DNA from: Candidatus Dormiibacterota bacterium
GTDB taxonomy: Bacteria; Chloroflexota; Dormibacteria; Aeolococcales; Aeolococcaceae
Reading direction: 5' to 3'
Length of the DNA stretch: 64,000 nt
Assembly: GCA_963748505.1 (NCBI GenBank)
Contig: CAVVJH010000016.1
Span: 78,292 to 142,291, forward strand
Each line of letters starts with the position of its first letter. The stretch's first letter is position 1. The position numbers and the translations under genes were made by a program. The notes below the pieces were generated by a model. The model saw nothing but the letters and a program-made list of their open reading frames with translations. It had not been told where the DNA came from and ran no database searches. Shown here one piece after another: positions 1-64,000 of this stretch.

Positions 1-571
1 CCTCGTGATCACCGGCATCTCCCAGGTCGCGTTCAACAATCAGGCCAACGGGAGCCTCATCACATTGCATGGCAAGGTCGTGGGGTCCATGCAGATCGGC
101 CAGAGTTGCCCGCAGGAGACCGCCGCGTCTGACGGGAGCCTGAAGATCACCATCAACACCAGGTATTTCCAGGGACGCCTCTCCTACACGACCAACGCAT
201 CCACCGCTGCGCTGCAGCCGTGCAACGCGGCCAACTCGGTGGGGAGCAACCTCGGGCCCTCCAACCCGATCCTGCTGAAGACGACCAAGGCAGCCGTGGC
301 CGCATACGAGGCAGCCGGCGTCACCGCGCCGGTGCCAATCGACCTCGTCACCTCCGACTTCACCGGCTTCGATCCCGACATCAGCGAGGCTGCGGCTCTC
401 GCGCAGGTGAACATGGTTGCGAACGCCCGAAACCTCGATCCGGGCAAGCTCCTCAACCTCGTGGAATCGCAGGTGCAGGGGCGCATCCTCTGGGTGTTCG
501 GTGAGCCGGTGATCAACGTCCTGCAGTTGAACCTGGCGCTCGACGCCGATCAGCAGAGCCTCGGCCGCTGA
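1..571 (+). CDS. kdpC: K+-transporting ATPase subunit C, C-terminal part (5' end upstream of the window)
   Basis: ORF is open to the window edge. SNLGPSNPILL...PVPIDLVTSDFTGFDPDISEAAALAQV...GRILWVFGEPVINVLQLNLALD matches the conserved KdpC C-terminal signature. Confidence 0.8.
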   Translation, partial: LVITGISQVAFNNQANGSLITLHGKVVGSMQIGQSCPQETAASDGSLKITINTRYFQGRLSYTTNASTAALQPCNAANSVGSNLGPSNPILLKTTKAAVAAYEAAGVTAPVPIDLVTSDFTGFDPDISEAAALAQVNMVANARNLDPGKLLNLVESQVQGRILWVFGEPVINVLQLNLALDADQQSLGR

Positions 572-608
572 AAGCGTCCGCATCGCTGAGCGAGTGCATC
601 ATTAGTCC

Positions 609-1664
609 ATGACCGACACGATCGCGGCGAACGCGGTGCCGGTCCCGACGGCGCAGGTCGGGCGCGGCCACCTACGGGTCTTTCTCGGTGCGACGCCGGG
701 AAGCGGCAAGACCTTCGCGATGCTGCGCGAGGCGCACGATCGACGATCCCAGGGCGAGGACGTCGTCGTGGGGTTCGCGGAGACGCACGGCCGCAAGCTC
801 ACCGAACAGGCCATCGGCAGTCTCGAGGTCATCCCCCGCATCCAGGTGGACTACCGGGGGATGGTGATGGAGGACATGGACCTCGACTCCGTGCTGGCGC
901 GGCATCCGCAGGTCGTTCTCGTCGACGAGCTGGCTCACACCAACGTCCCCGGTCTGCGCCACGAGAAGCGATATCAGGATGTGGACGAGATCCTCGACGC
1001 GGGCATCGACGTGGTCACCACCGTGAACGTCCAGCATCTCGAGTCGGTCAAGGATCTCGCCGAGCACATCACCGGGATTCCGGTGCGCGAGACCCTCCCC
1101 GATCGCGTTCTCGACAATGCCGACGAAATCCAGTTCATCGACATCTCGCCGGAGGCGCTGCGCAAGCGCATGCGTCACGGCAATATCTACGCGCCGGAGA
1201 AGATCGACACGGCGCTGGCGAACTTCTTCAGACCCGGGAACCTTGCCGCGCTCCGGGAGATCGCGCTCCGCCTCGTGGCGCAGACGGTCGGTCGCGCTCG
1301 CAGCGCCGTCCGCGCTTCGCCACAGGATGTCCTGGTCGCGGTCAGCGGTCGACGCAGCAGCGGCCCGCTCATCCGGCGTGCCAGCCGCCTCGCTCGTCGA
1401 TTCGGCGGCTTCTGCACGGTCCTCGTGGTGCTCGGTCGCCATGACGACGAGACCGAACCGGGACGGAGCAAGGCGAAGCAGCTCGCCGAGTTGTTGCAGT
1501 GCGGGTTTCTCGAACGCGAGGGGAAGATCGCCGACACCGTGATCGCAGTCGCGCAGGAACTCGGCGTGCAGCACGTGGTGGTCGGTGAGGCAGAGCACCC
1601 GGCGTACGGGGCAGGCTGCGTCGCGGCCTCGTGGACCGGCTTATCGCGGAGCTACCGGATGTGA
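609..1664 (+). CDS. KdpD N-terminal sensor domain plus Usp-like domain protein (stand-alone, no kinase part); C-terminus frame-broken
   Basis: Walker A GATPGSGKTF, then VLVDELAHTN, TTVNVQHLES and FFRPGNLAALREIALR, as in KdpD_N. A Usp-like region follows. The expected Usp end (LVDRLIAELPDVSVHVV) continues in the frame of ORF 1631..1891, so there is an indel near 1600-1640. Confidence 0.8.
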   Translation: MTDTIAANAVPVPTAQVGRGHLRVFLGATPGSGKTFAMLREAHDRRSQGEDVVVGFAETHGRKLTEQAIGSLEVIPRIQVDYRGMVMEDMDLDSVLARHPQVVLVDELAHTNVPGLRHEKRYQDVDEILDAGIDVVTTVNVQHLESVKDLAEHITGIPVRETLPDRVLDNADEIQFIDISPEALRKRMRHGNIYAPEKIDTALANFFRPGNLAALREIALRLVAQTVGRARSAVRASPQDVLVAVSGRRSSGPLIRRASRLARRFGGFCTVLVVLGRHDDETEPGRSKAKQLAELLQCGFLEREGKIADTVIAVAQELGVQHVVVGEAEHPAYGAGCVAASWTGLSRSYRM

Positions 1665-2814
1665 GTGTGCACGTGGTTGCGCGGAGTGCGGTGTCGAATC
1701 GCGAGGGCTGCTCGCCCCTCCGGAACGCCCGGACTCGGACGCGCTCCTTCGCGCCCTGCACGCCAGTGCCATCCGCTCGGGACTGCGCGTGTACCTCGGG
1801 TACGCGCGCGGCTGCGGCACCACGGTTGCGATGCTCGACGAGGCGACCCGGCGCCGGCAACGCGGCACCGACGTCGTCGTCGCCGCAGTGAAAACCGACG
1901 GTCGGGAACGCGGCGAGGCGGCGCTCAGCGGTCTCGAGGTTCTGGGCGGTCCTGCCTCGCCTGCGGTGCGGGGAGTGGTTGACGTCGAAGCGCTGCTCCG
2001 TCGCAATCCCGAGGTCGCCTGCCTCGACGACCTCGCGTCCCTCGACACGCAGGGACGGCCGATCACCGAGTTAGTCGAACGCCTGCTGCGAGCGGGAATG
2101 ATGCTCATCGCAACGCTGCATCTCACCGATCTCCGCAGCACGCTTGAGGGCATGGGCGCACTGCTCGGCGATCGCTCGGGACCCGTCGTCGATGACCGAT
2201 TCCTCGACGAGATCACGGAGCTTGAGATTGTCGACATCACGCCCTCGCAACTCGACGAACGCCTCCGACGTGGCGAGATCGTTCCGGCGAGCAAGGCCGC
2301 TCAGGCGCGCGCAGGGGCGTTCCGGCCGGAGGTGCTTGCATCGCTCCGCGAGCTGGCATTCCGGATGCTGGCGGAGCACACCGACCGCCGGCTCGTGGCC
2401 TACATGCGGGATCGCGGTATCGAGGCACCGTGGGAGGTGAAGCCGCGGGTCATGCTCTGCGTCCCGCCCCGCCCGGGAATGGAGGATGTCATCGCCCTCA
2501 CGGCAACGCTTGCCGCACGACTCGACGGAAAGATGACCGCGGTGACCGTTCGCGATCGCAAGCGGTCCGAGCAGGAGATGCAATTGCTCGGCGCGTACGC
2601 AGCGCTCACGCACCAGGCGGACGGCGCGTTTGTCACTTTGTACGAACGCGACCCCGCCTCGGCGCTGACTCAGTACGCGAAGAAGATGCTTGCCACGGAA
2701 ATTGTCGTCACCCGCGGACGCGGCCGGCGTGGGACGCTGCGCAAGCTGATCGAATTGTTGACCGACGTCGACGTGCACATCCTCCCGACCCCGCACGAGG
2801 GCGCCACCACCTGA
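1585..2814 (+). CDS. Second KdpD_N/Usp paralog with degenerate P-loop; start uncertain
   Basis: LRVYLGYARGCGTTVAMLDE, ACLDDLASLD, IATLHLTDLRS and AFRPEVLASLRELAFR parallel the previous gene domain for domain, but the Walker A Lys-Thr is lost. ATG 1585 lies inside the previous gene. Alternatives are GTG 1789 or an indel-masked fusion to the previous gene. Confidence 0.7.
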   Translation: MRQSTRRTGQAASRPRGPAYRGATGCECARGCAECGVESRGLLAPPERPDSDALLRALHASAIRSGLRVYLGYARGCGTTVAMLDEATRRRQRGTDVVVAAVKTDGRERGEAALSGLEVLGGPASPAVRGVVDVEALLRRNPEVACLDDLASLDTQGRPITELVERLLRAGMMLIATLHLTDLRSTLEGMGALLGDRSGPVVDDRFLDEITELEIVDITPSQLDERLRRGEIVPASKAAQARAGAFRPEVLASLRELAFRMLAEHTDRRLVAYMRDRGIEAPWEVKPRVMLCVPPRPGMEDVIALTATLAARLDGKMTAVTVRDRKRSEQEMQLLGAYAALTHQADGAFVTLYERDPASALTQYAKKMLATEIVVTRGRGRRGTLRKLIELLTDVDVHILPTPHEGATT

Positions 2815-2818
2815 TTGC

Positions 2819-4011
2819 TCAGGGTGTGACCGCCGGCTCGACGTCGTCCGAGGTCTCGGACGGCCGCGGGCAGGGTGAAGGCGAAGACCGCGCCGGTGCC
2901 CCCTTCCGGGTCGTCAAGCCAGACCCGGCCCGCGTGCGCCTCGACAAGGCCGCGGACGATCGCGAGTTCCGAGCCCCGTTCCCTCCGAGACCGGCTGCTC
3001 TTCGCGAACGAAGCGCTCGAAGAGCCGGTCTTTCACATCGGCAGGGATTCCGGGACCGTGATCGATCACACGGGTGACCACGGTGTCGCGCATGCCAGGC
3101 GCGACGTGGATCTCGATCGCGGTCTTGCGCGGCGCGTAGCGGTCGGCGTTGACCAGCAGGTTGTCGAGCACCTGCCCGAGGCGATCCCAATCGGCGACCG
3201 CCTCCAGCGAACCGGGTTCGGCGACCACACGCACCACACGTTCCGGGCGCACCTGACGGAGCCGATCAGCGGCAGCGCGTGCGGCGTCCCCGACATCGGT
3301 TGGCTCGAGGCGCAACTCGAGCGCATGCCCCTCGATGCGAGCGAGGTCGAGCATGTCACCGACGAGACGATCAAGCCGGCGTGACTGCGCGACGATGCCC
3401 GTCAATCCGTGGCGCACGACGCCGGAGAGATCGGTGCGAGCCAGCAGCACCGTGGCGCCGGTGAGGATGCTGGCGAGCGGGGTGCGCAACTCGTGACTCA
3501 CGTTCTGCAGCAGTTCGCGGCGGATGCGATCGGCGTCGCGGAGCGCGGAGACCTGTTGCTGCGTCTGGGCAAGTCGGACAGCGGTGCGCGCCGCAGCGGC
3601 CTGCTCCGTGTACAGCCGCTCCAGTTCGATGTTGGCGTCGCGCAGCGTCGCAGACAGCGCTCGAGCGTCGATATTCGAGCGGCGCCGTTGCGCCGCGACC
3701 GCGCCGACCGCACCCGCCGTAACGAAGAAGACCAGTACGTACGCAACGTCACTGGCGCGGTCGATGTTGAACGTGTCGATCGGCGGGACGAAGTAGTAGT
3801 CGGTGAGCACTGCGGAGACCGCGGCTGCGACCAATGCCGGAATGAGGCCGGTTGTCAGGCCGAGGGAGGCGACAATGCCGAGATACAGGAACACATAGGC
3901 GAGCGCATCGGCGCGCGGCAGACGGGTCAGCGCAGCCGTCAACAGGAGCGGTCCGACGACGGCAATTGCAATGCCGAGGCTCATGATCCGATCCACGCGT
4001 GGGCGTGTCAT
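2819..4011 (-). CDS. Membrane histidine kinase resembling the KdpD C-terminal half (DUF4118-like TM region, HisKA, HATPase_c), frameshifted in the G2 box
   Basis: Four TM helices, then the H-box LLQNVSHELRTPLASI and the N-box VLDNLLVNADRYAP. ORF 2914..4011 ends GTGLGTRDRP. Removing one base at ~2967 restores GTGLGLAIVRGLVEAHAGRVWLDDPEGGTGAVFAFTLP. The true stop is unclear. Confidence 0.8.
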
Positions 4012-4023
4012 TCGTGCCAGGGA

Positions 4024-4887
4024 TCAGGAGGCGCGCACGTGCTCGTTCAGCGCCTCGACGAGCCGGCTCGACGCCGCTTGCAGCCCGTACTCGGCCATCA
4101 AGCCGTTGAGCTCCTCCGGATCGGCGGGATAGTGCGCCCGGCTACCCTCCGGTAGTTCGATCGGCAGGTCGGGCACCGGTGGCACGACGCGTTGCGCGCG
4201 GCTGAGGTACTCGTGGTCGTGCTCACTGAGCCGGCGCGCCTCCAGCAACTGGTCGACACCGCCGTACTGACGAATCATCGATGCCGCCGCGACGGCGCCC
4301 ACTCCCTTCAGACCCGGGAGGCCGTCGGAAGGATCGCCCCGCAGCATCGCGAAGTCCGCATAGCGGCGTCCGGGAATCCCATACCTCCGGGTGACCTCCG
4401 CCTCGTCGACGACGCCCCAGGCGCCCTTTTCCGGGTAGAGAACCCGGACCCGGGGATCCTCGATGAGCGCGAACAGGTCGCGATCGCCGCTGACGATCTC
4501 CACGGTGCCGCTCGTCTTCGCGGTCCACGTGGAGATCACGTCCTCGGCCTCATAGTCCGCGACCCCGAGCCGGTCGATGCCGATCGCTGCCAGGAAGGCA
4601 TCGATGACCGGCATCTGCGGAATGAGTCCGGGGGGAATCGGCTCGGCGACCCGCTGGGCCTTGTATCCGGGGATCAGTGCCACGCGCCAGTCCGGCCGCC
4701 AGTCGGCGTCACTTGCGACGGCAAGGTGCCGCGGATCGCGGGTGCCGAGCAGCCGCGTCAGAGTCTCGAGGAATCCGCGGCCCGCGTTGATGAGCTTCCC
4801 ATCAGGCGACCTGACGCTTTTGGGGACCCCGTAGAAGGCGCGGAAGATGAGGCTCGACCCGTCGACGAAAAGCCAGTCGCATGCCAT
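4024..4887 (-). CDS. 5'-3' exonuclease (FEN/PIN plus H3TH, Pol I N-terminal-like)
   Basis: LFVDGSSLIFRAFYGVP, VASDADWRPDWR, IVSGDRDLFAL, MLRGDPSDGLPGLKGVG. Confidence 0.85.
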   Translation of the reverse strand: MACDWLFVDGSSLIFRAFYGVPKSVRSPDGKLINAGRGFLETLTRLLGTRDPRHLAVASDADWRPDWRVALIPGYKAQRVAEPIPPGLIPQMPVIDAFLAAIGIDRLGVADYEAEDVISTWTAKTSGTVEIVSGDRDLFALIEDPRVRVLYPEKGAWGVVDEAEVTRRYGIPGRRYADFAMLRGDPSDGLPGLKGVGAVAAASMIRQYGGVDQLLEARRLSEHDHEYLSRAQRVVPPVPDLPIELPEGSRAHYPADPEELNGLMAEYGLQAASSRLVEALNEHVRAS

Positions 4888-4942
4888 CGGCGATCATCCT
4901 ACGTGCGATGGTGGGGCACCCAGTGATTGCGGAGGACCTTGC

Positions 4943-5911
4943 ATGGCGACGCCACTCGACGCGCCGGCGCTGATCGAGGCGATCGCCGGCCGGTTGGCCG
5001 ACGCTTATATCTTTCCGGACCGCGCTGAGACGGCCGTGGCGTTGCTGCGGACCAACCTCGCAGCCGGCCGCTACGACGCGCCGGTTGGGGAAGCGGTCTG
5101 CCAGCTCGTCAATGACGACCTGCTCGTCGCCTGCGATGACAAGCACCTCCGTCTCATCTGGCACGAGGCCGGCGACACAGGAGATGCGCCGCAGAGCGAC
5201 GAGGAGTTGATCGCCGAGCTGCGCGAGATGTTCCGCCTTGAGAACCACGGCATCAAGCGTGTCGAGCGCCTCGCGGGCAACATCGGGCTCATCGAGTTGA
5301 CGGTCATTCCCGATGCAGCGGCAGCGGGTGACGCCATCGCGGCGGCGTTCGAACTGGTGCAGCACACCTACGGGCTGATCCTCGACCTCCGCGGATGTCG
5401 CGGCGGTGCGCCGGACGGCGAGGCATATCTCTGCAGCTTCCTGTTTGCGGACAGCGAGGTGCATCTGAGCGATGTGATCGAAGGGCCGCAGGGTCCGACG
5501 CGTCAGTTCTGGACCTCGGGCTACCTCCCCGCGCCGCGCTACCTGGACCGGCCGGTGTCGGTGCTCGTGAGTGCGGTGACGTTCTCCGGCGGCGAGGCGC
5601 TCGCCTACGACTTGCAGGCGCAGCGGCGCGCGACGGTGTTTGGTGACGTGACCCGAGGCGGCGCGCACCCATCGACCGTGCTGTCGCTCGGGGAGAATGT
5701 GGAGTTGCGGCTGCCGACCGCCAGGACGGTCAACCCCGTCACCGGCGGCAACTGGGAGGGCGTTGGTGTGCAACCCGATACCGCGGTGCCTGCCATCGGT
5801 GCGCTGGACACGGCCTATGGCGTGATGCTGGATGCATTGCTGGAAAGGCCGGAATTGCCCGCGTCAGCGCGCGAAGAAGCCGCTCTTGCCCGGCGCGCCT
5901 TGATGCCCTGA
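4943..5911 (+). CDS. S41-family (tail-specific/IRBP-like) peptidase
   Basis: In-frame ATG at 4943. Motifs LILDLRGCRGG and VSVLVSAVTFSGGEALAYDLQAQRRATVFGDVTRGG. Confidence 0.7.
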   Translation: MATPLDAPALIEAIAGRLADAYIFPDRAETAVALLRTNLAAGRYDAPVGEAVCQLVNDDLLVACDDKHLRLIWHEAGDTGDAPQSDEELIAELREMFRLENHGIKRVERLAGNIGLIELTVIPDAAAAGDAIAAAFELVQHTYGLILDLRGCRGGAPDGEAYLCSFLFADSEVHLSDVIEGPQGPTRQFWTSGYLPAPRYLDRPVSVLVSAVTFSGGEALAYDLQAQRRATVFGDVTRGGAHPSTVLSLGENVELRLPTARTVNPVTGGNWEGVGVQPDTAVPAIGALDTAYGVMLDALLERPELPASAREEAALARRALMP

Positions 5912-6501
5912 TGGATGAGCTCCCCGAGCTGATCGTCGCCGACGCGGCCGCGTGGCACGCGTGGCTCACCAAGCACCATGGCGATGCAGCAGGTGTGCGC
6001 TTGGTGCTCGCCAAGAAGGCGGTCACGCAGCCCACCAGTCTCACCTATGCCGAGGCGCTCGACGAGGCGCTCTGTCACGGCTGGATCGACGGTCAGACCG
6101 GTCGACGCGACGACACCACCTTCCGCCAGCGATTCACGCCGCGACGCGCGCGGAGCATCTGGTCGGCGCGCAATGTCGGCATCATCGACCGGCTTCGTGC
6201 AGAAGGGCGCATGCACCCCGCAGGCGAGGCCGAGGTTGCGCGCGCCCAGGCCGACGGGCGATGGGCGGCCGCATATGGCGGGTCGTCGAGTATTGCAATG
6301 CCGGACGAGCTCATCGCCGCCCTTGCTGCCAAGCCGAAAGCGCAGGCGATGTTCGACATCCTCACCAGCCAGAACCGCTACGCGATCCTCTTCCGGATCG
6401 CCGGTGCCAAACAGGCGGCTACTCGAGCGCGACGCATCACACAATTCGTCGACATGCTCGAGCGCGGCGAGACCATCTACCCGCAGAAACGAGGTCTCTG
6501 A
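5911..6501 (+). CDS. YdeI/OmpD-associated family protein
   Basis: AWHAWLTKHH...LTYAEALDEALCHGWIDGQ...RQRFTPRRARSIWSARNV...AMFDILTSQNRYAILFRI. The ATG overlaps the upstream stop codon. Confidence 0.7.
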   Translation: MDELPELIVADAAAWHAWLTKHHGDAAGVRLVLAKKAVTQPTSLTYAEALDEALCHGWIDGQTGRRDDTTFRQRFTPRRARSIWSARNVGIIDRLRAEGRMHPAGEAEVARAQADGRWAAAYGGSSSIAMPDELIAALAAKPKAQAMFDILTSQNRYAILFRIAGAKQAATRARRITQFVDMLERGETIYPQKRGL

Positions 6502-6512
6502 GAGGCCGCGCG

Positions 6513-6827
6513 TTACTCTGCCCGCGGTTCGGCCGGCGGCAGCGGGTTCGTGCTCGCCGGCACGGGAGATCCGGGGAGCGTCTCCTCGACAGCACGGACC
6601 TGTGGTCCGGCCGGGAGCGTTCCGGCGGGTGCTGACGGAGTCAGCGGCTGCGAGGTGTTCGATGGCTGCGCGACCGGCGGTGGTGCCTGTGCATCGACCG
6701 GCGCTGCACCGTCGAGCGGCGGCGGTTCTGGCGGGGCCGCCTGTTCTTGCTGCATCTTGTCGACCTGTCGCTCAATCGCGCGCTGCGCATCCGCCGCGGT
6801 CTTTTTCAAGTCGTCGATAAAACCCAT
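6513..6827 (-). CDS. Small proline-rich hypothetical protein
   Basis: ORF 6513..6860. The internal ATG at 6827 has a GAGGG about 10 nt upstream, whereas GTG 6860 has no SD. The product is helical at the N-terminus followed by a Pro/Ala-rich tail. Confidence 0.4.
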   Translation of the reverse strand: MGFIDDLKKTAADAQRAIERQVDKMQQEQAAPPEPPPLDGAAPVDAQAPPPVAQPSNTSQPLTPSAPAGTLPAGPQVRAVEETLPGSPVPASTNPLPPAEPRAE

Positions 6828-6901
6828 GGACCATGCCCTCGTGGACGATTCCTTTGCCACAGGATAGGTGGTTGCACGACGCGGTGATCCGAGGGTCCGG
6901 G

Positions 6902-7336
6902 CTAGAGCGCTTCGCGGATCATTGCCGCGTGCTCGTCCAGGCGTGCACGTGCCGGTTCTCTCCCGTACTCCGGCGGGAATTTGAAACCAAACCGGTCACC
7001 CGTGGTTCGTGGGATGAGATGGACATGCACATGCGGCACCTCCTGCCCCGCAGCCTCGCCGTCAGCGACAAACACATTCACGCCATCACACGGCAGACCG
7101 CTCGCGCGGAGGCCGCGATTGAGGCGGGTCACGACGTCCCAGACCCGCGTTAGCGTTCGCGGTTCGACTTCGTTCAGCAGCACCGAGTGTTCGCGCGGGA
7201 CCACGAGCAGATGTCCGTCATAGACGGGCCGGATGTCCATGAATGCGATGACCAACTCGTCCTCATGGAGCAGACTGGCATCGCCGTTTCGATGCGCGAT
7301 CGCGCAGAAGACGCAGGTGGGATCGACCCCGCTCAC
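6902..7336 (-). CDS. HIT-family (histidine triad) hydrolase
   Basis: CVFCAI...NVFVADGEAAGQEVPHVHVHLIP. Confidence 0.85.
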   Translation of the reverse strand: MSGVDPTCVFCAIAHRNGDASLLHEDELVIAFMDIRPVYDGHLLVVPREHSVLLNEVEPRTLTRVWDVVTRLNRGLRASGLPCDGVNVFVADGEAAGQEVPHVHVHLIPRTTGDRFGFKFPPEYGREPARARLDEHAAMIREAL

Positions 7337-7611
7337 TCAGGTGTCGAGGACACCGCGACCAACCGCTGGAATGCGCGCGACGGCGAGCGAAGCATGGCGC
7401 GCCGCGGAACCGTGATCTGCGCAATGAGGATCGCGAGCACGAGCACCGACTGATCCGCGGTTGAGCCCGGGTTGGCAGACCCGGTGAGGCGGAACACCAA
7501 GCCGATGACTGCGACGACCACAACCAGCAACGCTTGCTTGGTTGCGAACCTTGCGAAGCGATGCGCTTTGCTGTGTTCGCTCAGATTCTCTTTGGAAAAT
7601 CCCCCTTCCAT
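7333..7611 (-). CDS. Small membrane protein, hypothetical
   Basis: Two hydrophobic helices (LLVVVVAVIGLVF, VLVLAILIAQI). Its stop overlaps the HIT start by 4 nt. Confidence 0.4.
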   Translation of the reverse strand: MEGGFSKENLSEHSKAHRFARFATKQALLVVVVAVIGLVFRLTGSANPGSTADQSVLVLAILIAQITVPRRAMLRSPSRAFQRLVAVSSTPE

Positions 7612-7654
7612 TGGACCATGCTAACCAAAGGGGACTTACATTTCAATGGGCAAT

Positions 7655-7675
7655 TTTGCGCACGTCTTCTGCGCA
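7655..7675. promoter_or_regulatory. Perfect inverted repeat TTGCGCA-N7-TGCGCAA in a locally AT-richer island upstream of the 7611 operon
   Basis: Read directly from the sequence. It lies 45-65 nt upstream of the start at 7611. Confidence 0.25.
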
Positions 7676-7786
7676 ATTCGGCCAGTGCCTGGACGTAAGA
7701 CCTGGTACTGATGACGTGACAAGCATCGTCATACGAAGACCGAGCAATCAGATGATGCGCCTGCATGCCGCACGCGCTGCCCGCAC

Positions 7787-7805
7787 CCCGGCCACAAGGG
7801 CCGGG
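7787..7805 (-). terminator. GC-rich hairpin CCCGGCC-N5-GGCCGGG about 45 nt downstream of the stop of gene 7850..8125
   Basis: 7-bp all-GC stem. No U-tract follows. Confidence 0.3.
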
Positions 7806-7849
7806 ATGTGGGCACCGGCGCCACGAATGGCTGCGCAACTAACTGCCGG

Positions 7850-8125
7850 CTACCCGACGATGATGTTGTGGACCGGCGAGACGACCGGATCGCCGGGCTC
7901 GACGCCGAGGCCGAGGAGAATGGGCATCAGGGTGGCGCCGAAGGCCTCGAAGTCTTCCATCGAGTCCCAGTTGTCAAAGATCTGGACGTTGCCGTCCCCG
8001 GTCACCGCGACATGATGGGTCCGTCCCGCTGGAGCTCCAGCGCCGGCGGCTTCGAGCTGCTTGATCGCCGCGTCGTACTGCTCGGTCGTGAATTTGCCGT
8101 GGGCGAAGTAGATTCCGATTCCCAT
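7850..8125 (-). CDS. Small hypothetical protein (91 aa)
   Basis: Clean ORF with non-shadow-like composition: MGIGIYFAHGKFTTEQYDAAIKQLE... Confidence 0.45.
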   Translation of the reverse strand: MGIGIYFAHGKFTTEQYDAAIKQLEAAGAGAPAGRTHHVAVTGDGNVQIFDNWDSMEDFEAFGATLMPILLGLGVEPGDPVVSPVHNIIVG

Positions 8126-8192
8126 TCTGGGCCTCCCAAACGCCGACCGCCTCTGGAAATGAGTAGCGGTCGCGCAACCCTATCCCGTAAGA

Positions 8193-8225
8193 TAGCTAGA
8201 AGTCAAGTAACTAGAAAGAGAGCTA
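8193..8225. promoter_or_regulatory. AT-rich divergent promoter region with repeat TAGCTAGAA-N9-ACTAGAAAG-N3-AGCTA; candidate MarR operator
   Basis: Lies between divergent genes 8125(-) and 8233(+). The outer TAGCT/AGCTA are inverted and the inner (G/A)CTAGAA are direct. Confidence 0.3.
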
Positions 8226-8232
8226 TATTCCA

Positions 8233-8988
8233 TTGACTGACGTCGTTCTCGTCAGCATCCCTGACGACTTCGAGCGTGAGTTCCCGGGAGCCAGCCGATC
8301 CGCAGCCGTGGTGGTGCCCAACCTGGTACGAACGGCCGCGCTGCTGATCGCCGAGATCGAGCGACGGTCGCGCGAGGCAGCCGATCTGTCCGCCAGCGCC
8401 TTCCAGACCCTCGCGATCCTTGACGGCGCGGATGCCCCACTGAGTGCACATGCCATCGCCGAACAGCTCCTCGTCACCAGCGCGAGCATGACCTCGCTGC
8501 TCGACACACTGGAACGTCGCGGCCTGATCGAACGCCACCGGCATCCCACCGACCGTCGGATGGTCCAGATCCACCTCACCGAGCAGGCACGAAGGATCGT
8601 CGACAAGGTCCTCCCAGCCATCCAGGCGACGATCACGAGCGCACTGACCGGCGTCGCCGAGCCCGAACGCGAGCGGCTGACCACGTCGTTGGCGTCGATC
8701 CAGGCGCAGCTCAACACCCTTGCGCAAGTCAGCCGGCGCCCGCCGCACAACCACGCCGAAATCCCCGGACGGGGGCTCAGCTACGCGGATGAGCGGTTGA
8801 GTTACTGGAACCAGCCGGCGACGTCCAGGATCGCGTTGATCGTCCCGACAGGCATTGTACAGAGCGACACGTCGCCGGCGACCGGCCCCGTCTGCGCAAC
8901 GCCCACGATAGAAAGGTTCGCGATGACCTCCCCAGCGACCGGGTTCAAATCGGATGCGCGCGGACGCGGAGCGACGTTGGATGGGTAG
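8233..8988 (+). CDS. MarR-family transcriptional regulator (3' end probably over-extended)
   Basis: Winged-helix core LSAHAIAEQLLVTSASMTSLLDTLERRGLIERHRHPTDRRMVQIHLT. The last ~65 codons are antisense to the convergent gene (SYWNQPATS = reverse of GWFQ-stop), so a missed stop near 8790-8800 is likely. Confidence 0.75.
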   Translation: MTDVVLVSIPDDFEREFPGASRSAAVVVPNLVRTAALLIAEIERRSREAADLSASAFQTLAILDGADAPLSAHAIAEQLLVTSASMTSLLDTLERRGLIERHRHPTDRRMVQIHLTEQARRIVDKVLPAIQATITSALTGVAEPERERLTTSLASIQAQLNTLAQVSRRPPHNHAEIPGRGLSYADERLSYWNQPATSRIALIVPTGIVQSDTSPATGPVCATPTIERFAMTSPATGFKSDARGRGATLDG

Positions 8989-11900
8989 AGCGTGAAAAAC
9001 GTGCTGGCGGTACCGGCAACGGCGGTGAGGTTGATGACCACCGCGAGCGGTGGGGTCCCGCTCATCAACGGCACCTCGCGAACGCCGGCAACCGGAATCG
9101 CCAGCGCCGAATTGCCTCCGAGCGTCTTGCCGGCGCACTCAGTCGTCTGAACCAGTCCGCGTGTCGCAGATGCGCGTGGGCGCCACCGAGTTGAACAATG
9201 CGCCGGGCGTGGTCTCGGCGCCGGTGCCAAACCAGCCGTCGACGTCGACGATGAAGTTGATCGTCCCGACGCTGTTGAAGACGCACACGTCATTGCGCGG
9301 CCCCAGCGCAGAGATCACGCGGATCGCCAGACTCGCTCCCGCCCCTGGATTCACGTTGGACGCGAGCGGATGGGCGGGACACTGGTCGCTGCTGTTCGGT
9401 GGCGCGACCGACAGATAGGTCGGCGCGGTCCCTCCCGTCGCGGTGAGATTGAAGACAGCCGCAGCGGCAGTGCCGTCCGCAGGTATCGACGGAGTGCCGG
9501 GCGGTGTGCCGGGCGGCAGACCCGAGAGCACGACATCGCGCCAGGATCCGCCTGACAAACCTCCACTCCCCGTGCTGTTGCAACCGGACGGCACGCGTGT
9601 GTCGCACCTCCGGAGCGGTGGAATGCTGTGGAACTCACCGGGAACGGTCCCGGAGCCCGTCGGCGTGGCGAAGTATCCCTCGACGTCGACGATCACATCG
9701 ACGCTGCCCGCTGCGTTGAAGATCGTGATGGCTCCCCCGGCGCTCAGCCGAACGATCGCGAGGTTCGTGGCAACGCCACTGGTGCCGAGGTTGATGTTCG
9801 ACGCCAGGGGACGCGCGACACCCGCGGGGAACGCCGAGATAAGGTCCTCCATTCGTCTCGTTGACGGCGGTCAGGTTCACCACGACAGCACGCGTGCCCG
9901 CAGGTACCGATCCGCCGGTGATCTGGACGTTCACCGTGCCACCAGCGCGCAGCGTCTTGCCCTTGCACTGATTTGCCGGGGGTGGATGGCGACGATCGAG
10001 TGTCGCAGGTGCGGAATGGCGTCAGCGCGTGATATCCGGTTGGGTCGAGATAGACGTACGCCGACGGATCAACGGCAGTGCTGTGATCGGGATTGCTGAT
10101 CGTCAGCGCGACCGCACCAGCACCCGTCGAGGCGGGAACGGTCGCCGACCACGAGTTGGTGCCCGATGTTGGTGAGTGCCAGCGCGTGACCACCGAGTGA
10201 CATCGTCACCCCAGGTTGCAGGTCGACGCCACTGATGTGCATCGTGCCACCGCCGGCAAGCGAGCCTGATGCCGGAGTGATGGCAAGAACACCGGGACCG
10301 ACCTCGAGCTTACCGGCGCCCCACGTCGTCACGGCACCACCACTCGTGAGTGGCGCGGTGCTCGCGGATTGCGCGAGCAGCGATTTTGCCTGTGCAACAT
10401 CGATGGTCGGTTGCTGCTCGAGCAGCAGGGCGAGCGCTCCCGCCACGTGCGGGGACGCCATGCTCGTGCCCTGGAGAAAGAAATGGTTGCCATCCGGCGC
10501 GGTGCAGCCCTGCGTCGTGCCGGCGGGGCAATCACTGGTGATGGAGCCTGCCGCAGATGACAACGACGAGCCGATCTCCTCACCCGGCGCGACGATGTCG
10601 ATGCCATTGCGCCCGTCAAGGGTTGGGCCATGTCCGCTGAAGTCACTGATGGCGCCGGTCGCTGCCTGCTCGCTTTCAGTGCCCGCCTCGCTCGGCCACG
10701 AATTCCTGCTGACAGTAGCTCCCAACGCTGATGACGTCATGTGCGCTCGCCGGCTCGTCAAGGGTGGAGTTGTCGTTGCCATCGCCGTTGTAGAAGAAGT
10801 AGTCACCCTGGTTGAACGTCCAGGCGTTGTATTGACCGGTTGGCACGCTGTTGCCCTGCAGCAGCAGGTGGAATTCGTCGAAACAGTCGTCCCCGTCCGC
10901 GCATTGGTGCTGGTCGACCGGAGAGATGAGACCGTCGCCTGCTGTCGTTGGGGTTGAACAGCGCGATCTCAATCTCGTTCATGCCGTTGTTCGGCATGTG
11001 CGTGCACGAGAGGATCTCAATGATGTTGTTGTATTGGTCCGTGAACTCGTCGTTGCCCGGTGTCGGTTGCGTACAGGTGCCGTCCTCGCCCGACATACCA
11101 GTTGTGTCCGGCGCGACCCATGGCGTCTGTCCGTTGTCCGTCTCCGCGACGGCGGCGGAAATCGAGTCACGGCCCGGGTACCAGAGATCGAGAAAGACGG
11201 GGAGTGATTGCACCACCAGCCCATCGGTACGCACCTGGCCGAAGGCGACAGTGCCGCTCGCGTGGTAGTGAAACGCCGAGTCACCCGTCGAACTCGTTAC
11301 CGCCGGCGACGCTGATCAACTTTCCGGGCCCGGTGAGTGCATCGAGCATGGTCTCGAACATATCGCTGCCGTCGTGCGGACCTTCGTTGGTGCCAAGGCT
11401 GATATTCACCGATGCCGCCTCGCCTCGCGATGCCGCGACCTTAAAGATGTAGGCGACACCGTCGACGATGTGCGCCAGGTCGAAGTCACTCTTGACGATC
11501 ACCAGATCCGCTTGCGGGGCCACGCCGATATAGGTTCCAAACGGCGCTGCGCGTCCATTCCCCGCCGCGATCCCGGTCACATGCGTGCCGTGCCCGTCGC
11601 AATCGATCTCGGCCAGGGAGACCACTGTTGCAGCGGGAAGGCCGACCGGCGAATTACAGCTGTCGCCGCCATTGACGTCGCCGTACGAGAACGGGCCGCA
11701 GCTCGCCGCGTTGATCGCCGCACTCCCGCATTCGGCACCGTAGTTGAAGCCCTGGGAGTTCGGGGGCTGAGTCGGACATGCGTTGCTCGAAGGGTTGGGG
11801 CACGCGGCCTGGTCCCAGAAGTCGACGATGCGCGTGCCGCTGTTGGTCTGGAAGTCGGCATTCGCGAGGTCGATGCCCGTATCGACGACGCCGACCACCG

Positions 11901-13633
11901 TGCCCTGGCCTGTGTCTCCACTGAACGTCGGAGGTGCCGGTACGGGGTTGATGACACTGGGCGCGAAATCGACAAACCCTGAGTCGCTGACGGAGTAGAC
12001 CCCGGCCGCACTCACCGCCGGCGATGACGCGTCGTCCGAAGCGAAGGTGCTTGACTGCACGACGGCGCCGGTGTACTCGTTGTAGCCAAAGGCGTTCGCC
12101 AGGTTCCCTCCACCAGCATCGACATAGACGACGCCATTTGCGGCGACAGGGGGTGTCGGCAAGTTTGGCGTCGGAAAGGATGCGTCACTCCAATCGAGTC
12201 CGCCCGTGGCTGCGTCGTACGCGTTGAATCTGATGGCCGTGACCGTGTCCTCGGGATCCACCAACGTGAAGATCCGGCCGCTGTCGTAGGCCAGGCCGAC
12301 GATCGCCGGCTTGGCCAAAGGTGCCTGCCACGCGACGGATCCATCGGACTCGTTCAGCGCGTATAACGTCGCGACGCCGTTGAAGTCCGGCGGAACCGCT
12401 GCAGCCTGGGCGATCACGTACACCAATCCGTTCGCAATCAGGGCGTTGGAAACGACTGCTCCGAGGGTGACACTCCACTTCGGAGCCGCCGCGAGGGGAG
12501 CCGTGAGACTGTCATTCGGCTGATCGCCGTTGTGAGCCGGATCAATTTGATACGCCGAGTTGATATCCGTCGATCGGATCACTGTTGTGTCGCCGAAGGC
12601 GGTGAGCGTGCCCGTCGCCGGCACGATCAACATGCCGCCTCCCACCGACAGACCGCCGGTAAAGCTGGGGGACGGTGCCTGGATGTCTTCTACTGCCGGA
12701 AGGATAGGGGCACCCGCGTTCCCGACCCAGATGGGCGTGTTCACTCCGTTGACGGCCTCAGGGAGCGCATACACCTTTCCTGATGCGGCGCCGACGTAGA
12801 CCGTCCCGTTCACGACCACAGGCGCGGTGCTCGGTTCGGCGTTTGCCGTCCCATCACCGGCGTAGGTCCAGTTGTCGGTGCCGGTCGCAGTGAGGACGCC
12901 GGCGCTGACGGAGAACATCTCGGTCGCGTCGAATGCCGGCGCAAGCGTCGCGGTGAACGTTCCCGTCACCTGACCGCTTGTGGCGTCGAGCGTTTTGTTG
13001 CCGATAAAGGTGTTGCGGGCGTACACCACGCCACCGTCAAGCACCGGCACACGCGTGTCACCTGAGCAACAGCGGCTGGAACTGCCCTGGTCCTGCCACA
13101 CAACCCCGCCGCCCTGCGTCGTGACGTATGGCCCATCCGATCCGCCGGTGCCGGACCACAGATGCGGGACACCCGCCGTGCTGGCGTGGCCCGGTTCCGA
13201 CGCGTGAATCGCGGGCACGCTGACGTCGAGCTGCCGAGTGGCCTGGGCGGCGAGCTCCACCTCGGTGATCCCCGGAAGCTGCTCAAGCAGGGCCAACTGG
13301 GCGAGCGTTGCGTCCGCGGTCGCGCCGACGCTGAGCACGGTTCCCGGTAAGGCGCCTGTCCGGGCTATCGCCTGGGCGGTCGTACTGCCTCGGAGAAAGA
13401 CGCCATAGGTGGTGCCCCGCTTGGTCGTTCTGCCCTGCAACCATGCGGTTGGGAGTCGGTGTCCGTGCGCGCTCGCCGCAATCGCCGAACTCGGCGAGTG
13501 GCCCGAGAATCGCATGATGGCCGGCGACCTTGGTCGGCGCAGCTACCCCGGTCACCTGCTGCGACCAGAGTGCGACTGCAAGACCCGCGACCGCAGCTAC
13601 GCACGCGAAGCGCTTCAAGCGTCTTCCTCGCAT
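8802..13633 (-). pseudogene. Very large secreted subtilase (S8) with BamB/PQQ-like beta-propeller, IPT/TIG and three PxRxCDTR...GWF repeats; at least 7 frame breaks as sequenced
   Basis: Signal peptide MRGRRLKRFACVAAVAGLAVAL (13633). Pro-region-like YGVFLRGSTT...ITEVE. Propeller repeats GKVYALPE, TLYALNESDGSVAWQ, GVVYVDAGGG. Catalytic Asp VVGVVDTGID, His DGHGTHVTGIAAG and Ser GTSMASPHVAGALALL lie in fragments 11281..13515 and 10069..10806. IPT is LAITPASGSLAGGGTMHISG. Repeats FRTCDTR, LRRCDTR and TRICDTR lie in fragments 9744..10193, 9139..9852 and 8802..9293. The gene ends DVAGWFQ-stop. Confidence 0.75.
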
Positions 13634-13815
13634 CCGCGAAGCGCATCGACGGCGGGCGCCACTGTGTCTGGCGCGCGGCCGTAGTCCACTATCTGCACTG
13701 CAACCTCAGCTCACCAAATCCCTTGACCGCGGCAGCCCTGTCAGACCGCTGCTGTTCAGCGTACTCGATGGATACGGCGCAAAACCGTGATCCGCCGGCG
13801 AGGATTAGCTCGAAG

Positions 13816-13889
13816 TGGGCGGGCCAGGATTCGAACCTGGGACCGTGGGGTTATGAGCCCCCTGCTCTAACCGGCTGAGCTACCCGCCC
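13816..13889 (-). tRNA. tRNA-Met (anticodon CAT; elongator type by G1:C72; an Ile2/lysidine tRNA cannot be excluded)
   Basis: GGGCGGGTAGCTCAGCCGGTTAGAGCAGGGGGCTCATAACCCCACGGTCCCAGGTTCGAATCCTGGCCCGCCCA folds as a cloverleaf. CCA is not encoded. Confidence 0.9.
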
Positions 13890-13954
13890 TGGGGCCAACT
13901 TTAGCCTGAGACGGCCGGCTGCATGAACCCAGCGATCTCGGCCACCATAGAGAG

Positions 13955-14542
13955 ATGAGTGAGATTCCTGCGGTGGTCGCCGACTGCGATCGCACCTTCG
14001 CAGCCGTCCAGCGGCTGGTCGACGGCACACGTCCCGACCAATGGTCAGCACCGACGCCGTGCACGGACTGGGACGTCCGTCAGCTGATGAACCACGTCGC
14101 CAACGGCAACGTCGTTTTCGCGGGCGTCGCTGACGGGACGCGCCCCTCGGGCCCGGTCACCCCGGAAGAGCGTGCGGTCGATCGGCTGGGCAACGCCCCG
14201 GCGGCGGGATTCCGGGCAACCGGTGAGCGCATGCACGATGCTTTCGTCATCCCAGGGTTCCTCGATCGTCAGGTCGACACGCCGATGCTCGGAGTGCAGG
14301 AGGGCAGGACAATCGTGCACATGCGCATCAACGAGTTGCTCATCCACGGCTGGGACCTCGCCCGCGCCACCGGGCAGACTGATGGCCTCCCCGACGACCT
14401 GGCCGAGGGCGCATTGCGGATGTGGCAGACACGACTCGCGGATCGACCGCGGGAGGGAATGCCGTTCGGCACGCCGGGGACCGTCCCCGATGACGCGCGT
14501 GCCATCGACCGGCTCGCCGCTTTCCTGGGACGTCAGCCCTGA
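13955..14542 (+). CDS. DinB-like / mycothiol-dependent maleylpyruvate isomerase N-terminal family protein (TIGR03086-like)
   Basis: WSAPTPCTDWDVRQLMNHV...ELLIHGWDLARATG. Confidence 0.65.
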   Translation: MSEIPAVVADCDRTFAAVQRLVDGTRPDQWSAPTPCTDWDVRQLMNHVANGNVVFAGVADGTRPSGPVTPEERAVDRLGNAPAAGFRATGERMHDAFVIPGFLDRQVDTPMLGVQEGRTIVHMRINELLIHGWDLARATGQTDGLPDDLAEGALRMWQTRLADRPREGMPFGTPGTVPDDARAIDRLAAFLGRQP

Positions 14543-14562
14543 GCACTCCGGCCCCACACCGA

Positions 14563-15078
14563 CCCAGCAAGGATCAGTACTTTCTACTGATTGCCCTTGC
14601 GGCACGCACGCGAGCCGACTGCCTCGGCCGGCGCGTCGGCGCGGTGATCACGCGTGACGCACGCGTGCTCAGCACCGGCTACAACGGCACGCCGTTCGGC
14701 ATGCCCAACTGTTCCGACGGGGGCTGCCATCGCTGCTCGCGGCGCGACGACGACCGCCTGCGCGGTGGCTCGTACGACATCTGCATCTGCGTGCACGCCG
14801 AACAGAACGCACTGCTCACCGCTGCGCGATTCGGTCAACAGACGCTGGGCGCGTCGATGACCTCAACCATGCAACCGTGCTTTGGTTGTTTGAAGGAGAT
14901 GCTCCAGGCGGGGATCACCGAAGTGCACTACCTGCATCCGTGGGATCCGATGGAGGCGTACGACGACAAGGCGCTCGTGCAGCAGTACGCGGCGTTGCGC
15001 GCGCGCTTCGACGTCTTCACGCAGGTCGGCGACCCGGCCAGGGATACTCCCGAACTCTTCGGTGCCTTTCTCGGCTGA
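14563..15078 (+). CDS. dCMP / cytidine-deoxycytidylate deaminase family protein; start codon unresolved
   Basis: KDQYFLLIALAARTRADCLGRRVGAVI... then the zinc motifs CVHAEQNA and PCFGCLKEMLQAGI. Homology starts upstream of the first ATG/GTG/TTG (14644). Confidence 0.75.
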   Translation, partial: PSKDQYFLLIALAARTRADCLGRRVGAVITRDARVLSTGYNGTPFGMPNCSDGGCHRCSRRDDDRLRGGSYDICICVHAEQNALLTAARFGQQTLGASMTSTMQPCFGCLKEMLQAGITEVHYLHPWDPMEAYDDKALVQQYAALRARFDVFTQVGDPARDTPELFGAFLG

Positions 15079-15086
15079 CCGCATGG

Positions 15087-15566
15087 TCACCCGGCGCCGA
15101 CTGGTCCCTCCGGCATCAGATCCATGAGGTACGCGGCGAGGTCCGGTGCGTCCGGCGCCAGAACATGGCGCACCCAGGCGCTTCGTTCGTAGGCAAGCGG
15201 TGGGAGTTCCCACACGCACCCGATCCATGGCTTGCTGAGCGCTTTGAAGTTGGTGGAATCCTCGTCGTCACACCCGAGGAATGGAATGCCCGCAGCCGCG
15301 TTGTGGCACTCGATGACGTTCCCCCACACCCAGCTGTAGGTATTGATGTACGTCGCGGTCCTCTGCCCACGATGCAGCACGATGAACGACGCGGGCGGCG
15401 TCTCGTCGTCGGGTTCGGGGAGCAGCTTCGGGAGAAACCTGATCGCCGCTTCCTGAACAGCGCCATCGATCTCGGAGTTGGTGTTGTTGACGTGATAGCG
15501 CTTGATGTGGCGACCGCTGACCTCGATGGCGGCAGGGGTGCGCAGGAATTTCTCGCGGAAAGGCAT
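15087..15566 (-). CDS. Hypothetical protein (159 aa)
   Basis: Clean ORF with no motif I recognise. Confidence 0.4.
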   Translation of the reverse strand: MPFREKFLRTPAAIEVSGRHIKRYHVNNTNSEIDGAVQEAAIRFLPKLLPEPDDETPPASFIVLHRGQRTATYINTYSWVWGNVIECHNAAAGIPFLGCDDEDSTNFKALSKPWIGCVWELPPLAYERSAWVRHVLAPDAPDLAAYLMDLMPEGPVGAG

Positions 15567-15622
15567 GCACCCAGCGTAACGCCTGGGCCAGGTCGGGATC
15601 GGTCAGATTCGGACAGGAACGT

Positions 15623-17288
15623 TCATGCGCTCGTCTGGTCGACGAGTTGCACACGCTCGCGCTCAACCGCCATTGCAATCTGGGCTACACGGGACAGCGT
15701 GTCGATCTCCGCCGGCAACTTGTCGTGCCGCCAGTGCGCGATGCGCGGAAAGCGCAGGGCGAAACCGGATTTGTGTCGCGCCGATACCTGCACGGCATCG
15801 AACGCGACCTCCAGCACGATGCGCGGCTGGACGGTGCGGTAGTGACCGTGGTCGGCCACGGTGATCTCGAGCAGCAGCGCGGTCATCTCCGCGATCTCGA
15901 CGTCGGTGAGCCCGGTGTAAGCCTTGCCGATCGTCACCAGTTGCTCGGTATCGTCGACACGCACCGCAAAGGTCACGTCGCTCAGCACACCGCGCCGCTT
16001 GCCGTGACCCCATTCCGCGCCCACGACGACAACGTCGAGCGTGTCGAGCGGACGCTTCAACTTCAGCCAGTTCAAGCCGCGCCGTCCCGGTGTGTATGGG
16101 GACTCGGGTTGCTTGAGCAGCAACCCTTCGTTCAAGCGCGCACGGGCGTCGTCGAAGCGACGGTCGACCTCGTCCTTGCCACGCACGCGCTCGAGATGCG
16201 CGAGTGCGAGTGGCGGTGGCACTGCCAGCGCCTCGAGACGCGCCCGCCGCTCCCGCAAGGGACTGTCGAGCACGACCTCGTCATCGACCATGAGGAGGTC
16301 CCAGGCCACGTAGATCACCTGCACGGCGGCCATGATCTCGGCGTCGGGGGCAACGCGGCCGAGGCGCGTCTGCAACGCATGGAAGGGCATCACGCGCCCC
16401 CCGTGGAAGGCGAGGATCTCACCGTCAAGCATCACGTCCGCTCGGAGTTGTGCGGCGCCGGCCACGATCTCCGGAAACTGGGCGGAGACGTTCTTCAAAT
16501 CTCGGCTGTACAGCGCCACCTCGGTACCGCGACGGTGGAGCTGGCATCGGATACCGTCATACTTGTCTTCAACCCAGACGTCCTCGCCGAGGCGATTGAT
16601 CGCCTCGGCGGCGTCGGCGACCGGTGAGGCAAGCATCGGTCGCAACGGGACGAACCAGTGCGGTGCTGCCGCATCGAGGCGTCCCGGAGCGAGCCAGGAT
16701 CGCCGCTTCACCGAGGTCGCCGGTCAACATCACCGCTCGATTCACTGCTGCGGGCGAGGCGTCGAACGCTGAGGCGATTGCGTCTTCAACCAGGCCCTCG
16801 CGCAAACCGATGCGCATGTCGGAGGTGATCAGCTTCGCGATGTAGCGGGCCTCATCCGGACCCACGCGGCTCAAGACCGCGCTGAGGAGCGCGTTGCGTT
16901 CGCGTGCAACGCGAGCGGCGGCAATCGCCGCGAAGGTGGCGTCGAGCTCGCTGATCGAGATGGGCTCCGTCTCGCGCCCTGCCACGCGCCCGAGGAGATC
17001 GGCGGTCACATCGCCCGCGTCCGAGTGCCGTCGCCAGGCCGCGCGCATGGTCGCGTCGTCGGCTCCGCTCACCTCGCGCAGCACGGTCGAGAATGCGGCG
17101 CCGCCAACGTTCAAGGTGCGCTGATCCCCCGCCGGAAACACCGAGCCACCGAAGTACCGTGCGGCCGGCGCGAGCTCGGCTTCGTCGGCGGCGGCGAAAA
17201 ACGCCGCGAGGTGGCGCACCTTCTCCAGCTTGGACGACGTTCCGGCGATGGCATCGCCGGTGCGGGCCAGCTCCTGCAGCGTGGTCAT
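15623..17288 (-). CDS. lig: ATP-dependent DNA ligase (N-terminal DNA-binding domain, adenylation and OB domains), one frame break near 16690
   Basis: Adenylation motif VEDKYDGIRCQLH, then LDGEILAF and EGLLLKQPESPY. The N-terminal fragment 16569..17453 begins at MTTLQELART (ATG 17288). Deleting one A in TCCGGGACGCC joins ...AILARSG to RLDAAAPHWFVPLRPMLASP. Composite length is 3n+1. Confidence 0.85.
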
Positions 17289-17340
17289 CCGCCGATCATC
17301 GCCCGAGCCGCCCTGGGGACGTCGCCCGGAGTGCCGGGTG

Positions 17341-19126
17341 CTACGGGGTCGGGGTGAAGACCGGCGGCGGATGGGCCGCACAGCCGTCGCACGCGGCCGA
17401 CCACCAGAGGCTCCCGCCGGCGCCCTGCCAGAAGGCGGCAACCGCCGTGCCATACCAGTTCACGGCCGACAGATTGGTTGCGGCCGCCACCTGGTTCAAC
17501 GATTGCGGGCCGACCCAGCCGTTGCCGGGGTTGTAGATGGCCGCGGCAAGACTGCCGCTCGGGCGCTGCATGACCACCGTCAATGCGCTGGTCGCCGACC
17601 CTGCGGCAGCCGGGCGCCCCATGCTCACCGACGAATCGACCTCGACCTGGTTGGGGCCGCCGTTCTCGGTGACACCGGCAGCCCAGACCGAGCCCGTCTG
17701 GGTGCGCCACACGGCGTCGACGGTTGCTGGCCCTGCAGCGACCACAGTGGGATCGCTGGCGAGCCCGCCCTGGCCAACCTCGTGCGCCCCGAACCACATG
17801 TTCGATGCACCCAGCTCAGTCCAGAGATTGCCTGCGCTGTCGCGCCAGACGACACCGATGGTGCCGTTGGAGGTGGCTACAGCATCCGGGTTGCCGGTGA
17901 CCGGGCCCGAGTTCAGCGGCATTGGGGCGGACCACGTGCCGCTGTAGGCGGCGGCCCACAGCGTCCCGTCGCGCGCCTTCCAGATCAATTCGATGTCACC
18001 CGGCGCCTGGCTGATCGCGGCTGGCGCTGAGCCGGCGGCGACCGCTCCCACCTGGATCTCCTGCGGCGCGAGCCAGGTCTCCGCACCGAAGAATCCACTC
18101 TGCGACTGGGCCTGCCAGATATCACCCGAGCTGTCGGCCCAGAAGGCGTCGATCTGTCCGGCCACCGGCGACACCGTCGTCGGGTCGGAGGCGACATTCG
18201 CCACCGGTGTGATGACCGCGGCGGCACCCGCCTGCCAACTCTCGTTGCGATAGGCGAGGTCGTAGAGCCTGGAATCGCTGCCGCGCCACACGACGTCCAT
18301 GTCGCCTGGCTGATCGGAGACGCTCTTCGGCGTCCCGGTGACGCCCGCCGCGGCGAGTTCGGCCGGAGCCTGCTCAGTCTCACGCAGCCATCCGATGAGC
18401 GGCGTATAGCCGTTGGCGGTCACACGTGATCCGTTCATGGGGAAGCGATCCGTCCCGGAGGATGTGGCGTTCTGCTCAACGATGTCGACGTAGCCCGGCC
18501 CGACATCGCGGACCACCGCGACGTGACCGGAGCCATCCCAGTAGCTCCCCAGCCAGCCCGGGCCGAAGATCATCAGGTCGCCCTGCATGGGGACGACGCC
18601 GCCACCATTGGGGAACTGTTCCAGTGGGATCGGCAGGTTCGGACCCACGCCCCACATGGTGCTGGCGCCGCCCCCGTGCCAGATCGCCGGCTCACCCCAC
18701 GCGTAGTACGCGTAGCGCTGCGCCAGCTCGCTGCACTGGAATTCGGGGCCAAACCTGCAGCCGTTGGGGGTGCCGCAGCCGACGTCGTTGAACGAGGATC
18801 CGTTGCCGTACGCGGTGAGGTTCGAGCAGTTGGTCACCCAGGTTGCCCAGGCGCATCCGCTGATGAGCGGGGCGCCATAGTTCCCGGTCCCGGCGACAAG
18901 CGCCTGCAACATTCCGTGGGTCACGGTCGGCGCCGCCGGGCGCCGGGGCGTGGGCCACTGCCGGAGCGCCCTTGGTCAAGGCCACCACGGCGCCGATGCC
19001 CTGCGCAGCCGGAACCGCGGAAAGCGCTCTGCTGGGGGCCGCAGCGCCGGCGCTCACCAAAGGAGCGACGCTCGCGGATCCAGCGAGCAGCGCGGCAAGC
19101 GCCAGTCGATGGAGGGACGAATGCAT
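17341..19126 (-). CDS. Secreted CHAP-domain amidase fused to a ~7-blade beta-propeller (tectonin/PLL-lectin-like repeats); frame break near 18930-18960
   Basis: Signal peptide MHSSLHRLALAALLAGSASVA (fragment 18692..19126). CHAP motifs CSELAQRYAYYAWGE...GHVAVVRDV. Seven repeats of the type (V/I)xxxW(R/K)xxxGxLW. Confidence 0.7.
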
Positions 19127-19228
19127 GCGAGCCCAGCCTGCCAGACGTCATCTGACGTTGCCGTCACATGGTCGAAACGATCGAGTTCGCCTGCCCATGA
19201 CGGCGCCAGCCGCCACGAGGCGGAATTC

Positions 19229-22200
19229 CTACTGGAACCAGCCCTCGATATCGATGACCGCGTTGATGGTCCCGGCCGCGTTGAAGAGGTCCACGTCGAC
19301 CGGCATTCCCGCTCGGCGCGAGCTGCACGACCACGAGGTTGGGCAGCACCTGTCCCGGAATCACGTTGACGTCCGAGGCGTTCGGATGCTTGGCGAGGTT
19401 GGCAGGGTAGAGGGCGAGGAAGGTCGGGGCTGTGGGCGCGATGGCCGTGAGGTTGGCGATGACCGCGACCGCGGTACCGGCACCGCCGGCCGCGGGAATG
19501 CCCGCCAGGCCGGCCACCACCACCAGATCAACGCCTCCGGTTCCGAGCGCATGACCCGCGCAGGGCAGCCCCGAGCCAGTCCGGGTGTCGCAGATTCGCG
19601 TGGGGGCGATGCCCTGGTACTGCGACCCGGGAGCCGCTGCGCCGCGCCCGAACCACCCACCAGCGTCGAGGAGGACGTTGATGGCGCCCGCCGCGTTGTA
19701 GACGCAGAGCGACGTCAGCGGGCCTCCCGTGGTCGCCGGACCGAGCGCGACCATCACCCGGTTCGCCTCCACGGCACCGGCGGCAAGGTTGAGCGTTGAG
19801 AAGGGCGGCGCGTGGGTCCCCGTGTAGGTGCACTGGCCGCTCGCGTTGGTGGGGAACAGGCTCAGATAGGTCGGGGCGGTGCCCGCGACACCGGTCAGGT
19901 TGACGACGACCGCTTCGGCGGTCCCATCACTCGGGAACCGCGCCGGCACCGGTACCGGAGACGTTGACCACCATGGCTCCCCCGGCGCCCAATGCCCCGT
20001 GCGCGCTGCACGCCGGGGTTGGCGACTCTGGCCGCGTGTCGCAGACGCGCACCGGCGCGATGGGATGGAATTCGCCGACGATGTCGCTCGACGCCTGCGG
20101 CGCGAAATATCCTTCGACGTCGGCGATGACGTTCGACCGTCCCCGCGGCGTTGTAGATATTGACCGCACCCCCCTGCCCATGGTCACGGTCACCAGGTTG
20201 GGAATGACCTTCCCCGGCGGGAAGTTGAGGTTGGAGGCATTCGGCCTTGGCGTCCCGAACGGATAGACCGTGAGCAGGCTGCCCGCAGTGCCGGCGACCT
20301 CGGTCACGTTCAGGACCACCGCGGTCGCCGTGGTCGGGATCGGATCCGGCCCGCCCGCGAGTCCGGTGACCCCGGTGAGCTGCAACTTCCGGATGGTGCC
20401 CGCCGACAGCGGGTGCCCGGTGCACTGCATGCAGGTGCTGCCCGCCCGCGTGTCGAGAATTCGGAATGGACTGAGCGGCGCGTAGTTCGCGAGCCCGACG
20501 TAGAGGTATCCCGAACCGACGGTCACCGGGCTGCGTGCCGATCCCGTCGGTCACCTGCGCCTGGACCAGGCCGGACGTCGATGACGACGGGGTCGTGAAG
20601 GTGAACGAGTTCGGGAGTCAGCGATCCGCCAGTGATGGGCGCTAGCGGGCCCCCGCGAACGTCAGCCGTCGAGCCGACCGCGAAGTCAGAGCCGGAAACG
20701 GTCACCAGCGTCCCACCCGTCGCCGGGCCTTCCGCGGGCGTCAGCGACGTATCGATGGTCCGGCAAAGGTGTATCGACCCACGAACGTGTTCCAGCAGGT
20801 GTTTGCATTTGCGCAACCGGGCCGGTGTTGCCGTCCGTGTCCTCGAAGACCACCCAGACGTCGGTGGGATGCAGTGCATCCTGCACCGCTGTCGAGTAGT
20901 CGCCCCACGGCAGGCGTGCAGCGGCGGGGCTGTAGAAGGTCGAGCTGACGTCCACCGTGATGAAAGCTGCCCCAGACATTACCGGCAGTGATTGGCGCGA
21001 CCATGATCGATTCGAAGGCAGTGCTCGAGAACTCGTCAAAGGTGAGGATCGCGTTGCCCGAGCTGTCCAAGGCGAGTGACGGATAGAAGAGGTACGCGCC
21101 GTTGACGCCTTCGGCCGGCGAGCTGCGTGATGCCGGTCACGGCCCGCCGTGCTCGCCGCAACGTCAATGACGTTGAGGCAGGAACGGGCGTGGCTGTCGC
21201 CACTCGGCGTGCAGCTCGTGTCGCCGGCGATCCAGAGCGCATTGCTGTGCCATACGGTGCTGAGGAATCGATCGTCGCCGGTCGTTGAGCTTGGCAGCCG
21301 TGCCCTGCTGCGACGCGTCAGGTGGCGACGCTCGTCGCCGTTGTGGTTTCCGGGGTGCAGGTATGCGAGACGTTCTCTGGCGTCGGGTGTCCCCGTGATG
21401 GCGAAGACCGCAATGCTGCCCGACATGGTTGCCGAACACGTGGCGTTGTTCGCGACTTCGTACTCGACGGTCGACGCCCCCGGCGCCATTGCGGGCTGCA
21501 GTCCCAGCGGACCTGGAACCAGGAAGGCGCTGCTGTTCGCTGTCAGGGTTCCATTGGTGAGGTCCGCGCGCTGAATGATCACCGTCTGGCTCGCGACGAA
21601 GGCTCCCGCCGTGCCACTGACACAGGTCTGATAGTCGCTCGACTCGACGATGACATTTGCTGTCAGGCCGAGCGCGACCGTGCCGAGCTCCACTCCCCCA
21701 CCGAGCTCGGAGTTGATGTTCACCGTGCCCCGCGATGTCCATGCGAGCGCAGGGTTGGACTGCGAGACCATGACCGCAACCTGAGTCCCGCATGACGACG
21801 CGTTGTACTGCAGCACCATCAGGATGAACAGCCCCGAGACGGGGTCGAACACGACATGCGGATTGCGCACGTTCCACCCTGACGGATTCCTGATCATCGT
21901 GTTGATGTTCATTGCGGCGAGCGGCGTCCCAGCGCGGTTGTAGATCTCCAGCGCGCTGTTGACCGCTTCCACGACATTGTTCGCGCCGGCCGCGATGCTC
22001 GGATCCGCTGGCGTCGTCACCGCGGCATTTCCGGAACCGGCAGCCGCGATTGCCGCCTGTTCACTCATCCCGTTGAAGCTTTCGAGCTGCAAGGGGGCAG
22101 GCGGCGTCAACGGCGTCGCATCGAGCGCTGCGTGCTGCGATGCCGGCATCAACGGGCGCGCGGCAGCAATCGATGATGCAGATGTCAGCAGTGACAGCGC

Positions 22201-22275
22201 CAGTGCGAATGCTGCGGCGAATGTGAGGGAACGACGCACGTGCACCAGTCTAGAAGCGAATCGAGCCAGTGACAC
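19229..22275 (-). pseudogene. Paralog A of the secreted propeller-head protein with IPT/TIG and three PxRxCDTR...GWF repeats; at least 7 frame breaks as sequenced
   Basis: Signal peptide LTFAAAFALALSLLTSASS. The head aligns with 62342..63982 (DRFLSTVWHSNALWIAGDTSCTP vs DDRFLNAVWENGKIWTADGTSCQP; PWGDYST vs RWGDYSG). IPT is GPATGGTLVTVSGSDF. Repeats are FRILDTR, VRVCDTR and TRICDTR. The restored end is LFNAAGTINAVIDIEGWFQ-stop at 19229. Confidence 0.7.
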
Positions 22276-22436
22276 GCCGCTGTGACGGCAGTCACCGGTT
22301 CGTCACATCCATCCGTGCTGAGCAATGGCGCTGCAGGATGGTGAACGCCACATGACTGTCCGGGCGTAGGGCGCCGACGATGGCGTATAAATGATCGCAC
22401 CGGACTGCCGGCACGATCCCCCTCAGGAGAATCCCG

Positions 22437-23871
22437 ATGACCGACCTAAGTGGCCCAAAACCGGTTGCGCTCGCCGACGATGAGGACGACGACAGCGACG
22501 AGGAAGAGGACGAGGACGAGTAGCTCCCTCGGCGCGGCGGAGCGCTTCCGCCAGGTCAATCTCATCGCCGATCCACTCTATGGCTACATAGAGATCACCA
22601 AGGATCGGCCCGGTGAGGCGAGCGAGCGCCAGCTTCTCGACACCGTCTGGTTGCAGCGTCTCCGGCGCGTGCACCAGTTGCAGTCAGCGTGGTGGGTATT
22701 TCCCAGCGCCGAACACTCACGATTCACGCACCTCCTCGGCGCGATGCATCTCGCGAGCCTGTTCGCGCGGCGAGTCGATGCGTCCCTCCGCGTCGCATTT
22801 CCTGACGCGCCGTCGCCGGCTCTCGTCGAGGAAACCTTGCGCATCGCGGGGCTCCTGCACGACGTCGGCCACGGACCCTTCGGTCACTTCTTCGACCATG
22901 AGGTGCTCGCGCAGTGGAACCTCGACCATGAGGTGATCGGTCGCCACCTGGTGAACCACCAGCTCGCCGACATCATCTCCTCGCTTCGGGCCAGTCCGAC
23001 CGGACGTTTTGAACCCGGTGAGCAGATCGATCCGCTCTGGGTCGCGTGGGTGATGGCGGACGCGCCCATCGACGGCTACACACCGCCGTCATGGCTGCGT
23101 GCGCTGAAGCCGATTCTCTGCGGCCCGGCCACCGTCGACAACCTCGACTACGTTCCTCGCGACGCCTACATGTGCGGCATCAGCCTCGGCGCCGTCGAGG
23201 TGCAGCGGCTCATCCATTACACATTTGTCAGCGGGGACAGCATCGTGCTGCACGCGCATGCAACCGGAGCGCTGGAAATGTTCCTCGCATCACGGTTGTA
23301 CATGTACCTGCAGGTGTATCACCACCGCACCGGGCGCAGATTCGATCTCTCGATGCGCGAGATTTTCGCCGATACCATTGCGCAACTCCTCCACGGCAAT
23401 CCGCTCGAGCATCTCGATGAATACGAGTTGCTCAACGATTGGTCGGTGCTGGTCGCGGTGCAGCGGTGGCAGACGGAGGCGCCCGGTTCGGAGCGGCGCA
23501 GGCTTGCCGACGCATGGGCGCGCATCGCGTCTCGCGATCTTCCCTGGCACCTCGCCTACGAAAGCGTGGTGCACAAGGGCGTGGACACCTCGACGCTGCA
23601 GCACCAGGTGGACGCGCAGCTGGCGTCGAAGACACTGGGTGCGCGCGTGGAGGTCGATGTGGCCATCGCTCGCATCGCGCCCCAGAACCCCATGACCGAC
23701 GACGGCATGGTGCGTATCTACGATCCGCTCAACGACACCATCGAAGCAGCGCGTGCCGCCGAGCTGGTATCACGCCTGCCCCAGCACAACCAGGTGATTC
23801 GTGTCTTCACCGATGACGCATCGGCGGTCCCGATCGTGCGCGGGGCCGTCAAGGCCGTCCTCGACAGTTGA
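22437..23871 (+). CDS. HD-domain phosphohydrolase (dGTPase/SAMHD1-like dNTP triphosphohydrolase family), N-terminus probably frame-broken at ~22521
   Basis: HSRFTHLLGAMHLA...GLLHDVGHGPFGHFFD. A strong SD (CAGGAGA, 6 nt spacer) precedes ATG 22437, which opens a 28-codon acidic ORF in another frame. Deleting T 22521 fuses it to SSLGAAERFRQVNLIADPLYGY. Composite length is 3n+1. Confidence 0.75.
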
Positions 23872-23884
23872 TCCGCGGGGGAGC

Positions 23885-24995
23885 TCAGTGCGCGACGGGC
23901 AGCCGCGGACCCGACGGCATCACCGGGCCGGCCGTCGAGTTGAAGTTCTCCTGACTCACCTGCGCCGCAATGTGCGATGCAACATCGTGAAACACCTGAC
24001 CGAGCGGCCCTGACGGAGCTGCGGCCATGATCGGACGCCCGTCGCCGTCGGCGCCGCGGATCCGCGGATCCAGCGGCACCGCACCGAGGAAGGGCAATTC
24101 GTAGCGCGCAGCCAGGTCGCGACCGCCGCCCGAACCGAAGATGTCGGTGCGCTCGTCGCAATGCGGGCAGATGAAGCCGCTCATGTTCTCGATGACACCA
24201 AGCACCGGGACGTTCAGCTTGCGGAACATCTCGATGCCGCGCGCAACGTCGGCGAGCGAGACGTCCTGCGGGGTGGTGCAGATGACGGCACCGGTCATCG
24301 GCATGCTCTGCGCGAGGCTCAACTGCACATCGCCGGTTCCAGGGGGAAGGTCGATGACCAGGTAGTCGAGCTCGCCCCAGGACACCTCATACAGAAATTC
24401 ACGCAGCGCCTTGGCGAGCATGGGGCCGCGCCAGATGACCGGCTGCCCCGGGTCGAGAATCGTGCCGAACGACACCACCTTGAGCCCATGTGCCTCGAGC
24501 GGCGCCATCTTGCCATCAGGCCCCGCGTGAGGACGCTCGCGAATCCCCAGCATGATCGGAACGTTCGGGCCGTAGACGTCGGCGTCGAGGAGCCCGACGC
24601 GAGCGCCGGCGAGCCGGAGCGCGATGGCCACGTTGACGGCGACCGTGGTCTTGCCCACACCACCCTTGCCCGCACTGATCGCGATCGCGTTGCGCACGCC
24701 GACGATCTCCTGCCGGCCCGGCAGTCCGCGTGTCGTGCTCACATCCGCGTCCCAGCGGATCTCGCACCCGGGTGATGGCAGGCACGACGCCGATCACGGC
24801 TGCCTCGATGTCATCGCGGATCCGATCCTTCAGCGGGCAGGCCGGCGTCGTGAGCACCACGCGGATCGACGCGACGCCGCCCTCGATCGCCAGATCGCGC
24901 AGCATCCCCAGCTGCATCATCGGTTTGTGCAGCTCGGGGTCGATGACGGTGGCGAGCGCGCGCTCGAGGGCGTCAAGCGTCGCTGGATCACTCAT
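23885..24995 (-). CDS. mrp: Mrp/ApbC-type Fe-S cluster carrier ATPase with N-terminal DUF59 domain; frame break near 24755
   Basis: DUF59 region MSDPATLDALERALATVIDPELHKPMMQLGML (in the frame of ORF 24516..25883), then AISAGKGGVGKTTVAVNVA and CPHC. Composite length is 3n+1. Confidence 0.85.
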
Positions 24996-25097
24996 CTTCG
25001 ATCGAGTATACCCAGGGGTCACGAGCCGAAGCGCCGCCGCTCTCGGGCGACCGCTGGCGTGCACCGGAATTGATGCGCTCTCTACAATTCGGCGGGC

Positions 25098-26521
25098 ATG
25101 CTCGATCGCCGCGTGATTCGCGATCTCGAGGGACAGGTCTCGTCCGCACACGTGTACACCCGCACAGCGGACCTCGCCGCGTACGCATACGACGCCTGGG
25201 GCGCGTCCGGCGAGCGCCACCTCCCTGAGGCCGTGGTCTTCCCGGCATCGACGGAGGAGGTCGCGGGCGTGGTGAGCGTGTGCGCGGTGCACCGGGTGCC
25301 GATCGTGCCTCGGGGTGCCGGCACCGGCTACGCGGCGGGCGCATCGCCGTCGCAGGGCGGTGTGGTCCTCAGCCTGGCCCGTCTCAACCGCGTCCTCGGC
25401 ATCGAATCCGAAGCCATGCGCCTCCACGCGCAGGCTGGAGCCATCACCGCGGTGATCCACGGCCAGGCCGGGGCGGTGGGGCTGTACTACCCGCCGGACC
25501 CGGGCTCGTCGGCAACCTGCACGATCGGGGGCAACGTCGCCTGCAATGCGGCAGGTCCGCACACGCTTCGCTACGGGGTCACCGCCGACTTCGTCGCCGG
25601 GGTCACCGCCGTCCTTGCGGACGGACGCATCATCCGCCTCGGTGAAGGCGGGGATGCATCGGCGGCAGGCTTGCTCTCGCTGCTGGTCGGCTCCGAAGGG
25701 ACCTTGGGGGTCATCACCGAGGTCCTCCTTCGCCTCATCCCCGCGCCCAGGTCGCGCTCGACGCTCGCCGCAACCTTCACCGACATGAACCGTGCAGCGG
25801 CGGCCGTCGCGGAGATCAGCAGCGCGGGCATCGTCCCGGCGGCGCTGGAGTTCCTCGACGCCGGCGCGCTGGCGGCGGTGCACGCGGCGAGCGGCGGCGA
25901 TATCGGCGGCGATGCGGCGGCGCTGCTCATCGTGGAACTCGAAGGTGATCCCGCCGATGTGGGCACGGACGCCGAGTCCGTCTTCGCGGCCATCACCAAG
26001 GCGGGCGCCTCAGAGGTCCAGCGAGCGACCGAACCTGCGCAGGCGCAGCGCCTCTGGGCCGCCCGCAAATCGGTGAGCGCGGCGGTGGCGAAGGTCCAGA
26101 TCGGGAAGGTCAACGAGGATGTCGTGGTTCCCCGGGACCGCGTCGCCGAGCTGGTCGAGCGCACGGTTGCGCTGGGACCAGGCACGCCTTGCCGGTCGTC
26201 AACTTCGGCCACCTCGGGGACGGCAACGTCCACGCCACCTTCCTCATCGATCCCCGGATCGAGGGGGAGCGGGCTCGTGCCGAGGCCGCCTCGAGCGACC
26301 TCTTCGAGACCGTGCTCGGCATGGGCGGCTCACTCTCCGGCGAGCATGGGGTGGGGACCGCCAAGCTCCGCTTCGTCGAGCGTCAGCTCGGACCGGGGAC
26401 CGTGGAGCTGATGCGGCGCATCAAGAACGCACTCGATCCGCGAGAGGTGTTGAACCCCGGCAAGAAGATCCCGGCGCGTCAGTCCTCGGTGTCGAGCACC
26501 GCCAGCAACGAGGCGGCGTAG
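25098..26521 (+). CDS. FAD-linked oxidase (GlcD/lactate dehydrogenase-like); frame break near 26170
   Basis: PASTEEVAGVVSVCAVHRVPIVPRGAGTGYAGG... The C-terminal part LPVVNFGHLGDGNVHATF...GGSLSGEHGVGTAK lies in ORF 26189..26521. Composite length is 3n-1. Confidence 0.8.
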
Positions 26522-26825
26522 TCCGTCTCATCGATGCGCCGCGCGAGTTCGCGCCCATCGTCGACCGGAGCTCCATCGACGCGTCGTACACGAAGCTGTA
26601 GACATTGGTGAGCGTCCAGTCGCCAAACCCGAGTGAGGCGAGCGCGTCGGGAAGGCGTGGTTCGGTGACGTCCGCGTCGTAGGTTTCCGTCGCGGCCTTG
26701 TAGAGCGAGGTGAGGTTGCGGTACTCCGTCTCGTATTCCTCGATCAGCGCCGAGTTCGCCTCCTCCTCGCGCAGCCGGGCGAGTGTCCGGCGCAACGACT
26801 GGATCTCCAACTGATACTCGTCCAC
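26479..26825 (-). CDS. Small acidic coiled-coil hypothetical protein; frame break near 26560
   Basis: MDEYQLEIQSLRRTLARLREEE... After a 1-nt correction the tail reads VDDGRELARRIDETDYAASLLAVLDTED-stop instead of an Arg-rich run. Confidence 0.45.
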
Positions 26826-26829
26826 CCTC

Positions 26830-27177
26830 TCACGAGTTTAGAGGACGGGTCGAGCCGTGCAACCCCCGCCTACTTCCTCGGGCGCGGGATCTCGTTGGGT
26901 ACAGGCGCGCGAAACGGCGCCGTTCCCTGGTGAAAAACGCCGCGACGGCGCCAGCCATGATGAGCACACCGACCAGGATGCCGAGGCCGAACCATCCACC
27001 CGGGATGTTCTTGAAAGGCCCACTGCCGTCGCCGTCGGTGCTTTGCGATGTGGTGACCACGCAGACCGAGTCCGTCAGGTATTTCTCGTACACGCCGTTG
27101 ATGAAATCGGTGCGGTACTCGCTGCTGTCGACGATCGACTCGACCACCGCACCCTGCCAGATCGCATCGTGTGGCAA
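26830..27177 (-). CDS. C-terminally membrane-anchored hypothetical protein
   Basis: Soluble N-domain, then GGWFGLGILVGVLIMAGAVAAFF followed by a basic tail RERRRF. Confidence 0.5.
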   Translation of the reverse strand: MPHDAIWQGAVVESIVDSSEYRTDFINGVYEKYLTDSVCVVTTSQSTDGDGSGPFKNIPGGWFGLGILVGVLIMAGAVAAFFTRERRRFARLYPTRSRARGSRRGLHGSTRPLNS

Positions 27178-27202
27178 CGGCAGGTGCAGGTATCCCGAGA
27201 CT

Positions 27203-29073
27203 TCAGACGGCGTCCCGGCGCGCGCGAGCAGTGTCGGAACGGTGTGGACGGCAAAGCGCGAGTTTGTCCCGCCCTGGTCGACGTAGAACTCCGGGGTCGC
27301 TGCGATCAGACTTCACGAGGATCTCGTCGGGTGTCTGGAGCGACTTCACGTCGCCGCCGAGAATGCCCTGACCGGTCGCCACCTCATCGGGGAGCGGAGC
27401 CCTGAGCAGCAGCTGCTGATAGTCGAGCGCAACCAGGAGGTCCTGGTACTCGACCGATGTCACCATCGCTTGCGCAAACGCCGTGTGTCCGACCGGGTCG
27501 TTGGTATACGTCGACTGCGCGGCAGCCACCTCCGCATCGGTCGGCGCACGGCCCAGGAGATCCTGGTAGACACCCTTGATGAGCCCCACCTGGGTGGCGC
27601 CGTGGTTGGTGTAGTACTGGTTGCTGCCGAGGACGCCCGCGATGATCTCCTCCTCGGAGGAGCCACTTGCGAAGTTCGTGAGTGCGGTCGACAGCTCGGT
27701 TGCTGACGGGACTGCGATGGTGCGCACGCACTCCTGCGCGGCCAGTGCCCTGCAGGTTTGGTGCAGGTAGTTGGCATAGAACGACGTGATCTCACCATCG
27801 CGGTAAGCCGCGCTGTTGATCACGCTCTGTGCAAGCGTGAGCCGCGCGGCCGCGCTGCCCGCGTCGACCTGTTTGATGAGGCCGGCGTCAGCGGCAAGGT
27901 CTGTCGACGCCGGCGCCGCGCTGAGCAGCTCCTCGTAGAGGGCGGTGACGAAACCGGTGCCCTTGCTGCCGTTGAGGGCGAAGTACGCAGGGGAGGCCGC
28001 AATCTCCTCCAGCATCGTGCTTCCCGAGACGCCGGGTCCCTGCGGGCCAGAGAGCCGGTTCACCCAGGCGGCGAGCTGGGTGCTGTCGGGATAGGTCTTG
28101 AGCAGCGCGTGATACGCCTGATCGACACGAATCGCGCGCGCCTCCGCACTGAGTACGACGTTTTGCACCAACTCGGCACGAACAGGGCTGCCGGTGCCCG
28201 AGAGCAACGCGAGGGAGGTGGCGACCTCCACCGGGGTGGGATCGTGGCGGACGACATCATCGTAGAGCCGGGTCACGAAGCCGAGGTCGTTGCCGCCGGC
28301 ATCCGCGTAGTAGGCGTCGGACGCCAGCAGCTGGATCTGAATGGTGGTGGCGTCGGCACCGGGACTGCTGAGCAGCGCCGCAGCGGTCGCAAGCTGGCTG
28401 GCGGATCGGGCTCTGTCCAATGCCTCCTGAGCAGGCGGCGCCGCCCTGAGGCGCACCTCCGCCCGATCCGCCGCCGCCACCACCACCGACAAACGGCGGG
28501 GGCGTGGGAAGGGGCGTCGGTGTCGGCGTCGGCTTGGGGGTCGGTCTCGGTGTGGGCGTGATCCCCGCGGTCGGTATGGGCGTGGGGGTCGGCGTCGGCT
28601 TCGGCGTGGGCGTCGGTGTGGGCCTGGGGGTCGGCGTCGGAGTCGGCGTCGGGGTCGGGGTCACGGTGAATGAGCCGGTCGCCTGGCTGCTCGCGACTGC
28701 GGCGCCCTGGGTCTCGTCGAAGAGGCCGGCGGTCGGGTTGTGCGGCCCAGTCGGCGCATTGCTCGGCACCAGGCCCGAGACCTGGCCGGAGCAGCTGGTT
28801 CCGACCGTGGTCGTGGTCTGCCCGATCTGGGCGAACGGCACATCCCAGTCGAGCATGATCTGGATCGTGTCGCCGACGGCCGCGCCACCGGCCTCGCAAT
28901 CGCTGAGATCAAAGCTGTAGTCGAATGTCGCAGTCGTCCCAGGCGGGCCGGACGATGCACCGACGTTGGTCAAGGTCGCGCTGGTAAATGCAGCAGCGGG
29001 TCTGGCCGGCACGATTGGCACCGTGATTGCGCAAACAAGCGCAAGGATCACAAGTCCTGCCGCTCTTCGCATG
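27203..29073 (-). CDS. Secreted protein: signal peptide, Ig-like domain, Pro/Thr linker, then four DUF4214-like repeats; frame break in the Gly/Pro run near 28480
   Basis: [28 protein letters not shown] (ATG 29073) and (TP)n come from ORF 28257..29888. DUF4214-type repeats [42 protein letters not shown] and [11 protein letters not shown] come from ORF 27203..28492. Confidence 0.6.
28500..28668 (-). repeat. Coding low-complexity tandem repeat (6-12 nt period) specifying the TPTPTP..PKPTPTP linker
   Basis: The plus strand reads GGCGTCGGTGTCGGCGTCGGC... repeatedly. Confidence 0.8.
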
Positions 29074-29128
29074 GTGCCCACTCTAGTTCCGCATTCCACA
29101 TTCCCTCGCCAGACGCGACAGGATCGAA

Positions 29129-29888
29129 TCAGCCCGTCCGCAAGTTCACAAAGCCGCCCACCAGGTGGCCGACACCAAACGCGACCGCGGCCGCGACGGC
29201 AGCAAAGGCGAGCTGGCGCAGTGCGGCGTGGATCCGCGAGCGACCGGTGAAGATCGCGACCGTCCAGCCCACGGCCAGCACCGAGATCGGCTCCCAGGAC
29301 GATGGAAAGCACTGCGGCGGTGGTGCCTCGGGTGACAAAACCAGGGCAGGAGCGGGATGACCGCGCCGATACCGAACATGACGAACGACGATCCGGCCGC
29401 CTGCCACGGGTTGCCGGTATTCCCGGGCGGAGCCCGAACTCCTCGCGGGCGTGCACCTCGAGCGCGATCACCGGATCGCGCATGATGGCCTCGGCAATGC
29501 GCCGAGCGTCTGCCTCGTCAACCCCCCGAAGGCGGTACATCGCAGCAAGCTCCTTGGTCTCCGCCTCGGGATGGCGCTCCAGCTCGGCGCGCTCGACTTC
29601 GAGCTCGCGCTGCAGGAGCTCGGACTGCGCCGACATCGAGACGTACTCACCGGCGGCCATCGAGAAAGCACCGGCGACCAATCCGGCGAGGCCGGCGAGC
29701 AGCACCACCGTGGGCGGCGGGTTGGCGGCGGCGACCCCGAGGATCAGCGAGATGTTGGTGAGCAGGCCGTCGCTGATCCCGAAAACCGCCGCGCGCGCGG
29801 CGCCGCCCTGGAGGTCCCTATGGTGTGATCGCGCGGTATGCGCGTGGTGCTCGCCGCTCTGGTCGGTCGGCACAGCCGTCTGAGCCAT
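29129..29888 (-). CDS. VIT1/CCC1-family iron/manganese transporter; at least 3 frame breaks within 29290-29420
   Basis: [17 protein letters not shown]...[14 protein letters not shown] (frame a), [14 protein letters not shown] (frame c), [15 protein letters not shown] (frame a), [17 protein letters not shown]...GGFVNLRTG-stop (frame b). Confidence 0.75.
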
Positions 29889-29931
29889 ATCGAACAGTAT
29901 GCCGAGCGCGGTCAGATGGCGGCCGGCCGGA

Positions 29932-31994
29932 TCAGTAGAAGAGGTGGTGGATCGCGATCGTCGGGATGGCGAGGATCGCGATGATGTTCATCACCTTGAT
30001 CATGGGGTTGATCGCGGGGCCGGCGGTGTCCTTGCTGGGATCGCCCACCGTGTCGCCGGTGACGGCTGCGGCGTGCGCGTCCGACCCCTTGCCCCCGAAG
30101 TTGCCTTCCTCGATGTATTTCTTGGCGTTGTCCCACGCACCGCCGCCGGTGGTCATCTGCAACGCGACGAACACGCCGACCACGATGGTGCCGAGCAGCA
30201 TCGCGCCAAGGGCCTGCGCACCCAGAATGAACCCGACGGCCAAGGGGGCGAGGACGGGGAGCAGACCCGGCAGGATCATCTCCCGTTGCGCGGCGGCGGT
30301 CACCAGCGCGACGCACTTCCCGTATTCCGGCTTGGCGGTGCCCTCCATGATCCCGGGGATCTCGCGGAACTGGCGGCGCACCTCGGTCACGACTCCGCCC
30401 GCCGCGCGACCCACCGCGAGCATGGCGAGCGATCCGAAGAGGAACGGCATGATGCCGCCGAGCAGGAGCCCCGCAATGACCGGCGGGGCGGTGAGGTCGA
30501 ACGTCGCCTTGGGCAAACCATTGGCGAGCAATGTGTTGTTGAGGATGTCCGTGTAGCTCGCGAAGAGCACCAGGGCTGCGAGGGCGGCGGAGCCGATCGC
30601 GTACCCCTTGGTGACGGCCTTGGTGGTGTTGCCGACCGCGTCGAGTGCGTCGGTCACGGTGCGCACCGACTCGGGAAGATTGGCCATCTCCGCGATGCCA
30701 CCGGCGTTGTCGGTAATCGGTCCGTAGGAGTTGATCGCGACCACGATGCCGGTCATGCTGAGCAGCGCCATCGCCGCGATGCCGATGCCGTAGATGCCAC
30801 CCAGCGATGCCGAGGCCAGGATGCCGACGGCGATGATGAGCACCGGTATCGCCGTCCCTTCCATGCCGATCGCGAGCCCCGCGATGATGTTGGTCGCATG
30901 TCCGGTCTGCGACGCGCGGGCGATGGTGCGCACCGGCCAGAACTGCGAGCCGGTGAAGAACTCCGTGACCGCCACGATGAGTACCGTAATGACGATGCCG
31001 ATCACGGCGCACCAGAAGAGATTGAACACCGGGTGATCGAAATGGTTGAGATAGCCGCCGTTGTTCAGCAGCACCGTGATCAGCAGGAATCCCGCGAGCG
31101 CGACGACTCTGACACGAGGAGGCCGCGATAAAGCGCGCCCATGATCCAGGTGCCACGACCCATGCGCACGAAGAACGTGCCGATGATCGAGGCCACGATG
31201 CTGACCGCACCAAGCATCAGCGGATAGAAGACGAACACGAGATCCGGATGGCCGCCGGGTTTGTAGAGCAGGCTGCCCAGCAACATGGTGGCGACCGCAG
31301 TGACCGCGTAGGTCTCGAAGAGGTCCGCAGCCATGCCCGCGCAGTCGCCGACGTTGTCGCCGACGTTGTCGGCGATGACCGCCGGGTTGCGCGGGTCATC
31401 CTCCGGGATGCCGGCCTCCAGCTTGCCGACCAGGTCGGCCCCGACGTCCGCCGCCTTGGTGTAGATGCCACCGCCGAGGCGCGCGAACACCGAGATGAGC
31501 GACGCTCCGAAGGCAAAGCCCACCAGCGCGTTGAAATCCTGGAACACGCCGTAGGCAAGCGCCACGCCGATCAGCCCGAAACCCACCACGAAGAAACCGG
31601 TCACCGCACCGCCCTTGAAGGCGAGCTGCAGGGCCGGGTTGACGCCGTTGCGGGCAGCCTCGGCGGTGCGCAGGTTCGAGCGCACCGAGATGTTCATGCC
31701 GACGTAGCCGGCGGCCCCGCTGAGCACCGCTCCGATCAGGAAGAGGACACCCGTCTTCCACCCGAGCGAGAAGGTGAGGAACAAAAAGATCACCGCCCCG
31801 ATGCCGGAGATGATCAGGTACTGGCGGTTGAGGTACGCCTGCGCGCCTTCCTGGATCGCCTTGGCGATCTCCTTCATGGTGTCGTTGCCTTCGGGTTTGC
31901 GAAGGACCCAGAAGATCAGATAGACGGCGAACAGGAGAGCGAGCAGTCCGGCTGCCGCGATGGGGAGCAGGACTGCGCGGTCAAGGGTCGGCAT
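29932..31994 (-). CDS. hppA: Membrane-bound pyrophosphate-energised proton pump; frame break near 31110
   Basis: Fragments 31080..31994 ([40 protein letters not shown]) and 29932..31074 ([34 protein letters not shown]). The join [24 protein letters not shown] needs one extra base. Composite length is 3n-1. Confidence 0.9.
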
Positions 31995-32114
31995 GCGCTC
32001 AGGTCTCCTAAGGGATGTGAGTGAGTGCCCGGGCGGCTGTCATCCGCGCCACCCCGAGGGCCGATGCATTGTATCCGGCCCGTCGTCCGATACACCAACG
32101 CCTATGCTGGCCGG

Positions 32115-32892
32115 GTGCCGAAAGCCACCGGCCTGACCGCCATTCTGACGGTCGGCGACGAGATACTCAGCGGCCACACCCAGGACACCAATTCGAGCTT
32201 TCTTGCCCGAATGGCGTTCGCGGCAGGGCGGCCGGTGGTCCGGATCGAGGTGGTCGCCGACCAGCTGGCGGCAATCGTCGCCGCCATCCATCGCGCGCTC
32301 GACGATCCGGAGATCACGCGGATCGCGGTGTGCGGCGGCATCGGGCCGACGCCGGACGATCGAACCTTCCAGGCGGTCGGCGAAGCACTCGGACGCCCAC
32401 TCGTGCTGAACCCGGTCGCCTACGCCAACCTGGAGGCGCTGGCGCAGCGGATGCACGCCGCCGGCTGGATCGACAAGCCGGTCGTGACCGAGGCCAATCG
32501 TCGCTGCGCGATTGTGCCCACCGGCGCGGTCGTGCTCACCAATCGCAAAGGCTCGGCGCCGCCGCTCGCGATCGAGGTGGGCGAGGACCGATGGCTCTTC
32601 GTGCTTCCCGGAATCCCGCGCGAGTTCGTCACCATCGTGGAAGAGGAACTCATCCCGCAGTACTTCACGGGCGCGCCGGCGCCGGTGGTACGCGAGGTGC
32701 ACTACCGGTCCGTGCCCGAGTTCGGAGATGTACGAGCCAATGATGGTGCTCGAGGCGGAATTCCCCGACATCACTGTCGGCTCATACCCGCACGTTGAGC
32801 AACGCGAACTCGTGATCCGTCTCCGTGGGCACGAAGCGGAGCGCGTCGATGCCGCGGTTGCACGGCTGCGCTCGTTGCGCAGCGACGCCTAA
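32115..32892 (+). CDS. CinA-like molybdopterin-binding (MoCF_biosynth) domain protein; frame break near 32720
   Basis: GLTAILTVGDEILSGHTQDTNSSFLA...VCGGIGPTPDDRT...FVLPGIPREF. The C-terminus continues in ORF 32512..32892. Confidence 0.7.
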
Positions 32893-32903
32893 GTCGAAGG
32901 TGT

Positions 32904-32925
32904 CGTAGCGGGTTGCCCCGCTGCG
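32904..32925. terminator. 9-bp stem / 4-nt loop hairpin between convergent cinA-like and csp genes
   Basis: CGTAGCGGG-TTGC-CCCGCTGCG. It starts 12 nt after the cinA-like stop and ends 2 nt before the csp stop. No U-tract. Confidence 0.45.
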
Positions 32926-32926
32926 A

Positions 32927-33127
32927 TCAGACCTTCTGCAGGTTGCGCGCGCGCGGTCCCTTGGGCGAGTCAACGATGTCGAACGTGACCTGCTCGCCTT
33001 CCTGGAGGGCGTCGAAGTCGACAGTTGTCAGCTCGGTGCGATGAAAGAACACTTCGTTGCCATCATCTGCGCGTACGAAACCAAATCCACGGTCTGGAAT
33101 GATTTTCTTGATTCGGCCAGCGGTCAC
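32927..33127 (-). CDS. cspA: Cold-shock protein (CSD)
   Basis: GRIKKIIPDRGFGFVRADDGNEVFFH (RNP1/RNP2). GTG 33127 is preceded by GGAGGA at a 6-nt spacing. Confidence 0.85.
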   Translation of the reverse strand: MTAGRIKKIIPDRGFGFVRADDGNEVFFHRTELTTVDFDALQEGEQVTFDIVDSPKGPRARNLQKV

Positions 33128-33267
33128 AGCTTGTCCTCCAGGACTCTCGCCGACACGGACGCCCACCGCGTTCACGACCACATGGGAGCGTTCCCTGTCA
33201 GCAACGGGAACCCGCAAAGACCGCGATGGAAGCACCGCAAGATGGTGATTTCTCACCGTTTCGGTGC

Positions 33268-34431
33268 TCACCGCAGCATAGCAGGGTGCTCCGTTGAGCC
33301 GCGTTCCCAGGCGGCACGGAGCTCATGCAGGCTGTCGGGGAGATTCGCGTAGTAGTCATCGGCATCGATGTGCTGCGGCCACGGATCGGATGGGGTTTGT
33401 TCGCGCTCGCGGCGCGCCTGTTCGAGCCAGACGCTGCCGAACGCGGTCGGCGTTCCGGATGCATCGACGATGCCCATGTCGCGCAGATGTTCGTCCCTGT
33501 CGAAGGGTGGTACAACCGCGGCTCGCGGCCCGGGATTGCTCCACATCGCAGCCATGACACCGGCGCATCCGGAATCGATGAGTGCGTCCAGCGCGCCGGC
33601 GACGAACCGCCGTGTTTGCGCGTCGACTTCAGTGTCGTCGTCGTCAGTCTGCCGCGTGTCAGCGTAGGCGCCAAGGTGCGCCATCAGCGGCACGGCGCCG
33701 GCGAGCGACTGGCAGAGCTGCACGAGGAAGGTCGCAGCCGCGGCGTCATGCACACCGCCAACCTCGGCCAGCGCACTGCCGGTCACAACGAAGCCCAGCG
33801 CATCCACGACGGCCGCCACCACCGATGGGCGGACGGCGCGCGCGGTGACGATGTCGTCGGCGCTCAACGAGAGCATGCATCGTTGCTCGCGCTCATGGAT
33901 GCGCTCGCTCAACAGGGCGGTCCAGCTGCGCAGGTGCTCGATGCGCTGCGGTCGCACGCCACCAGCAGGATCATGTCCCAAGTCCCACATCGTGATCGCC
34001 GGATGTCCCGCGAAAGCGGCGAGCATCTCGTCGATCCAGCGCACAGACACTTCGACCATGAGCGGATCGGTATAGAGGTAGCGCGGACCGCCGGGCTGCG
34101 TGACCGCATCCGAGACCACTCTGATACCCGTGCGGCGGGCATTCACATCGATTGCGTACGCCGGCAACATCACACACTTGCCGAGCGCCTGCATGAAGAG
34201 CACCGGCACAACCTGCAGGGAGAGGTCCGCGGCCGTGGCGAGGAAGTGCTCGAACTCGCGCAACCGTCCCGGTTCGACCCGCGCTGGTGTGGGCATGAAC
34301 GCATCCCAGAGCAGGTGCGTGCGCACTGTGCGATGACCCGCTGCCTTGATCGCTCGCAGGTCCGAAACCGTTCGTGACCGGTCGTACTCGTGCCACAGAT
34401 AGGGTCCGACCTCGCGCGACCAGTACGTCAC
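33268..34431 (-). CDS. Hypothetical protein, possibly a TIM-barrel glycoside-hydrolase-like fold; start uncertain
   Basis: LRAIKAAGHRTVRTHLLWDAFMP...VVPVLF... The longest ORF start (34596) overlaps the SDR gene, so I used GTG 34431. Confidence 0.4.
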   Translation of the reverse strand: MTYWSREVGPYLWHEYDRSRTVSDLRAIKAAGHRTVRTHLLWDAFMPTPARVEPGRLREFEHFLATAADLSLQVVPVLFMQALGKCVMLPAYAIDVNARRTGIRVVSDAVTQPGGPRYLYTDPLMVEVSVRWIDEMLAAFAGHPAITMWDLGHDPAGGVRPQRIEHLRSWTALLSERIHEREQRCMLSLSADDIVTARAVRPSVVAAVVDALGFVVTGSALAEVGGVHDAAAATFLVQLCQSLAGAVPLMAHLGAYADTRQTDDDDTEVDAQTRRFVAGALDALIDSGCAGVMAAMWSNPGPRAAVVPPFDRDEHLRDMGIVDASGTPTAFGSVWLEQARREREQTPSDPWPQHIDADDYYANLPDSLHELRAAWERGSTEHPAMLR

Positions 34432-34477
34432 GCCGATATCGACCGGCTCACGCGACGTCGCGCTCGACAGCTGCGGG

Positions 34478-35311
34478 TCAGTAGACGAAGAGGTCGATGC
34501 CTCCTGCAACCGTGAGCACCTGTCCCGTGATGTAGCGCGCTTCGGGTGAGACCAGGAACACGATGGCGCTGGCGATATCGTCCGGCTCACCCGCACTGCG
34601 CATCGCGGTGCGGAGCACCATGCGGTCGTTCATGCGCACATCGCCCATCTTCCACGCCTCAGTGCCGATGATGCCCGGCGCGATGATGTTCGCGGTGATG
34701 CCGAAACGTGCACCCTCGAGTGCCATCGACTTGCCGAGACCGATCAGCGACGCCTTGGTCGCCGCATACGACGCCTGACCGAATCCGCCCAACGTCCCCG
34801 CAACCGATGCCATGTAGATGACGCGCCCCCAACCCTGTTCGCGCATGTACGGCCACGCCGCTTTCGTGCAGTTGAACGCACCCGAAAGGTTCACGCGCAA
34901 GTCTCGATCCCACAGCTCATCGCTCTGATGCTCAATCTGCGCGACGTGGTCCAGCGTGCCCGCGTTGTTCACCAGGATATCGATGGACCCGAAGTCCTTC
35001 TTGATGGTCGCAAACACTTCCTTGATCTGCTCGCGGTTGGTCACGTCCATCTTCATCGCCGCGGACCGCCGGCCCATCTTCCGAATCTCTTCGCTCGTCT
35101 GTTCCGAATAGACGACGTGCTGCGACGTGAACAGTTGCGCGAGCGCCGAATGCGCTGCCTCAGCAGTTTGTTCGAGAGCCGGGTCCGACTCGATGAGGAT
35201 GTCGGTGACAACGACGTCGGCGCCGGCCCGAGCAAGCGCGAGGCAATCGGCTCTGCCGAGTCCACGCGATCCTCCGGTGACAACGGCGACCTTCCCGGTC
35301 AGATCGAACAT
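34478..35311 (-). CDS. Short-chain dehydrogenase/reductase (FabG-like)
   Basis: VAVVTGGSRGLGRA, NNAG, and the catalytic YAATKAS. Confidence 0.85.
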   Translation of the reverse strand: MFDLTGKVAVVTGGSRGLGRADCLALARAGADVVVTDILIESDPALEQTAEAAHSALAQLFTSQHVVYSEQTSEEIRKMGRRSAAMKMDVTNREQIKEVFATIKKDFGSIDILVNNAGTLDHVAQIEHQSDELWDRDLRVNLSGAFNCTKAAWPYMREQGWGRVIYMASVAGTLGGFGQASYAATKASLIGLGKSMALEGARFGITANIIAPGIIGTEAWKMGDVRMNDRMVLRTAMRSAGEPDDIASAIVFLVSPEARYITGQVLTVAGGIDLFVY

Positions 35312-35442
35312 ACAACGCTCCTCGACAGACGGCTCATGCGATCCAAGAGCTTAGCGCTCGCTCCGCGACGCGGTACGCGCGGGCGGCCCAGCCGGGCGAT
35401 CAAGGCGACGGGCGGCCAGCCGCTCAGCGTGCAGGCGCCGAA

Positions 35443-35573
35443 CTGAGAGACACAGCGCCGGGCAAGGCGGAACCGGCCGGCCAGTGCACGATCGGGCGGA
35501 GAGCCACAACGACTGGGCAAGGCGGGACGAGCGGTAGTTCATGTGGCGGGCTGAGAGCCACAACGACTGCCAA
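35443..35573 (-). repeat. Tandem ~55-bp repeats (about 2.5 units) duplicating the outer flank and arm start of the hairpin element
   Basis: GAGAGACACAGCGCCGGGCAAGGCGGAAC / GAGAGCCACAACGACTGGGCAAGGCGGGAC / GAGAGCCACAACGACTGCCAAGGCGGGAC. Confidence 0.7.
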
Positions 35574-35694
35574 GGCGGGACGGGGCGGGCGGGGGCTCGG
35601 CGCATTGGGGAGCGAGCGAGAGAGCGCGATAATTTATTTGCGCGAACGAGCGAGCGACACGCTAAGCAAGAGACCCCGCCCACCCCGTCCCGCC
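35574..35694 (-). repeat. Hairpin element copy A (25-nt arms, ~70-nt conserved core); candidate structured 3'-UTR RNA or terminator module
   Basis: Arms GGCGGGACGGGGCGGGCGGGGGCTC / GAGACCCCGCCCACCCCGTCCCGCC. The core is shared with copies B-D. It lies 100 nt downstream of the ACAD stop. Confidence 0.8.
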
Positions 35695-35793
35695 CGACCA
35701 CAGGCGAACCCAGGAAGACCTCTCAGCCGAGCGCGGCTGCGCGACCCGCGCAGCGCCACGAAGGGCGGCCAGCAGGCGAGCTGGCCGAAGGTC

Positions 35794-37035
35794 TCAGCTC
35801 GCAGCCGCGATGCGCTCCGTCGGGACCTCCGCAACGACCTGCGGACGAGCACCCGTCGCGGTCCGCTCACCGAGGATGTAGCGACTGATGACCAGGCGCT
35901 GGATCTCCGCGGTTCCTTCCCAGATCTGATAGATCTTGGCGTCGCGCATGAAGCGCTCGACGGGATATTCCTTGATGTATCCGTAGCCACCGAGGATCTG
36001 CACGGCGTCGACCGTCACGCGCATCGCCATGTCGCCGGCGAACAACTTGGCCATCGAGCCCTCTCCGCGGGCCATCGGGATGCGGTTCATCGCCATCCAT
36101 CCGGCGCGCCAGATGAGCAGCCGTGCGGCGTCGATCTCGGTCGCCATGTCGGCGAGCTTGAAGGCGATCGCCTCGTGTTGTGAGATCGGCTTGCCGAACG
36201 CGACCCGCTGCTTCGAGTAGTCGCGTGCGAACTCGAAGGCCGCGCGGGCGATGCCGAGCGCGCCGGCGCCGACCATCGGTCGGGTGGCCTCGAGCATGAT
36301 CATCGCGCCAACGCTTCCGGGGCCGGTCAGGTTGCCGCTGTTGTCGTAGCCGAGGCGCTGATCGTCGGGGACGAAACAGTCCTCGAAGATCACCTGTGCG
36401 GTGTGCGACGCGCGGACGCCGAGCTTGCGCTCCTTGCGGCCCTGGCGCATGCCGGTCGTGCCCTTCTCGATGACGAAACCCGCCACTCCGGCAGACCCCT
36501 GGGACTTGTCGGTGGTGGCGAACGCAACCTGAACGTCAGCAATCCCGCCGTTGGTGCAGAACTGCTTCGTGCCGTTGAGGACGTAGCCGCCGTCGACCTT
36601 CGTCGCCGTTGTCTCCAGCGCCATCGAATCGGAGCCGCTGTTGGGCTCGGTGAGCCCCATGGCACCGATCTTCAATTCGGGGCCGCAGAGCATCGAGATG
36701 TACTTCTCTTTCTGCTCCTCGGTTCCCATCGCGGTGATGGCGGCACCGGCGAGGCCGGTCGCCCCGATCGAGGTCGCGATGCCGGCATCGCCCCAGGAAA
36801 GCTCCTCTTCGCGGATCAGGTTGGTGATCAGGTCGATGCCGCCGCCGCCGTACTGCTCGGGAAAGCTCGCGGTGGCGTCGAGCCCCAGCGCGTGCGCCTT
36901 GCGCATGACGTCCCAGGGGGTTTCCTCGGCCTCGTCGTAGCGCTCCGCAACCGGGCGCATCTCCTTCTCGGCGAACTCGTGAGCAAGGCCGCGGATTTCC
37001 TCTTGTTCGCGGGTGAGCGAGAAGTCGATTCCCAT
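35794..37035 (-). CDS. Acyl-CoA dehydrogenase
   Basis: GAMGLTEPNSGSDS...QILGGYGYIKEYPVERFMRDAKIYQIWEGTAEIQ. Confidence 0.9.
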   Translation of the reverse strand: MGIDFSLTREQEEIRGLAHEFAEKEMRPVAERYDEAEETPWDVMRKAHALGLDATASFPEQYGGGGIDLITNLIREEELSWGDAGIATSIGATGLAGAAITAMGTEEQKEKYISMLCGPELKIGAMGLTEPNSGSDSMALETTATKVDGGYVLNGTKQFCTNGGIADVQVAFATTDKSQGSAGVAGFVIEKGTTGMRQGRKERKLGVRASHTAQVIFEDCFVPDDQRLGYDNSGNLTGPGSVGAMIMLEATRPMVGAGALGIARAAFEFARDYSKQRVAFGKPISQHEAIAFKLADMATEIDAARLLIWRAGWMAMNRIPMARGEGSMAKLFAGDMAMRVTVDAVQILGGYGYIKEYPVERFMRDAKIYQIWEGTAEIQRLVISRYILGERTATGARPQVVAEVPTERIAAAS

Positions 37036-37046
37036 GTGCCGGTCCC

Positions 37047-37460
37047 TCAGGGTGTGAGCCGGACAGTTGCCCGGCCGTTGGTCAAGACGCGGTCGCCGCG
37101 GTCCGAGGCAGCGCCAATCTCAAGAGTTGCGATGCCATCGTCCACGGCCACGACGGTTCCGGTGCAGATGATCGTGTCGCCGGCACGCAACGGCTTGCTG
37201 AACCTGCAGGAGAGGCTCTGGACGCTCGCACTGCCACCCGCCCAGGCAGCGATTGCGTCGGCGACGATCCCCATCTCGAGGAGGCCGTGGGCGATCGTGC
37301 CCGGGAGGCCGACCGATAGCGCGAACGCCTCATCGACGTGGATCGGGTTGTGGTCCCCGGAGGCGTCCGCATAGGCGTTGATCTGCGCCTGGGTGACGGT
37401 CCGGGAAAGGGGTGTGACGCTGTCTCCGACCCTGACGGCGGCAGCCGTGAGCGCCGTCAT
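37047..37460 (-). CDS. MaoC-like (R)-specific enoyl-CoA hydratase, hotdog fold (HadB-like)
   Basis: YADASGDHNPIHVDEAFALSVGLPGTIAHG. ATG 37460 overlaps the upstream stop (ATGA). Confidence 0.8.
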   Translation of the reverse strand: MTALTAAAVRVGDSVTPLSRTVTQAQINAYADASGDHNPIHVDEAFALSVGLPGTIAHGLLEMGIVADAIAAWAGGSASVQSLSCRFSKPLRAGDTIICTGTVVAVDDGIATLEIGAASDRGDRVLTNGRATVRLTP

Positions 37461-37882
37461 GCGGCCGATCGCAGGATCATCAGCGAGGTTGCCCGGCAGA
37501 CGACAGCGTTGTCCGCCGGCCGGACCGCTTCCATCGCAAGCCGCACGAAGGTCATCCCGCGTTTGAGGTCGACGCTGGTGATCTCGGCCGAGGCATCCAC
37601 CACGTCCCCGGGATGGACGGGCACTGGCCACTCGAAGGATTGGTCGCCGTGAATGAGACCCGCAAGGTCGATGCCGACTTCGGGGTCGTTGAACAGCAGC
37701 GCGAGCGTCGGTTCCAGGCAGTACACAGCGGCATAGGTGGGGGGCACGACATCCGGCTCCCGGACGGGGTCGGAGCCGGCGATTGCAGCGGCGACGGCTC
37801 GAGCCGATTCGGGCGCGATGCGCTGTCCCGGCGCCGTGTAGCGCCGTCCGACGTGGCTCTGGTCAGGCACCTTTCCCCTCAA
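37457..37882 (-). CDS. MaoC-like dehydratase N-terminal-type hotdog subunit (HadA-like partner)
   Basis: PPTYAAVY...LIHGDQSFEWPVPVHPGD. Translationally coupled to 37047..37460. Confidence 0.7.
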   Translation of the reverse strand: MRGKVPDQSHVGRRYTAPGQRIAPESARAVAAAIAGSDPVREPDVVPPTYAAVYCLEPTLALLFNDPEVGIDLAGLIHGDQSFEWPVPVHPGDVVDASAEITSVDLKRGMTFVRLAMEAVRPADNAVVCRATSLMILRSAA

Positions 37883-37940
37883 AAATTGACATCCGTATCA
37901 ACTATTCCGATCGAAACGATACACCGCGTCCGCGGGGCCG

Positions 37941-38957
37941 TCAAAGCTCCAACGACGACAGGGCATCGGGCTCGGGCGCCGTCTCGCCTGCGATGGTCCC
38001 GGCCCAGTTGCGCAACGCCGGCCGGGCATGTGGCTTGAGCGCGTCGGGGAGAACGGCATCGAGGATCCCGAGCCGCTGGAGAACGGCAGTCGCCACGACT
38101 GGAGTGGACTCGAACGACCCTGCCTCGAGTTTGATGGCGATGCCAGGACCGGCTGGACGGACGACCGCGGCCCAGACCGCAGCGCCGCCGATCTTCGCCG
38201 TGAGCTGAGCGCCCGCGACCCCGAGCAGGGCAGTGTCGAAGCGTCCCGTCCCAGCCACCAGATGCGGGTGGGCGGCCATGGCGTCCTGGCATCTCTGGAA
38301 CGCCGGGTCCGAGGCGGCCGCGGCGAAGCCGGTGGCGAGGGCGAGCAACGTTATCCCGTACGTCGTCAGGCCACACCCGTCGATGCCGCGAGGAGCTTCG
38401 GAAAGATCGATGCCGAGGATTTCGCTCATGGCTGCGGTCACCGTCTGCTGGCATGGGTGCTCGAGATCCATGTAGCCGTCGAGCGGCCACCCCATGACCG
38501 CACAGGTGGCAAGCATCGCCGCGTGCTTCCCGGAGCAGTTGTTGTGAATCGGCTTCGGCACCCCGCCCGACGCGAGCAGGCGACGAGCGGTCGGCTCGTC
38601 TGAGGGAAGTTGCGGCCCGCAGCCGAGCGCCTCCTCCGGGACCGACGCTTTGGCCAGCAGGCCACGGACGGCCGCCACGTGCTCGTCCTCGCCCTGATGA
38701 GAGGCACAGGCGATCGCGATCTCTGCCACCGAAGCCCCCAGCTTGTCCGCCGCGAGTCGCACGAAGGGCAGCGCCTGCAGCGGCTTGACGCAGCTGCGCA
38801 TCGTGGTTGCCGCAAGGGGATCGCCGACGAAGGTGATCGGGTTACCTTCGGCGTCGGCCACGACGACATGACCGCGAATCCGGGCCTCCACGACGTCGCC
38901 CCGCCAGACCGTGGCGAGTACCGGGGGCACATAGTCACTAAGGGCGTCCTGGACCAC
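37941..38957 (-). CDS. Asparaginase II family protein
   Basis: MRSCVKPLQALPFV...NNCSGKHAAMLATC. Confidence 0.7.
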   Translation of the reverse strand: MVQDALSDYVPPVLATVWRGDVVEARIRGHVVVADAEGNPITFVGDPLAATTMRSCVKPLQALPFVRLAADKLGASVAEIAIACASHQGEDEHVAAVRGLLAKASVPEEALGCGPQLPSDEPTARRLLASGGVPKPIHNNCSGKHAAMLATCAVMGWPLDGYMDLEHPCQQTVTAAMSEILGIDLSEAPRGIDGCGLTTYGITLLALATGFAAAASDPAFQRCQDAMAAHPHLVAGTGRFDTALLGVAGAQLTAKIGGAAVWAAVVRPAGPGIAIKLEAGSFESTPVVATAVLQRLGILDAVLPDALKPHARPALRNWAGTIAGETAPEPDALSSLEL

Positions 38958-39024
38958 CTCTTCACTTTGACGGGGGAAAGCCCGTTTTGGTACGGTCGCC
39001 CGCGATCACCGGGGAAGAGGGCAC

Positions 39025-39954
39025 ATGACCCCGGATTCGTCCGTATCACTGCACACGTGCATGGGAGCAGCGATCGCGACCCACGTTCATCGATTTGTAC
39101 GGCATCTCTGGGTGCTCGCGGTAGCGGCGGTCCTGATTGTGCTCGTGGCACGACCCGCTCAGGTCCCGGCCGCTCCGCTGCTTCGCAACCTCGCCGCGAT
39201 CCAGATCAACGCCGTCGTGGAGAATTCGGCGACGGTCACCGCGATCGCCGTCAAGCCGATCAAGACGGTCGTCCTGCAGCCGGGTCAGACGCTGGCCACC
39301 CTGGCCACGCAATACAAGGTGCCGGTATCGGCGATCCAGTGGGGCAACCAGCTGACAGCCGCGGTCGTGCCCAAGGCCGGCTCAACCTTGCTGATTCCAC
39401 CGGGGCAGGGCGCACTCGTTGCGGTCCTCCCTGCTGAGACGCCCACCGCATTCGCGGCGCGCATGCACCTCGACCCTGCCGTGGTCCTCGACTACAACAA
39501 CCTGAGCAGCAACGGGCCGATGCTCGGCGGCTCCTACCTGCAGGTGCCGCTGTCGCGCGCGCCGGCCGGATCGCTCATCGGCTCGTACTTCGTTGACGCG
39601 CAGAACGGCGTGCCGTCGGTCCCGGTGCAGACCCCGCTCCACGACGGCTTCCCCTACGGCCAGTGCACGTACTACGTGGCAACGCGGCGCGCAGTCAACT
39701 GGGGCGGCAATGCCGTCGAGTGGTGGTGGAGCGCACGCGGTCACCGCCCCGAAGGACATGTTCCCGTGCAAGGGGCGATCGTCGTCTTCAACATCGGATG
39801 GGTCGGTCACGTCGCCTACGTTGAGCACGTGAACCAGGACGGAACCTTCCTTGTGTCCGAGATGAACTATCACGCGGGCGGGGGAGGATGGGGACGCGTC
39901 GACTACCGAACCATTGATGACAACGATGCTTCCATCCTCGGGTTTGTCTACTGA
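39025..39954 (+). CDS. Membrane-anchored LysM (x2) plus CHAP peptidoglycan hydrolase
   Basis: TM helix HLWVLAVAAVLIVLV. LysM VVLQPGQTLATLATQYKVPVSAIQWGN. CHAP FPYGQCTYYVA...GHVAYVEHV. Confidence 0.8.
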   Translation: MTPDSSVSLHTCMGAAIATHVHRFVRHLWVLAVAAVLIVLVARPAQVPAAPLLRNLAAIQINAVVENSATVTAIAVKPIKTVVLQPGQTLATLATQYKVPVSAIQWGNQLTAAVVPKAGSTLLIPPGQGALVAVLPAETPTAFAARMHLDPAVVLDYNNLSSNGPMLGGSYLQVPLSRAPAGSLIGSYFVDAQNGVPSVPVQTPLHDGFPYGQCTYYVATRRAVNWGGNAVEWWWSARGHRPEGHVPVQGAIVVFNIGWVGHVAYVEHVNQDGTFLVSEMNYHAGGGGWGRVDYRTIDDNDASILGFVY

Positions 39955-39978
39955 GGGCCTTTATGGCGTCGGTGGTGG

Positions 39979-40097
39979 GGCGGGACGGGGTTCTCGGGGC
40001 TCTTGCTTAGCGGGTCGCTCGCTCGTTCGCGCAAGTAAATTATCGCGCTCTCTCGCTCGCTCCCCAATGCGCCGAGCACCGAGAACCCCGTCCCGCC
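39979..40097 (+). repeat. Hairpin element copy B
   Basis: Arms GGCGGGACGGGGTTCTCGGGGCT / GAGCACCGAGAACCCCGTCCCGCC. Core GTCGCTCGCTCGTTCGCGCAAGTAAATTATCGCGCTCTCTCGCTCGCTCCCCAATGCGCC. It starts 25 nt after the LysM-CHAP stop. Confidence 0.8.
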
Positions 40098-40231
40098 TTA
40101 CGGCCGTTGTGCCGGTTACGTCTGTTGACGTTCCTCTCGGTCTCACTGCTCGAAACTGGTTCGCTAGTGGCTGATGGGCCGGTGACAGAACTGGACAGCG
40201 GGCTCAGCAGCAAAGAGAACACGCAGGCTCG

Positions 40232-40888
40232 ATGGCGATTCGGACGACCATGACCAACGATGCCGAAGCGCTCGACTTGTTGATGCGCGCAGTCATCGTT
40301 GGGGACGCGCCGACGGCATCACGGCTGATCGCCGCGTCGCCGGCAATCGTTCGCGGACATGTGGAACGAGGTGCCACGCGCCAGGAGGCGACCGAGCATT
40401 TCCACAACGAAATCGGTCACTACATCTATGCCGGCGATACTGCACTGCATGCCGCCGCGGCCGGATACCGCGTTACGCTGGTGCAGGTGTTGGTCGCCGC
40501 CGGAGCGGACGTCGGCGCGAAGAATCGGCGGGGTGCTGAACCACTGCACTATGCCGCCGACGGTCAACCGGGCTCACCAACCTGGCGACCTGATGACCAG
40601 GCGGCAACCATCACCATCCTGATCGCTGCCGGCGCGGATCCCAACGCCACTGACAAGAGCGGCGTCGCGCCCCTGCACCGCGCTGTGCGCTGCCGCTGCG
40701 GCGCGGCTGTCGAGGCGTTGCTCGCAGGGGGAGCCGACGCGCGACAGCTGAACGGAAATGGCTCCACGCCCCTGGACCTGGCAACCAGAACTACCGGCAG
40801 AGGCGGATCAGGGAGTGCGGACTCAAAGGTTCAGCAAGCGTTGATCGTCCGTCTCCTGGAGGCCCACGGTACCCAACCCAAAGGCTGA
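40232..40888 (+). CDS. Ankyrin-repeat protein
   Basis: GDTALHAAAAGYRVTLVQVLVAAGADVGAKNRRGAEPLHYAA, and GADPNATDKSGVAPLHRAV...GADARQLNGNGSTPLDLA. Confidence 0.8.
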   Translation: MAIRTTMTNDAEALDLLMRAVIVGDAPTASRLIAASPAIVRGHVERGATRQEATEHFHNEIGHYIYAGDTALHAAAAGYRVTLVQVLVAAGADVGAKNRRGAEPLHYAADGQPGSPTWRPDDQAATITILIAAGADPNATDKSGVAPLHRAVRCRCGAAVEALLAGGADARQLNGNGSTPLDLATRTTGRGGSGSADSKVQQALIVRLLEAHGTQPKG

Positions 40889-40890
40889 GG

Positions 40891-41403
40891 CTACGACCGC
40901 TCAGATGTCATGAGGTCGACGTAGGCGACATCGATGCGGGCAGCGTCGACCAGATGGAGCAATCCCACTACGTCGCTGTGCTCCTCCTCTGCCTCACTGT
41001 CGCTGATGTCATCCGCAACCGTCTCCAGCTCAACGAAGCGACCAAGCTCCGCAACCTCGTCGAGGTGGATGCGGGTGTGTCGCAGCAGCAACAGATGGCG
41101 TCGCTTCTCCACACTCCCCGCTCTGCCGAGCGCCCGACCGAGAATGTCGTCAACTGACGATGCGTTGGCCGTGCGATAGATCGAGTAATCAGAAACCCGA
41201 GCGTGAGCAACATCCGCGCGGTCATAGGCAATCAACTCGCCACGCCCATCGCCGAACGTCCTCAGTTTCAGCCGCCCGTGCGGGACGACGTAGAACTGAT
41301 CACGCTGCTGCAGCAAGCCCTCGTCGAGCGCACCTGCGTCAACGGCTCGACGCACCACGGCCTCGTGATCCGCGTACCGAAACTTGCTTTCGAGATTCCG
41401 CAC
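40891..41403 (-). CDS. CYTH-domain protein (class IV adenylyl cyclase / triphosphate tunnel metalloenzyme family)
   Basis: N-terminal NLESKF (NxExK where ExExK is expected), RLKLRTFGDGRGELIAY, RHTRIHLDEVAELGRFVELE. Confidence 0.65.
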   Translation of the reverse strand: MRNLESKFRYADHEAVVRRAVDAGALDEGLLQQRDQFYVVPHGRLKLRTFGDGRGELIAYDRADVAHARVSDYSIYRTANASSVDDILGRALGRAGSVEKRRHLLLLRHTRIHLDEVAELGRFVELETVADDISDSEAEEEHSDVVGLLHLVDAARIDVAYVDLMTSERS

Positions 41404-41555
41404 GCCGCGATCCTACGGGGAGTCATCGCAGCAAGGCGAGACGGCGTCCGCGAGGAGACAACCCTCAGCAAGGGAAAGGGCACAACATCTGCAGTCGCAA
41501 GATGGCGTCAGTGGCAAGGACAGCTCAGCGAAGGCCTACGGCACAACGGCTGTAG

Positions 41556-41676
41556 GGCGGGAAGGGACGGTCAGCCACGTGGCGCATTGGGGAGCGAGCG
41601 AGAGAGCGCGACAATGTGCTTGCGCGAACGAGCGAGCGACCCGCTAAGCAAACGCGGCTGACCGTCCCTTCCCGCC
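41556..41676 (-). repeat. Hairpin element copy C
   Basis: Arms GGCGGGAAGGGACGGTCAGCCACGT / ACGCGGCTGACCGTCCCTTCCCGCC. The core is identical apart from the AT island (ACAATGTGCTT). It lies 30 nt downstream of the response-regulator stop. Confidence 0.8.
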
Positions 41677-41705
41677 GCACCACAGAGCGAAGAGACCGCG
41701 AAGCG

Positions 41706-42404
41706 TCAACCTGAAAAGCGGTACCCAATCCCCGGAACCGAGTGGATGTAGGTCGGCTTCTCCGCGTCCGGCTCGATCTTGCGACGGAGCCGGTAGACGT
41801 GCGCGTCGACGGTGCGAGTCTCGATCTCGACTTCGTAGCCCCAGACGCGACGGAGCAACTCTCCGCGGCTCATGACCTGACCCGGCCGCGAGGCGAGCAA
41901 TGCCAGAAGGTTGAACTCGGTCAGCGTCAGCATGACCTCTTCACCATCGCGGAACACCTGGCGGCGTCCGAGGTCGATGGTCAGTCCTGGGAACTCGAAG
42001 CGGTCGCGAGGCTGCTCCTGTGCGGAGATCTCGCTACGACGCAGGTGGGCGCCGATGCGCGCCATGAGCTCGCGGACTTCGAAGGGCTTGGTCACGTAGT
42101 CATCAGCACCCAGCTCGAGACCGACCACCACGTCGATGGTGTCGCTCTTCGCCGTCAGCATGATGATCGGGACCCGAGCGCCTTCTGCCCGGAGACGCCG
42201 GCAGACATCAAGACCGCTCATGCCAGGCAGGTTGACGTCGAGGATGATCAGATCGGGATTCTGCTCGCGGGCGAGGTTCAAACCCTCGACACCGGTTGCG
42301 GCTTCGATCAGCGTGTGGTTCTGCGCGCTGACGGCCAGGCGCACCACTTCTCGACTCGGGGGATCGTCCTCGACGATCAGGATGGTCTTCCCGGCTCCGC
42401 TCAT
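41706..42404 (-). CDS. OmpR/PhoB-family response regulator
   Basis: ILIVEDDPP...DLIILDVNLPGMSG...LTAK, plus a winged-helix C-terminus YIHSVPGIGYRF. ATG 42404 overlaps the kinase stop. Confidence 0.85.
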   Translation of the reverse strand: MSGAGKTILIVEDDPPSREVVRLAVSAQNHTLIEAATGVEGLNLAREQNPDLIILDVNLPGMSGLDVCRRLRAEGARVPIIMLTAKSDTIDVVVGLELGADDYVTKPFEVRELMARIGAHLRRSEISAQEQPRDRFEFPGLTIDLGRRQVFRDGEEVMLTLTEFNLLALLASRPGQVMSRGELLRRVWGYEVEIETRTVDAHVYRLRRKIEPDAEKPTYIHSVPGIGYRFSG

Positions 42405-44134
42405 CAGACGGGCACCTCGATAAACGTGGAGATGCGCTTCACGAAGTTGGCCACCTCGATTGGTTTGGTGATATAGCCGGAGCAACCGGCCGCGAGTGCT
42501 TCTTGCTCATTGCCTTTCATTGCGTTGGCGGTGAGGGCGACCACGGGGACTCCTGCCGTCTTTGGATCCGCCTTGAGCATCCGGGTCAGAGTCAGCCCGT
42601 CCATGCCAGGCAGCTCCACATCCATGAGCACGAGATCGTAGACCTTGGACCGCACCTTGTGGAGCCCCTCCTCGCCGTCGACCGCGATGTCGACATCGAA
42701 GCCGCTGCCCAGCAGGACCATCTTGGCGAGGTCGCGGTTGCTTGCGTTGTCCTCGACCAGCAGGATGCGATTGTGGCGATGGCCGTTGAGCACCTCAATT
42801 CCGGCCAGAGGTAGCCGGAACGTGAAGACCGACCCGTGATCCGGGTTGCTCTCCAGGGAGATGTTGCCTCCGTGGAGCTCCACGAGCCGTCGGGTCAGCG
42901 ACAGCCCGAGACCGGTGCCCTCGACCTGGCGGGTGGTGGCGTGATCGAGTTGATAGAACTCGTCAAAGATCCGCTTGTGATGCTCGGCCGGGATGCCAAC
43001 CCCTGTGTCGCCCACATCGACGATCAGGTCCTCGCTGTCGGCCCGCGCTGAAACCCAGACCTTGCCGCCCTGCGGTGTGAACTTGATCGCATTGCTGAGG
43101 AGGTTGTAGAGCACCTGCTTGAACTTGCTCTTGTCGGCGCGAATCTCGAGGCCGACCGGGACCACGTCGATGCTCAGGTCGATATCCCGGCGCTCGCTCA
43201 GCGAGCGAATGACGTTGTGGACCTCTTTGACAGCATCCTGAACGCCGAATCGATCGTAGGAGAGCTCCATCCTGCCGGCTTCGATCTTGCTCAGGTCGAG
43301 CACGTCGTTCACCAGCTCGAGCAGGTGCTTTCCGGAGGCGTGAATGTTCTGGAGGCACTCCTGGCGCTGTTGGGGCGTCAGATCCACGAGGTTGTCCTTG
43401 AGGATCTCGCTGAAGCCGAGGATGGCGTTCAGCGGCGTCCGCAACTCGTGGCTCATGTTGGCCAGGAACTCGCTCTTCAGTCGCGAGATCTCGCCGATCT
43501 GCGCGTTGGCGAGCTCCACCTCGCGCTTCTGGGTGGCGATCTCGCCGAGTTGTGCGCGCTGTGCGGTGTAGAGGCGCGCGTTGTCGATGCTGATTGCCGC
43601 CTGGCTCGCGATGATGCGCATCAACGCCTGCTCGATGCTGGTGAACGGCTGCACCTCGCGTCGAGCGAGGGTCAGTGCGCCCACCAGTCGTTGCGGCGAT
43701 TCGAGCGGCATCACCAGGCAGGACCGCGGCGCGTACGCGAGACCGAGCGTCTTGAAGCGCCGGTCCTTTGTGGCATCTGCGACCGAAACCAGCTTCCGGC
43801 GTTGCGCCGCCCACCCGACGATGCCCTCACCAAGCTCGAAACGAGCAACCTGACCGAGGTTGTCGGTGAATGGGTAGGTCGCGATAGCGGACAGGGCACG
43901 ACCGTCCTCATCGAGGAGGAAGACCGTGGCAGCATCGCAGTCGACGAGGTCGGCCGCGGCCTTGAGCATGAAGTCGATCGTCTCCTTCAGCTCCAGACTC
44001 GACGTAAAGAGGTTACCGACCTGGCCCAGAAGGTCGACAATGACCTTGTCGTCCATCGCAGAGCCGAGTATACCCGCGAATTTCGGCCCTGGAGGACTGT
44101 CCGACATTTGCAAACGATCGAGTGCGGCACTCAT
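42404..44134 (-). CDS. Hybrid sensor histidine kinase (GAF, HisKA, HATPase_c, receiver)
   Basis: GAF region (GEGIVGWAAQRRK...), H-box FLANMSHELRTPLNAI, G-boxes DTGVGIP and GTGLGLSL, receiver ILLVEDN...LVLMDVELPGMDG. Confidence 0.9.
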   Translation of the reverse strand: MSAALDRLQMSDSPPGPKFAGILGSAMDDKVIVDLLGQVGNLFTSSLELKETIDFMLKAAADLVDCDAATVFLLDEDGRALSAIATYPFTDNLGQVARFELGEGIVGWAAQRRKLVSVADATKDRRFKTLGLAYAPRSCLVMPLESPQRLVGALTLARREVQPFTSIEQALMRIIASQAAISIDNARLYTAQRAQLGEIATQKREVELANAQIGEISRLKSEFLANMSHELRTPLNAILGFSEILKDNLVDLTPQQRQECLQNIHASGKHLLELVNDVLDLSKIEAGRMELSYDRFGVQDAVKEVHNVIRSLSERRDIDLSIDVVPVGLEIRADKSKFKQVLYNLLSNAIKFTPQGGKVWVSARADSEDLIVDVGDTGVGIPAEHHKRIFDEFYQLDHATTRQVEGTGLGLSLTRRLVELHGGNISLESNPDHGSVFTFRLPLAGIEVLNGHRHNRILLVEDNASNRDLAKMVLLGSGFDVDIAVDGEEGLHKVRSKVYDLVLMDVELPGMDGLTLTRMLKADPKTAGVPVVALTANAMKGNEQEALAAGCSGYITKPIEVANFVKRISTFIEVPV

Positions 44135-45108
44135 GAGCGTCGCTTTTGCAATTCGGCAACGAGCGCCGGGAGCACCTTCAGCGCGTCTCCGACGACGCCC
44201 AGGTCAGCGAGCTTGAAGATCGGTGCGTTCTCGTCTCTGTTGACCGCAACAATTGCCTTCGCGCCTTTCATGCCGACGGTGTGCTGCATCGCTCCGCTGA
44301 TCCCGAAGGCGAGGTAGACGGCGGGTTTGACGGTCTTGCCCGTCTGCCCGACCTGCATTGCATAGGGGACCCATCCGGCGTCAACGACTGCTCGGCTGGC
44401 TCCGACAGCGGCGTTGCCGAGGACCGCTGCAAGCTGGTCGAGGAGCTCGAAATTCTTCGGATCGCCGAGACCGCGTCCGCCACTGATGACGATCGGCGCC
44501 TCTTCCAACTTGGGGCCCACGGCAACATCGGCGACCCGGTCGGTGACACGAGCCGTCTGGTGCTTGGGATCGATCGCCGATGTGACCGGTACCACCGCGG
44601 CTGCCCCACCACCGGTCGCTTCCGCGGCAAACGACTTCGGCCGGATGATCGCGATTGCCGGTGCCTTGTTCTCGAAGCGGGTCGCGACGTTCAGGGTTGC
44701 CCCGAATGCCGAGGAATGCACGGTCACGCCGTCCGTCTCGCTCACATCGAGGCCATTGGCGATCACCGGAACGCCGAGCTTCGCCGCCAGCCGGCCGGCG
44801 ACATCTCGCGAGTTGTAGGTCATGCCGAAGAGCAGGAGGTCGGGCTGATGCTCAGCAACCAGCGCTGCCAGTGCGTCCGCCGCCGGGCCTCCCAGCAGCA
44901 GCTCACCCCAGAGGGGATCAGTGCCGGCGTACAGCGTCATGGCTCCGTGGGCGCCCAGCTCGGTGGCGGCGTCGGCCGCGTCGGGCGAGAAGGCAACCGC
45001 CTCCACCGTCGAGCCCAGCGATCGTGCCTTCGCCAGCAGTTCGAGGACGACCGGTGCCGGTTTGCCGCCCGCGATCTCCGCAAACACCCAGACCTTGCCC
45101 AGTGCCAT
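44131..45108 (-). CDS. etfA: Electron transfer flavoprotein alpha subunit
   Basis: VISGGRGLG...GASRAVVDAGW...QVGQTGKTVKP..YLAFGISGAMQH. Confidence 0.9.
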   Translation of the reverse strand: MALGKVWVFAEIAGGKPAPVVLELLAKARSLGSTVEAVAFSPDAADAATELGAHGAMTLYAGTDPLWGELLLGGPAADALAALVAEHQPDLLLFGMTYNSRDVAGRLAAKLGVPVIANGLDVSETDGVTVHSSAFGATLNVATRFENKAPAIAIIRPKSFAAEATGGGAAAVVPVTSAIDPKHQTARVTDRVADVAVGPKLEEAPIVISGGRGLGDPKNFELLDQLAAVLGNAAVGASRAVVDAGWVPYAMQVGQTGKTVKPAVYLAFGISGAMQHTVGMKGAKAIVAVNRDENAPIFKLADLGVVGDALKVLPALVAELQKRRS

Positions 45109-45111
45109 CGG

Positions 45112-45885
45112 TCAGATCACCTTCTTCTCTGCGAGGAAGTCGGCAATCCGGAGATAGCCTTCGCCGTCGTCTTTGACGATCGAGCCCGCAGCCCGCTGGG
45201 CGGCTGGCTCAACCCCGGAGATGCTCTGGCCCGCCGTGGAGCCGCCGGCGCCCTCGAGCCCCAGATCGGCCGGGCCGATCCGGTCGAGCGGCTTCGACTT
45301 GGCGCCCATGATGCCTTTCAGCGACGGGTACCTCGGTTCGTTGACGCCGGCGGTCACGCTCACCAGTGCGGGGAGCGTGGCCTCGACGACGTCGTAACCC
45401 GCCTCGGTCTGGCGCTTGACGGTCAGCGAGGTGCCGTCAACGGTGAGGGTCTTGGCAAACGTCACCGCGGGAATGTCGAGCAGCTCGGCAATCATCTGGG
45501 GCACCACGCCCGTATAGCCGTCGGTGGATTCGGTCGCAGTGATCACCAGGTCGAATCCCTCGCGGCGGATCGCCGCGGCGAGGACCCGGGCGGTGGTCAA
45601 TGCGTCGGACCCTCGCAGGCTCTCGTCGGTGATGAGCACACCCTTGGACGCGCCCATCGCCAGCGCCTTGCGAACGGCGTCGAGGCCACGCTCGGGCGCC
45701 ATCGAAACGACCGTCACGTCGCCACCGTTGGCCTCGACCAGTTGCAAACCGGCCTCAACCCCGAACTCGTCGCCGGGATCGAGCACCGCCTCAACCCCCT
45801 CGCGCTTGAGCAGATGCGTGGTCGGGTCGAGCTGTCCGGTCGTATTGGGGTCGGGGATCTGCTTGACGCAGACGACGACCTTCAT
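45112..45885 (-). CDS. etfB: Electron transfer flavoprotein beta subunit
   Basis: MKVVVCVKQIPD (ATG 45885) ...VVSMAPE...ESTDGYTGVVPQMIAELL. Confidence 0.9.
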   Translation of the reverse strand: MKVVVCVKQIPDPNTTGQLDPTTHLLKREGVEAVLDPGDEFGVEAGLQLVEANGGDVTVVSMAPERGLDAVRKALAMGASKGVLITDESLRGSDALTTARVLAAAIRREGFDLVITATESTDGYTGVVPQMIAELLDIPAVTFAKTLTVDGTSLTVKRQTEAGYDVVEATLPALVSVTAGVNEPRYPSLKGIMGAKSKPLDRIGPADLGLEGAGGSTAGQSISGVEPAAQRAAGSIVKDDGEGYLRIADFLAEKKVI

Positions 45886-45920
45886 GAGTGCCTCCGTAGT
45901 ACCGCCTCGGGAACGAAACT

Positions 45921-47150
45921 CTAACGCACAAACACCGGAATGCCCGGATCGGGCCTGCCGAGCGTGGCCGCGACAGTCCCGAGATCGACCGTGTTCGTCA
46001 CCGGTATTCTCGCGGCCTGGGACTGCATTGCGGTCAATGTGGCGCCAATTCGTCCCTCTTCCCACCGTGAATCGGCGATTGCGACGATTCCGTAGTGGTG
46101 GCGGCGCTCTGTCAGCCACTCCTCCCAGGACTCCGCGGCCGTGACCGCCTCGATCCCGGCATCGCTGAGGTCGTCCGGCCGTGTCACCGGCTCTCCGTCG
46201 AGCGAAGCGACCGTCCACCGAGCTGCCGGCCATCGTCGCGCGGCGTCGACAAGGAGCTGGTGCAGACGCTGCTGCTCGGTGTCGCCCTGGGCGTCCGGCC
46301 TCTGGCCGGTCAGCACCAGCACCCGCTCGCAGGTCGCGGCGTCTCGCCCACCCAGGATCGCACTCGGCTCCACGCGCCAGCTTTCCGGCGGCCGCCGATC
46401 GAGCACGCTGCGCCATCGGGCCCGAATCAGCCGGCGGTTGCGTTCCAGACGCTCACTCTGCACTGCGCCGCCGCCTGAGCCGCCGCGCACGTGCTCGACC
46501 ACCGAGCGGGGCTGATACACGGTCCGACCGCCGGCAGCCGCGAGCGCCAGGCAGAGATCGACGTCCTCGTAGTACATCGGCGCAAAACGTGGGTCGAACC
46601 CCCCGACACCGACGAACGCGGACCGCCGCACCAGGAGACACGCTGCTGACGCGTAATCCACCGTCCGCCGGAACAGGTATTGGGAGCGATTCGGAAGGTC
46701 GCCGTCGCCGTACTGCCGCACGCGGCCGTCACGCCAGATGATCGATCCCGCCTCCTGGAGCCGCCCGTCCGGATAGAGCAGCCTTGGCGCGACTGCGGCA
46801 ATGCCGGGATCGGCATCGGCAACCTCGACCAGTGGCTCGAGCCAGCCTGGCCGGACCCACGCATCGCTGTTGAGGAGGAGCAGGTACCGACCCCGCGCCA
46901 TCGCCGCGCCCTGATTGTTGGCGGGACCGAACCCCAGGTTGCGGGTGTTCCGCAGGACCAGCGCGCCTTCCACGGCACCCAGAGCGTCCGCCGTGCCATC
47001 GGTCGAGGCGTTGTCGACGATCACCACCTCATAGGAGGGCGGGGTGAGCTCGGCGAGGAGCGTCAGCGCCTGGCGCGTGAGATCCCAGCGATTGAAGGTG
47101 ACCATGACGACGCTGATGTCGGGCCGGCCGACGCGGGGAAACCGGATCAC
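45921..47150 (-). CDS. Family-2 glycosyltransferase with C-terminal extension
   Basis: ISVVMVTFNRWD...VVIVDNASTDGT...NLGFGPANNQG...LLLNSD. Confidence 0.8.
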   Translation of the reverse strand: MIRFPRVGRPDISVVMVTFNRWDLTRQALTLLAELTPPSYEVVIVDNASTDGTADALGAVEGALVLRNTRNLGFGPANNQGAAMARGRYLLLLNSDAWVRPGWLEPLVEVADADPGIAAVAPRLLYPDGRLQEAGSIIWRDGRVRQYGDGDLPNRSQYLFRRTVDYASAACLLVRRSAFVGVGGFDPRFAPMYYEDVDLCLALAAAGGRTVYQPRSVVEHVRGGSGGGAVQSERLERNRRLIRARWRSVLDRRPPESWRVEPSAILGGRDAATCERVLVLTGQRPDAQGDTEQQRLHQLLVDAARRWPAARWTVASLDGEPVTRPDDLSDAGIEAVTAAESWEEWLTERRHHYGIVAIADSRWEEGRIGATLTAMQSQAARIPVTNTVDLGTVAATLGRPDPGIPVFVR

Positions 47151-48424
47151 GTTCGCCGTCGCCGCCAGCGCCGGTATCCCTCGCGTATTGGCCGGGTGAT
47201 TCGCTGCTCGGGCGAGCGCTGGAGGTGCCGCAACTCGTCCTGGAGCCGGGAGAGCTCCGCCTGCAGGGCAGTCCGCTCGTCGGCGAGACGTTGCTGAAGG
47301 ATCGCGAGCGCGGACTGCACTGGATCGTCATCACGGTCCGCCGGAGCGGAGGTTGACCGGGGTAGCCGCTCCGCGAGTTCTCTGAAAGCGTCGTCGAGGG
47401 TCTGGAGCGCGCCATCGAGGGCCACCGGCCGGGGGTCGCCGAGCAATGCGCGGACGCCATCGGCGAGATCCGCGCCGAGGAGCGGGATTGCCGGGTCGAG
47501 GCGCTTGGAGCCCTCACCGTCGACTGCCGCCACGGGCACACCGAGTGCCGCCGCCAGGTGTGCCCCCGCGGGCGTGGTAGCCACCACCGCCGCTGCCCCG
47601 GACATGGTCGCGGCGACGTCGTCGAGTCCAGACCAGTTCGGCAGCTGATGCACCCGCTCGGCCGGGAGACCGGTGACGCTGAGCGGTGACGCACGAGTGG
47701 GGTCGAGACTGACCACGACCACCGAGAGCTTGGGGTCGCCGCGAAGTGCGGCGTGCATCGCCTCAGCGAGGCGGCCGGCAAGCTCGGGGGCAATGACGCC
47801 CCCGACAGTTTCCACGACGAGCCGCCTGCCGGCGGGGACGGCGCCACACATCCGGAGTAATTCCAGACGCCTGCGCACCGTGTCCGGGACGAACACCTCG
47901 CGCGCCAGCAGCACCGGATCGCCGGACAGCACCGCGGTCCCACCGAGGCGTTGCTGGGTTTCCCGATCGCGAGTCCAGACGGCTGTACCCGCGAGGCCGG
48001 TCAAATCCGGACTCGCACCGTCAGGAGCCCCGACCGCAAACCACGCAGTGGTTCCTGCGGCTGATGCTCCGCGACGACTGCCGGTCAGTGCCAGTTCGGC
48101 GATACCCCGGCGTGCGATCGCCTCGTCGGTCACCGCGTAGCGGCCGGCCCAGTGGGCGGAATCCGCCAGCACGTCGCCGGTAAGGATCAGCGCGTCGACA
48201 TCGAGGCTGCCGGTGGCCGGTTCCCCCAATGACCGAGCCGGTCGGCCGTCATCACCTGGGATCGGGCGCTCGGCGCCAAATGGGGCGAAGGCCACGACCG
48301 CGATGTCGGGTCGCCGCCGGGCGAGTTGCGCCTCGATCACACGACGCAGGACCACCTCGCCGAGGTCGCCGGTATCGAACGCCCCGAAGAGCCCGACTAC
48401 CGGCCTCTCAGCGGCACCGTCCAC
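47147..48424 (-). CDS. Hypothetical protein, possibly polysaccharide pyruvyl-transferase-like, with C-terminal coiled coil
   Basis: VVGLFGAFDTGDLGEVVLRRV... Overlaps the GT2 start by 4 nt. The assignment is weak. Confidence 0.4.
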   Translation of the reverse strand: MDGAAERPVVGLFGAFDTGDLGEVVLRRVIEAQLARRRPDIAVVAFAPFGAERPIPGDDGRPARSLGEPATGSLDVDALILTGDVLADSAHWAGRYAVTDEAIARRGIAELALTGSRRGASAAGTTAWFAVGAPDGASPDLTGLAGTAVWTRDRETQQRLGGTAVLSGDPVLLAREVFVPDTVRRRLELLRMCGAVPAGRRLVVETVGGVIAPELAGRLAEAMHAALRGDPKLSVVVVSLDPTRASPLSVTGLPAERVHQLPNWSGLDDVAATMSGAAAVVATTPAGAHLAAALGVPVAAVDGEGSKRLDPAIPLLGADLADGVRALLGDPRPVALDGALQTLDDAFRELAERLPRSTSAPADRDDDPVQSALAILQQRLADERTALQAELSRLQDELRHLQRSPEQRITRPIREGYRRWRRRRT

Positions 48425-48559
48425 GTGATGCCTCCGTACACAAGGCGGATCGGGCGAGGTCGCTCACTCTCAGGTCTGGCTCAGGGAACGCGCGTGAACG
48501 ACCGCTGAGAATGAGGACACCGCCCACCATAGAACAAGTTGAAACCAAGGAGCACCGGC

Positions 48560-49138
48560 ATGTCGGGAAATTTCTTCACCAAGAGGATCGCGATCAGCGC
48601 AGTCGCCTTCGCTGTCGTCGCGGTCGCCGGCATCGCATCGGTGTCGATCATCCCCGCCCTCGCATCGGGGGTTTCGTCGGGCAATGCCAGCACCCTGGCC
48701 GCGACGCCCGCAGCGGGCGGGTCCACCAGTAGCCATCCTCTGGCGAAGCGACTCGCCACTGGTCGCATCGCATTGGCCCTGTTCCGCAACTCGGTTGAGG
48801 AGACGGGTCTCAGCCGGATCACCGTGCTCAAGGACCTTCTCAACGGCGAGACCCTCGCGCAGATCGACGGTTCCAAGGCGCAGGCGGTCGAAAGCGCTGT
48901 GATGACCAAGGTGACCGCGCGCATCAACAAGGCCCTGTCCAAGGGCAAGATCACCCAGGCCCAGGCGACGGCACTGACCGCTGCCGTGACCGCCGGCATC
49001 TCCAAGCTGATGACGACGAACCTCAGCACTGATATCCGTGCCCGGTTCGGCGGATTCGGCGCCAGTCCCTCCACGTCGACGCCCCCCTCGTCGACAGCGT
49101 CCCCCGCCGCCACGACAGGACAGAGCACCCCCCTCTGA
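48560..49138 (+). CDS. Secreted hypothetical protein with Ser/Thr/Pro-rich tail
   Basis: ATG 48560 has AAGGAG about 7 nt upstream. Signal/TM IAISAVAFAVVAVAGIASV...ALASG. Confidence 0.5.
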   Translation: MSGNFFTKRIAISAVAFAVVAVAGIASVSIIPALASGVSSGNASTLAATPAAGGSTSSHPLAKRLATGRIALALFRNSVEETGLSRITVLKDLLNGETLAQIDGSKAQAVESAVMTKVTARINKALSKGKITQAQATALTAAVTAGISKLMTTNLSTDIRARFGGFGASPSTSTPPSSTASPAATTGQSTPL

Positions 49139-49153
49139 TCGGTCGTGCGGCCC

Positions 49154-49186
49154 GGCAGTCTACCCGGCCACCCCGGGTAGACTGCC
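49154..49186 (+). terminator. Perfect 14-bp stem / 5-nt loop hairpin between gene 48560..49138 and the PPIase start
   Basis: GGCAGTCTACCCGG-CCACC-CCGGGTAGACTGCC. It begins 16 nt after the upstream stop and ends 3 nt before ATG 49190. Confidence 0.5.
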
Positions 49187-49189
49187 CCG

Positions 49190-49666
49190 ATGCCCAAGAG
49201 TTATTCCAGCGCTGACCAGGTCATCGATCCGGCCAAGCGCTATACAGCGACCATCGCGACCGACCGCGGCGACATCGTGATCGCCCTTGACCCCAAGCGG
49301 GCGCCGAAATCGGTCAACAACTTCGTGTTCCTCGCCCGCGACGGCTTCTACGACGGCCTCACCTTCCATCGCGTCGTCGATGATTTCGTGATCCAGGGCG
49401 GATGCCCGGAAGGGACCGGCCGCGGGGGTCCCGGTTACAAGTTCGAGGACGAGCCCGTCCAGGGCGAGTACCAGCCCGGCGCCGTCGCCATGGCGAATTC
49501 GGGACCGAACACCAACGGATCGCAGTTCTTCATCTGCACGGTCGACGATCGCCAGAAGCTGACCAAGGCCTACAACCTGTTCGGTCAGGTCACCAAGGGC
49601 ATGGACGTCGTCACCTCGATTCGCAAGGACGATGTGATGAAGTCGGTCACCATCACCGAGGAGTGA
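49190..49666 (+). CDS. ppiA: Cyclophilin-type peptidyl-prolyl cis-trans isomerase
   Basis: FHRVVDDFVIQGGCP.GTGRGGPGY.F.DE...GAVAMANSGPNTNGSQFFI. Confidence 0.9.
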   Translation: MPKSYSSADQVIDPAKRYTATIATDRGDIVIALDPKRAPKSVNNFVFLARDGFYDGLTFHRVVDDFVIQGGCPEGTGRGGPGYKFEDEPVQGEYQPGAVAMANSGPNTNGSQFFICTVDDRQKLTKAYNLFGQVTKGMDVVTSIRKDDVMKSVTITEE

Positions 49667-50533
49667 TGGCGGACTCCCAACTTCGTCTGATGGCAGTGCA
49701 TGCGCACTGCGACGACGAGACCATCACGATGGGCGGCACGCTCGCCACATACGCCGACCGCGGCGTGAAAACCTGCGTCGTGTGCTGCACCGACGGGAAG
49801 CTGGCGACCATCGTCGACCCGGACATGCCCGAAGAGACGACCCGCCCGCACCTGCGCGAGATTCGCGAGGCCGAGTTGCGCGAGGCGTGCCGGATTCTCA
49901 AGGTCGATGACGTCGAGTTCCTGCGCTACGGCGACTCGGGAATGGCCGGCGCCGACACCAACCAGCTCCCCGACGCCTTCTGGATGGCTTCCATGGATGA
50001 GGCGGTCGGCAAGGTCGTCGCCCAGATCCGTCGCTTCCGTCCCCACGTTGTAGTCACCTATGACGGTAACGGCGGATACGGTCACCCGGACCACATCCAG
50101 ACCCACCGCGCGACGGTGCTCGCGGTCGAGGCGGCGCATCTCCTGCCGATGTACAAGGATGCCGGAGCCCCCTGGAGAGTTCGAAAAGCTCTACTACACG
50201 GCCTTTCCCAAGGCCGAGTTCGTACGTATGGTCGAGATGGCCAAGGCAGCGGGGTTGGAGCCGCCATTCGGCGAGGAGGATCCCGAGAACATGGAATTCC
50301 TCACGCCCGACGAATACGTGACCACGAGCGTCGACACCGTGTCGGTGATCGACCGCAAACGCGAGGCGTTACGCGCACACAAGAGTCAGATCTCGGCGGA
50401 CTGGCCGCAATTGACGATGCCTGACGAGGCGCTCAAGGCGTTCGCCAACGAGCACTATCAACTCGTGATGTCGCGCACACCGGCCGTGCTGCCGGAGACG
50501 GATCTCTTCGCAGGGGTTACTTCGAAGTCGTAG
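49666..50533 (+). CDS. PIG-L family deacetylase (MshB/Mca-like, mycothiol-associated); frame break near 50160
   Basis: LMAVHAHCDDETITMGGTL...GYGHPDHIQTH. The C-terminal half is in ORF 50060..50533. Composite length is 3n+1. Confidence 0.75.
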
Positions 50534-50570
50534 CCGGGCCCTTCTCGTTCGCTCCGTTCCGCATGCAGCG

Positions 50571-50693
50571 GCAGGGGGGATGGCGCCACGGGCTCTCTTG
50601 CTCAGCTGTTCGCTCGCTCGTTCGCGCAAGCCAAGTATCGCACTCTCTCGCTCGCTCTCAATTCGCAGAGAGCCCGTGTCACCACCCCCCTGC
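50571..50693 (+). repeat. Hairpin element copy D (most divergent)
   Basis: Arms GCAGGGGGGATGGCGCCACGGGCTCT / GAGAGCCCGTGTCACCACCCCCCTGC. Core GTTCGCTCGCTCGTTCGCGCAAGCCAAGTATCGCACTCTCTCGCTCGCTCTCAATTCGCA. It lies between convergent genes. Confidence 0.75.
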
Positions 50694-50778
50694 TGCTTTC
50701 TTGTTCGCGCTCACTCGGGGCCGTCTCTGCCTCGCTCCGTTGGGCCAGGTGTCCTGGCGCGTTGTCGACCTTCGTGAG

Positions 50779-51951
50779 CTAGCTGCGCTCCAGCACCATT
50801 GCGATGCCCTGGCCGCCGCCGATGCAGAGTGCGGCGACGCCGAGATGCGAGTTGCGTTTCTGCATCTCGTAGAGAAGCGTCACGAGGATTCGCGTGCCGC
50901 TCGCACCGATGGGGTGGCCGATCGCGATTGCTCCACCGTTGACGTTGAGACGGTCTTCGGGGACGGCGAGTTCGCGGCCGACGGCAACCGCTTGCGCGGC
51001 GAAGGCTTCGTTCAGCTCGAAGAGGTCGATGTCGCGGAGGCCGAGACCGGCTTTCTGAAGCGCGGAGCGCACCGCAGGCACGGGGCCCATTCCCATGATT
51101 CGGGGCGCGACACCTGCGCTCGAATAGGCTCGGATGCGCGCGAGCGGCGTGCGCTGCTCGGCCTTCGCCCGCGAGGCGCTCATGACCACGACCGCGGCTG
51201 CGCCATCGTTGATGCCGCTCGCGTTACCGGCAGTGACGGAGCCGTCCTTTGCAAAGGCGGCTCGCAGCGCCGCAAGCGACTCGGCTGTTATGCCGGGGCG
51301 GGGATGCTCGTCGGTGTCGATGAGAACGGTTTCCTTCTTGCGCTGCACGGGCACGGCGATGATCTCGTCGGTGAAACGGCCGCTCTGCATTGCAGCTTCG
51401 GCTTTCTGCTGCGAAGCGGCGGCGAATGCGTCCTGGTCCTCGCGGCTGACCTCGTACTCGCGCGCGATGTTCTCGGCGGTGGTGCCCATGTGACAGTCGT
51501 CGAATGCGCACCAGAGCCCGTCGCGAATCATCTCGTCGACCAGTTGCCCGTGGCCGAGTCGGTAGCCGTAGCGCCCGTTCTCCATCAGGTACGGCGCTCG
51601 CGACATGTTCTCCATGCCACCGGCAACGAGACACTCGGCGTCACCGGCACGGATTGCCTGCGCGGCGAGTGCGACTGTCTTGAGACCGCTGCCGCAGACC
51701 TTGTTGATGGTGGTCGACGGGACGCTCTCAGCGAGCCCAGCGCCGATTGCGGACTGACGCGCGGGGTTCTGGCCGAGACCTGCCTGGAGCACGTTGCCCA
51801 TCAGGACTTCATCGACCGTGTCGATACCTGCGCGGCGCAGCGCTTCTTCCACGGCGATCGATCCAAGTCGGGTCGCCGGAACATCGGTGAACACACCACC
51901 GAACGTTCCCACGGCAGTGCGCGCGGCACTGACGATGACCGCATCTTCCAT
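50779..51951 (-). CDS. Acetyl-CoA C-acetyltransferase (thiolase II)
   Basis: [15 protein letters not shown] (ATG 51951), active-site NKVCGSGLK, and the C-terminal [15 protein letters not shown] and CIGGGQG. Confidence 0.9.
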
Positions 51952-51961
51952 GCCGATCACT

Positions 51962-52922
51962 CTACCCAGCGCTTTCAGACGGAAACGTGGGGCTGCCGCC
52001 GAACGAGGCCGCATAGCGCGCGCTGAAGGACTCGCGGTTGTAGCGGTGGTGCTGCGGGCCGCGCTGCTCGACCACGTATGAAGCCGCGAGCGATCCCATC
52101 CGCCCGGCGACGCCCACCGAGGCGCCGGCGCGCAGGCCCGTGACCAGACCCGCGATGTACGCGTCTCCCGCACCCGTGGGGTCGACCGCGGCCTCGATGT
52201 CCGCCGGTGGAATCGTGGTGAGTTCCGTCGGGGGTATGGATCTCGCTGCCTGCGGACCCGCGGGTCACCGCCACCATGCGTCCCCGGCTCAGGTCGCCAA
52301 TCGAGAGCCCCGTCCGCTCTCGGATCATCTCCAGCTCGTAGTCGTTCCCGGACACCAGCCATGCCTGCTCGAGGCCCCGACGCAACACGTCGTCGGGCAT
52401 CGCGGGAATCTGCTGGGCGGGAGCGAACACCAGGCGAGCGCCCAGAGCGTCCGCCTGTTCGATGTGCAGTGCCATCGCGGCAGCGTCGTCGGCGCCGACG
52501 ACGACCTCCGACACATCCCGCAGCCCGCTGAGGTCGACACCTGCGGCGCGGGTCATCGCACCCGGGTAGAAGGCGGTGATCTGGTTGCCGTCCGCATCGG
52601 TCGTGATGAAGGCGGTCGCGGTGCCGATGCCCTCGCAGTGGAGCACGCCCGAGATGTCCACACCCTCCGCTTCGAGTGCCGCCGCGTAGTCGCCGAAATC
52701 GGCTGCCCCGGCGGCGGCACACAGCAGCGGCCGCTCGCCCAGCAGGGCCATCGAGAAGGCGATGTTGGTGGCGGTGCCCCCCCGGCGTTGCTCGAGGCGG
52801 TCGATCAGGAAGGCGACGTTCAACTCGCGGGTCTTCTCAGGGAGGATGTGGTCGCCGAATCGACCCCCGAACACCATGAGGGTGTCGTAGGCAGCGGATC
52901 CGGTGACCGCGATTCGTCCCAC
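51962..52922 (-). CDS. PfkB-family carbohydrate/nucleoside kinase; frame break near 52222
   Basis: [11 protein letters not shown]...GGTATNIA. The signature [14 protein letters not shown] appears only after shifting frame at ...[19 protein letters not shown]. Composite length is 3n+1. Confidence 0.75.
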
Positions 52923-52983
52923 AGCCGGGGCAGGATAGCCAGCGCGGCGTGCCCGGCGCACCGGCAGCGGCGACAATGGCGCG

Positions 52984-54735
52984 ATGGCGCTGCATGAGCT
53001 GGGGAGCGGGGCGACCCCCGAGACCCCGGTCTCCGGCCTCACCCGATCGCAACCGGGAGCCGAGGCGACGGCGCTGGTGGACGCGGTCGAGGTCTACCAC
53101 CGGACCTACACGACAATCCTTCGAAGCAGCGGTGAGACCCAGCTCAAAGTGTTCGAGCACTCCCACAAGGCGATGGGGTCGAGCCTGCATCCGCTCGCCG
53201 GCTCGGTGCAGCTCGACCTCGGCGCCCTCCTCTACGCGATCCGTCGGCTCCCCGACGCAATCTTTCGAGCCCGTCTCGTGGTCATGGGCCAATCCGCCGA
53301 GGTGTTCGCGCAGCGCGGTTTCCCACCGTTCGCCGACTGGACCGAGGTCAACGCGCCCGGCCGCCGGCGGCGCTGGTACGACGACGGTGCCGGGACCCTC
53401 GCGGTGCTCATCGCGAGCGCTTCCGACGTCGACGATCTGATCCCCACCATGGTCGCCCTGCAGATCGAGCTGAAGAAGTTGCGGGTGGCGCTCACCGGGT
53501 CAGGCCTCGTGGACATCGACCAGGCGACACCGGCGGACATCGCGACCGCATGTGGCGGGCTCGAGGACGACTGGCTGCAGTTGCACGAGATCTGGGGCGT
53601 CGGGTTCGGTCCGCGGCTCGCCGCGATCGCCGAGACCGCCATGGAGTTGCGGATTCGCATGCTCGGTGGGACGCAGGTCGGCTACGCCCGGGTGACCCGC
53701 AGGTGGTGGCAGCAGGTCACCGGCCTGATGCGCTCGGAGTCGCTCCTCGACCGCCCGGTGTACTTCGTCAGCAGCAATTCGCACGCGATCGCCAACCTGG
53801 TCACCGGGGTCGCGCCGCGTCACGCGGAGGAGCTGGCCGTGGCCGTGGAATCCGAGGGCACCACCGAGCTTCGCGAGGAGCTGCAGCGCTTCCGCGAGGG
53901 CACGGCACTCGGCCACTGGAACAACTTTCTCTATTACGCGGCGCGCGAACGTCTGCGCCTCGTCCCCGATTCGGAGCGAGCCGCGCTACGGCGTGAGGAG
54001 CGCGAGGCGGGCGCACTCAGCGTCACCAGCCGCACCGCACTCGATGTCGCTGCCCAGGTCATCCCGCTGGACCGCCTCACGCCGGCGCACTTTGACGAAC
54101 GAGTGCTCCCGGTCGATCCGGCGGCACTCGCCGCCAGCCGCGCGGTGATCGTGAACATCGATTACCCGCTCGGTCTGGCCGCCTACAACATCCTCCGTGA
54201 GGTCGCGGAGACCGTCGACCTGCGTGGCGTCTACGTGCTCGGCAAAGCGGCGACGCTGAACGCCGATGTCGGCGACGTGATGATCAGCAGCGTGGTGCAT
54301 GACGAGCACAGCAGGTCGACGTACTGGCTCGACAACGCGTTCTCGGTGTCCGATATCGCTCCCTATCTGCGTTTCGGCAGCGGCCTCGACAACCAGCGGG
54401 CGGTGAGCGTCAAGGGCACCTTTCTCCAGAACCGCGGGTATCTCGACTTCTATTATCGCGAGGCCTTCACCGTGGTCGAGATGGAGGCTGGTCCATACTG
54501 CAACGCCGTGTACGAAATGACCCAGCCCGCCCGCTACCCGACCGGCGATCCTGTCAACTTCTCCAAGTTGCCGATCGATTTCGGGGTCATCCACTACGCA
54601 TCCGACACGCCCTACACACAGGCGCGGACGCTCGGAGCGCGCGGCTTGTCGTATTTCGGCATGGACTCGACCTACGCGTCGTCAGTGGCCATCGTGCGGC
54701 GCATCGTCGCCCGCGAGGGTGCGACAGGCCGGTAG
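52984..54735 (+). CDS. Conserved hypothetical protein with C-terminal nucleoside-phosphorylase-like (PNP_UDP-type) region
   Basis: 583-aa clean ORF. The C-terminal NIDYPLGLAAYNIL...VLGKAATLN...FTVVEMEAGPY resembles the phosphorylase fold. The N-terminal ~350 aa has no motif I recognise. Confidence 0.45.
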   Translation: MALHELGSGATPETPVSGLTRSQPGAEATALVDAVEVYHRTYTTILRSSGETQLKVFEHSHKAMGSSLHPLAGSVQLDLGALLYAIRRLPDAIFRARLVVMGQSAEVFAQRGFPPFADWTEVNAPGRRRRWYDDGAGTLAVLIASASDVDDLIPTMVALQIELKKLRVALTGSGLVDIDQATPADIATACGGLEDDWLQLHEIWGVGFGPRLAAIAETAMELRIRMLGGTQVGYARVTRRWWQQVTGLMRSESLLDRPVYFVSSNSHAIANLVTGVAPRHAEELAVAVESEGTTELREELQRFREGTALGHWNNFLYYAARERLRLVPDSERAALRREEREAGALSVTSRTALDVAAQVIPLDRLTPAHFDERVLPVDPAALAASRAVIVNIDYPLGLAAYNILREVAETVDLRGVYVLGKAATLNADVGDVMISSVVHDEHSRSTYWLDNAFSVSDIAPYLRFGSGLDNQRAVSVKGTFLQNRGYLDFYYREAFTVVEMEAGPYCNAVYEMTQPARYPTGDPVNFSKLPIDFGVIHYASDTPYTQARTLGARGLSYFGMDSTYASSVAIVRRIVAREGATGR

Positions 54736-54738
54736 CCG

Positions 54739-56373
54739 TTGTCCCTGGTCAGCCTTCGCGACGTCGGGGTCGCCTTCGGTGCAGTGTCAGTGCTCCAGGG
54801 TGTCACGTTCCGTGTCGAGACACGCCAGCGCATTGCCGTGGTCGGTGCCAACGGGGCGGGCAAGACAACCTTGCTGTCGCTCATCAATGGCGCACGCGAA
54901 CCCACTGAGGGCGAGGTGGAATGGCAGCGCGGCATCCGCATCGGATATCTGCCGCAGGATGCGCCGGAGCCGGTTGCCGAGACCATCCTCGATGAGGTCA
55001 TGGCCTCGCGCGAGGACCTCGCCGCGATGCACCTCGAGATGACCCGTCTCGAGCCGTTGCTCGCCGACAGCGCGCGTCCCGACGCGCAGGCGTTGCTGCT
55101 GCAGTACGGCGACATCCAGCACCGCTACATCGACCAGGGCGGCTACGAGTTGGAGGCAACCGCTCGCGAGGCGCTCGGTGGACTCGGCCTCGATACCGAG
55201 ACGCAGCAACGGCATCCCTCGCAGCTGAGCGGCGGCCAGAAGCGACGCCTCGAGCTCGCGAAGCTCCTGGTGCAGGACGCCGACCTGCTGCTCATCGACG
55301 AGCCGACCAACCACCTCGACCTCACGGCTATCGAGTGGCTGGAGGATTTCATGCGCGGCGTGTCGACCGCCTTCGTGCTGGTCTCGCACGACCGGCGATT
55401 CCTGGACAACGTGTGCACGCAGGTGATCGAGGTCGCCGGCGGCACCATCGAGGAATATCCCGGGAACTACACGCAGTACACCAAGCTCCGTGTCGAACGC
55501 CGTGAGCGCCGGCGCCGCGAGTTCGCTGCGCAGAAAGCCTACATCGACCACCAGGAAGAGTTCATCCGCAAGTACAAGGCCGGGCAGCGCGCGCGTGAGG
55601 CTCGCGGGCGTCAGACCCGTCTCGACCGGCTCGACCGCGTGGCACCGCCGACGGTGGACCGCAAGCCCCGGTTGAAGTTCAGCAGCGCACCCGCGTCGCG
55701 CGTGACCTTGAAGGGAGTCAATCTCATCATCGGCAGGGACGCGCCGCTGCTGCTCGTGCCGCCGTTGACGATCGTTCCGGGTGAGCGCATCGCGGTGATC
55801 GGCGCCAACGGCAGCGGCAAGTCGACGCTGCTGCACACGCTTGCCGGTGATCTCCCGCCGCTCGACGGGACGTTGACCCTCGGTCCGCGCAGTGTGCGCC
55901 GTCTCTACCGCCAGGACCTCGGTCAGTCCACCGAACACGGCGCAGCCGACGTTCCGGCCGGCGACGACGAGCGCACCGTGCTCGCGGATCTGCTGGCAAC
56001 GCACCCCGTCGGCGAGGAACGCGCACGCACGCTGCTCGGTTCACTGCTCTTCAGCGGCGACGACACGCTCAAGCTGGTTGGTGATTTGAGTGGTGGCGAA
56101 CGGGCACGGCTGATGATGGGCAAGCTCGCGATCGAGGAAACCAACCTCCTGTTGCTCGACGAGCCCACCAACCACCTCGATATCCCCGCCCAGGAGGTGC
56201 TCGAGGCGGCGCTCGTGAAATATCCGGGGGCGATGGTGCTCGTGACCCATGACCGGGCGCTCATCGACGCCGTGGCCACGCGCACCTGGGCCATCGAAGA
56301 CGGCGGCATCCGCGAGGTGCTCGGCGGCTACACCGAGCTGCTCAAGGCGCGGGATCGCGAACGCCGCCGGTGA
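54739..56373 (+). CDS. ABC-F family ATPase (two ABC cassettes, no TM domain)
   Basis: GANGAGKTT / LSGGQKRRLELA / LLLIDEPTNHLD, then GANGSGKST / LSGGERARLMMG / LLLLDEPTNHLD. Confidence 0.9.
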   Translation: MSLVSLRDVGVAFGAVSVLQGVTFRVETRQRIAVVGANGAGKTTLLSLINGAREPTEGEVEWQRGIRIGYLPQDAPEPVAETILDEVMASREDLAAMHLEMTRLEPLLADSARPDAQALLLQYGDIQHRYIDQGGYELEATAREALGGLGLDTETQQRHPSQLSGGQKRRLELAKLLVQDADLLLIDEPTNHLDLTAIEWLEDFMRGVSTAFVLVSHDRRFLDNVCTQVIEVAGGTIEEYPGNYTQYTKLRVERRERRRREFAAQKAYIDHQEEFIRKYKAGQRAREARGRQTRLDRLDRVAPPTVDRKPRLKFSSAPASRVTLKGVNLIIGRDAPLLLVPPLTIVPGERIAVIGANGSGKSTLLHTLAGDLPPLDGTLTLGPRSVRRLYRQDLGQSTEHGAADVPAGDDERTVLADLLATHPVGEERARTLLGSLLFSGDDTLKLVGDLSGGERARLMMGKLAIEETNLLLLDEPTNHLDIPAQEVLEAALVKYPGAMVLVTHDRALIDAVATRTWAIEDGGIREVLGGYTELLKARDRERRR

Positions 56374-57290
56374 GCGTCGCGGTGGCACGCTCGCGTACGC
56401 CATCGCCCGGGTGGGCGCTGGTCGCCGCCACCATCGCCGTCTCCTTCTCGGCGATTCTCATCAAGGCGGCCGACGACGATCCGGCGACAATCGTCTGGCT
56501 GCGCATGGGCATGGCCGCGGTGCTGCTGCTTCCCTGGGTCATCCGCGATGGGCGCCTTGGCGTCCTCCCGAAGGCACCCCGTCAGCTCGTGATGGTGGTC
56601 TCCAGTGGTGCGTTGCTGGCCGGACACTTCCTGCTCTGGACCGCCTCGCTGCAGTACACGTCGGTGGCGGCCAGCGTCTTCCTCGTGTCGCTGCACCCCG
56701 TGATCGTCACGCCACTCGGCAAACGCCTGCTGGGAGAACGGGTTTCTCGCCAGATGCTCGCGGGTGGCGCGCTTGCGATCATCGGCATGCTGGTCACCTG
56801 CGCCGGGGATCTGCGGGTCGACAGCACCGCGTTCGGCGGTGATCTGCTCGCCATCGCGGGCGGCTTGTGTCTCGCCGGCTACCTGCTCATCGGCCGGAGC
56901 GTGCGCGGCAACCTCGGCGTCGCCGGCTATTCGGCGATCGTGTACGCGGTCGTCTGCGTCATCGCAGCCGCGACGGCACTGGCCGGCGGTGTCGCGCATC
57001 TCCCCTCGCCGCGCGTAGCGCTTGCGTGCCTCGGGCTCGCGGTCGTCTGCACGATCGGAGGCCATACCGTCTACAACTGGGCGTTGCGCCATGTACCCGT
57101 GCTTCTCGTCTCGGTGTCCTTTCTCGGCGAGCCACCGCTCACGGCGGTGCTCGCCCTGGTCATCCTCGGCGCGGTGCCGTCGCCGGCGACCGACGCCGGT
57201 GGTGTGTTGATTCTCGCCGGGCTCGCACTCGCGCTCATGGAGCCTGGCGCGCGCTCGGGCCGTCCACGCGACATCGCGATCGCCCAGTGA
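56370..57290 (+). CDS. EamA/DMT-family transporter
   Basis: Ten hydrophobic segments in a duplicated EamA layout. Confidence 0.75.
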   Translation: MSVAVARSRTPSPGWALVAATIAVSFSAILIKAADDDPATIVWLRMGMAAVLLLPWVIRDGRLGVLPKAPRQLVMVVSSGALLAGHFLLWTASLQYTSVAASVFLVSLHPVIVTPLGKRLLGERVSRQMLAGGALAIIGMLVTCAGDLRVDSTAFGGDLLAIAGGLCLAGYLLIGRSVRGNLGVAGYSAIVYAVVCVIAAATALAGGVAHLPSPRVALACLGLAVVCTIGGHTVYNWALRHVPVLLVSVSFLGEPPLTAVLALVILGAVPSPATDAGGVLILAGLALALMEPGARSGRPRDIAIAQ

Positions 57291-58257
57291 CACTCCCCGC
57301 CTGCGGCCATTCCAGCGCGGTGACCGCACGACTCTTCGACGCTCAGGATCCGACGACCGGCGATGGCTTCGCGATCATGCGCTGCGGCGAATGCTCCCTG
57401 GCGCAGACGGTTCCCGCCCCCTCGGCGACGGAGCTGGATCACTACTATCCCCGCGGATATCACAGCACCACCAAGCGCTATCGCGGCGGGATCGACCGCG
57501 TGCTCGGTGTGGTGCATCGCAGCAGGATTCGCACGCTCGAGCGGCTGTCCGGCGGTCCCGGGAGCGTGCTCGACATCGGCTGCGGCCCAGGTGTGCTCAT
57601 CAACCAGATGCGCGCACGCGGCTGGCAGGTCAAGGGCACCGAGCGCTCACCGTCGGCCGCGCAGCAGGCACGAGACGTCTTCCATCTCGATGTCAGCGCA
57701 GTCGACGTCAATGAGCTGGCCGCTTCCGGAGCGACCTTCGATGTGGTGGTGCTCTGGCATGTCGCAGAGCACCTCGGGAGACCCGCGGATGTCATGCGCG
57801 GCATCGCACGTCTGCTCCGTCCGGGCGGCATCCTGCTGGTCGCCGTTCCGAACTTCGCGTCCCCGAAGCACGCGTCGGCCGCGCCGGATGGTTCCACCTC
57901 GACGTGCCGCGGCATCTGGTGCACTTCACGCCGTCCACGCTCACCGCGATGCTGCACGAGGCCGGATTCCGGCCGGTGAAGGTCACGCACCTCGTCCCGG
58001 AGTACGACCTGTTCAGCTTTGTCCAGACGGTCGAGAACCGCCTTGGACTACCACCGAATCTGCTCTACGACGTGCTGCGCAGACCGGAGGCGCGACTGCG
58101 GCGGCACCCGCATGGCCATTTCCTGGCAGGCGTCGCGGTCACGCTTGCGGTGCCGCTGAGCCTCGCCGCGGCCGCACTGGCGCCGCTTGCGGCAGCGACG
58201 CGGCGCAGCGCGACCATCGCTGTCTACGCAGTGCGGAGCCCCGATCAGCGCGCGTAA
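57287..58257 (+). CDS. Class I SAM-dependent methyltransferase with N-terminal Zn-ribbon-like CxxC pair; frame break at the C-run near 57862
   Basis: CGHS...CGECS, SAM motif VLDIGCGPG, LRPGGILLVAVPNFAS. Adding one C gives PEARVGRAGWFHLDVPRHLVHFT (ORF 57904..58257). GTG 57287 overlaps the EamA stop. Confidence 0.75.
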
Positions 58258-59033
58258 CGGCGCGAGCGCAGACCCATCCGGTGGAGCACGTAGCGGTTGA
58301 CCGTCCACACCGTCTTCAGCCCGTAGATCAAGGAGACGCGGAAGTTCACGGATGAGGCGTCGTCGAAATAGCGTGTGGTGACCGGCACTTCGGCCACCGT
58401 GAACTTGAACGATGCGGCCTGCGTCAGGATCTGCGTGTCGAACACGAAGTCATTCGAATTGCGCAGGAACGGCACCGTGGTGAGGAACTTGCGACTGTAG
58501 GCGCGATACCCGGTGTGATATTCCGAAAGCCCGAGACCGAGGATGCGGTTCTCGTAGCCGGTGAGGAATCGGTTCGCCAGACGCTTCCACCACGGCATGC
58601 CGCCGGCGCGCGCGCCGCCCCGCTTGAGGAATCGCGACCCGAGCACCACGTCGGCCTTCCCACTGCGGATCACCTCGACCATGTCGTCGAGAATCGCCGG
58701 GTCGTACTGGCCGTCGGGATGCAGCATCACGATGACGTCGGCACCGTCGCGAAGCGCCTCGATGTAGCAGGTCTTCTGGTTGGCCCCGTATCCCGCGTTG
58801 TGCGGATGCGAGATGACCACGAGGTCGAGCGACACGGCCAACGCCGCGGTCCCGTCGCCGCTGGCATCATCGACCAGGATGATCGTGTCGACGACGCCCG
58901 GCGGAATGCGCGACAGCGTGGTTTCGAGCGTCTTTGCCGCGTTGTACGCAGGCATCACGACAACGGTTCGCAAGGCCTCGATCGAACCCCTGCCGGTGAC
59001 AGCGGTGCGCTGCTTCTGGGCCGTGTCTGGCAA
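58245..59033 (-). CDS. Family-2 glycosyltransferase (polyprenyl-phosphate sugar synthase-like)
   Basis: VVMPAYNAAKTLE...ILVDDASGDGT...NAGYGANQK...MLHPDGQYDP. Confidence 0.8.
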   Translation of the reverse strand: MPDTAQKQRTAVTGRGSIEALRTVVVMPAYNAAKTLETTLSRIPPGVVDTIILVDDASGDGTAALAVSLDLVVISHPHNAGYGANQKTCYIEALRDGADVIVMLHPDGQYDPAILDDMVEVIRSGKADVVLGSRFLKRGGARAGGMPWWKRLANRFLTGYENRILGLGLSEYHTGYRAYSRKFLTTVPFLRNSNDFVFDTQILTQAASFKFTVAEVPVTTRYFDDASSVNFRVSLIYGLKTVWTVNRYVLHRMGLRSRRYAR

Positions 59034-59134
59034 CTGGTTTCATCCCAGGAGATCACCACCAACGCTGTGCTGGCGCGTTTGACCTCTTTCAACACTCGAT
59101 GATAGCGCATCGGCGCCACCCCTTTTTCGGGCTA

Positions 59135-60140
59135 TCAGGCCTGCAGCGGCTTGTAGTTCCGCTGGTAGAACTCCCAGAACTCGCCGGACTTCAGTGGCCG
59201 CCACCAATCCTCGTGCTCGACAAACCAGGCGACGGTCTTCGACATCCCGATTTCGAAGGGCACCTCGGGACGCCAGCCGAGCTCACGCAGACGCGTCGAA
59301 TCGACCGCGTAGCGACGGTCATGACCGAGCCGGTCCTTCACGAACTGCTTGAGCTCGCTCGGCTTGCCGAGGAGTCGCAGCACGGTGTCGGCGACCGTGA
59401 CCCCGTTGGTCTCGCCGCCGGCGCCAATGTTGTAGTCCATGCCGGCAGTGCCATTGCGCAGCGCGCAGTCGATGCCGCGCACATGATCTTCGACGAACAG
59501 GTAGTCACGCACCGCACCACCGTCACCATAGATCGGCAGCGGCAGATCGTCGATGGCGTTGGTGATGAAGAGCGGGATGATCTTCTCGGGATACTGATAC
59601 GGGCCGTAGGTGTTCGAGCCACGGGTGACGATGGCTGGAAACCCATAGGACGTGCGATACGCCTGGACCTGCAACTCTCCGCCGGCCTTGCTCGCGCTGT
59701 ACGGGCTGCGCGGCTGGAGTGGGTCACCCTCGACGCTGCGGCCGTGCGCCACATCGCCGTACACCTCATCGGTGCTCACCTGGACGAAGCGCTCGTGCCG
59801 GTTCGCCCGCGCCGCGTCCATGAGCACGAAGGTGCCGAAGACGTCGGTGAGGATGAACTGTCCCGGTGCCTCGAGCGAGCGATCGACGTGCGACTCCGCA
59901 GCGAAGTTGACGATGACGTCGACGTCCGCGGCAAGCTCGCGCACCGTGCTCCGCATCGCAGATGTCGCCCCGCACAAAGCGGAACCCTGGGTGGTCGCGA
60001 ACCGACTCGAGGTTGCGCTCATTGCCCGCATAGGTGAGCTTGTCGAGCACCACGACCGAATCACCCGGATGCTCGCGCAACGTCATGCGCACGAACTCGC
60101 TGCCGATGAAGCCCGCTCCACCTGTGACCAGCAGGCGCAC
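59135..60140 (-). CDS. rmlB: dTDP-glucose 4,6-dehydratase; frame break near 59950
   Basis: [17 protein letters not shown] (ORF 59766..60140), then [19 protein letters not shown] and [15 protein letters not shown] (ORF 59135..60064). Composite length is 3n+1. Confidence 0.9.
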
Positions 60141-60141
60141 G

Positions 60142-60712
60142 TCAGATGTTCTCGATCGTCCAGTCGAAGCCGATGCGCGCGTCGTCCCAGGCGATACGAC
60201 CCTCGTCAGGATCGTCGGGATCGTAGGGCTCGGTGACGTAGTAGTTGAGGATCACATCGCGCAGCGACAGGCACTGATACCCGTGCGCCACCAGCGGCGG
60301 AATCGCGACCATGCGGGGCGCGTTCTCGCCGAGCATCATGGTCTGGATGCGTCCCGCAGTCGGTGAGTCGTGGCGAAGGTCGACGAGCACGACGCGGGCG
60401 TCCCCCTGAACGATGTCCCAGTAGTCCCACTGCCGCTTGTGCCAGTGGAACGCTTTGATCAGCTCGGGCGGATTGCCGCCGCGCGCGTAGGCGAGGCTGC
60501 GGGAGATCTGCGCGAACGGCTGGTCGGGGATGAACGGCCGGCCCTGGTCGTCGAGGTCGCCGCGTTTCAACTGCTCGATGAAGTAACCGCGCTGGTCCGT
60601 CCATTTCTTGAACGTCTTGACCATGACGCCATCGATCGCAGCCGAGCCGTTCGGCGGGTGGGCGCGAGGCCATCGTGTTCAGCACCCCGTCCATCTCGGG
60701 GAGCACTGTCAT
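60142..60712 (-). CDS. rmlC: dTDP-4-dehydrorhamnose 3,5-epimerase-like cupin; N-terminal frame break near 60640
   Basis: [21 protein letters not shown]...[11 protein letters not shown]...[11 protein letters not shown]. The probable ATG at 60712 is in another frame. Composite length is 3n+1. Confidence 0.7.
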
Positions 60713-60723
60713 CCATGCCACAG

Positions 60724-60957
60724 CTACTGGAACCAGCCCTCGAAATCGATGATCGCGTTGACGCTGCCGGCACTGTTGTACAGGGAAATATCGCCGTCGT
60801 GCGCGTCGGCGGTCGTGTCGAGTTCGAACACCGCACGGCTGGGGAGGACCGGCCCGGCGTGCACGGTGAGGTCGGCGACGGTCGGCCGGTGGGTGGATTC
60901 CCCGAAGCGAGGGTCAGGCACGGGTCCACACCGTGCCACGCCCCGGGGTCGCGCCAA
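60724..60957 (-). pseudogene. Orphan 3' fragment: last half of a PxRxCDTR...GWF repeat ending in FEGWFQ-stop
   Basis: HAGPVLPSRAVFELDTTADAHDGDISLYNSAGSVNAIIDFEGWFQ parallels the last 45 aa of gene 61003.. (NAGVVLPNLAVVALDTTGDSNAGGIFLYNSAGSVNAIIDVEGWFQ). Homology covers roughly 60724-60861. I see no domain start or signal peptide. Confidence 0.6.
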
Positions 60958-61002
60958 CGAGCGCGCTGACGGCGCGCCTGCGCTCTCGCCTGCTCTCGCT
61001 CA

Positions 61003-64000
61003 CTACTGGAACCAGCCCTCCACGTCGATGATGGCGTTGACCGAACCCGCGCTGTTGTAGAGAAAGATGCCGCCCGCGTTCGAGTCGCCTGTGGTGTCGA
61101 GCGCCACAACCGCGAGGTTGGGCAGCACGACCCCTGCGTTCACGTTGAGGTCCGACACACCGGGGTGTCGCGTGAGGTTGGCCGGATAGAGCGCGAGGAA
61201 TGTCGCGGTCGTCGGCGCTACCGCGGTCAGGTTCGCGATGATCGCGACCACAGTGGTTGCGCCGGCGGCCGTGGGGATTCCATCGAATCCGGCAACACCG
61301 ACGAGGCGGCTGACGGCGCCGCCGATGGCCGCATGCGAGCAACTCGCCGATCCAACCCGCGTATCGCAGATGCGCGTCGGCGCGATCGCCTGGTACTGGT
61401 ATCCGGTCGGCGTCGCGACGGCGTTGACGCTGCCGAACCAGCCATTGGCGTCGATGATGATGTTGATGGTCCCGGCGGCGTTGTAGATGCACATCGACGT
61501 GTCATTACCGCCGGTCGCAGCCGGACCGAGCGCCACCATGACGCGGTTCGCCTCCACGGCGCCGGTGGCGAGGTTGAGGGTCGAGAACGGCGGCGCGTGC
61601 GTGCCGGTGTAGGTACAACCACCGCTGCTGTTGGTCGGAAAGGCGCTGAGGAACGTCGCGGCCGTTCCCGCAACGCCGGTGAGGTTGAGCACTGCCGCCT
61701 CAGCGGTGTTGTCTGAGGGAATCTGGCTCGCGCCGGTCACGTTGACGACGACCGCCTGTCCGGGATGCAACGCGAGATGCCCCTGGCACGCACTCCGCGT
61801 GTCGCACACGCGAAACGGTGAGAGTGGATGGAAGAGTCCCTGATAGTCAGTGGATGGTTGCGGCATGAAATAGCCTTCCACGTCAGCGAGCACGTTCACG
61901 CTGCCAAGCGCGTTGTAGATGTCGACGGCGCCGTTGATGCTGAGCGCAACCGTCACCAGGTTCGGAATGACCGTATGCGCGGCGAAGTTCAGGTTGGAAG
62001 CGTTCGGCCGTCCCGAGCCCGCCGGGTACACGGTGAGCAGGCTCGAGGCCGTCCCGAACACCTCGGTGACATTCAGGACAACTGCCGTCGCCCCGAACGG
62101 AATCGCCGGTGACCCAGCGCCCGCCACCTGCAAGGGTCGGATCGCACCGGGTCCGAGCGGGCCGCCATTGCTCCGAGTGTCGAGGATTCGGAATGGGGCG
62201 ACCGGCGTGTAGTTGGAGAGCCCGATGTACAGGTACGCGGACGCGCCGTTCATGTCACTCGAGCCGAGGGAGTCGATTGCCTGCGTCTCCACCGAGCCGC
62301 CCAGCGGAGTCGATGCGGCGGGGGTCACGAAGGTGAACGACTCAGGCGTCAGACCGGTGATCGGCGTTGGAGTCCCACCGAACGCGAAGGTGGTATCCGA
62401 TCCGAAGTCGAAGCCTCTCACGGTCACCGTCTGCCCGCCGACCACAGGTCCGGACGACGGCGTCAAGTGAGGTGATCGACGGTCCGGTCACCGTCAGCTG
62501 GTTGATGCGCGTGTTCCAGCAGGCATGTGTGGTGCCGCAGACCCCGACCACGGATCCATCTTCGGATCCGGAAACGACCCACACATCGTTGGGATTCGCC
62601 GGGTCCTGGGTGGCACCTGAGTAGTCACCCCAGCGGCACCCCTCGGAATCGCATGCGCCTGGGAAGAGGTTATCGCCGTTGTAGTACGTGGAGCTGGTAT
62701 GCAGCGTGATGAAGCCGCTGAGTGTCGTCCCGGCATTGGGGATCGTCGCGGCGAGAATGGAGGGGAAGTCGGTGGCCGACGACTCGTCGAAGACGGTCAG
62801 CAGGTCGCCCGACTGATCGACCGTGACCTCCGGGTAGAAGAGATCCTCGCCGGTGACGCCGACGTTGTTGAGCTGCAGTGCCGGCGATGTGCCCACGATC
62901 GTGCCCGTGGGGTTCGCGGCTATCTCGAGGTAATTGAGGCAGTTCTGCACGGGACCGGTCCCGCCCGGCTGACAGCTCGTCCCGTCGGCAGTCCAGATTT
63001 TTCCGTTCTCCCAGACGGCGTTGAGAAACCGGTCGTCGTTGGTTTGCAGGGTCGGACCGGGACTGGGCTGTGCGGCGGGAGGAAGGAAACCTGTGGTGTT
63101 GTTGACCGCAGTCGGCGTCATGCTGACGAAGTTGGGGTTGTAGGCAATGTTTTGCGCCTCGGGTGTCCCCGTGATCGCGTCGACCTCGGCTTGCGGGGTG
63201 GTGCACACGGTGATTCCGCAATCGGACTCATTGGTCACCAGGTACTGCGCCGGGATCGATCCGTACGACTGCACCGGCTGGATCGTGAATGGGGCGTCGT
63301 AGAAGAAGAACAGCGCGTTCGTGCCACTGTCGTGTTCGAAGTCCGTCTTCTGCAGGATGTCGACTTCGGCGCCGAGGAAGTTGAGGCTGCAATTGAAATC
63401 GCCGAAGGTCACCGCCACGGTATTGCCATCGAGGCCGAGGCCAGGCTGATCGCCGAACAGTGTCCCGGGATTGTTTTGACCGATCGGGAGGGCGTAGACG
63501 ATCCACCCTGTGAACGGCAGTGGATTCGACGATGGGGAGACCGCGATCAGCACGGGTGCGGCCTGCGGGCAACCCGTGTTCGGGACCTCGGTGATCGTGA
63601 TCCAGAATCGCCCGCCGCCGGGGTCGTAGACCACACGCGGATCACTGCTGTGGTAACCGGGGACGACGTCCATGAAGTCGTTGAGGTCATCAGAGCCGAG
63701 GTTGGCCCCGGTTCGGCTGAAGATCTCGACGGTTGAGTTCACCACCTCGACCAGATCGGCCGGTCCGGCGGCGATGTCCTCATTCGGCGGCGTCACCTCC
63801 TGATCGCCCCCAAAGGAGTGGATCGTGCCGGCCTGGGCTGTGCCCGGGAATCCTGTCAGAGAATCGGGAGGCACCGGGGTCACCAGCGGAGCGGCCCGCC
63901 GCCCTGACCGAACTGCGGCTGATTGCGCCGGCGACGAGGGGATGATCACCCCCGCCCCATTCGCATCCGACCTTCCGTGCACGGTCGGCGGTTCGCTGTG
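61003..64000 (-). CDS. Paralog B of the secreted propeller-head protein with IPT/TIG and three PxRxCDTR...GWF repeats; one frame break near 62466; 5' end beyond the window
   Basis: The head (62342..63982, frame open to the window edge) ends NQLTVTGPSITSL. The next frame continues TPSSGPVVGGQTVTVRGFDFG (IPT), then repeats FRILDTR, FRVCDTR and TRICDTR, ending DVEGWFQ-stop at 61003. Confidence 0.75.

Follow-up and report, generated by a model that had tools for sequence, protein, structure and literature searches.

What kind of element keeps an almost fixed core between two arms that differ from copy to copy, and why does it stand where it does? The question is raised by an intergenic hairpin repeat that recurs four times in a stretch of Dormibacterota DNA 64 kb long, the whole of which is called the window here. 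The element is an intergenic hairpin repeat of a known class, in which three things are new: a reversed pattern of conservation, a helical core rich in G·A pairs and a local, low-copy distribution. It constitutes an undescribed, low-copy palindromic repeat that is restricted to one clade of the uncultured soil phylum Dormibacterota.

Four copies of the element in the window

The window was searched with patterns for the two halves of the core. Matches at 35600-35669 (+), 40003-40072 (-), 41582-41651 (+) and 50598-50657 (-) define the copies c1 to c4; there was no further match to both halves in the 64 kb, and none arose in 100 dinucleotide-preserving shuffles. This bears out the preliminary description, which had reported four full copies in these places. 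No inverted repeat with separated arms in the 64-kb window is stronger than those formed by their arms (25, 33, 25 and 24 nt long, 92, 85, 96 and 88% complementary, respectively), and the predicted RNA folds range from -68 to -86 kcal/mol (z = -5.8 to -8.7). When the window was scanned with R1, a covariance model derived from 17 copies, exactly the four known copies were recovered and nothing else. By this model all four lie within 15 kb and the remaining 49 kb contain none. Over 420 kb of related loci, R1 added nothing to the set of copies collected with nhmmer.

The neighbouring genes in the window were named from Pfam assignments. Copy c1 (35544-35712, + in the purine-core orientation; covariance model match 35569-35700, 132 bits) is made of a far-side flank with CACAACGACTG at 35559-35569, a left arm at 35574-35598, the core at 35600-35669, a right arm at 35670-35694 and a gene-side flank that extends up to 35712. 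An ACAD gene (35794-37035, -) ends 99 nt upstream of c1 and an SDR gene (34478-35311, -) follows downstream, giving the order ACAD, c1, SDR. Copy c2 (39967-40128, purine-core orientation on the - strand; match 39973-40102, 133 bits) has its arms at 39979-40002 and 40074-40097 around the core at 40003-40072. It begins 24 nt past the stop of a LysM-CHAP gene (39025-39954, +) and precedes an ankyrin-repeat gene (40232-40888, +). Copy c3 (41525-41706, +; match 41551-41682, 134 bits) has arms at 41556-41580 and 41652-41676 and its core at 41582-41651; it is located 29 nt from the stop of an MtrA-like response regulator gene (41706-42404, -) and upstream of a CYTH gene (40891-41403, -).

Copy c4 (50556-50714, -) is the most diverged of the window, with a covariance model score of 105 bits and arms at 50575-50598 and 50667-50690 that pair with one bulge. 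It lies between convergent genes for PIG-L (+, C-terminal frame ending at 50533) and thiolase (-, stop at 50779), and its gene-side end points to PIG-L, 37 nt off. The PIG-L stop that had been placed at 50533 is valid only if a frameshift is crossed. By eye only, the interval from c4 to the thiolase stop (50694-50779, -) contains what resembles a degenerate core (GGAGCGAGGCAGAGA...GAGTGAGCGCGAAC) and, as GACAACGCGCC, a far-side flank; nhmmer and the covariance model gave no match there.

Anatomy of the hairpin

Read from the upstream gene, the parts follow one another as a stop codon, 13-37 nt ending in ...GTGGTG, a G-rich arm of about 25 nt, the core, a C-rich arm, a short spacer and CGTTGTGCC. 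The core measures 68-69 nt (70 nt in the spans of c1 to c3) and in the orientation of the upstream gene is 64% pyrimidine, with more C than G. Conservation continues past both arms, into a gene-side flank with ...GTGGTG and a far-side flank with CGTTGTGCC. The element thus totals about 160 bp, made of a hairpin of about 130 bp and the conserved flanks, and has a GC content of 65-70%.

Complementarity of the arms amounts to 93% overall (391 of 420 positions). Left arms score 17-26 against their own or an orthologue's right arm, compared with medians of 8-12 against those of other copies; the lone exception is L024_ACAD, which scores 19 with its own arm and 21 with that of its orthologue c1. On a model-based alignment, the fraction of cells that pair is 92%, compared with 79% in shuffles, and both sides have changed in 14 of the 30 modelled pairs. 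None of 500 shuffles matched any of the observed covariation measures, and when the partner was slid by 1-3 columns as a control, pairing fell to 30-48%. Each arm therefore pairs with its own partner and the arms covary, as had been claimed. They diverge at roughly the synonymous rate, both sides in step: between c3 and L002, for instance, there are four changes in all, including a compensated change from A:T to C:G.

The arms had also been presented as copy-specific. This is true of their inner 13 nt, which vary from locus to locus, but not of the outer 12 nt, GGCGGGA(C/A)GGG, which are common to c1-c3. Over all copies the outer 8-12 nt are semi-conserved by clade, as GGCGGGAC.. in the clade of the window and GGCGAGA(C/G)GGG.. 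in that of L003, L004 and L006. Since the outer arm ends are semi-conserved, the earlier statement that the arm pattern is the opposite of that of MITE ends went too far.

The core had been taken for non-palindromic. It is in fact a quasi-palindrome, the halves of which align antiparallel so that tandem G·A (5'-CGAG-3' over 5'-CGAG-3') lies between the G-C pairs, and it is topped by a 6-bp apical stem and an 8-nt loop. This irregular helix shows some covariation. The pair (39,93) is G-C in 6 copies, T-A in 10 and T·G in 1, the pair (49,82) goes from C-G to G-C in L032, the pair (48,83) is flipped in L008, and an A·G pair is replaced by C-G in two copies. Of the 17 aligned copies, 12 have the core block GGAGCGAGCGAGAGAGCGCGA and 15 the block TGCGCGAACGAGCGAGCGAC without change; in L004a and L006b the first block is one base off (GAGAG to GAGCG). 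The drift that had been attributed to the whole central AT-rich 11-mer is confined to its last 4 nt, in the loop, which otherwise has YAAT in 16 of 17 copies and TACT in c4.

Of the 29 mismatches between arms, 6 would be G·U wobbles if the purine-core strand were the RNA and 5 if the opposite strand were; the remaining 18 would be wobbles in neither case. Such a split is that of random mutation, so complementarity may equally be kept on DNA. Quasipalindrome-templated correction or repair is a possible DNA-level means of keeping it. The mismatch types, which give no wobble bias, thus do not support RNA-specific selection on the arms, and the selection on a long closing RNA helix proposed initially was an over-reading of arms that show no G·U enrichment. 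In the core, the strand more apt to fold by its wobbles and tandem G·A is the one not transcribed from the upstream gene: conserved G·T pairs (60,71) and (38,94) and four tandem G·A blocks stabilise the purine strand, and the fold energies of the purine and the other orientation are -77.7 versus -68.2 kcal/mol for c4 and -86.2 versus -81.6 kcal/mol for c3. The favoured strand is antisense to the upstream gene, which conflicts with a simple 3'-UTR reading.

Position and orientation at gene ends

We collected 19 copies in nine contigs, 18 of them full and one cut by a contig end, from the window and the loci L001-L004, L006, L008, L024, L032 and L033. In all 19 the end made of ...GTGGTG and the arm faces a stop codon 13-37 nt away, or 99 nt away for c1 (about 20 nt for its L024 orthologue). 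All copies are intergenic, and the common orientation relative to the upstream gene, first noticed on the four window copies, is kept in 19 of 19 over the nine contigs, which amount to only about 5-6 independent orientation-informative sites.

Where the response regulator (RR) and CHAP genes converge, two inverted copies are present, one per gene, in the window, L003, L004, L006, L008 and L032. Their gene-side ends point outwards, and in L004 the gap between them is only about 60 nt. The thiolase/PIG-L site of L001 shows the same paired arrangement with one full and one half copy; the full copy is flipped relative to c4 of the window and is still turned towards the closer stop codon. What separates the RR-side copy from the CHAP-side copy changes from genome to genome: about 60 nt, 310 nt, a 145-aa ORF, the CYTH and ankyrin genes, or a quinone-oxidoreductase-like gene. 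The gene content of this spacer is also variable in lineages without the element. Compared with L003 and L006, L004 has its arm/core types X and Y exchanged, much as an inversion of the whole pair would leave them.

No canonical U-tract terminator was found at the gene ends of a 20-kb region, where the scan gave 3 matches against 8.2 expected, all within ORFs. The elements themselves were not called, the hairpin being followed by ..CGTTGTGCCGTT.. with no T-run. The candidate role of a terminator module therefore lacks the support of a U-tract after the hairpin. A scan of 40 window ORFs revealed no transposase, recombinase or integrase.

Distribution and evolution in Dormibacterota

Orthologous loci were fetched through the flanking RR and LysM-CHAP proteins, and the copies of L008, L024, L032 and L033 were reached only via flanking-gene look-ups and nhmmer. 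All element-bearing records that carry a name are Candidatus Dormibacterota. The strict core pattern occurs in 2 genomes among 185,579 species representatives, both of them Candidatus Dormiibacterota MAGs, with two strict-core copies per whole MAG, on a single contig and always in the same neighbourhood. A looser core pattern added two more soil-metagenome contigs. The contigs found with the strict or loosened pattern are JBEPVD010000023.1, DAITPY010000021.1 and those behind L004 and L006. The metagenome pattern matches L005 and L007 were discarded as GA/GAGC microsatellites. In all, a genome has 2-4 copies, in one neighbourhood of about 15 kb.

At the gathering threshold of Rfam 15, the only match in the window was a tRNA at 13816-13889. 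The element had none, in agreement with the preliminary description, which could not place its layout in any RNA family. With E values up to 10, its sole match was mir-615 on c2, at chance level (23 bits against a gathering threshold of 90). An Xoo2 match (17 against 45) was observed inside the CYTH gene, at 41042-41111. Searches of plasmids and phages by blastn and of IMG/VR viral contigs by pattern scan did not find the element, and a full-text literature search combining Dormibacterota with palindromic or inverted-repeat terms returned no relevant report. The ACAD protein has no exact-protein record.

The RR proteins of element-bearing genomes are 97-99% identical. At third codon positions of the RR gene, members of one clade (window/L002; L004/L006) share an identity of 0.79 and members of different clades one of 0.60, close to saturation given a GC3 of about 0.8. 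The core is conserved above this synonymous rate. That core blocks remain identical across near-saturated synonymous divergence indicates purifying selection on resident copies. In the more remote lineage L032, cores are roughly 70-83% identical (by eye) and the helix is kept. The L024 copy of c1 carries a c3-type loop, and loop/core variants are common to different loci of one genome, which suggests gene conversion among copies.

Copies have also been gained and lost. Copy c1 and the nest of partial repeats beside it are present only in the window and its closest relative L024, while L003 and L008 have empty spacers of 58-107 nt. The sister lineages L013, L019, L021 and L025, the RR proteins of which are 83-89% identical, have no element at the RR/CHAP and thiolase/PIG-L sites; their stop-to-stop distances are 15-85 nt, and the thiolase/PIG-L spacer of L021 is 14 nt. 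This absence from orthologous sites indicates that the module is dispensable. Other hairpin families, of the same architecture and with different cores, occupy the same sites in sister lineages; family C, one of these, is polymorphic between strains with an identical RR protein.

The nest (35429-35573, +) consists of three tandem partial copies, of about 54 bp, of the far-side flank and arm start. Its units lie at 35429-35480, 35493-35528 and 35547-35588, the last of which continues into c1. At 35348-35363 (-) stands the remnant of an inverted partner copy, namely the right end of the core (GAGCGAGCG..CTAAGC), which lacks 5 nt and meets native sequence at the 5-nt microhomology GCTTA. The tandem partial left ends and the inverted core scrap had been reported at c1; both are real and kept in L024, where the scrap is identical. 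The layout, a truncated inverted partner followed by c1, has the same plan as the paired copies elsewhere. With its GCTTA microhomology and truncated inverted copy, the left junction of c1 looks like an illegitimate or template-switch duplication, not a transposition. The arms are not bordered by a target-site duplication, and every locus shows the same flanking motifs (GTGGTG / GTTGTGCC).

Comparison with known repeats

By the features that define MITEs, REPs, intrinsic terminators, attC sites and Rfam families, the element is not assigned to any of these. It shares with MITEs the presence/absence polymorphism (c1; RR/CHAP and thiolase/PIG-L sites) and has neither their target-site duplication nor their many dispersed copies. 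The palindrome of about 20-40 nt with conserved arms and hundreds of copies that characterises REP, BIME and REPIN sequences was not found. As for terminators and SPRITE-like repeats, 19 of 19 copies lie near 3' ends and convergent genes; the GC-rich stem with an immediate U-tract is absent. The R''/R' boxes (RYYYAAC / GTTRRRY), variable centre and nearby integrase of an integron attC site are also absent. Indeed, the flanks CACAACG and CCACCAC are mutually non-complementary, the centre is conserved and the scanned ORFs include no integrase, so the attC reading was rejected.

In function, the element would by analogy most closely resemble SPRITE, a terminator-like repeat enriched at convergent 3' ends (PMC3049150). 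SPRITE is likewise a small (about 105 bp), low-copy interspersed repeat; it is AT-rich and has an 18-bp stem, then a long U-rich tract, in 30 dispersed copies (PMC3049150). In contrast, the element described here has 65-70% GC, no U-tract, a variable clamp of about 25 bp and a conserved helical core of 70 nt. The bcr1 repeats of the Bacillus cereus group and the enterobacterial ERIC/IRU are imperfect palindromes of about 125-155 bp in transcribed intergenic DNA, the fold of which is kept by compensatory changes and the strain distribution of which is not conserved (PMC3184786). Both are dispersed in many copies and bcr1 is flanked by 5-bp direct repeats (PMC3184786), whereas the present element lacks a target-site duplication. 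It also differs from them in being conserved centrally and variable in the closing helix, and no sequence similarity was found.

The Correia elements of Neisseria (CREE/NEMIS) are hairpins of about 100-155 bp with long inverted repeats (PMC3049150; PMC3184786). They are co-transcribed with their neighbours, processed by RNase III, and can terminate transcription or supply an outward promoter (PMC3049150; PMC3184786). Their conserved 26-bp terminal inverted repeats, TA duplication and hundreds of dispersed copies contrast with the copy-specific inner arms and missing target-site duplication of the present element. REP, BIME and REPIN sequences are GC-rich extragenic palindromes biased to convergent gene ends that stabilise the upstream mRNA, REPINs being long hairpins made from inverted doublets. 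However, REPs measure about 35 nt, number hundreds per genome and are linked to the RAYT transposase, compared with about 130 nt and 2-4 copies here, and REPINs have conserved arms and a variable centre, the reverse of the present arrangement.

Function of the element

We tentatively propose that the element is a hairpin module of gene ends that duplicates locally, acts on the 3' ends of transcripts and holds a sequence-specific site in its core. New copies would arise by local duplication, and established ones would be retained by selection as an orientation-specific gene-end module. The element would be co-transcribed, forming the start of the 3' UTR of the upstream gene, and its G-rich 5' arm and C-rich 3' arm would close a clamp of about 25 bp. 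Such a clamp may block 3' exonucleases and thus protect the transcript, and/or stop or insulate read-through. As it would protect or insulate one transcript, each convergent gene would need its own copy. The clamp would also present the conserved core as a sequence-specific site for a protein or RNA partner. The fixed position and orientation, with one copy per convergent gene, suggest a selected gene-end module rather than a typical dispersed MITE, and the lack of canonical terminators, the strong core conservation and the low local copy number point to the same reading. Against it stand the missing U-tract and G·U enrichment, the core that favours the purine strand and the dispensability in sister lineages. 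A plain clamp would also leave the fixation of about 60 nt of core sequence unexplained.

A less probable alternative, which we nevertheless take seriously, is a selfish, MITE-like or foldback-like non-autonomous element without host function. It would owe its copies to mobilisation in trans, or else to replication slippage or template switching, and gene ends would tolerate it, since an insertion does little damage there. The complementarity of its arms would be kept by the needs of the mobilising enzyme or by palindrome-templated repair. This agrees with the presence/absence of the element between lineages (c1 with its nest; the 14-nt spacer of L021), with the partial, nested and tandem fragments, and with loop/core variants that look exchanged within a genome, as in the L024 copy of c1. 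The semi-conserved outer arm ends resemble terminal inverted repeats. Hairpin families of the same architecture at the same sites of sister lineages, including the polymorphic family C, point in the same direction. A parallel is provided by SPRITE, RUP and BOX, also enriched between convergent genes, which is read as parasitic tolerance (PMC3049150). However, target-site duplications are missing, the flanking direct-repeat-like motif being the same at all loci; the left junction of c1 is a microhomology join and not a transposase-type end; and no transposase was found among the 40 scanned window ORFs. Only 2 strict-core copies are present per whole MAG, in one neighbourhood, and orthologous-site copies with identical core blocks across near-saturated divergence require selection on the residents.

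More speculatively, and in our view rather improbably, the core on its freely evolving clamp would be the site of a dedicated factor, that is, a factor-dependent gene-end signal, or else the paired copies would be recombination sites at the RR/CHAP gene-exchange hot spot. In a phylum without U-tract terminators, a factor site of this kind could for example be portable and serve loading or processing in termination or in the maturation of 3' ends. The sister-lineage hairpin families with other cores would then be interchangeable versions of one device.

The purine strand of the core also harbours a putative promoter, TTG-N16/17-GAYAAT, directed at the stop of the upstream gene. In c1 the promoter-like site lies at 35605-35633 (+), with TTGGGG at 35605-35610, a 17-nt spacer and GATAAT at 35628-35633, and points towards the ACAD stop. 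We consider it unlikely that the element is a portable outward promoter that fires towards the stop of the adjacent gene, so that an antisense RNA begins with the conserved right core block and the arms serve as terminator or insulator of the sense transcript. TTG and A2, A4 and T6 of the second hexamer (TTG + GA.A.T) are retained in 17 of 17 aligned copies with a spacer of 16-17 nt, even in the diverged c4 (GATACT) and L032, and a promoter scan flags the equivalent c4 site (50661-50634). The direction, always at the 3' end of the upstream gene, fits the orientation rule, and Correia elements, which create promoters, are a precedent (PMC3049150, PMC3184786). However, conservation over the left block and all of the 17-nt spacer equals that of the hexamers, more than a promoter calls for, and the core covariation pairs the left and right blocks, a pairing that an RNA starting past the -10 hexamer could not form. 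Moreover, one match per about 70 conserved nt is not improbable by chance.

An equally unlikely role is that of a DNA-level site, either a protein-bound cruciform, a direct-repeat site (GAGCGAGCGA twice) or a recombination site, with inverted pairs that bound a segment able to invert or exchange genes. It is consistent with arm mismatches that lack a wobble bias, with the two direct GAGCGAGCGA tracts 34 bp apart in the core, with the different gene content between the RR-side and CHAP-side copies of every genome and with the X/Y types swapped in L004. But RR-CHAP content varies also in element-free lineages, hence the hot spot need not depend on the element. Furthermore, the scanned window ORFs include no recombinase or integrase, the single copies c4 and c1 have no intact partners, and attC-like complementary end boxes are lacking.

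Finally, the purine strand could be transcribed independently into a structured RNA, a rod-like hairpin that has tandem G·A pairs and whose apical domain is conserved; this seems slightly less likely still. The purine orientation folds equally well or better (c4, c3), and the conserved G·U pairs, the change from A·G to C-G in two copies and the G-C/C-G covariation in L032 and L008 argue for it. In contrast, the hairpin is not followed by a terminator, the conservation outside it includes no promoter, several copies occur per neighbourhood, each tied to the stop of another gene, there is no Rfam match and the arms show no wobble bias.

Several other readings were rejected. A core inserted into a pre-existing terminator hairpin does not agree with the conserved flanks outside the arms and with orthologues that change both arms in step. 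The cumulative GC skew of the window peaks near 32-38 kb. A Ter trap or parS-like cluster was dismissed given the small skew amplitude, the misfit of gene orientation and copies that alternate instead of forming two opposed groups. Four G-runs, as needed for a G-quadruplex in the G-rich arm, occur in c1 only, and the frames of a conserved core micro-ORF differ between copies. The gene-side motif AGTCRCTTCGC is not enriched in the window (4 occurrences against 4.3 expected), contrary to an insertion target. In the sense orientation the core has more C than G and 13 YC dimers; a Rho-loading (rut-like) site was nevertheless set aside, G still reaching 21% and family C having no skew, and is kept only as a possible form of the gene-end module.

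Dormibacterota are abundant, uncultured soil bacteria, and the element offers a sequence-defined handle on their transcript ends and on their small mobile DNA. Should its core prove to bind a factor, the element would represent a new gene-end signal. If it is only a selfish palindrome, it would be a clean natural case of complementary arms that diverge at about the neutral rate with no G·U signature, which bears on the reading of covariation as evidence for RNA structure.

Split and unassigned genes in the window

Two window genes are broken. The PIG-L/LmbE-type deacetylase gene (49666-50533) carries a frameshift near 50171-50256 that places its parts in frames +1 and +2; either the assembly is wrong here or the gene is a pseudogene. 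The H+-pyrophosphatase gene (29932-31994) also lies in two frames, with a break at about 31107-31113; the related locus L024 has an uninterrupted 687-aa gene, to which it shows 98% identity. Together, the two splits suggest indel errors in the assembly. Four consecutive minus-strand ORFs at 17341-22275 (527, 261, 199 and 529 aa) gave no Pfam match.

Other hairpins at related loci

In L009, a sister lineage whose response regulator (RR) is 89% identical, a different hairpin element of about 140 nt follows the stop codons of the RR and LysM-CHAP (CHAP) genes (10935-11075 and 11240-11375), the same two sites as those of the gene-end hairpin repeat studied here. Its arms are G-rich and copy-specific, and its core of about 85 nt is unrelated to that of the studied repeat. 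The sequence of the apical stem differs between the two copies while its pairing is kept. Both copies form an inverted pair, as with the studied repeat, and their DNA folds gave z = -8 to -10.

A third hairpin family, with core ACGCCGGCAATCGCTTCGCGATCGACTCGG..., follows RR or 4HBT stop codons in L011 (10745-10880) and also in L012, L015-L018 and L020. Its presence varies among strains with an identical RR protein, whose spacers are between 15 and 403 nt long. The L016 element lies between CCGGCCGGCC and CCGTCCGTCC, and L017 has CCGTCCGTCC there; from this sequence comparison, L017 looks like an empty site. The third family and the studied repeat have in common the motif AGTCGCTTCGC at the end facing the upstream stop codon.

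A palindromic insertion of about 175 bp (L012 1108-1285; arms GGGAGACCCCCGCCGATGCGCC / GGCGCATCGG...CGGGGGTCTCC) separates the two ETF genes, which are 2 nt apart in L011. In L025, a lineage lacking the studied repeat, the 85-nt CHAP-RR spacer (10829-10912) contains a simple 13-bp hairpin (GTGGTAGGGCGCC...GGCGCGGCACCAC), and the GTGGT/ACCAC motifs on its two sides are those found next to the elements elsewhere. This hairpin may represent the ancestral state or may have arisen by deletion.

DNA between the paired copies

In L003, L004 and L006, arms and cores of the studied repeat fall into two subtypes, X (GGCGAGACGGGGGACACGG..) and Y (GGCGAGAGGGAGGGACAGGGG.., core GAGCGAGCGAGCGAG). Their sides are opposite in L004 (4199-4589) compared with L003 (155-1098) and L006 (4289-4934), which gives the appearance that the inverted pair flipped as a unit. 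What lies between the copy on the RR side and the one on the CHAP side is different in each genome: ankyrin-repeat and CYTH genes in the window (40232-41403), a 145-aa putative lipoprotein in L003 (474-911), a 70-aa ORF in L006 (4522-4734) and a quinone-oxidoreductase-like gene in L008 (10800-11900), while L004 has almost no DNA there. The RR-CHAP spacer is a gene-content hot spot, and it is variable in element-free lineages as well.
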